Positions 1 to 29,612 of a DNA stretch of 29,612 nt are shown here, one piece after another (within the stretch, counting starts at the first letter, position 1; each line of letters begins with the position of its first letter). Made by a program: the position numbers and the translations under genes. The notes beneath the pieces were generated by a model, which was given only the letters and a program-made list of their open reading frames with translations, was not told where the DNA came from and made no database searches. This DNA comes from Fidelibacterota bacterium. Lineage in GTDB: Bacteria; Fidelibacterota; Marinisomatia; Marinisomatales; JAHJCW01. The stretch is from positions 1 through 29,612 of the forward strand of contig JAZGBQ010000130.1 in assembly GCA_036476435.1 (NCBI GenBank), given 5' to 3'.

Positions 1-1
1 G

Positions 2-775
2 GCACTCGACAACGCGATCGTAATAATTGATAAAGAGATCAATAAACAGGAAATGAACCGCCTGAAAAAATTATTTAACATCAAAGAAGATATTATCAGA
101 GGTGCTAACGGATTGTTGAACGGAAAAGAGCTGCGTTTCAATAATGAACCGGTACGCCATAAAACCCTCGATCTCATTGGCGATCTGGCTTTACTCGGAA
201 TGCCCATAAAGGGTCATGTGATTGCGGCTCGCAGTGGCCATGCTTCAAATGTTGAGATCGTGAAACAAATCAAACAGGAATACGAGACCAAGATACTGCA
301 GCGAAAGTATCAAAGGAAGGTCACAGCAGATTACCTTTTGGATATAGAGGCTATTTTACGCCTTATGCCCCACCGTTACCCCTTTATACTCATTGATCGC
401 ATTGTAGACATGACCGTAGGCGATAATCTGACAGCCTTGAAAAATGTGACTATTAATGAACCTTATTTCCAGGGACATTTTCCTAAGCAGCCCATCATGC
501 CAGGTGTGATGATCCTTGAGGCTATGGCTCAAGCGGGTTCCTTTTTGGTCCTGAACAGCGTGGAAAATCCAATGGAAAAGAATTTGTTTTTTACGAGTGT
601 CGATCGAACCAAATTTAGAGCGCCGGTCATACCTGGAGATCAATTAAGGATCGAAATGAAGCTTTTGAAATTTAAGTTGGGTGCAGCCCTCCTGGAAGGT
701 AAAGCCTACGTAGGTGATAAAAATGTTTGTCAGGCAATAATAATGGCAAATGTTGTCGACCGCGCAGGAGGCTGA
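2..775 (+). CDS. lpxC/fabZ: Bifunctional LpxC/FabZ (UDP-3-O-acyl-GlcNAc deacetylase / 3-hydroxyacyl-ACP dehydratase), 5'-truncated by the window edge
   Basis: Frame is open from base 2 (ALDNAIVI...), upstream of the ATG at 53. LpxC motifs LDNAIV and EPVRHKTLDLIGDL are followed by FabZ motifs LMPHRYPFILIDRI and FQGHFPKQPIMPGVMILEAMAQ. Confidence 0.95.
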   Translation, partial: ALDNAIVIIDKEINKQEMNRLKKLFNIKEDIIRGANGLLNGKELRFNNEPVRHKTLDLIGDLALLGMPIKGHVIAARSGHASNVEIVKQIKQEYETKILQRKYQRKVTADYLLDIEAILRLMPHRYPFILIDRIVDMTVGDNLTALKNVTINEPYFQGHFPKQPIMPGVMILEAMAQAGSFLVLNSVENPMEKNLFFTSVDRTKFRAPVIPGDQLRIEMKLLKFKLGAALLEGKAYVGDKNVCQAIIMANVVDRAGG

Positions 776-1553
776 CATCTCATCTGCACGCATTCATCCT
801 ACGGCTGTTGTCGATAGTGCTGCCCGGTTAGGAAAGGATGTGACCATCGGACCCTTTGCTGTCATTGAAGATGATGTCAGTATCGGCGACCGTACTAGCA
901 TCAGTAATCATGTCACCATAAAAGCCTTCACCACCATTGGTAAAGACTGCCGAGTGCATCAAAATTCTGTAATCGGTGGCATTCCTCAGGATTTGAAATT
1001 TGGGAATGAGGTCACACAGACTATAATTGGCAACAATGTTATTATACGTGAATTCGTAACAATAAATCGTGGAACCAAAGCGGTTGGAAAAACCACTGTG
1101 GGAAATAATGTGTTGCTCATGGCCAACGTTCACCTTGCCCATGATTGTACAATTGGCGAAAATGTAATCTTGGCAAATCTGGTTACTCTCGGAGGTCATG
1201 TGGAAATAGAGGAATGGGCATCTCTCGGGGGCGGGGTACTGGTCCATCAGTTTTCAAGGGTTGGGGCTTACGTCTTTGTTGGCGGAGGCTTTCGTGTTGT
1301 TCAGGATGTCCCGCCCTTTATCCTGGCTGCAGGTGAGCCATTAAAATATACTGGTATTAACCATGTAGGGCTCAGGCGAAGGGGCTATTCCCCGGAAGAA
1401 CGACAGACAATAAAAAAAGTCTATCGGCTGTACTTTCGTTCCGAATTAAATCGGTCAACAGTGCTGGAAAAGATCCGTGATGACTTCCCGAGCAATAAGA
1501 ACATTGACCGGATAATTAATTTTATTTCTTCCAGTGACCGCGGTATTATCTAG
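750..1553 (+). CDS. lpxA: Acyl-ACP--UDP-N-acetylglucosamine O-acyltransferase
   Basis: Hexapeptide repeats (IHPTAVVD..., IGPFAVIEDDVSIG), IGGIPQDLKF, REFVTINRGT, HLAHDC and GLRRRG; lies directly after lpxC/fabZ. Start position is uncertain (see findings). Confidence 0.95.
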   Translation: MLSTAQEADISSARIHPTAVVDSAARLGKDVTIGPFAVIEDDVSIGDRTSISNHVTIKAFTTIGKDCRVHQNSVIGGIPQDLKFGNEVTQTIIGNNVIIREFVTINRGTKAVGKTTVGNNVLLMANVHLAHDCTIGENVILANLVTLGGHVEIEEWASLGGGVLVHQFSRVGAYVFVGGGFRVVQDVPPFILAAGEPLKYTGINHVGLRRRGYSPEERQTIKKVYRLYFRSELNRSTVLEKIRDDFPSNKNIDRIINFISSSDRGII

Positions 1554-1577
1554 GTCAATTAATCGCCAGAATAGAAG

Positions 1578-2303
1578 ATGAATAAGTTTACCTGTACGTT
1601 TATGTTGTATGCATACCTTACCGTTTCCGCGGGTTATGGACAGTGGTCAAGTTTTGACCTGGATCCAGCTGTAGGAGACAACTTTTCCGATGAGGTTAAA
1701 CCACTGTTAAAAGGAACTGCGATGTCACTGGCGCAAGTACCACAAACTGATTGGAGTTTAGCCCGTCGCTTTAAGGTTGGATTGGCGTATTCCCATGGGA
1801 TCGCAGCAGATGCGGCTGGATTAACCAGGGGGCGGTTGAAGGGTCTTCCAGCGCTTCAGGGGGCTGTGATTGTTACAAAAAATATATTGCTGTGTGGAAA
1901 AATTGGCGGGTTCAAATCAGGCAAAGATGTGGTGCAGACCTTTAGTTATGGTTTTAATCTTCAGTTATCGGATAAAATAACGAACAACTGGTATTTGTAC
2001 ACACAATTTGCAAGACTTTCAGGTCCCGAAGATGTAAGCATGCGGGCGATAAATGGCCTGATCTTGAAAGAATTTGTTTATTCCAAGATTATTGGCCAGA
2101 TCGGGATCGGTGTTAATTTGTATTCGGCAAGGATTGCATTGGATGACGAAAATGATATCCTGCCGGGTAGATTAGAAGGACAAACCAACTATTTGGCTGT
2201 GGGAGTGGGCACAACCTGGAAGCAAGTATATATTGGTATATTAGGCCAGTTGAACACTGATGTAACATCGTTTAACATCTCGGTGTCAGGAGGAGTATAC
2301 TAA
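1578..2303 (+). CDS. Hypothetical exported protein, probable outer-membrane beta-barrel
   Basis: N-terminal signal-like segment (MNKFTCTFMLYAYLTVSAGYG), many Gly/aromatic amphipathic strands and an aromatic C-terminal residue (FNISVSGGVY). 2-nt gap to dxr. Confidence 0.6.
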   Translation: MNKFTCTFMLYAYLTVSAGYGQWSSFDLDPAVGDNFSDEVKPLLKGTAMSLAQVPQTDWSLARRFKVGLAYSHGIAADAAGLTRGRLKGLPALQGAVIVTKNILLCGKIGGFKSGKDVVQTFSYGFNLQLSDKITNNWYLYTQFARLSGPEDVSMRAINGLILKEFVYSKIIGQIGIGVNLYSARIALDDENDILPGRLEGQTNYLAVGVGTTWKQVYIGILGQLNTDVTSFNISVSGGVY

Positions 2304-2305
2304 TT

Positions 2306-3466
2306 ATGGTAAAGCGTCTGTCCATCCTGGGATCAACCGGAAGCATTGGGCGCAATGCCCTGCTTGTAGCTGAAAATTACACTGATGACCTTCAAATAGT
2401 ATACCTCACCGCTAATAAAAACAGCGAATTGCTCATCAGACAAGCGCTCAAGTTCCGACCGGAAGGAGTTGTGATCGTTGCTGAGTCGCAGGCAAAAGAA
2501 GTTGAGGATAGTCTAAAAAAGGAAGGCATGGAAGTGCTTACCGGCCGGGAGGGACTGCTGGAGGTTGCGAAAAGAGATAATATCGATCTGGTCCTTAATG
2601 GCATTGTAGGCGGAGCCGGCATGGAGCCCACACTGAATGCTGTGAAGGCTGGGAACAATGTAGCCTTGAGTAACAAGGAAAGCCTTGTCATGGCAGGGGA
2701 TTTGATAACCGGTGCCAGGAGAAAATCCGGTGCCGAGATTTACCCGGTAGATAGTGAACATTCCGCTATTTGGCAATGTTTGCAGGGCGAAGATCCAGGT
2801 GAGGTTCGTAAATTGATCCTGACTGGCAGTGGCGGTCCCTTTAGGACCCGCGGTTTGGATTCATTCGCTGCTGTTAAACCGGAAGAAGCACTGAAACACC
2901 CTAATTGGGACATGGGGGCAAAGATCACGATTGACTCTGCTACGATGATGAATAAGGGCCTGGAAGTTATTGAGGCCTACTGGCTTTTTAATATACCCCC
3001 TGAAAAGATTGAGATCGTGGTCCATCCCCAGTCTATCATTCACTCTATGGTTGAATTTCAGGACGGATCCGTTAAAGCGCAGTTGGGGGTACCCGACATG
3101 AAAATCCCTATTCAGTATGCACTTTTTTACCCCAAACATAAATTTGCGGAATGGGAATCTTTGGATTGGAATAAGGTGCGGAAACTGACTTTCGAAAAAG
3201 TTGATTTAATGCGCTTCCCAAGCATTCAGCTGGCATATGCCGCCCTGGAACGAGGGGGATCCGCTCCAGCAGTATTAAATGTTGCAAATGATACCGCTGT
3301 ATACCGATTTCTCCGTGGGGAAATAAGATTTACAGACATTCCCATGATTGTTGAAGAGGCATGCGCGGAACATACCTGGAAAGAGCACCTAAACTTGGAT
3401 GACCTGTTAGATTTGGAAAGTTGGGCCAAAGCATTTGTTAAATCTAGACAAGTACCAAACCGGTGA
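2306..3466 (+). CDS. dxr: 1-deoxy-D-xylulose-5-phosphate reductoisomerase
   Basis: ILGSTGSIG, LSNKESLV, PVDSEHSAI, LTGSGGPF, HPNWDMGAKITIDSATMMNKGLEVIEA. Confidence 0.98.
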   Translation: MVKRLSILGSTGSIGRNALLVAENYTDDLQIVYLTANKNSELLIRQALKFRPEGVVIVAESQAKEVEDSLKKEGMEVLTGREGLLEVAKRDNIDLVLNGIVGGAGMEPTLNAVKAGNNVALSNKESLVMAGDLITGARRKSGAEIYPVDSEHSAIWQCLQGEDPGEVRKLILTGSGGPFRTRGLDSFAAVKPEEALKHPNWDMGAKITIDSATMMNKGLEVIEAYWLFNIPPEKIEIVVHPQSIIHSMVEFQDGSVKAQLGVPDMKIPIQYALFYPKHKFAEWESLDWNKVRKLTFEKVDLMRFPSIQLAYAALERGGSAPAVLNVANDTAVYRFLRGEIRFTDIPMIVEEACAEHTWKEHLNLDDLLDLESWAKAFVKSRQVPNR

Positions 3467-3545
3467 AACAAATTTCATTGTAGATTGTTAGGACTAAGAT
3501 TAAGATGAGAATTAATAGTAGGAAAATGGACTTGGAGATAATTTT

Positions 3546-4721
3546 ATGACTACACTAGTGGCCGCGATCATTGTAATCGGAGCTATTGTTTTTGTTCACG
3601 AATTAGGACATTATTTCGCAGCGCGATCGGTTGGTGTTAGGGTCGATCGGTTCTCCATTGGATTTCCCCCGCGGCTGCTAACGTTCACATCACTGCCTGA
3701 CGGCTGGCTCTTTCGAATTTTCTTTTACAAACGTGATGAGAATGGAAAAGTTAATTGGGCACCCATTTTTGAACGAATGATCGGGAGGTCAGGTAGAAAA
3801 GGAACGAATACCGAATATTGCATAGCGTTAATACCTTTTGGCGGGTACGTGAAAATGGCTGGGATGATTGATGAAAGTATGGATACCGAGATCAAGCATG
3901 AACCTTACGAACTAATGAGTAAACCAGCCTGGGCTCAAGTCTGGGTTATGAGTGCCGGTGTGATAATGAATGTAATAACTGCTATTTTATTATATACGGC
4001 GGTTTCGTGGGTAATGGGCCTTCCGGAAATCAGCGATGAGCCGGTCGTGAATCAAGTGATTGAAGATAAGCCGGCACAGGCCATTGGGCTGCAGCCGGGG
4101 GACCGTATTTTAAGAATCAATGATCAGAATATCTCCACCTGGTCAGAAATGTCCAAACTGGTTCATGCGATCCCCAATACCCCAATTACACTAGTCTGGG
4201 AGCGCGAAGGAGAAATCATGGAAAGCGCTGTGACAACCAGCCAACAGATTGTATTGATCGAAGGGAAAATAGATACCTTAGGAGCAATTGGGATATATCC
4301 GAATTATAACTATGAGCCCATTGGTTTCATAAAAGCAATCCAAACCGGCATCAGGGCGACAAGAAATACCTTAAATCTCATTATAATCTCTGTAAAAATG
4401 CTGGTTTCGGGACAGGCCAGTATGAAAGATATCGGTGGTCCAATATTTATTGCACAGATCGCCGGCGAGACTGCACGCGCCGGATGGGTACCGTTGATTT
4501 CATTGATCGCTTTATTCAGTGTTAACCTGGCATTTTTAAATATATTACCCATTCCAGGGTTGGATGGCGGACATATTTTTATTACGCTGATTGAATCTGT
4601 TATTCGCCGACCGATCTCATTTCGTGTTCGAATGATAATTCAACAGATTGGTATGGCGTTGCTGCTGTTATTGATGATTACTGTCCTGGTTAATGATATT
4701 GGCAGGCTATTTACAAAGTAA
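3546..4721 (+). CDS. rseP: RIP metalloprotease RseP (site-2 protease, M50B) with one PDZ domain
   Basis: HELGH zinc motif, IPFGGYVKM, AGVIMN, PDZ region (GLQPGDRIL) and NILPIPGLDGGH; dxr-rseP synteny. Confidence 0.95.
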   Translation: MTTLVAAIIVIGAIVFVHELGHYFAARSVGVRVDRFSIGFPPRLLTFTSLPDGWLFRIFFYKRDENGKVNWAPIFERMIGRSGRKGTNTEYCIALIPFGGYVKMAGMIDESMDTEIKHEPYELMSKPAWAQVWVMSAGVIMNVITAILLYTAVSWVMGLPEISDEPVVNQVIEDKPAQAIGLQPGDRILRINDQNISTWSEMSKLVHAIPNTPITLVWEREGEIMESAVTTSQQIVLIEGKIDTLGAIGIYPNYNYEPIGFIKAIQTGIRATRNTLNLIIISVKMLVSGQASMKDIGGPIFIAQIAGETARAGWVPLISLIALFSVNLAFLNILPIPGLDGGHIFITLIESVIRRPISFRVRMIIQQIGMALLLLLMITVLVNDIGRLFTK

Positions 4722-5457
4722 ATGACTTCAACTGGAGCAGCATGGAGCCAAACTTTAATTTAATTTGAATCTTTACTGGTATTTTTTTTGCATCATCACT
4801 AAACCAGATTTTCATATCGCCCTGATTTTTAAATAAAGTCTGTCCGTCTCGATAGGGTTTTATGACCAGGCATGTAAAAGTGCCGGCGGGTACAACGACG
4901 TTTTCCTTCTTATCAACCTTTATCTGAAAATCTGTCAGCTTATTCCGGTCAAATGCCGTGAATTCGAATGTATCGCCTACTTGTAACGGGATGGTCCTGA
5001 GATAATAAAAAAGTGAATATGGATCCCGGACATCACGCGAAATCTCAATAGTATCATTGTTTGTGATTGCAATGCCGTCCGTGTAGAAAATGTTTGAAGT
5101 AAGTTGTTTGCGGTAATCGCCCTCACGGATAGATTTGACCTGACGGTGTGTAATCAGGTTATTCAGGTCCAGCCATGTGTCAATTTGATCGCGAACTTTG
5201 TAAAGACGGTCGGCAAAAGATCCCGTTTTAGCGCTGAACTGGACATGATAGGCCGGAGCCCCATTCACTTCTTCAACACCAATGACACTTAGTGTCGCTT
5301 TGCCTGCCGGGAATATATTGAATTGAGCATTATACTGGAGTTTCTCTCCAACTTGCAGCTGTGCTGGAACTGCCTGGGCGTTCAGCACTGTCGCCATGAG
5401 ATGGGTAAGAACGAAAAGTATATTGAGCTTGAGCAGCCTATTCTCGGATAGTTTCAA
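4711..5457 (-). CDS. DUF3108-like secreted protein
   Basis: Signal peptide (..TVLNAQ), GEKLQYNAQF..AGKATL, VVPAGTFTCLVIKP and WFSDDAKKIPVKIQIKLKFGS, typical of DUF3108. Its stop overlaps the rseP stop convergently. Confidence 0.75.
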   Translation of the reverse strand: MKLSENRLLKLNILFVLTHLMATVLNAQAVPAQLQVGEKLQYNAQFNIFPAGKATLSVIGVEEVNGAPAYHVQFSAKTGSFADRLYKVRDQIDTWLDLNNLITHRQVKSIREGDYRKQLTSNIFYTDGIAITNNDTIEISRDVRDPYSLFYYLRTIPLQVGDTFEFTAFDRNKLTDFQIKVDKKENVVVPAGTFTCLVIKPYRDGQTLFKNQGDMKIWFSDDAKKIPVKIQIKLKFGSMLLQLKSFTL

Positions 5458-6031
5458 TGGACTGTCCTATAAGTTTATAGATTGTTGATCCTTTTGATTC
5501 GGGTAAAGGTCCGGTGTCCACAAGCAGATCGATAGAATCGTGGAATTCCGCAGCAATCAGATCGGGTTCGTTTAATGGCGGTTCCCCTGTTCGATTAACA
5601 CTGGTTGTCGTGTAGGGATCGGGATAAACAGTAGCGAAGCCAAGTGTAAAGGGGTGTTGGGGAATACGAATTCCTAACGTTATAAGATTGCTATTGTTAT
5701 GATCGGACTGAGCGAAGATGAGTTTACTTACCACATCAGCTACGATCGGAACTATGACAGTATTCGTACCGCCCAGCAATTTCTTTACGTTATTTGAGTC
5801 CACCTTTGTTGTGTCAATCCATAAGAGGGCCGTAGCCAAGCTTGGCGCCACGATACTCATTGGACCAGACCGCTTCTTCAGGGCATTCAATCTTCTGATC
5901 GCATCATCGTCTCTGGCATTGACACCCAATCCATAAAGTGTATCCGTTGGATATGCCAAAATACCACCATTATTTATAGTATCAGCGGCTTGTTTAAAAC
6001 AGGTTGAGTCATCAGATAATACTCTGATCAT
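5438..6031 (-). CDS. tsaC: L-threonylcarbamoyladenylate synthase (short TsaC/YrdC type)
   Basis: AYPTDTLYGLG, LKKRSGP, LGIRIP, TTSVNRTG and GSTI motifs. Start reassigned to ATG 6031, which forms an ATGA overlap with the lpxL stop at 6030-6028. Confidence 0.9.
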   Translation of the reverse strand: MIRVLSDDSTCFKQAADTINNGGILAYPTDTLYGLGVNARDDDAIRRLNALKKRSGPMSIVAPSLATALLWIDTTKVDSNNVKKLLGGTNTVIVPIVADVVSKLIFAQSDHNNSNLITLGIRIPQHPFTLGFATVYPDPYTTTSVNRTGEPPLNEPDLIAAEFHDSIDLLVDTGPLPESKGSTIYKLIGQSIETIRE

Positions 6032-6900
6032 ACACGATCCTGATGGGACTTTTTTGTTTTCCATCTCCTATGAAACCAAAAATATTGTTCCGGATGCATG
6101 CGGATCCGATTTTCCAGCATGGACGTGAACCGCTGTGTTATAGCTTCTATTGTAGGTTTACCATTGATTTCAACCGGGGCGAATTCCAATACACACTGGT
6201 TTGGTTCTTCCTCCCACGAGGTAGTGAATATAATCGGAGCCTGGGCTCGCAGGTGAAACAGTGCCGGACCTTTATGTGTTGACGCTAAGGTATTAAAAAA
6301 ATTGACAAAAATTCCACGTCTTTTGGCATCCTGATCACTTACCACCCCCAGTAACTCGCCGCGATTTAAGACAGCATACATATTATTCAGGGATTCCCGT
6401 CTGAATATGTGTTTCAGGCCGCTGAGTTCCCGTTTTTCCTGAAAAAATTTATTTGCCCCACGATTTTTTTGTCGTGCCGCAATTCCAACAAATGGATATC
6501 CTTGATACCCAACCCATGCTCCCAACAATTCCCAAACGCCAAAATGTCCTGAAACTAACACGACCCCCTTTTTCTGCAACCAGGCCTTTTTGAGAAAATC
6601 TGCACCCTGTACTCTGATGTTTGCCGAATGATATGAATCCGGAAAAGCCAGGAACAGGTAAAAATTCCTTGTAAAAAACCGGTAGCTCTGCTGCAGAACA
6701 CCGTGGTGCCAATTATTTGATTTATCTGGGAATGCCCGCTGAATGTTCCTCAGAGCCTGGCGCTTTCGCAGAGGGACAATGCGGTAAATATATCCAGCCA
6801 GACGGTTGGCAAATCGCTGTCTGCGTAAGGGTGATAGTCGACGTAGCCATAAAGAGAAGTAGGTTAGGACGGCATATGTTAGTCTGTGGTGGAAGCGCAT
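6028..6900 (-). CDS. Lipid A lauroyl/myristoyl acyltransferase family (LpxL/HtrB-like)
   Basis: VLVSGHFGVWE (H-x4-E), SDQD, VNFFN..ASTHKGPA and PEQYFWFHRRWKT. Confidence 0.9.
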   Translation of the reverse strand: MRFHHRLTYAVLTYFSLWLRRLSPLRRQRFANRLAGYIYRIVPLRKRQALRNIQRAFPDKSNNWHHGVLQQSYRFFTRNFYLFLAFPDSYHSANIRVQGADFLKKAWLQKKGVVLVSGHFGVWELLGAWVGYQGYPFVGIAARQKNRGANKFFQEKRELSGLKHIFRRESLNNMYAVLNRGELLGVVSDQDAKRRGIFVNFFNTLASTHKGPALFHLRAQAPIIFTTSWEEEPNQCVLEFAPVEINGKPTIEAITQRFTSMLENRIRMHPEQYFWFHRRWKTKKSHQDRV

Positions 6901-7062
6901 AGTTTGACCGACAATTTATCTTGAGTACAAAAGGCAGAACAAGATTAAAATAACGGGAGCGCATAACTTCACACATTCATTCTGTCCGGGATTATCCGTA
7001 AATTTTATAGCGTTAAAATACTGGTAATTGCGATCTGCGTTGCTAGAGACGAATGACAAAGC

Positions 7063-7176
7063 ATGTACAAAGATTTAATACTAAGATTATTGCGTGAGGA
7101 TGTAGCTGATGACCAGTATTATATTTGGACAGAACAAGAAGAGCAATTTACTGATCTGAATTGGAGTAACAATTGA
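7063..7176 (+). CDS. Candidate 37-aa acidic small protein (MYKDLILRLLREDVADDQYYIWTEQEEQFTDLNWSNN), below the ORF-track cutoff
   Basis: Translated by hand: ATG 7063 to TGA 7174-7176. Fills the intergenic gap upstream of the liaF-like gene. No clear SD. Confidence 0.3.
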   Translation: MYKDLILRLLREDVADDQYYIWTEQEEQFTDLNWSNN

Positions 7177-7192
7177 GGATCTCAGACGCTCT

Positions 7193-7210
7193 TATTATAT
7201 TTATATAATA
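7193..7210. promoter_or_regulatory. Perfect 8-2-8 palindrome TATTATAT-TT-ATATAATA; candidate operator overlapping a TATAAT hexamer
   Basis: Seen directly, 4 nt upstream of the AGGAGG SD (7215-7220) of the liaF-like gene. AT-rich, so chance is possible. Confidence 0.3.
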
Positions 7211-7225
7211 TATCAGGAGGTTGAT

Positions 7226-7921
7226 ATGGCTGGACATAGAAATAGATATTCACAACGGAACTGGGTTGGATTCCTGTTAATTTTAATGGGGGTTCTATTT
7301 ATTCTGGAAACGTTTGATTTCCTTGATTTCGGGTACACATTTGCCCGCTGGTGGCCGCTCATTTTGATTGTGATCGGTTTTTTAAAATTAAAAGGCCGGG
7401 AAAAAGCATGGGGTGCGATCATGCTTGGTGTCGGGGTTGCATTTTTACTGGCAAATCTTGAATTTATAGACTGGGGAGATATTTGGAGATTGTGGCCGCT
7501 GGTTCTGATTCTGATCGGACTCTCAATGGTAATGCGTAGTCGCCGGCAGTCACGATTCTGGAGACTTAGGGCTAAGGGTGAGACGTCGGATGATTTTATG
7601 CGTGCAAGTGCAATTTTCGGGGGAAATGAACAACGAGTTGTATCAAATGATTTTAAAGGTGGGGATATCATGGCTTTGTTTGGGGGTGTGGAACTGGATC
7701 TTCGACAAGCAAAAGTATCTTCAAAGGAATGTACGTTGAATCTTACCGCCCTGTTCGGCGGGATTGAGATTCTGGTGCCGCCAAATTGGGATTTAGTCGT
7801 AAGGGGAACACCCATATTCGGCGGGATCGAAAGCCGTGAATCCATGGTTGATTCTAGTGAAAAACTGAACCGGGTGGTATTTCGATGCACGGTCGCGTTC
7901 GGTAGTGTTGAAATTAAGTAA
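7226..7921 (+). CDS. LiaF-related cell-envelope stress membrane protein (N-terminal TM repeats plus DUF2154-like beta domain)
   Basis: Repeated TM motifs (RWWPLILIVIG / RLWPLVLILIG), then IFGGNEQRV..FKGGDIMALFGGVELDLRQA..ALFGGIEILVP..PIFGGIE. AGGAGG SD. Confidence 0.85.
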   Translation: MAGHRNRYSQRNWVGFLLILMGVLFILETFDFLDFGYTFARWWPLILIVIGFLKLKGREKAWGAIMLGVGVAFLLANLEFIDWGDIWRLWPLVLILIGLSMVMRSRRQSRFWRLRAKGETSDDFMRASAIFGGNEQRVVSNDFKGGDIMALFGGVELDLRQAKVSSKECTLNLTALFGGIEILVPPNWDLVVRGTPIFGGIESRESMVDSSEKLNRVVFRCTVAFGSVEIK

Positions 7922-8005
7922 TTTCTCTTATGAGAATTAATTACAACTTGGGAACTTAATGCGGTGAATCATGTGTTTATATAAAGATGTGAAGGTATTG
8001 TGTAT

Positions 8006-9364
8006 ATGAAAAGAACACTAATATTACTCTGTGGTTTTATTTGTGTATTGATAATTCCGGCTGTTGCGCAGGATATCGTTTACCGTGTTCCTATCCAGGG
8101 GACCATTGACCTTGGTTTGCCACCATTTATCGAACGGGTAATTGAAGCTGCTGAAGAAGAAGGTGCGGCAGCGGTTATATTTGATATTGACACTTTTGGC
8201 GGACGTGTTGATGCAGCTACGCAGATAAAAGATGCGATCCTTGACGCAAAACTGCCAACCATTGCATTTATAAATCGCCGCGCGATATCCGCCGGTGCAC
8301 TGATATCCTTATCCTGTGAGAAGATATACATGACCAGCGGCGGAACTATTGGCGCAGCAACGGCGGTGGACATGTCCGGTGAGAAAGGCTCGGAAAAAGT
8401 GATCAGCTATATGCGTGAAGAGATGGCATCCACGGCCGAAAGCCGTGGACGGAACACTGATATTGCCAAGGGTATGGTTGACGAAGAACTAACGTTCACC
8501 CATATAGTATTGGACGGAGATTCGATTGAGGTAACGGATCTTGAAGGCCGCAAGGAAGGTAAACTGATAACTTTGACAACAGAAACGGCCGTTAAGTACA
8601 AGATCGCTGACGGCCAAGCTGAAACCTTTGAGGAGGTATTGGCGGTTATAGGCAGTGAAAATGCTCAGATACGATCCGTGCACGAAAACTGGTCAGAGAA
8701 TTTAGTTCGATTTCTTACAAATCCAGTGGTTGCTTCCCTGCTGATGACTTTTGGATTTTTGGGTATTCTTTTTGAATTACAAAGCCCGGGGTGGGGTATT
8801 CCGGGAACGATAGGCGCGGTATGCCTGACACTGTCGCTGGGAGCCTCTTATATTGCTGAACTGGCGACCATGACAGATCTTATTATTATTCTTGTTGGTG
8901 TGGCGTTTTTACTCGTAGAGGTGTTGTTCATTCCAGGCTTTGGGGTTGCCGGAATCGCCGGGATCGGAATTATTATATGGGGTTTATACGCATTGTTATT
9001 ACCGGATATCCCGGTTGGCGAAGAGATAAAATCCATGGCACTGACAGGTTTAACAATCGGGATCTTCGGAGGGATCATTGCTTTAATTCTTCTGTTCCGA
9101 CTTATGATAAAGACAAAATTCTGGACCAAGCTAACGTCACCCGGCATTGAAAGCCAGGAGGCAGGCTTCAATACGTCCATCGGTTTGGAAGATAAGGTGG
9201 GCAAAAAAGGTGTTGCCGTCACTGACCTGAGACCTTCCGGTTGGATTACCGTTGATGATAAGCGAATATTCGTTGTCAGCGAAGGAGATTATATCGATCA
9301 GGACGACCCTGTAAACATTTTATCCGTTGAAGGTAACCGCGTTGTAGTGCGAAAGATTAAATAA
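8006..9364 (+). CDS. nfeD: Long-form NfeD (ClpP-class serine protease domain, TM bundle, C-terminal OB-fold); YqeZ-like
   Basis: IDTFGGRVDAA, AISAGALIS (catalytic Ser), SEKVISYM (Lys), KLITLT, ELQSPGWGIPG, EVLFIPGFG, TDLRPSG and VEGNRVVVR. ATG 8006 preferred over GTG 8000. Confidence 0.92.
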   Translation: MKRTLILLCGFICVLIIPAVAQDIVYRVPIQGTIDLGLPPFIERVIEAAEEEGAAAVIFDIDTFGGRVDAATQIKDAILDAKLPTIAFINRRAISAGALISLSCEKIYMTSGGTIGAATAVDMSGEKGSEKVISYMREEMASTAESRGRNTDIAKGMVDEELTFTHIVLDGDSIEVTDLEGRKEGKLITLTTETAVKYKIADGQAETFEEVLAVIGSENAQIRSVHENWSENLVRFLTNPVVASLLMTFGFLGILFELQSPGWGIPGTIGAVCLTLSLGASYIAELATMTDLIIILVGVAFLLVEVLFIPGFGVAGIAGIGIIIWGLYALLLPDIPVGEEIKSMALTGLTIGIFGGIIALILLFRLMIKTKFWTKLTSPGIESQEAGFNTSIGLEDKVGKKGVAVTDLRPSGWITVDDKRIFVVSEGDYIDQDDPVNILSVEGNRVVVRKIK

Positions 9365-9385
9365 ATTTTAGAAGGAGTAATCATT

Positions 9386-10396
9386 ATGAGTGTAATATCA
9401 ATAATCCTGTTAAGCCTAGCTATAATTTTTGTTTTTATGCTTTTCTACTTTGTGCCTGTCGGTTTATGGGTGCAGGCTGTGGTCAGTTTAGGTCTAGGCA
9501 GAATAACCATCATTGATCTGATCCGCATGCGATTACGAAAGATCCCGCCGCGCCTGGTAACAGATGGTGTGATTAATACCCACAAGGCCGGACTGGATCA
9601 CATATCAACGGATATGTTGGAAACCCATTTCCTCGCTGGTGGGAATGTACAGAATATTATCGAGGCACTTATTGCTTCGGATAAAGCCAAGATCGCTCTG
9701 CCTTTCGAAACCGCGACAGCAATCGATCTGGCTGGAAGAGATGTAAAATCTGCCGTTCAAACCAGTGTCTATCCAAAGGTTATCGACGCTCCCAAGGACG
9801 GCTACCTGGCTGCAGTTGCAAAAGACGGGATTGAGTTAAAAGCCCGTGCCCGTGTCACGGTCCGCACCAATATCCCCGGCCTGGTCGGAGGCGCTACCGA
9901 TGAAACGATCATTGCCCGCGTGGGCGAAGGAATCGTTAGTGCAATTGGATCATCGGGTACCTATAGTGACGTTCTTGAGAATCCTGACAGCATTTCCAAA
10001 GCTGTATTGGACAAAGGGTTGGATGCCGGCACGGCATTTGAGATCCTCTCTATCGATATCGCAGACCTTGACGTAGGTAAGAACGTTGGCGCCCGGCTGC
10101 AGGAAGACCAGGCTGAAGCTGATCTCAGAGTAGCCCAGGCGAAAGCGGAAACGCGTCGCGCAATGGCAGTCGCAGCGGAGCAGGAAATGAAAGCGCGAGT
10201 CGAAGAAATGCAGGCAAAAGTTGTTGAGGCCGAAGCCGAAGTCCCCAAAGCTATGGCACAGGCATTTCGAGAAGGCAATCTTGGTATTTTCGACTATTAC
10301 AATATGAAAAATATTCAGGCAGATACTGGAATGCGGGACGCTATATCCGGAAAAGATCAAGACGAGACGACTAAAGCTCCCGAAAAAACGAGTTAA
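9386..10396 (+). CDS. floA: Flotillin-like protein FloA (YqfA/UPF0365)
   Basis: [77 protein letters not shown] and [20 protein letters not shown]. Confidence 0.95.
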
Positions 10397-10403
10397 TCTT
10401 CTC

Positions 10404-10919
10404 ATGGAGGGAATGGGCTACTGGATCTTTTTGATAATACTCTACGGTCTTTCCAGTTATCTAAGGAAACGGCGGAGACAGCAGGCACGTGATGCTCTGG
10501 AGCAGGAAGATCAAAAACAGGGTGAAGACAAACCCCAGCGAGATTGGAGACGATCGGAGATCTTCAAGGAGTTATTTGGCGGTCCTGAGCCTGAACCGGT
10601 GACCGCTGGTCCGGAAGACACGGATATCTTTGATTGGGATCAGGCGGATGAACCGGCTCATACAGTCCCGGCCGAGCCGGAGATTGAACCGAAAAAGCCG
10701 GTAACTGAACCCGTACGCGTTGAGCGATCTAAAAGAGAAGCGGGACCCCCTGAACGGCGGAAACATAGCCGACCTGGTTCGAAGATTGAAAAGGAAATTG
10801 AAGTTCCCCTTCTACAATCATTAAGATCAGCGCTTGAACGAAGAAGCAGCCTGAAGGAAGCTATTATTATGCGGGAGATCATTGAAAGGCCACTGGCATT
10901 ACGTAGAAAAAGCCGCTGA
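10404..10919 (+). CDS. YqfB-like accessory protein (N-terminal TM helix, acidic/Pro-rich linker, conserved-looking C-terminus)
   Basis: TM segment YWIFLIILYGLSSY; C-terminal LKEAIIMREIIERPLALRR resembles the YqfB tail; third gene after nfeD-floA. Confidence 0.6.
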   Translation: MEGMGYWIFLIILYGLSSYLRKRRRQQARDALEQEDQKQGEDKPQRDWRRSEIFKELFGGPEPEPVTAGPEDTDIFDWDQADEPAHTVPAEPEIEPKKPVTEPVRVERSKREAGPPERRKHSRPGSKIEKEIEVPLLQSLRSALERRSSLKEAIIMREIIERPLALRRKSR

Positions 10920-11063
10920 AAGAAGGGCAAGTACCGCGTCCAACTGATCGAACTGCAGTTGCAGTAGCCTCGGAAATAATATTTATGCCTAGCTGATTGA
11001 AGGCAGCCAACCAGCTTGCCTGGGAATGATGATGGTATTTGGTCAGATCTAGGTTCTGGGTAA

Positions 11064-12767
11064 CTAGCGCTTGATTCGAAGCCCTTTATCTTCATTGATA
11101 AAGATCCAGGCCGCGACCTTCCCGATATTGGTGCCATTGTCCAATGACCAGTATTGCTTTCCATGATGGTATTTTGAGCTGCTGTCATCATCCGGCAAAG
11201 CATCGACATAGTGATTGATCTGCTTGATGCGATCTTGCCAGGAAACCATATTCCGTTCCCTGAGATCAACCCATCCGGACCACGACCATTCATCAATATG
11301 TTCGGCTGAGATGGTTAATGTCTCATTATATTCCTGAACAGGGATCTTCACTTCCGGGCCGCGTAAGAATTGTTTACCATCAGGCAGCAATATTGGTATG
11401 CCGATAGAGATTATCTGTGCTCGCAGAGCCGGTTCTTCTTGAATTAATATATTTAGATCTTTGGATAATTCCGAAGGACTCCGTGACAGGATGCCGGTTA
11501 TATCGCCGCATACACGACTCAATAGATAGGCCTCATATAGCAATTTTGACAGGCGAGGAGGTCCCAGGATCTCAAAGGCAACACTATCAACGTTGTGTTT
11601 TTTCTGTAAAATTTCCATTTCAGATAGTGCCTGGTGGCGAACATACCCGGCTCGGTATGTTGGGCCCATAATAGAATTATCCAGGGCATTTATTATGTCA
11701 TATCCGGTGCTGTCCCCCAATATTTCCAGAATGACATTTTCAGCAATTTCCTCCGGTGTAACAAATTCCATTTGACCGGCTGTTGTTATTGTCTCAAACT
11801 CACCAACGGAAAAAATACCATTTTCACCGGTATCGATATAGACAGATTTTAAGGTATCATTTAGATCAGACCAGTTCTGTACACCGGCAAAATGGAATGT
11901 ACTGCCAAAATCTTCTGCTTTTTCCAACGGGCAATCATATAGACGGATTGGCTGCCCGTGTTTCTTGATCTCACCGTAACGGATCTGCTTCCACGCAATT
12001 GCCGCAGCCGGTTTGACCTCCTTGCAGATTGGTCCATCGGGCGTACGACCCATGAGGAAAAGAAGCATCGTGTGCGCACCGGATAGTGATGATTTACTTA
12101 ACAGGACTCGCGACGGGCGCTCCTCGCTGTGTGTGTAAGGAATATTAAGGCCCATACCGCCCGTTCCCGTAGTGCCGATCTTAATATAAACACCGGTCTT
12201 ATTCTCGCACATGGAGGCATGCAGGATCTGAATGTGCCGAATGATCTGAGGAATATAAAGTGTCGTGAGCATTTTCTCAATCTCCGCGGATAGTTCATCT
12301 GTCAATTTGTCTTCAGACCGCGCTTTAGACAGGGTATGTTTTACATTATAATAACCACGGTAAATGTCCTGGTAGGCCAACCCTGTGGCAGTGTTCACAG
12401 CATCAATAATTATATGGGGCTTATGGCGTGAGATGATTTTGTGAAGGGTTGATCTTTGCAATATATCGCCAGAAAAAGATTCCATTGTATCTTCCAGCAG
12501 CATTTGACGGTGCGCTTGTGCATTCAACAGCGTATTACGGTCAAGGTCTTTCAATTCCTCCCTGACGAACAAATTTCCCCATACTGGTGTAAAATCGATC
12601 CCAGGAGCCATTTTTTTCATGGTTTTGCACGCGTTATCGGCTTCTTCTTTCTTTAGAGACAGAATTATTACTTCTTTTGGTTTGTGTTCGATAAGTTTGT
12701 GTAATACTGCAGTCCCGACTAAACCCCAGCCGCCTAAGACAAGAATGCGCCGGTCTCTAATATCCAT
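11064..12767 (-). CDS. Uncharacterised 567-aa Rossmann-fold protein (atypical extended SDR)
   Basis: ILVLGGWGLVG dinucleotide-binding motif and PHIIIDAVNTA; no YxxxK at the expected position. AAGGAG SD; start overlaps the ptb stop by 11 nt. Confidence 0.8.
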   Translation of the reverse strand: MDIRDRRILVLGGWGLVGTAVLHKLIEHKPKEVIILSLKKEEADNACKTMKKMAPGIDFTPVWGNLFVREELKDLDRNTLLNAQAHRQMLLEDTMESFSGDILQRSTLHKIISRHKPHIIIDAVNTATGLAYQDIYRGYYNVKHTLSKARSEDKLTDELSAEIEKMLTTLYIPQIIRHIQILHASMCENKTGVYIKIGTTGTGGMGLNIPYTHSEERPSRVLLSKSSLSGAHTMLLFLMGRTPDGPICKEVKPAAAIAWKQIRYGEIKKHGQPIRLYDCPLEKAEDFGSTFHFAGVQNWSDLNDTLKSVYIDTGENGIFSVGEFETITTAGQMEFVTPEEIAENVILEILGDSTGYDIINALDNSIMGPTYRAGYVRHQALSEMEILQKKHNVDSVAFEILGPPRLSKLLYEAYLLSRVCGDITGILSRSPSELSKDLNILIQEEPALRAQIISIGIPILLPDGKQFLRGPEVKIPVQEYNETLTISAEHIDEWSWSGWVDLRERNMVSWQDRIKQINHYVDALPDDDSSSKYHHGKQYWSLDNGTNIGKVAAWIFINEDKGLRIKR

Positions 12768-13599
12768 TTTTTTCTCCTTGAAGGATTAATAATCCAAGTG
12801 CAATTGAATTTAGTTTTGTTTCCAAAGTATCGGACCGTGATAACAGAACGATAGGGACGGAAGCACCGAGAATTATTCCGCCCCCTTGAGCTCCGCCAAT
12901 CTCCAGCAAAGCCTTGCTGACAAAATTCGTTGCCGTTATGTTGGGCCCAATAAAAACATCAGTCTGTCCGGCAATTCGGGATGACAGACCTTTAGCCCTT
13001 GCCGCCTCCCCCGATAGGGCAACATCCAGTGCAACAGGACCTTCAATAATAAAGCGTTGATCATTTTTATAGCGTTGCGCCGTCTGCTGCGCGAACATTG
13101 TTTCAGGAAGTTTTGATGTCACCTTTTCAACCAGAGCAAGCATGGCGATATTAGGTTTTGGATTTTGAAGTGCCTGTGTTACTAGTAGAACATTTTCCAG
13201 AATTGCATCTAAAATATCCTCTGAAATCCTGGTATTCACACCACCGTCAGTTGTAAGAAGTAAGCGCTTGTACCGGGGCGATTCAAGAACGGCAATGTGC
13301 GTCAATAATCGATCTTTATCTTTTCTAAGCTGTGAATTCATCACTGCTTTCAGCAGACTGGCGGTATCGATATCACCTTTCATAAGTAACCAGGGTTTAT
13401 CCGTATCCATGGCAGCCAGGGCTTTATGTGTTGCTGCAACTGGATCGGGATCCGAGAATATGTTCGGCTTGATCCAATTCTTTATTTCAGATTCCTTCAG
13501 GACCTGGAACAGGTATTCCTGTTTCGGATTAACTATTGCCAGGGATGTCGGACTTCCTCTGGAAACGACCTTACGGATGGTGTTGTAATTGGTTATCAT
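12757..13599 (-). CDS. ptb: Phosphate butyryltransferase / phosphate acyltransferase (PTA_PTB family)
   Basis: LLMKGDIDTASLLKAV, LTHIAVLE, LTTDGGVN, IEGPVALDVA and GASVPIVLLSRSD..KLNSIAL. N-terminus looks shortened. Confidence 0.85.
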   Translation of the reverse strand: MITNYNTIRKVVSRGSPTSLAIVNPKQEYLFQVLKESEIKNWIKPNIFSDPDPVAATHKALAAMDTDKPWLLMKGDIDTASLLKAVMNSQLRKDKDRLLTHIAVLESPRYKRLLLTTDGGVNTRISEDILDAILENVLLVTQALQNPKPNIAMLALVEKVTSKLPETMFAQQTAQRYKNDQRFIIEGPVALDVALSGEAARAKGLSSRIAGQTDVFIGPNITATNFVSKALLEIGGAQGGGIILGASVPIVLLSRSDTLETKLNSIALGLLILQGEKNGY

Positions 13600-13923
13600 T
13601 TATTTGTATTCCTGGACCAGCCCGGTTCCGTTTAATACTCGCAGAACACCCATGACCAATGCTTCCAGCACTGGTTCATTTATTCCATACGCACTTCCGT
13701 GCTGTGCTTTTAGGGGACCATCATGGGCTGCCATTGCATCTAAATGATCGATGGATTTCAAAAAGGGTTCAAGGAGGTTTACACTTGTTTGGCTCTGGTC
13801 AGAAATCCAAACCGGAAGGTCGTCAGCAGTATGACAGGTATGCTGGCACCATAGTTCCCGGTTATTATTAAAATACCCGACCTCGATTGTGGTAGAACCG
13901 GGATTAATGGCTAAAATAAAGAA
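13600..13923 (-). pseudogene. buk: Butyrate kinase remnant: N-terminal ~80 codons fused in frame to the last ~20 codons, no canonical start
   Basis: Hand translation: (F)FILAINPGSTTIEVGYF...SDQ...DAMAAHDGPLKAQHGSAYGINEPVLEALVMGVLRVLNGTGLVQEYK*. INPGSTT is the ASKHA phosphate-1 motif and ALVMGVLRVL.G...EY is the Buk C-terminus. SD AGGAGGTGA at 13935-13927; TAA abuts the ptb ATG. Confidence 0.88.
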
Positions 13924-13962
13924 GGCTCACCTCCTGTTTCTTCAGCTAATCGGATGTCACAC

Positions 13963-14223
13963 CTAGGCTTCTTCGTGGAATGAAGTACGAATGCCGTTAC
14001 TTGAAAAACTGTCAGCACGGCACTCATCCAATTTATTCTTTAGGGTATTGTAATGCTCAATTTCAAGTTCAGCCAGATCAAGCAGGAATTTTTTTAATTT
14101 CGGTTCAGTCATGTGCCGGGCGGCATCCCGGTAGAATTTTGAGGCATCCTGTTCTTCTGCCATAGCATACTCTAGAATGTTTTCGATTGATGTAAACTGT
14201 TGCGGCGCTTTTTTATCGACCAA
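13963..14223 (-). CDS. Small ferritin-like / rubrerythrin-family protein (single helix pair)
   Basis: AMAEEQDASKFYRDAA...LLDLAELEIEHY: E..FY plus ExxH diiron half-site. TTG start with a GAAGGAAGG SD. Confidence 0.8.
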   Translation of the reverse strand: MVDKKAPQQFTSIENILEYAMAEEQDASKFYRDAARHMTEPKLKKFLLDLAELEIEHYNTLKNKLDECRADSFSSNGIRTSFHEEA

Positions 14224-14236
14224 AAAATACCTTCCT

Positions 14237-14788
14237 TCAGATTACGGCAGGTTCTTTAACAAGCTCCATACCACGGCGCAGGGCTTTTTCATTGACCGGA
14301 ATGAGATGATGATGTCGGTCTGGTAAAATCTTGGTCAATGCCTCCAAAATAGATTCTAAACTGACGAGGGGCTTGAGAGCAAGATAAGATCCCAGCAAGA
14401 TCATGTTTAATGTTTTTTTGTTGCCCAGGGCTTCTGCCTCGATTGCCGCTGCTATCTTATTGATTGTAATATCCTTACGGGTAGGGGGATCAACGATGTT
14501 ATTAGCTTCGTAGAACAGGAAACCGTCTGGCTTAACTGTTAGTTCAAACTTTTCCAGGGAGGGTTGATTCAAAATGATCGCAGTATCGTAACGGCTAATG
14601 ATCGGTGAGCTCACTTTCGAATCAGAAATTATTACGGTACAGTTTGCTGTACCTCCACGCATTTCAGGACCGTAACTCGGGATCCAGGCAACCTGCTTGT
14701 CTTCGACCATACCGGCATAAGCCAGGGTCATCCCCAGTGATAGAACTCCCTGGCCACCAAAACCTGCAATAATAATTTCTTCGTTCAT
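14237..14788 (-). CDS. 2-oxoacid:ferredoxin oxidoreductase gamma subunit
   Basis: IIIAGFGGQGVL, PSYGPEMRGGTANC and NMILLG. Start reassigned to ATG 14788 (MNEEIII). Confidence 0.93.
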   Translation of the reverse strand: MNEEIIIAGFGGQGVLSLGMTLAYAGMVEDKQVAWIPSYGPEMRGGTANCTVIISDSKVSSPIISRYDTAIILNQPSLEKFELTVKPDGFLFYEANNIVDPPTRKDITINKIAAAIEAEALGNKKTLNMILLGSYLALKPLVSLESILEALTKILPDRHHHLIPVNEKALRRGMELVKEPAVI

Positions 14789-14792
14789 TTTA

Positions 14793-15587
14793 CTATATTC
14801 CCTTTTCCGGGAGTTTGTAATCTCCAAGGGGGAAGAAATCAACGACATCCCGGTTAATGTACTGGTTCGATTCTAGGGGAGTCATTTTCCAACCCGCGGG
14901 ACAATTTGAAATGATCTCAATAAAGCTGGTGCCGCCCTTACCTTCAACCTGGTACTGGAAGGCCGTTTTAATAGCTTTTTTTGCTTTTCGTACTGTCTTT
15001 GCAGAATTAACAGCCTGCCTGGTGACATAATAGGACCCGTCCAGGAGGGCGACAAGCTCGGACATTCTGATAGGATTCCCCTGGGTGACCAGATCGCGTC
15101 CTTCCGGAGAAGTGGATGTCACAGCACCGGCCAGCGTCGTAGGTGCCATTTGCCCCCCGGTCATGCCGTAAATCCCATTGTTGATGAAAATAATAACGAT
15201 GTTTTCACCACGATTGATCGTATGGATCGTCTCAGATGTACCGATAGCTGCCAGGTCTCCGTCGCCCTGATAAGTAAAGACTATTTTGTCTGGGAGTACC
15301 CGTTTAATACCTGTGGCAACCGCCGTTGCGCGACCGTGTGCGGCCTCCTGCATATCTATATTCAGATAATGATAAGCAAGGACCGAACAACCAACCGGTG
15401 CAACGCCGATCGTTCGATCAATTATATCCAGCTCTTCAACTATTTCCATTAACAATCTATGAACCACGGAATGCCCACATCCGGGGCAATAATGGTTCTC
15501 AATATCATATAGCGTACCAGGCCGCTCCCAAACGATGTCCAGTTGATCAAGGATTTCGCACTGAATTCCTTCTTGAATGACAGCCAT
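14793..15587 (-). CDS. 2-oxoacid:ferredoxin oxidoreductase beta subunit (TPP-binding)
   Basis: YCPGCGH, VGCS, HGRA and GDGDLAAIG...NNGIYGMTGGQMAPTT, plus SNCP. Confidence 0.95.
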   Translation of the reverse strand: MAVIQEGIQCEILDQLDIVWERPGTLYDIENHYCPGCGHSVVHRLLMEIVEELDIIDRTIGVAPVGCSVLAYHYLNIDMQEAAHGRATAVATGIKRVLPDKIVFTYQGDGDLAAIGTSETIHTINRGENIVIIFINNGIYGMTGGQMAPTTLAGAVTSTSPEGRDLVTQGNPIRMSELVALLDGSYYVTRQAVNSAKTVRKAKKAIKTAFQYQVEGKGGTSFIEIISNCPAGWKMTPLESNQYINRDVVDFFPLGDYKLPEKGI

Positions 15588-16678
15588 TATGAGTCCTTTC
15601 CCATTTGATCAGTTGATACATTGATCAATTTTGTTATTTCCTCCAGGATATCTTCCGGCTGGGGGATCATTCCACCCATGCGGCCGTAGAATTCTACCGG
15701 GGTTTCCCCGTTAACCGCCAGGCGCACGTCCTCAACCATTTGTCCTGCATTCATCTCAACCACCAGAAGCCCTTTCACTTGACGCGCCAGTTCTTGTATT
15801 GCTGTGACAGGGAATGGGAATAACGTTTGGGGTCTCAGAAGACCGATCTTTAAACCTTGTGCCCGGGCAAGTTCGAGGGCCTTAAGTGCCGACCTGGACG
15901 TTAGTCCGAAAGCAATAATAGCGTAATCGGCATCCTCAGTCTCAGTTGTTTCAAAGTGGACTTCCTTTTCCTTAATAATCTGATATTTCTTCTGGAGTCC
16001 TTGATTGATCCTTTCCATTTTTTCGGGGTCCAGGTACAGGGAAGTAATATAATGTTGATCCCGACCATTGAGACGTCCGCGCGTTGTCCAGGACGAATGA
16101 TCAACCTTATGATCTTCAATATTGTACTCAGGGAATTCCACCGACTCCATCATTTGTCCCAAAGCACCATCCGCAAGAATACAAACCGGGTTACGATACA
16201 AATCCGCCAGATCCATTCCAAGATAAACAAAATCGGCCATTTCCTGGACACTATTGGGAGCTAGCACGATCATTTTATAATCGCCGTGTCCCCCGCCTTT
16301 GACTGCCTGGAAATAATCTCCCTGGGAAGGCTGGATTGTTCCCAGTCCGGGCCCGCCGCGAACCACATTTACTAAAAGACATGGTAATTCCGCACAGGCA
16401 ATGTAAGAAATTCCTTCCTGCATCAGGCTGAAACCAGGACTGCTGGTACTGGTCATGGCTCGTTCTCCTGTACCGGCAGCTCCGTACACCATATTGATAG
16501 CAGCAACCTCACTTTCAGCCTGGACAAAAGCACCCCCCCGCTTAGGCAGTTCATTCGCAAGGTATTCCAGCAGCTCGGACTGGGGCGTGATAGGATAACC
16601 GAAGTATCCTTTCAGCCCGGCCCGTATGGCTGCCTCGGCCAGCGCCTCATTGCCTTTCATTAATAGTTTCTTTCCCAT
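15587..16678 (-). CDS. vorB: 2-oxoacid:ferredoxin oxidoreductase alpha subunit (VorB/KorA-like)
   Basis: MKGNEALAEAA, GYPITPQSE, QAESEVAAINMVYGAA, TSTSSPGFSL, RGGPGLG and VEMNAGQM. Substrate specificity cannot be established from the sequence. Confidence 0.9.
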   Translation of the reverse strand: MGKKLLMKGNEALAEAAIRAGLKGYFGYPITPQSELLEYLANELPKRGGAFVQAESEVAAINMVYGAAGTGERAMTSTSSPGFSLMQEGISYIACAELPCLLVNVVRGGPGLGTIQPSQGDYFQAVKGGGHGDYKMIVLAPNSVQEMADFVYLGMDLADLYRNPVCILADGALGQMMESVEFPEYNIEDHKVDHSSWTTRGRLNGRDQHYITSLYLDPEKMERINQGLQKKYQIIKEKEVHFETTETEDADYAIIAFGLTSRSALKALELARAQGLKIGLLRPQTLFPFPVTAIQELARQVKGLLVVEMNAGQMVEDVRLAVNGETPVEFYGRMGGMIPQPEDILEEITKLINVSTDQMGKDS

Positions 16679-16692
16679 GCTTAAATAAGCCT

Positions 16693-16980
16693 TTAATTGA
16701 TAGGAATTGTTATTGTATCTTTCAGATTTATGGTCTCGACAGACAGGTTTTTATGTTTTTTCTTTGGTTCACGGTAGACCGTAATAATTGCTTCGGGACA
16801 GACCAGCGCGCAATTTGTACAACCGGTGCAGGTATCATCGGACAGAATAGCATAATGGTAACTTTTCTTGTTGATATTTGGCGACATGGATAGCGCCTTT
16901 GGAGGACATTCTTCCAGGCACAGTTCGCAGCCCTTGCATTTTTCGATATCAATTGAAATAAAACCGTATGTTTTAGCCAT
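16693..16980 (-). CDS. 2x[4Fe-4S] ferredoxin, oxidoreductase delta subunit
   Basis: CKGCELCLEECP and CTGCTNCALVCP motifs; first gene of the OFOR operon. Confidence 0.93.
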   Translation of the reverse strand: MAKTYGFISIDIEKCKGCELCLEECPPKALSMSPNINKKSYHYAILSDDTCTGCTNCALVCPEAIITVYREPKKKHKNLSVETINLKDTITIPIN

Positions 16981-17118
16981 TAGTTACCTTAATAAGATAA
17001 GCGAGTCCTATTCAAAATTAACTATTCCAAGCCGTACTGAGCAATTTAATACCACCTCCGTACGCTACTTATGTAAAGTTTTTAATACAGATATTATAAA
17101 GTGATATGGAATTCACAA

Positions 17119-17712
17119 TTAAACCAGCTGATGGAAAATATTGTTGACCTGCTGCTCAAGATCTTTTTCTGGTTCGTTATTTTTTATCACGAAATCCGCC
17201 AGTCCTGTTTTCTCATCATCGGTCCATTGAAGGTCGATCCTTTTAATAATATCCTGTCGGTTCAGAGTGCCTTTTTTCAAAGCTCTTTCCAAACGGAATT
17301 TTAGCAGTGAGGTCACGACAATATTATAATCGAGGTGTTGATCCAGGCCCGATTCAAAAATCAGTGCACCGTCAACAACAAAGAGTGGATTTTTATTTTT
17401 TTCAGCAATTGAATCAAAGCGTTTATACAAAACGTCGAACAGATAAGGGTGTATAATTGCGTTTAACCGTAATTGGTGGTCCTCGTCCTGAAATGCTATA
17501 CGTCCCAGCTTTTGCTTGCTGATGTTACCGTCCGGTTCAAGGATGTCGCTGCCAAACTCTGCGATTAGCTCTTGTTGGACGATTACACTTTTAACGAGGA
17601 TAGTTTTTGCTTCGGCGTCGGCATCGAAAACATAGGCGCCGAGTTTTTTAAAATATTTGCTCGCAGCACTTTTTCCTGATCCGATTCCCCCGGTTAAACC
17701 AATTTTTAACAT
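17119..17712 (-). CDS. coaE: Dephospho-CoA kinase
   Basis: IGLTGGIGSGKS, FDAD, LNAIIHP, LIFESGL and ADFVIKN. Confidence 0.95.
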   Translation of the reverse strand: MLKIGLTGGIGSGKSAASKYFKKLGAYVFDADAEAKTILVKSVIVQQELIAEFGSDILEPDGNISKQKLGRIAFQDEDHQLRLNAIIHPYLFDVLYKRFDSIAEKNKNPLFVVDGALIFESGLDQHLDYNIVVTSLLKFRLERALKKGTLNRQDIIKRIDLQWTDDEKTGLADFVIKNNEPEKDLEQQVNNIFHQLV

Positions 17713-17742
17713 GACTGATTACTTACTTAATTACTTAGTTAA

Positions 17743-18309
17743 TTATTCATTTAGAACGTCAATGATCCTTTGTGTTATTATTTCTATTGATCCTAATCCA
17801 TTCACTTTGAGCAGCTGTTTTCTGGATCGATAAAAATCTAGCAGCGGTGCTGTCTGTTGCCAGTAAACGCGCTGTCGATTCTTTATTACGTCGGGGGTAT
17901 CATCGCTCCTCCGGCTGGAAGACTGTCCACGCAGTATAAGCCGTTGAATAAGGGCATCCTCATCGGCAAATAAGTTAATGGCTCCGCGAAGCTCCTGATC
18001 TTGATTTATCAGGATCTGTTCAAGTCCTTCAGCTTGCCTGATGGTGCGTGGAAATCCATCCAAAATATAGCCCTTTGTACAATCTTTCTGAACCAGTCGA
18101 TTTTCCATCATGTTAAGCAATAGATCATCCGGCACAAGCTTACCAACGTCCATAAATTGTTTCGCTTTAATCCCAAGTTCGGTTCTTTTGCTTATTTCGT
18201 TACGAAGAATCGCGCCCGATGAAAGATGAATAATTGAAAAATAATTGCCTAGAAGCTCGGCCTGGGTGCCTTTTCCGACACCCGGAGGTCCCATGAGTAT
18301 TAAGCGCAT
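17743..18309 (-). CDS. adk: Adenylate kinase (short-LID type)
   Basis: GPPGVGKGTQA, HLSSGAILR, GKLVPDD, YILDGFPRT and RRSDDT..IKNRQRVY. Confidence 0.95.
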   Translation of the reverse strand: MRLILMGPPGVGKGTQAELLGNYFSIIHLSSGAILRNEISKRTELGIKAKQFMDVGKLVPDDLLLNMMENRLVQKDCTKGYILDGFPRTIRQAEGLEQILINQDQELRGAINLFADEDALIQRLILRGQSSSRRSDDTPDVIKNRQRVYWQQTAPLLDFYRSRKQLLKVNGLGSIEIITQRIIDVLNE

Positions 18310-18328
18310 GTTCGAATTCCTGCTAGCT

Positions 18329-19546
18329 TTAAATTAACATTCCGGCAATCGTTGCGGTTAGCCAGGACGCAAGTGCTCCTCCAACCATAGCCCGCATGGC
18401 CAATTTGGCAAGGTCCTTCCGGCGATTCGGGGCGATTCCCCCCAGTCCGCCGATCTGTATTCCGATGGAGGCGAAATTAGCAAAGCCACATAAGGCATAA
18501 CTTGCAATGATAGAAGTTCGTTCAGAAATGGCGTTCTCCATTCTGAGTGTACTTAAATCGGAATAGGCAATTAATTCTGTAAGTACGATCTTTTCGCCCA
18601 TCAACGTTCCCAGGATCCCCGCTTCAGACCAGGGTGCACCCATGGTCCAGGCCAGGGGTCTGAAGATAAATCCCAGGATATCCTGGAGGGTCAACCCTGC
18701 CAAACCCAGCAAGGAATTCAACATTGCGATAATAGCTACAAATGCTATCAGCATGGCGCCCACATTTGCTGCCAGTTTTAATCCTTGCGTCGCGCCGTCG
18801 GATAATGCTTCCATTACATTATCACTGGTTTTTTCCACATTTACTTTAAGAGTGCCCGCTGTTTCCGATACTTCCGTCTCCGGATAGATTAGTTTCGCTA
18901 CTACCATTGCAGCTGGTGCACTCATGATGGAGGCCGCCATCAAATGCCCGGCAATTCCCGGGATGTCCGTGAGCATTTTCACATAAATTGCCATAACGCC
19001 CCCGGCCACAGTTGCAAATCCCCCTGTCATCACAGCCATGATTTCCGATTTGGTCATGTTCTGGATGAAAGGGCGGATCATGAGGGGGGCTTCGGTTTGA
19101 CCCACAAAAATATTTGCAGAAACGCTAAGTGTTTCGGCACCACTGGTCTTAAGTGTTTTCTGCATCCCGCGAGCAATCCATTTAACGACCCATTGCATTA
19201 TCCCCAGGTAATACAAAATTGCCATGAGCGAAGAGAAAAAGATAATGGTAGGTAATGTGCGGAATGCAAAATTTATCAAAGGGCCTTCAACTTTACCCGT
19301 GAGATAGGATTTGAACAGAAAGTCACTCCCGGCATCCGAAAAACTGAGAAGTTTTCTGATAAAGAAATCAATATACTCGAAGAGAGGCTGTCCGATGGGA
19401 GATTTAAGGATGAACAGCGCGAACAGCAATTGGATCCCCAATCCCCAGAAGACGATCCTCCAATTGATGGCTTTGCGGTTATTAGAAATTGCGTAGGCGA
19501 TGAGAAGCAATGAAAAAATTCCCAGAATACCAATATATCTATCCAT
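18329..19546 (-). CDS. nupC: Concentrative nucleoside transporter (CNT/NupC family)
   Basis: LPTIIFFSSL, SANIFVGQTEAPL, GFATVAGGV, GEKIVLTE and YALCGFANFASIGIQIGG. Confidence 0.93.
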   Translation of the reverse strand: MDRYIGILGIFSLLLIAYAISNNRKAINWRIVFWGLGIQLLFALFILKSPIGQPLFEYIDFFIRKLLSFSDAGSDFLFKSYLTGKVEGPLINFAFRTLPTIIFFSSLMAILYYLGIMQWVVKWIARGMQKTLKTSGAETLSVSANIFVGQTEAPLMIRPFIQNMTKSEIMAVMTGGFATVAGGVMAIYVKMLTDIPGIAGHLMAASIMSAPAAMVVAKLIYPETEVSETAGTLKVNVEKTSDNVMEALSDGATQGLKLAANVGAMLIAFVAIIAMLNSLLGLAGLTLQDILGFIFRPLAWTMGAPWSEAGILGTLMGEKIVLTELIAYSDLSTLRMENAISERTSIIASYALCGFANFASIGIQIGGLGGIAPNRRKDLAKLAMRAMVGGALASWLTATIAGMLI

Positions 19547-19551
19547 TTAAT

Positions 19552-20112
19552 CTATCCTTGAGGTGGTTGATAGCAACTCCGGCAGCGCGCTTCATAAATA
19601 TCAGTTTCACCAATGATTACCTGTTCTTCTTCACTTGTAGTCCGCTGAGTATACGTAGCGGGATTGCCGCAAATTACACATATTGCGCGAAGCTTATCCA
19701 GGTAGTCTGCTTCACACATGATTTCCGGCATGGGGCCGAATGGCTTTCCGCGATAGTCAGTGTCCAGGCCTGCCACAATTACGCGTTTTTTGTGCAAACT
19801 TAACTGCTTGCAGACATCAACAAGGTCATCATCAAAAAACTGAGCCTCATCAATGGCAACAACATCGATTTTTCTCGATAGACCAATAATATCTTTTGAA
19901 GAACGCACTGTGACTGATCCCAGCTTGTTTTTATTATGCGAAACAACATGCTTGGAACTGTATCGATCGTCAACAACCGGTTTAATTATTATTATATTCT
20001 GACGGGCAATCTCGGCGCGCCTGACTCGTCGAATAAGTTCTTCGGTCTTTCCGCTGAACATACTCCCGCAAATGACTTCGATCCAGCCGGCATCTCGCGG
20101 TGTCCAGGTCAT
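19552..20112 (-). CDS. tdk: Thymidine kinase
   Basis: ICGSMFSGKTEEL, AIDEAQFF, VAGLDTDYRGKPF and the zinc Cys pairs CVIC / CRSC. Confidence 0.97.
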   Translation of the reverse strand: MTWTPRDAGWIEVICGSMFSGKTEELIRRVRRAEIARQNIIIIKPVVDDRYSSKHVVSHNKNKLGSVTVRSSKDIIGLSRKIDVVAIDEAQFFDDDLVDVCKQLSLHKKRVIVAGLDTDYRGKPFGPMPEIMCEADYLDKLRAICVICGNPATYTQRTTSEEEQVIIGETDIYEARCRSCYQPPQG

Positions 20113-20115
20113 AGA

Positions 20116-20745
20116 TTAATTTCTCCTCGATAATATGGAATTTATTTTAGTTCTTATCAAATCGATGGCAACACGGTTTTGTCCGCCTTCGGGAATAATG
20201 ATGTCAGCATAAAATTTTGACGGCTCTACGAATTGTTCGTGCATGGGACGAACAGTATGTAAATATTGATCTATCACGGATTGAGACGACCGTTTGCGTT
20301 CATTAAGGTCACGCGTGAGGCGGCGTATAAAACGTACGTCGGAAGGAGTTTCAACATAGATTTTAATATCCATTAACCTTCGCAGTTCAGGATAATGTAA
20401 GGTAAATATGCCCTCTAAAACAATTACAGAGTGGGGGACGATATCCTGATGGGGCGTAGCCCTGATATGTCGGACAAAATTGTAAACGGGAGCTTTTATT
20501 TCAGTACCGGAAATAAGGGTTTCCAGTTGTTCCGCAAGCAATACGATGTCAATGGCGTCCGGGTGGTCAAAGTTCTGTTTATGACGTTCCTCAAGAGGCA
20601 GATGTGATAGGTCCCTGTAATAAGAATCCTGCTGCAGCACAACGACCTCACCGTGCCCATATTCCTCCAGTAATTTATTTGCTATGGATGTCTTCCCGGA
20701 ACCGGTTCCTCCGGCGATTCCAATTAGTACGGACGATTTACTCAT
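20116..20745 (-). CDS. udk: Uridine kinase
   Basis: IGIAGGTGSGKT, QDSYY, NFDHPDA, RFIRRLTRD..ER, FVEPSK and ADIIIP. Confidence 0.97.
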   Translation of the reverse strand: MSKSSVLIGIAGGTGSGKTSIANKLLEEYGHGEVVVLQQDSYYRDLSHLPLEERHKQNFDHPDAIDIVLLAEQLETLISGTEIKAPVYNFVRHIRATPHQDIVPHSVIVLEGIFTLHYPELRRLMDIKIYVETPSDVRFIRRLTRDLNERKRSSQSVIDQYLHTVRPMHEQFVEPSKFYADIIIPEGGQNRVAIDLIRTKINSILSRRN

Positions 20746-21122
20746 GACAGATGATCGTGCTCGAATGCGTTCGGAAGTAAGTTCTTACTGGAGGTTTCAT
20801 TAAGATTTCCCTTGGAATCAGCAATGGTCACCGGAATGTCTTTGCATAGATCCCAGATAACCTGCCGGCAGGCACCGCAGGGCGGTCCGCCGTTCTCGGT
20901 TGCCACCGCCAGGGCTGTAAAAGTAGTGTGCCCTTCCGCAATAGCATGATACAGGGCAGCTCTCTCGGCACAGCAGGTAAGCCCATAACTGCTTGATTCG
21001 ACGTTGCATCCACCAATGATGGAGCCGTCAGCGGTCATTATTGCCGCCCCGACCCTGTAATGCGAATAAGGTGCGTGAGCCCGTGTCCTCATGGTGAATG
21101 CTGTTTCGATTAATTTATCCAT
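20742..21122 (-). CDS. cdd: Cytidine deaminase (homotetrameric type)
   Basis: AHAPYSHYRVGAA, GCNVES, CAERAA and PCGACRQ. Confidence 0.97.
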   Translation of the reverse strand: MDKLIETAFTMRTRAHAPYSHYRVGAAIMTADGSIIGGCNVESSSYGLTCCAERAALYHAIAEGHTTFTALAVATENGGPPCGACRQVIWDLCKDIPVTIADSKGNLNETSSKNLLPNAFEHDHLS

Positions 21123-21134
21123 GATATAATCCTT

Positions 21135-21878
21135 CTAATACTTCTGGATCCGAACGAAATGAAATAACCGTTCAATAATTATTCCGGTTACGAAGCCGCC
21201 GATGTGGGCGAACCAGGCCACACCGCCAGTAGTGTCAAGTCCCAGCGATCCGATTCCAGATGTCAATTGATTGAGAAACCAGATCCCAATAACTACAAAT
21301 GCCGGGACCTTAATGGTTGTAATAATGATAAATAGAAAAATAAAGACATGCACCCGAGCGCGGGGAAACCGTAGCATATAAGCACCCAGGACACCGGCAA
21401 TAGCCCCACTTGCTCCGATCATGGGGATCATAGAAGAAACGTCAATAAAAACTTGCGCGAAAGCCGCACCCAGGCCGCTCAGAAGATAAAATATGATAAA
21501 TCGTGTGTGTCCCAGGGTACTCTCTACGTTGTCACCAAAGATCCAGAGAAACCACATATTGCCAATGATATGCGCAAAGCCACCATGCAGAAACATGGAA
21601 GTGAATATGGTCAGCCAGGGACTGCCTGGTGTAACGTTTAATGAGACCGGCCGTCCTATCGCCTGGCTGATCCGATAGGAATAATTGTCAATGATCTGGG
21701 ACAAGGGTACATCGGAAAAAGTAGCGGGTATTAGGCCAAATTTCACTGTGAATTCCTGTTCTGCGATGAGATCGAGCCCGAATTGGTAAAAAAAGATTAG
21801 AACATTAAGTATGATAATGCTGTAAGTGACATAGGGAATTAGAATGCGGGGATTGTCGTCTTTATAGGGAAAAAGCAT
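21135..21878 (-). CDS. Rhomboid family intramembrane serine protease
   Basis: SMFLHGGFAHIIGNMWFLWIFG..VE, IGASGAIAGV (catalytic Ser) and VAWFAHIGGF (catalytic His). Confidence 0.95.
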   Translation of the reverse strand: MLFPYKDDNPRILIPYVTYSIIILNVLIFFYQFGLDLIAEQEFTVKFGLIPATFSDVPLSQIIDNYSYRISQAIGRPVSLNVTPGSPWLTIFTSMFLHGGFAHIIGNMWFLWIFGDNVESTLGHTRFIIFYLLSGLGAAFAQVFIDVSSMIPMIGASGAIAGVLGAYMLRFPRARVHVFIFLFIIITTIKVPAFVVIGIWFLNQLTSGIGSLGLDTTGGVAWFAHIGGFVTGIIIERLFHFVRIQKY

Positions 21879-23947
21879 TACTCAACTGAAAATTTAATCC
21901 TGACAGGGGCTGAGTTGCCAGCACGATCCTCAGCAACAATTTCCAATTCATAATCACCAGGTTCCAGCGGCTTTCGAAGATGATGCGTGAGTTCACGATC
22001 AACAGGCTGATATTCTGATATCAACCGGTGGCCGTTCAATGTCATGAAAAGTGTTCTTTCATCAGGTCTGATACCTGAAAGATCATCATGGATAAGTACT
22101 CTGATAAAGTGCAATTCATCCTGGGGGATGGTAGATCTATTGACCGGATAAACTGAAGTGATTACCGGCGCCTGGTTGTCTTTGAATAGACTAATTGCAG
22201 TGAATTCGGACATGTCGGCTGTTATCATACCCGTTGCAGGGTCAGTGCTGCTTTCCATAAAGGTCCAATCGTCCTGCTGTTCATCGTAGTAGTACAATGC
22301 CAGCTGGTTTGCCTCTGATGGAATCAATTTAGTCGGCCGGATCATTGCTTTGAACGAAGTCCTAACCGGGATACCACCGGGTTGTAACCGATAGACCGCC
22401 GATAGAGGAACAGGGGCATTATTGATATTCTTCTTTTTATTATCATATTTAAGGGCTGGATTTGGAATGGTTTTGATCCAAAACAATCCTGGTCTGAACA
22501 GACTTTTTTGAGTAATCGTGATGGCACAATCGCCATTTGCTGAGAATACGGTTACCGCCTCTTCCATGTCGAATGCTGTCAGCGGCGGTAATTCATTGAA
22601 CGTATGTATGGGTTTTTTCTCAACCATAAGGACGCATTCGTCCATTTCTGAAAATATTCCAGGATAAAGCAGCCGCGTGCTGTATACGGTATCTTTAGAT
22701 CGGAGCAGTTCTGTTGTTATATGGGTACTGCCGTGCCGGATCCGCAAGGCAGGCTTATTCCCAAGTTCCATGTTTGTTTTAACGATCAGATAGGCTCCGG
22801 ATTCAATATAATAAGGCCTGATTGAAACTTTTGTTTGTGATTGATCACTGGCTTTTTCCTCCTCCAAATCTCCTAATTCCGAATGCAAATAGTCGATCTT
22901 TTCAGGTCCGTTCCCCGGATTATGTATAATTAATGATCGTTCGGTCGTATTCCCTGCTTGATCCCAAACCTTCAGGCCTAGACGGTTATATCCTGGGGAT
23001 GGATTAATGATGCCCAGGGCTTTTGTCTGGTGAATTGGTAACCTGGGGTAATCTGTAAGCCGGTAGAGTTTGTGAAACTTAGAGGATGAGTGCAGGCCTG
23101 GTGGTTGACCATGCACTGTTTCCACATAGCGATCCTGAGAAAAATCGAGGCTGTCATAGGACACAGAGAATATAGCCTGCCCGTTCATGGTGAGCACTGC
23201 TTTATAAAATTGATACACATTACTGGCCCCCTGGACCATATCTTCAATCCAGGCTGAGATCATGAACGCTCCCGTGATTGATATGGTATCCGGCAAAACA
23301 GGAAATTGATTTTCCACCAAACCAGAAGAAGGGGGAACAAAAGTCTGCGGCAAGGGTGATCCCTGGATAAGCGTACGGGCGGTATAAGGCAGGACCGTAA
23401 TATTCCTTATTACCGGTGGGGTCGAATCTTTCAGCTGGTAGCCGTACACTAAAGGATTCAACGGTTGATCCATCAAATTTCTCAGTTCAAAATGCAAATG
23501 GGGACCAAAAGACCCGCCCGTATTGCCGGAATAGCCAATAATATCTCCTCTTTTCACGGGAATTGTACCAGGATCAAAATATTCATTGATGCGGTAGGAC
23601 TGTTGGTTCAATTGAATACTGTGCAGCAGACTGTCAAGTGTCGGGGAATATTTACTTAAATGTCCGTAAAGTGTTTTTCGACCCTCATTTGTTGTGAGGT
23701 AAAGTGCTTTACCATATCCTGAGTAGTTAGTTGACATCCGGGAGATAAACCCGGATTCAATAGCATAGACCGGATGTCCTTCAGTTTGATTGGTGCGAAT
23801 ATCAATGCCCATATGAAAATGTGCCGGCCGAAATTCTCCGAAGTTTGACGATAGGCTCGTACCTGTTGGAACCGGCCAGACAAAGTTCTGTCCAAAGCTG
23901 ACAGCAGCGGTCATCAGTGTAAGTATTATAAGATGTCTGGTGATCAT
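21878..23947 (-). CDS. Secreted M23 family metallopeptidase with a long C-terminal region ending in an Ig-like domain
   Basis: Signal peptide, FGEFRPAHFHMGIDI (HxxxD), YGHL and SGNTGGSFGPHLHFE (HxH); C-terminal NQAPVIT..DDLSGI..GDYELEIVAEDRAGN. Confidence 0.88.
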   Translation of the reverse strand: MITRHLIILTLMTAAVSFGQNFVWPVPTGTSLSSNFGEFRPAHFHMGIDIRTNQTEGHPVYAIESGFISRMSTNYSGYGKALYLTTNEGRKTLYGHLSKYSPTLDSLLHSIQLNQQSYRINEYFDPGTIPVKRGDIIGYSGNTGGSFGPHLHFELRNLMDQPLNPLVYGYQLKDSTPPVIRNITVLPYTARTLIQGSPLPQTFVPPSSGLVENQFPVLPDTISITGAFMISAWIEDMVQGASNVYQFYKAVLTMNGQAIFSVSYDSLDFSQDRYVETVHGQPPGLHSSSKFHKLYRLTDYPRLPIHQTKALGIINPSPGYNRLGLKVWDQAGNTTERSLIIHNPGNGPEKIDYLHSELGDLEEEKASDQSQTKVSIRPYYIESGAYLIVKTNMELGNKPALRIRHGSTHITTELLRSKDTVYSTRLLYPGIFSEMDECVLMVEKKPIHTFNELPPLTAFDMEEAVTVFSANGDCAITITQKSLFRPGLFWIKTIPNPALKYDNKKKNINNAPVPLSAVYRLQPGGIPVRTSFKAMIRPTKLIPSEANQLALYYYDEQQDDWTFMESSTDPATGMITADMSEFTAISLFKDNQAPVITSVYPVNRSTIPQDELHFIRVLIHDDLSGIRPDERTLFMTLNGHRLISEYQPVDRELTHHLRKPLEPGDYELEIVAEDRAGNSAPVRIKFSVE

Positions 23948-24004
23948 GGGAATAAGTTAAGAGACTGTCAATTTATTCACGGCAAAAGACAAGTCCCAAG
24001 AGAT

Positions 24005-24040
24005 AAAACAAAACCGGCCCCGTGCGGGACCAGTTTTGTT
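24005..24040 (-). terminator. Intrinsic terminator downstream of the PDZ gene
   Basis: Minus-strand RNA AACAAAACUGGUCCC-GCAC-GGGGCCGGUUUUGUUUU pairs over 15 bp (two G-U pairs) and ends in a U-rich tract. Confidence 0.7.
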
Positions 24041-24080
24041 GCATTCAATAGAAGCGCGAGCGCGATACTGTATCTTTGAA

Positions 24081-24923
24081 CTACTTACTGTGCCGTAATT
24101 CCTTAAGCTCCTTTTTCATCTCCCTAAGTTCGTCTTTCAAATCTTCCAGTTCTTCTTTCAGTTCTGAATCCTTCAAGAACATATAATGTTCCATATTCCT
24201 CTCACCTAAATCGTCCACATCAATATCTATATCAAAATCTTTGTCAAAATGTTTGAAAGGTACTCCATATTTGAACATTTTAGCCCTTGGCCCCCGGAAT
24301 TGATCGGGATGATTCCAGGCTAGAAAACGATCCTCGGTTTCGCCAAGAACCGACTTGATAGATTTCTTCCTGCCGTTGCGCAGTATAGAAAGGGTAACTT
24401 CTGTGCCCGGATCGTAGTTGCGGATAACGTGGGTAAGATCACCTGTGTCGGCAACATCCTCATCGTTGACTTTAAGTATGACATCACCGGCTTTCAATCC
24501 GGATTTATCAGCCGGGCTGTCTTCTTCGACCTCTGACACAAGAACCCCGGCGTCACCTTTTACTTTAAAATATTCACGCAGTTGTTCACCTAGATCCTGA
24601 ATCTGAACACCGAGAAATCCGCGCTTGTCCCGGAAGGCCATGTGTTTATCATCATGAATTCCTTTGATGTGAACGCTGGCACCCAGTTCAGCCAGGGTCT
24701 TTTCCATCTCTGCCAGTGCTTCTTTATCGGTGCAATCAACTTCAAATTCCTGAATATCGCCGTCTTTTTCGATCCTGAATTTCAGCAGATTATCTTCGAC
24801 CTCAACCTTTACTGAGGCCTCGGTTTTATCCCCCTCATCGGTAATGATCCTGGTTATAACTTTTTTCTGCTGAGCTTCTGAAAGAGTGACGAGCATTAAA
24901 ACGGATAACAATAGTCGCAACAT
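24081..24923 (-). CDS. Secreted stand-alone PDZ-domain protein with a C-terminal coiled coil
   Basis: Signal peptide, RGFLGVQIQDL..GVLVSEVEEDSPADKSGLKAGDVIL (HtrA-like PDZ) and ELKEELEDLKDELREMKKELKEL. No trypsin catalytic motif. AAGGAG SD. Confidence 0.85.
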   Translation of the reverse strand: MLRLLLSVLMLVTLSEAQQKKVITRIITDEGDKTEASVKVEVEDNLLKFRIEKDGDIQEFEVDCTDKEALAEMEKTLAELGASVHIKGIHDDKHMAFRDKRGFLGVQIQDLGEQLREYFKVKGDAGVLVSEVEEDSPADKSGLKAGDVILKVNDEDVADTGDLTHVIRNYDPGTEVTLSILRNGRKKSIKSVLGETEDRFLAWNHPDQFRGPRAKMFKYGVPFKHFDKDFDIDIDVDDLGERNMEHYMFLKDSELKEELEDLKDELREMKKELKELRHSK

Positions 24924-24954
24924 TTTGTCTTCTCCTTATTCAACTTCTGCTTGC

Positions 24955-24981
24955 TTTACGTGTGGGCAGATTTTTTGTTCC
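24955..24981 (-). promoter_or_regulatory. Candidate ECF-sigma promoter GGAAC-N16-CGTA
   Basis: Minus strand reads GGAAC aaaaaatctgcccaca CGTAAA, about 30 nt upstream of the PDZ gene ATG. Confidence 0.55.
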
Positions 24982-25020
24982 GATTCTGTGCGTATTATCC
25001 TTTAATTATGTTTTTCATTA

Positions 25021-25176
25021 TTAGCATAATGCAGTGTCACCGTGATATACAAATTCTATGAATTCTATTTGTCCGGAATCGGGTGCCGCCAGGAATTCGT
25101 TAATAGCTAGTATTCGTCTTTCAAATTGGGCAAAGAGCAGGCAGGGTGCCAATAATACTGCGAATGGAATGCGCAT
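25021..25176 (-). pseudogene. Truncated secreted-protein remnant resembling the start of a lamin-tail domain
   Basis: MRIPFAVLLAPCLLFAQ (signal-like) plus ILAINEFLAAPDSGQIEFIEF, which resembles the LTD pattern INE...E[WF]IE. Stops after 51 aa (TAA TGA). AGAGGT SD. Confidence 0.55.
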
Positions 25177-25225
25177 TACAGTCAACCTCTTATTATAATT
25201 AATTAATAAATAAACTAAAGGGAAT

Positions 25226-25648
25226 TTACACTGATGTTTCCAAGAATCCCTCAATTCGTCTTTTCAGATCGCTGCGGGTTTCACGGTAGCGGCTCAACAG
25301 CTGATCATCGTCTCCCCAGCCACTGAAGGGATCATCTACGCTCCAGTGAATCCGCTCCACTTCGCCCGGGAATACCGGGCACACTTGATTCGCATGATCA
25401 CAAACAGTGATTACAATGTCAATTCCCTTATCAAGGTATTGATCCACATGATCAGAGGTATGCCGAGAAATATTGATCCCAATCTCGCTCATGATCTTAA
25501 TAGAAAGCGGGTGCACACGACTGGGATGGCTTCCGGCACTGAATACTTCGAACCGATCGCCAGCCATGCGGCGCAGAAGTCCTTCAGCCATTTGCGAACG
25601 GCAAGAATTACCAGTGCACATGAACAATACCTTTTTCTTCTGTTTCAT
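25226..25648 (-). CDS. arsC: Arsenate reductase ArsC (thioredoxin-dependent / LMW-PTP fold)
   Basis: CTGNSCRSQMAEG P-loop, ITVCDHANQVCPVFPG (second and third Cys) and HWSVDDP. No arsR or acr3 nearby. Confidence 0.85.
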   Translation of the reverse strand: MKQKKKVLFMCTGNSCRSQMAEGLLRRMAGDRFEVFSAGSHPSRVHPLSIKIMSEIGINISRHTSDHVDQYLDKGIDIVITVCDHANQVCPVFPGEVERIHWSVDDPFSGWGDDDQLLSRYRETRSDLKRRIEGFLETSV

Positions 25649-25742
25649 AATGGAGAAATTTGCCAGCCGGATGCATCAAATGTCAATGCCGGCGCTAACC
25701 GGATTTGATTTTCTGTCAATCCAGCAATTCATAAATTAAGCT

Positions 25743-26570
25743 ATGCCCGAAAGTGAAAATACGCCACTGTTCGCCAATCCTCTCGAACCTATTTGGGGAC
25801 TGAGTATTTCCGATCTTAACCGCTACCTGCCGGCTATACAAAAGGCAAAAGATATTGAGATGACCGCGGAAGAAATGCGCGAAGGATTGTTCCTGACGGA
25901 TGGATTGTCGGGACTTTCCCAATTGCCGGCGGATTCTATTGATCTTATCGTTGCCGATCCACCGGAGAATCCGTGGCGCGGAATCCGGGAAAAAGGGGCA
26001 CCGTTCACATTGCAGGAAATGTACCAGTGGAATAATGATTGGCTGAAAGAATCATTTCGTGTTCTAAAAACAACTGGTGCGATCTATCTGTTCTGCAGCT
26101 GGAGATTCTCCGGAATGTATCATGCCCTGTTAAATGACAACCTGATCGTCCAGTGCCGGATCACGTGGAGAAACTCGGCAGCAGCAGATCAGCCAAAGAC
26201 GAAGATATGGCGCAATTCCCTCACGGACATCTGGTTTGCAACAAAATCTGACGAATTTCTGTTCGATCAAAAATCTGGGGGGCAGGTTGCGCTGGACGAA
26301 AACCATGAAAGACGTATTTCTTCAAATTTTTGGGGCGATATTTTAAACATTCCGGTAAAAGTTCCGGAAACACCAGCTGGTGATAAACCTGTCCTTGTTA
26401 TCGATAGGATTCTTGATGCCAGCAGTTATAAACTCAATTGGGTGCTGGACCCTTTTATGCGTAATGGTGGAGTAGGTGTACAGGTAAAGCAGAAAGGGCG
26501 GCGTTTCATTGGATTCGAAACTGATCAGGATCGGCTGTTGTTAGCTATGAAGCGAATCGATCAGACATGA
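25743..26570 (+). CDS. Beta-class N4/N6 DNA-methyltransferase homologue with degenerate catalytic and SAM-binding motifs
   Basis: SIDLIVADPPE (DPPY expected), ESFRVLK..GAIY, KP..IDRIL and VLDPFMRNGG (DPFxGSGT expected), GRRFIGFE. Confidence 0.8.
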   Translation: MPESENTPLFANPLEPIWGLSISDLNRYLPAIQKAKDIEMTAEEMREGLFLTDGLSGLSQLPADSIDLIVADPPENPWRGIREKGAPFTLQEMYQWNNDWLKESFRVLKTTGAIYLFCSWRFSGMYHALLNDNLIVQCRITWRNSAAADQPKTKIWRNSLTDIWFATKSDEFLFDQKSGGQVALDENHERRISSNFWGDILNIPVKVPETPAGDKPVLVIDRILDASSYKLNWVLDPFMRNGGVGVQVKQKGRRFIGFETDQDRLLLAMKRIDQT

Positions 26571-26577
26571 GCGGAAC

Positions 26578-27021
26578 GTGTCGTTAATCGAACAAATTCA
26601 AAAAGAACTTCATACCTCCATGAAATCCAAAGACACCATTAAAACTGGTGCTTTGCGGAGTATTCTGAGCAAATTAAAGGATCAATAGATAGAAAAAAGG
26701 GAAACTTTGTCTGCGAGTGAGGAGCTCAAAGTGATTCAAGCGCTTGTGAAACAGCGAAAGGAGTCCATTGCTATGTTCGAGCAGGGCGGGCGATTGGATT
26801 TAGTTGAAAAAGAATCGGCAGAGCTGACGATCCTTGCGACATATCTCCCAAAAATGTTAACGGAAAAAGAGGTTTTTATGCTTGTTCAACAAATCGTCGG
26901 AGAGGTAGGCGCGGAGTCACTATCCGATCTTGGAAAGGTCATGCCGGCGGTGATGCAACGCGGTGCGGGAAAAGTTGATGGGAAATTAGCGCAGAAAATA
27001 GTACGTGAGGTTCTCCAATAG
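26578..27021 (+). pseudogene. yqeY: GatB/YqeY-domain protein interrupted by an in-frame TAG at 26686-26688
   Basis: GTG 26578 reads MSLIEQIQKELHTSMKSKDTIKTGALRSILSKLKDQ*IEKRETLS..KQRKESIAMFEQGGRLDLVEKE..YLP..DLGKVM..GKVDGK. YqeY similarity continues on both sides of the stop. Confidence 0.85.
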
Positions 27022-27059
27022 ATTTCGCACGGGCATTTGATATCAGTTCCATAATACTG

Positions 27060-27563
27060 ATGGTTTTACTCGGTGGAATTGGTTACAGACGTGGTCTGGT
27101 CGATGAACTGGGTCGGTTTTTGAGTGTGTTGTTCGCAGCCCTGGCGGGCATGAAATATTATGTTGGATTAGCAAAGGTTCTTCAGAGTATTGTAGACTTC
27201 AATCCTTATATACTGTTGATACTTTGTTTTGCGATGATTTTTGTCGCGGTTCTTGTTCTTATTCGTATCTTGACCGGGCTGGCTGAAAAATATTTGATAG
27301 CAGAAAAACTAAAACTTTTTAACCAGACAACCGGATTTATTTTTGGGGCATTCAAGGCAGCCATCATTGTGATCGTCATCATTTGGATTTTTGAGCTGAT
27401 GCCAGTTCAGAAATGGTCCCTTACCTTGTACGACGAATCGTCACTTGTGCGAACGCTGACCTGGACCAGGAATGCTACCGTCAGCATTTTTGGATGGGAC
27501 GATCCGGTAGAGGCAGGAGAGGAATTTTTACGGGGAATCATAGTGCCGTCTCAGGAAGAGTAG
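27060..27563 (+). CDS. cvpA: CvpA (colicin V production) family membrane protein; true start probably upstream of 27060
   Basis: IGYRRGLVDEL, four TM helices and NQTTGFIFGAFKA. The frame upstream of the ATG encodes FDISSIIL, matching the D-IIL N-terminus of the family. Confidence 0.8.
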   Translation: MVLLGGIGYRRGLVDELGRFLSVLFAALAGMKYYVGLAKVLQSIVDFNPYILLILCFAMIFVAVLVLIRILTGLAEKYLIAEKLKLFNQTTGFIFGAFKAAIIVIVIIWIFELMPVQKWSLTLYDESSLVRTLTWTRNATVSIFGWDDPVEAGEEFLRGIIVPSQEE

Positions 27564-27577
27564 CGGATCACCGCGGC

Positions 27578-29347
27578 ATGGCCAGAATCCCTGAAGACAC
27601 CATAAATAGAATTCGTGATACGGCCGATATCGTCGATGTTGTATCGCAGTATGTGGATTTGCGAAAACGAGGACAGAATTTCGTAGGCTTATGTCCTTTC
27701 CATAATGATGTTCATCCATCCCTGTACGTATCACCGTCGAAACAGATTTACAAGTGTTTCGCGTGCGGAGCGGGCGGGCATGCCATTTCCTTCCTCATGG
27801 ATTTTGAGAAGATCAGTTTTGTGGATTCAATAAAACGCCTGGGAGACCGTTACGGGATAGAAATAAAAGCAGATACGGAGCCCGGGGCAAAAGAGTTTTT
27901 TTCTAACCTGTATGCGATCCATGAGCTGGCAATGAAACGGTACCAGGGGCATTTATTTTCTGAAAAAGGTGAAAAGATCCTGGGTTACCTTAAAGAGCGA
28001 GGGTTGACCGAAGAAACTATTAAAAAATTTCACCTTGGTTTGGCATTGGATGCATGGGATGATCTTTTAAAGGCTGCCAGAGCAAAAGAATTCCCTAAAG
28101 ACGTTCTGGATAAGTCCGGGCTCTTTACGAAGACTGACAAAGGAACATTTGACCGTTTTCATAACAGGATCATGTTTCCAATCTTTCATCCTTCAGGAAA
28201 AGTTATAGCCTTTGGCGGGCGTGCCATTGATCCGAAAGAACCAGCCAAGTATGTTAATTCACCGGAAACGCCGCTGTATCACAAAAGTGAAGTAATGTAT
28301 GGCTTCCAAGCCTCCGGGCCGACTATCAGGAAATCGGATTCTATGATCCTCGTAGAGGGCTACACGGATTTTCTGCAGCTGTTTCAGGCCGGTGCAAAGA
28401 ATACCGTAGCAGTATCCGGTACCGCTTTAACAGAAAAACACGTGAACCAGATCAGACGGTTTGCTAAACGGGTATATCTCGCTTATGATGGCGATCCCGC
28501 CGGTATCAAAGCTGCCCTCAGGGCTGGCTACCTTCTTTATCAAGCCGGGGTGGAGCCCCGGGTTATTAAGATGCCTGAAAATCTTGATCCGGATGACTGG
28601 GTGCAAAAGCAGGGTCTCGGACCGTTTAAAGAGGCGGCACGCACTGCAATACCTTTGATCGAATTTCAACTGCAAACGGTAAATGTTGATGAATTCACGG
28701 GTATGGAAACATCGCGGTTTGTTCAGGATATTATTCAGGACCTGGCGACCATTCAAGATAGCATTATCCGGGATAAATTGCTCAGAACACTGGCAGAGAA
28801 ATTAAAGGTGGATGAGGAAGATCTTTATGAACGCCTGGAACGGGAAATGAGACGCGGGTCGCGACGATTTGTGGATGAGGATCAACCCCGGAAGGTAGAA
28901 AGCGAAGAAATGTACGATTCCTTTTCATCTCAGGCGCAAAGGTCACAGGTGGAACTGATTAAAATATTGGCCGGCGCTGGTGAAAGCGCCCGTCAGCAGG
29001 TGCGCGATTCGGTTGAGCTGGAATTATTTTCAGAACCAATTTTGAAGAGGCTGGCTGAGATCCTTATGCCAATATACGAGGAAATTGATCATGCCGCCGT
29101 AGTGGATCAATTTGAAGATAAAAACGAGCGTGAATTGGTTACAAAAATACTCATGGATGAACTTTTCGAAACAGACCTTGAAATAGCCATTTCTGATTAT
29201 GCAAAGGTGCTGAGGTTAACGCCAGTAAAAGAACAGATTAAAGAATTACGCCTGGAAATACGAGAACTTGAACGCCGCAAAGAGGATCCAACTGAGAAAG
29301 TCCTTGATTTAACACGTCTTCAAAAAGAATTGAACGGGATGAAATAA
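27578..29347 (+). CDS. dnaG: DNA primase
   Basis: Start at ATG 27578 (MARIPEDTINRIR). CPFH..CFAC zinc finger, DRFHNRIMFPI, FGGR, KYVNSPET, TOPRIM VEGYTD and YDGDPAG, DPDD. Confidence 0.97.
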   Translation: MARIPEDTINRIRDTADIVDVVSQYVDLRKRGQNFVGLCPFHNDVHPSLYVSPSKQIYKCFACGAGGHAISFLMDFEKISFVDSIKRLGDRYGIEIKADTEPGAKEFFSNLYAIHELAMKRYQGHLFSEKGEKILGYLKERGLTEETIKKFHLGLALDAWDDLLKAARAKEFPKDVLDKSGLFTKTDKGTFDRFHNRIMFPIFHPSGKVIAFGGRAIDPKEPAKYVNSPETPLYHKSEVMYGFQASGPTIRKSDSMILVEGYTDFLQLFQAGAKNTVAVSGTALTEKHVNQIRRFAKRVYLAYDGDPAGIKAALRAGYLLYQAGVEPRVIKMPENLDPDDWVQKQGLGPFKEAARTAIPLIEFQLQTVNVDEFTGMETSRFVQDIIQDLATIQDSIIRDKLLRTLAEKLKVDEEDLYERLEREMRRGSRRFVDEDQPRKVESEEMYDSFSSQAQRSQVELIKILAGAGESARQQVRDSVELELFSEPILKRLAEILMPIYEEIDHAAVVDQFEDKNERELVTKILMDELFETDLEIAISDYAKVLRLTPVKEQIKELRLEIRELERRKEDPTEKVLDLTRLQKELNGMK

Positions 29348-29426
29348 AATGAAAAACATGAAGTCACTATTAAAGGGATGAACACCTGATCCAATTAGAA
29401 TAGAGTATAATTCAATTCGAGAGGTT

Positions 29427-29460
29427 AAAAAAAGCCCCGGTTGAAAAACCGGGGCTTTTT
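29427..29460. terminator. Bidirectional intrinsic terminator between dnaG and the convergent receptor gene
   Basis: AAAAAGCCCCGGTT-GAAA-AACCGGGGCTTTTT: perfect 14-bp stem, GNRA loop, A and T tracts on either side. Confidence 0.9.
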
Positions 29461-29486
29461 CTGTGCATTATTCCAGTATTTGGAAA

Positions 29487-29612
29487 TTAGAAGCTTATGT
29501 TAACACCTACGTTAAAGGAACGCACCAAGCCCATATAGACTTCGGCATCGTCGGCATCGTGGTCACCATCAAATCCGTTAAATTGGCTGTTGTCGTTCGC
29601 ATCCTGTATATA
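29487..29612 (-). CDS. 3' end of a probable TonB-dependent receptor / outer-membrane beta-barrel (gene starts beyond the window)
   Basis: Hand translation: YIQDANDNSQFNGFDGDHDADDAEVYMGLVRSFNVGVNISF*. GxxRxFxxGxxxxF C-terminal beta-signal. Confidence 0.75.
   Translation of the reverse strand, partial: YIQDANDNSQFNGFDGDHDADDAEVYMGLVRSFNVGVNISF

Follow-up and report, generated by a model that had tools for sequence, protein, structure and literature searches.

Gene content of the VOR-Ptb locus

The analysed stretch of DNA (29,612 nucleotides, hereafter the window) carries on its minus strand an operon in which the genes of a 2-oxoacid:ferredoxin oxidoreductase (OFOR) are followed by a ferritin-like gene, a butyrate kinase (buk) remnant, a phosphate acyltransferase gene (ptb) and, in the final position, the gene of a Rossmann protein designated here as X. 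An earlier note on this DNA had read these genes as lying head-to-tail, and the gene order with the Pfam and NCBIfam matches agrees with it. Nucleoside and nucleotide salvage genes recognized by Pfam matches (17119-21122) are located upstream of the operon, all on the same strand. The features are as follows.

14237-16980, minus strand: four-subunit VOR-type 2-oxoacid:ferredoxin oxidoreductase, order delta-alpha-beta-gamma
16693-16980, minus strand: OFOR delta (Pfam match set of the four subunits: POR_N/PFOR_II, TPP_enzyme_C, POR, Fer4)
15587-16678, minus strand: OFOR alpha (NF005507 VorB, 548 bits, above the 399-bit cut-off)
14793-15587, minus strand: OFOR beta (same Pfam match set)
14237-14848, minus strand: OFOR gamma (same Pfam match set)
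13963-14223, minus strand: rubrerythrin/ferritin-like gene, 86 aa (PF02915, E 5e-7)
13600-13926, minus strand: butyrate kinase N-terminal remnant, 108 codons (stop-to-stop frame, tblastn)
12757-13599, minus strand: ptb-like phosphate acyltransferase, 280 aa (PF01515, E 3.9e-26)
11064-12767, minus strand: X, 567-aa Ind2-family (PF27054) oxidoreductase, final operon gene (open reading frame)
12009-12767, minus strand: N-terminal SDR-fold NAD(P)-binding half of X, residues 1-253 (VIA-align, Foldseek, weak Pfam Epimerase match)
11067-12008, minus strand: family-specific C-terminal part of X, residues 254-567 (PF27054 region)
17119-17712, minus strand: coaE (Pfam)
17743-18309, minus strand: adk (Pfam)
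18329-19546, minus strand: nupC-type transporter (Pfam)
19552-20112, minus strand: tdk (Pfam)
20116-20745, minus strand: udk (Pfam)
20742-21122, minus strand: cdd (Pfam)

The delta and alpha genes are separated by 14 nt and alpha and beta overlap by 1 nt; gamma is followed after 13 nt by the rubrerythrin-like gene and the latter after 36 nt by the buk remnant. The ATG of ptb stands directly after the stop codon of this remnant, and the 11-nt overlap of ptb with X claimed earlier was found again. Since the same cluster order is repeated in relatives at 60-75% protein identity, it is not due to chance.

The top NCBIfam models for the window ptb are phosphate butyryltransferases, every score being under the model cut-off, and the ptb products of relatives measure 275-280 aa. 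The buk remnant is in frame with ptb and lacks a start codon, a TGA standing just ahead of the frame; in tblastn comparison the relatives carry a full-length buk of 264-362 aa, and a contig from another run covers positions 13610-13926 of the remnant with no gaps. Since buk is a remnant in the genome of the window and no second PF00871 kinase was found there, albeit at a completeness of only 61%, the ATP-yielding branch may be decaying in it. The rubrerythrin-like gene is kept at the same position in locus L007 and in the P0004 contig and is missing from the sister genus.

Family and fold of X

X is a full-length homologue of Ind2, the β-methylindole-3-pyruvate reductase of indolmycin biosynthesis in Streptomyces griseus, and belongs to Pfam family PF27054 (Beta_methylindole_red_C). 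In the Foldseek search of AFDB Swiss-Prot it matched Ind2 (A0A0D4BSN8) over residues 1-566 of 567 with E 2.3e-39 and 30% identity, the next-best match having E 1e-6. PF27054 is precomputed for P0002, a protein identical to X, and for all 120 homologues among the matches listed, and the ESM Atlas clusters of the family are 95-100% annotated with it. X, called uncharacterised in the earlier note with some 300 residues left unassigned, consequently has a named family, of which one member has been assayed. A full-length match to a characterised family, which that note regarded as contrary to its proposal, was found in part, namely to Ind2; this enzyme is the only PF27054 member assayed and serves antibiotic (secondary) metabolism. 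According to the literature (PMC8246080; PMC5925218), Ind2 reduces a ketone with NADH, forming indolmycenic acid from 3-methylindolepyruvate. It has 570 aa against 567 in X and the same two-part architecture, whereas its context is an antibiotic gene cluster with a methylated indolepyruvate as substrate and X occurs in primary, fermentative or housekeeping contexts of FCB-group bacteria. Because the identity is only 30%, the Ind2 substrate is not transferable to X.

The AlphaFold2 model of the whole protein (pLDDT 90, pTM 0.88) comprises two parts. The N-terminal half resembles classical SDRs with VIA-align Z of 15-17, and the Foldseek PDB matches PglF, Pen and AerF span residues 1-253 only. 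The C-terminal part (about 315 residues), modelled on its own with pLDDT 89 and pTM 0.90, has no fold match in the PDB (VIA best Z 3.7; Foldseek E>3) and matches its own family only in AFDB clusters and ESM Atlas, so that for half of X neither a solved nor a predicted structure beyond this family has a related fold.

Closest to the Rossmann part in sequence and in Foldseek PDB searches are the extended SDRs of the CapD/PglF/Pen type, which are UDP-GlcNAc 4,6-dehydratases (3pvz, 6bwc, 5bjx); however, X matches them over the first 60-250 residues only, is devoid of their nucleotide-sugar-binding C-terminal domain, and its whole-protein scores against these families are far under the cut-offs. 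PglF, too, is devoid of the canonical SDR tyrosine. Membership in the extended SDR nucleotide-sugar epimerases/dehydratases (PF01370, PF02719) was rejected, as there is no full-length match with the substrate-binding C-terminal domain: the Pfam Epimerase match is limited to residues 8-128 of X (profile positions 1-76 of 240, 23 bits), the Polysacc_synt_2 score is under the cut-off, and the PDB profile matches span about 60 residues. With the classical SDR ketoreductases AerF (6jh7), MalC (6nkh) and sepiapterin reductase the N-terminal half aligns over about 230 residues with Z 16-17, but at 10-15% identity, and X possesses some 315 extra residues and no YxxxK. AerF binds 4-hydroxyphenylpyruvate according to the title of entry 6jhb.

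All three motifs quoted in the earlier note are present. GGWGLVG occupies residues 12-18 (12714-12734), GTTGTGGMGLNIPYTHSEE residues 198-216 and RVLLSKS residues 220-226, the last two within 12090-12176 in a conserved loop and helix. The Rossmann fold is accompanied by the N-terminal glycine-rich dinucleotide motif of the SDR superfamily, of which G12, G15 and G18 do not vary among 59 sequences. In the same set, with identity down to 26%, some 40 positions, polar for the most part, reach at least 90% conservation, and the conserved residues of the family include K196, T199, T212, H213, K225, E315, N316, R377, K408, E412 and D501. No YxxxK motif is found in X; in the helix after strand 5 (residues 220-241) K225 is nearly invariant and is preceded four residues earlier by V221. 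Because the residue-level alignment with an SDR (hhalign against the FabG of the same genome) covers residues 3-52 only, we infer the correspondence of V221 and K225 to YxxxK from the order of secondary-structure elements alone, and by this mapping the usual catalytic tyrosine appears to be missing.

Gene neighbourhoods of X

The link between ptb and X is real but local. It is confined to one clade, the Marinimicrobia class of the window, and to locus L073. In 24 of 30 members of this well-supported clade (99) the order is buk-ptb-X or VOR-rbr-buk-ptb-X, and in its basal subclade buk-ptb-X forms a separate three-gene unit (L004). The ptb-X spacing ranges from -14 to +126 nt, usually being an overlap or at most 32 nt, and the 11-nt overlap is seen in 8 loci. 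L073, from Ignavibacteriota, shows an independent juxtaposition of POR-gamma, ptb and X, with an M3-type peptidase gene after X.

Outside these loci the two genes are frequently separated. Many genomes that lack X have ptb (132 versus 67 of 201 genomes). Directly after coaE, X is kept in L017 and L023-25, where the cassette is lost and no ptb was found in the genomes. X without ptb occurs also in G012, G123, G140 and family f20; the reverse holds in family f24 (ptb in 33/33, X in 0/33), in family f26 (27/30 versus 0/30) and in G175 and G182. The earlier note had proposed X as a candidate new step in anaerobic (branched-chain) amino-acid fermentation and had taken unlinked homologues as contrary evidence. 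Most homologues outside one Marinimicrobia class are unlinked to vor, ptb or buk, and therefore X is not a step dedicated to the VOR-Ptb-Buk route, the linkage standing for that class and L073.

In the slot of X, 3 nt after ptb, the sister genus of the window's family carries a gene for a class I/II aminotransferase, and this aminotransferase and X never occur together in one genome among the 201 sampled. In a Bacteroidota clade X is followed by an S46 dipeptidyl-peptidase gene, an alanine-transaminase-like gene (644.8 bits, the cut-off being 647) and a putative Zn-peptidase gene. Elsewhere X is embedded among housekeeping genes, (trpS-scpA-scpB-)rluB-X-cmk-rpsA, where it lacks a metabolic partner, and the rluB-X-cmk position is apparently ancestral; at about 25 Melioribacter/Ignavibacteria loci X stands alone.

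Probable function and competing explanations

From the observed family, fold, gene order and history of X we infer its substrate class, direction and cofactor: on balance, X is probably an oxidoreductase of 2-oxoacids and 2-hydroxyacids that uses NAD(P)H and works, as an accessory to the pathway and not an obligatory step, where amino-acid fermentation branches at the 2-oxoacids. The reaction most likely converts a 2-oxo acid into its corresponding 2-hydroxy acid or back. The Marinimicrobia genome is of cold-seep/sediment origin, and in it X would share its message with Ptb and the VOR-type oxidoreductase; since the message is shared, X would most likely draw on 2-oxo acids derived from amino acids (branched-chain, possibly aromatic), the same pool from which VOR makes acyl-CoA by oxidation. 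Use of the operon's 2-oxo acids is also the most likely choice because the one tested family member forms a 2-hydroxy acid from a 2-oxo acid. The reductive direction is slightly favoured, as in Ind2: X might dump NADH on part of the 2-oxo acid pool, and the resulting 2-hydroxy acids would balance the oxidative, ATP-yielding VOR-Ptb(-Buk) branch. Alternatively, 2-hydroxy acids may be fed through X into VOR. Several observations weigh against this reading: the only assayed family member, Ind2, is distant and serves secondary metabolism, the apparently ancestral site of X is among housekeeping genes, X stands alone at many loci and outlasts the cassette, ptb is widespread in the absence of X, buk is a remnant in this genome, and the usual SDR tyrosine appears to be missing. 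The suggestion of a 2-hydroxyacid (2-oxoacid) dehydrogenase, already made in the earlier note, fits both the full-length homology to an NADH-dependent reductase and the presence in the sister-genus slot of an aminotransferase, an enzyme that makes 2-oxoacids.

Amino-acid fermenters possess 2-hydroxyacid dehydrogenases such as the phenyllactate dehydrogenase FldH and the hydroxyisocaproate dehydrogenases. They share with X the proposed reaction and the proposed position at an oxidative/reductive 2-oxo acid branch point, but have D-2-hydroxyacid or L-lactate dehydrogenase folds unrelated to X, and no homology to them was detected in the searches with X. In Bacillus subtilis the bkd operon contains ptb, leucine dehydrogenase, buk and the branched-chain 2-oxoacid dehydrogenase. 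The likeness is that a dehydrogenase gene is grouped with ptb, buk and a 2-oxoacid-oxidising complex; in contrast, the window uses a ferredoxin-dependent VOR, and X is of another family and is not obligatory.

A credible, although rather unlikely, explanation is that X is a stand-alone housekeeping oxidoreductase with a substrate unrelated to VOR, Ptb and Buk, its ptb neighbour in one Marinimicrobia class being an accident of gene order. The rluB-X-cmk(-rpsA) arrangement of basal and sister lineages agrees with it, as do the survival of X after cassette loss and of the cassette after X loss; in the window X also ends the salvage run cdd-udk-tdk-nupC-adk-coaE, and elsewhere it adjoins cmk. The 52-55% identity of X between phyla likewise suggests a strongly constrained, common function. 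However, ptb-X adjacency is class-wide, found in two distinct wider settings and frequently with codons that overlap, and has a second origin in L073; moreover, an aminotransferase takes the slot of X, and other clades place X beside peptidases and a transaminase. Being present in only 67 of the 201 genomes of the phylum, X is therefore not a universal housekeeping gene.

The aminotransferase in the sister-genus slot, which performs the step from amino acid to 2-oxo acid, could also point to an NAD(P)+-dependent amino-acid dehydrogenase that makes 2-oxo acids for VOR, a counterpart of the leucine dehydrogenase adjoining ptb and buk in B. subtilis. This is improbable, given that the sole assayed relative acts on a ketone, which it turns into an alcohol, rather than on an imine, and that Pfam, NCBIfam, profile and structure searches revealed no likeness to the Glu, Leu or Phe dehydrogenase folds. 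Very unlikely is that X senses NAD(H) without catalysis and acts as an NmrA-like regulator, an idea of the earlier note that is compatible with the apparent replacement of the YxxxK tyrosine by valine at residue 221, Lys225 being kept. It found no support: the tested member Ind2 is a working reductase, the numerous polar residues are conserved family-wide, neither a DNA-binding domain nor a regulator partner is seen in any context, and the NmrA family is absent from the Pfam/NCBIfam matches and from the top structural matches of X.

Returning to the oxidoreductase at the 2-oxoacid branch point, it is possible, if doubtful, that the FCB-group branch of the Ind2 family represents unrecognised 2-oxoacid/2-hydroxyacid oxidoreductases of primary metabolism with a new C-terminal fold, which in sediment Marinimicrobia would consume NADH (or feed in 2-hydroxyacids) as one arm of ferredoxin-dependent amino-acid fermentation and could replace an aminotransferase at the VOR-Ptb-Buk entry. 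The gene-order history narrows the expected function to the 2-oxo acid node. The substrate of this branch, once known, would supply a missing piece in metabolic models of sediment and ocean bacteria that are abundant and mostly uncultured, and would reveal redox balancing in peptide and amino-acid fermentation.

Clustered at 90%, the Ind2 family exceeds 8000 sequences; at 50% identity (E <1e-30) it falls into about 250 clusters. It is highly conserved over Marinimicrobia, Calditrichota, Ignavibacteriota, Bacteroidota and Gemmatimonadota. Its database labels are 'short-chain dehydrogenase' or 'hypothetical' only. Cultured carriers of X are Caldithrix abyssi and Melioribacter roseus.

Identity and fold of the protein behind ptb

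The 567-aa protein encoded behind ptb (here X) is a well-founded member of the family of Ind2, the beta-methylindole-3-pyruvate reductase of Streptomyces griseus. Sequence searches in the local Pfam, NCBIfam and PDB sets recognised its Rossmann N-terminus and nothing further. An AlphaFold2 model was built from 59 diverse homologues (pLDDT 90, pTM 0.88), and its comparison with Swiss-Prot models gave one outstanding match, Ind2 itself (A0A0D4BSN8, 570 aa; E 2.3e-39, 30% identity, residues 1–566), while the next matches are generic SDRs with E ~1e-6 that cover only residues 1–253 of X. The PF27054 domain, named Beta_methylindole_red_C in ESM Atlas, is found on every X homologue in a large protein collection. 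Ind2 is an NADH-dependent ketone reductase that converts 3-methylindolepyruvate to indolmycenic acid, a 2-hydroxy acid (PMC8246080; PMC5925218). Annotated names of distant cluster members of the family were uninformative; a literature search on the family or enzyme name returned no matches, and one on Marinimicrobia ptb/buk returned nothing relevant.

The N-terminal half of X has a classical SDR fold (VIA-align Z 15–17, ~230 aligned residues). The C-terminal 318 residues, modelled alone with pLDDT 89, found no fold match in the PDB (best Z 3.7; Foldseek E > 3), and in AFDB clusters and ESM Atlas they matched members of their own family and none outside it. As modelled, this half appears to have no structural relative outside the family, which is a new result. 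The earlier note called X uncharacterised and left ~300 of its residues unassigned; the structure search that it proposed led to a full-length match with a characterised enzyme.

In homologues down to 26% identity some 40 positions stay at least 90% conserved, including K196, T199, T212, H213, K225, E315, N316, R377, K408, E412, and D501, and this is the conservation pattern of an enzyme and not of a sensor. The three motifs quoted in the earlier note were located at X residues 12–18, 198–216, and 220–226, and the canonical YxxxK is missing. Judged from the order of secondary-structure elements, K225 would occupy the SDR lysine position and V221 the tyrosine position; alignment by hhalign of the family profile with the genome's own FabG, made for the catalytic residues, was confined to residues 3–52.

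The operon and its butyrate kinase remnant

The head-to-tail order of the 2-oxoacid:ferredoxin oxidoreductase (OFOR, in cassette names VOR), rubrerythrin-like (rbr), butyrate kinase (buk), phosphate-butyryltransferase-like (ptb) and X genes, read earlier from the sequence, was reproduced by ORF calls and Pfam/NCBIfam profiles as eight minus-strand frames with gaps of at most 36 nt or overlaps, the ptb/X overlap being 11 nt (12757–12767).

Reading frames of the operon and the run upstream
17119–21122, minus strand: same-strand nucleoside/nucleotide salvage run (cdd, udk, tdk, nupC-type transporter, adk, coaE), lying immediately 5' of the VOR cassette
16693–16980, minus strand: OFOR delta (Pfam/NCBIfam)
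15587–16678, minus strand: OFOR alpha, VorB subfamily (NCBIfam; 548 bits against a 399-bit cut-off, passed)
14793–15587, minus strand: OFOR beta (Pfam/NCBIfam)
14237–14848, minus strand: OFOR gamma (Pfam/NCBIfam)
13963–14223, minus strand: rubrerythrin/ferritin-like gene, 86 aa, between OFOR gamma and buk
13600–13926, minus strand: butyrate kinase N-terminus, 108-codon frame
12757–13599, minus strand: phosphate-butyryltransferase-like (ptb), 280 aa
11064–12767, minus strand: X, 567 aa

With a TGA immediately upstream, the buk frame lacks a start codon, and it is shorter by ~200–250 residues than the buk of relatives (264–362 aa). It is in phase with ptb, with a single TAA between them; a good Shine-Dalgarno-like AGGAGGTGA has been retained. 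A gap-free contig from a different public run (X2) covers 13610–13926, so the shortness of the frame is probably genuine and not an assembly slip. A second gene of the acetate/butyrate-kinase family (PF00871) was not found in the window's genome, which is 61% complete. The ptb-like protein is short (275–280 aa in relatives) and far under every NCBIfam phosphate butyryl/acetyl-transferase cut-off (best 187 against 410 bits), and due to these scores it may belong to a divergent subfamily that has an acyl specificity of its own. The rubrerythrin/ferritin-like gene has the same place in several relatives (locus L007 and the P0004 contig among them) and is missing in the sister genus.

The closest protein matches are from Marinimicrobia/Fidelibacterota, and the DNA is found again in metagenomes from cold seeps and marine sediments; in public DNA runs of these two kinds the locus is present solely as short low-depth contigs, and it matched no RNA run among the public runs listed. 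Simple promoter and terminator scans gave nothing over shuffle expectation.

Neighbourhoods of X in relatives

Gene order was read at 114 loci with full-length X homologues, and a FastTree tree of 120 sequences was built. Copies linked to ptb group in a single clade of 30 with support 99, which corresponds to the window's class. In its basal subclade buk-ptb-X is a separate three-gene unit adjoining a divergent ABC transporter (L004), and the remaining linked members have coaE-VOR-rbr-buk-ptb-X. The ptb-X spacing ranges from -14 to +126 nt, mostly at most 32 nt, with the identical 11-nt overlap in 8 loci. At four loci nested in this clade (L017 and L023–25) X directly follows coaE and ptb was not found in the genomes, which indicates that the cassette was lost twice and X was kept. 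A second, independent ptb-X juxtaposition is locus L073 of Ignavibacteriota (4040–9633), where a lone POR-gamma-like gene, a 330-aa ptb, X after a 209-nt gap, and an M3/M2-type peptidase gene follow one another; the RtcB gene upstream is split into two frames.

In both sister-genus genomes within the window's own family (G175, G182) the order is coaE-VOR-buk-ptb with full-length buk; X is missing, and a 441-aa class I/II aminotransferase begins 3 nt past ptb and is followed by upp.

Aminotransferase in the slot of X (G175, G182)
L124, 3415–4740, minus strand: class I/II aminotransferase replacing X
L125, 1315–2619, minus strand: class I/II aminotransferase replacing X

Of 201 genomes sampled from the phylum, 12 have this aminotransferase, and X is missing from all 12; since kin are not independent the mutual exclusion is suggestive only. 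Across the same 201 genomes X occurs in 67 and ptb in 132, with ptb without X in many and X without ptb in several. The history of the link is a new finding: it arose once in the class and once more independently, the cassette was lost twice, and an aminotransferase took the place of X.

Among the loci read, linkage of X to ptb is confined to the clade of 30 and L073. Calditrichota, KSB1, Gemmatimonadota and the phylum's other classes share the order (trpS-scpA-scpB-)rluB-X-cmk(-rpsA); it occupies basal and sister positions in the tree and is probably ancestral. In ~25 Melioribacter/Ignavibacteria loci X stands by itself, with hisS and PTS-EIIA genes transcribed divergently from it, and in another group it follows aldehyde dehydrogenase, PsbP-like and YbjQ genes. 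Closeness of X to NMP-kinase genes recurs, with the salvage run in the window and cmk adjoining X in other phyla.

Downstream of X, and on its strand, one clade of Bacteroidota has genes for an S46 dipeptidyl-peptidase, an alanine-transaminase-like protein (NF006033, 644.8 bits, with the cut-off at 647), and a putative Zn-peptidase of DUF5700; the set resembles a cluster for catabolism of peptides and amino acids (L079, L095, L106, and L114, downstream of X; L097 and L105). Such catabolic neighbours of X in other phyla are a new finding. In two distant branches with 27–31% identity X lies directly behind TrpRS-like genes (PF00579; L118, 4879–7671; L119, 3829–7668), which fits the Ind2 theme, as indolmycin is a TrpRS inhibitor (PMC5925218). 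One of the two branches looks like a biosynthetic cluster, and both may be clusters of the indolmycin kind that carry a resistant TrpRS. The surroundings of L118 (Wukongibacter) include radical-SAM, carrier-protein, carbamoyltransferase and thioesterase genes; L119 has two TrpRS-like genes, a Trp repressor and a chorismate-mutase/methyltransferase fusion.

Possible functions of X

The best reading, cautiously preferred, is that X is a 2-oxoacid/2-hydroxyacid oxidoreductase at the 2-oxoacid node, because of the one known reaction of the family together with several independent 2-oxoacid-linked contexts: VOR with Ptb (twice independently), transaminase with peptidases in Bacteroidota, the slot-replacing aminotransferase, and the action of Ind2 after a transaminase. 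NAD-linked oxidation of 2-hydroxyacids is thermodynamically uphill and Ind2 works reductively, so a reductive X, which would serve as an NADH sink complementing the oxidative VOR branch, is slightly favoured. The dedicated new fermentation step suggested in the earlier note was not borne out: X is kept without the cassette (L017, L023–25) and the cassette without X (G175, G182), and as the two are separable in both directions X is better regarded as accessory.

The main rival is a general and unrelated function of X with a merely historical adjacency to ptb, which would agree with how strongly X is conserved and with its place among housekeeping genes in many phyla; however, the ptb-X links are repeated, tight and independently arisen, and this explanation is considered rather unlikely. 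An amino-acid dehydrogenase, also proposed previously, is doubtful still further, and the NmrA-like NAD(H) sensor is hardly credible in view of the enzyme pattern of the ~40 conserved residues. Two substitutions for conventional enzymes, judged by phyletic pattern, were dropped because the conventional enzyme co-occurs with X. The idea of a non-orthologous prephenate dehydrogenase (TyrA substitute) came from the cmk adjacency, and 168 of 201 genomes have PF02153, X-holders among them. The idea of a ketopantoate-reductase substitute came from the coaE-X adjacency and from CxnC, a PanE homologue and proposed functional equivalent of Ind2 (PMC5925218); strong ApbA/PanE matches were obtained for the window's genome as well as for many X-holders.
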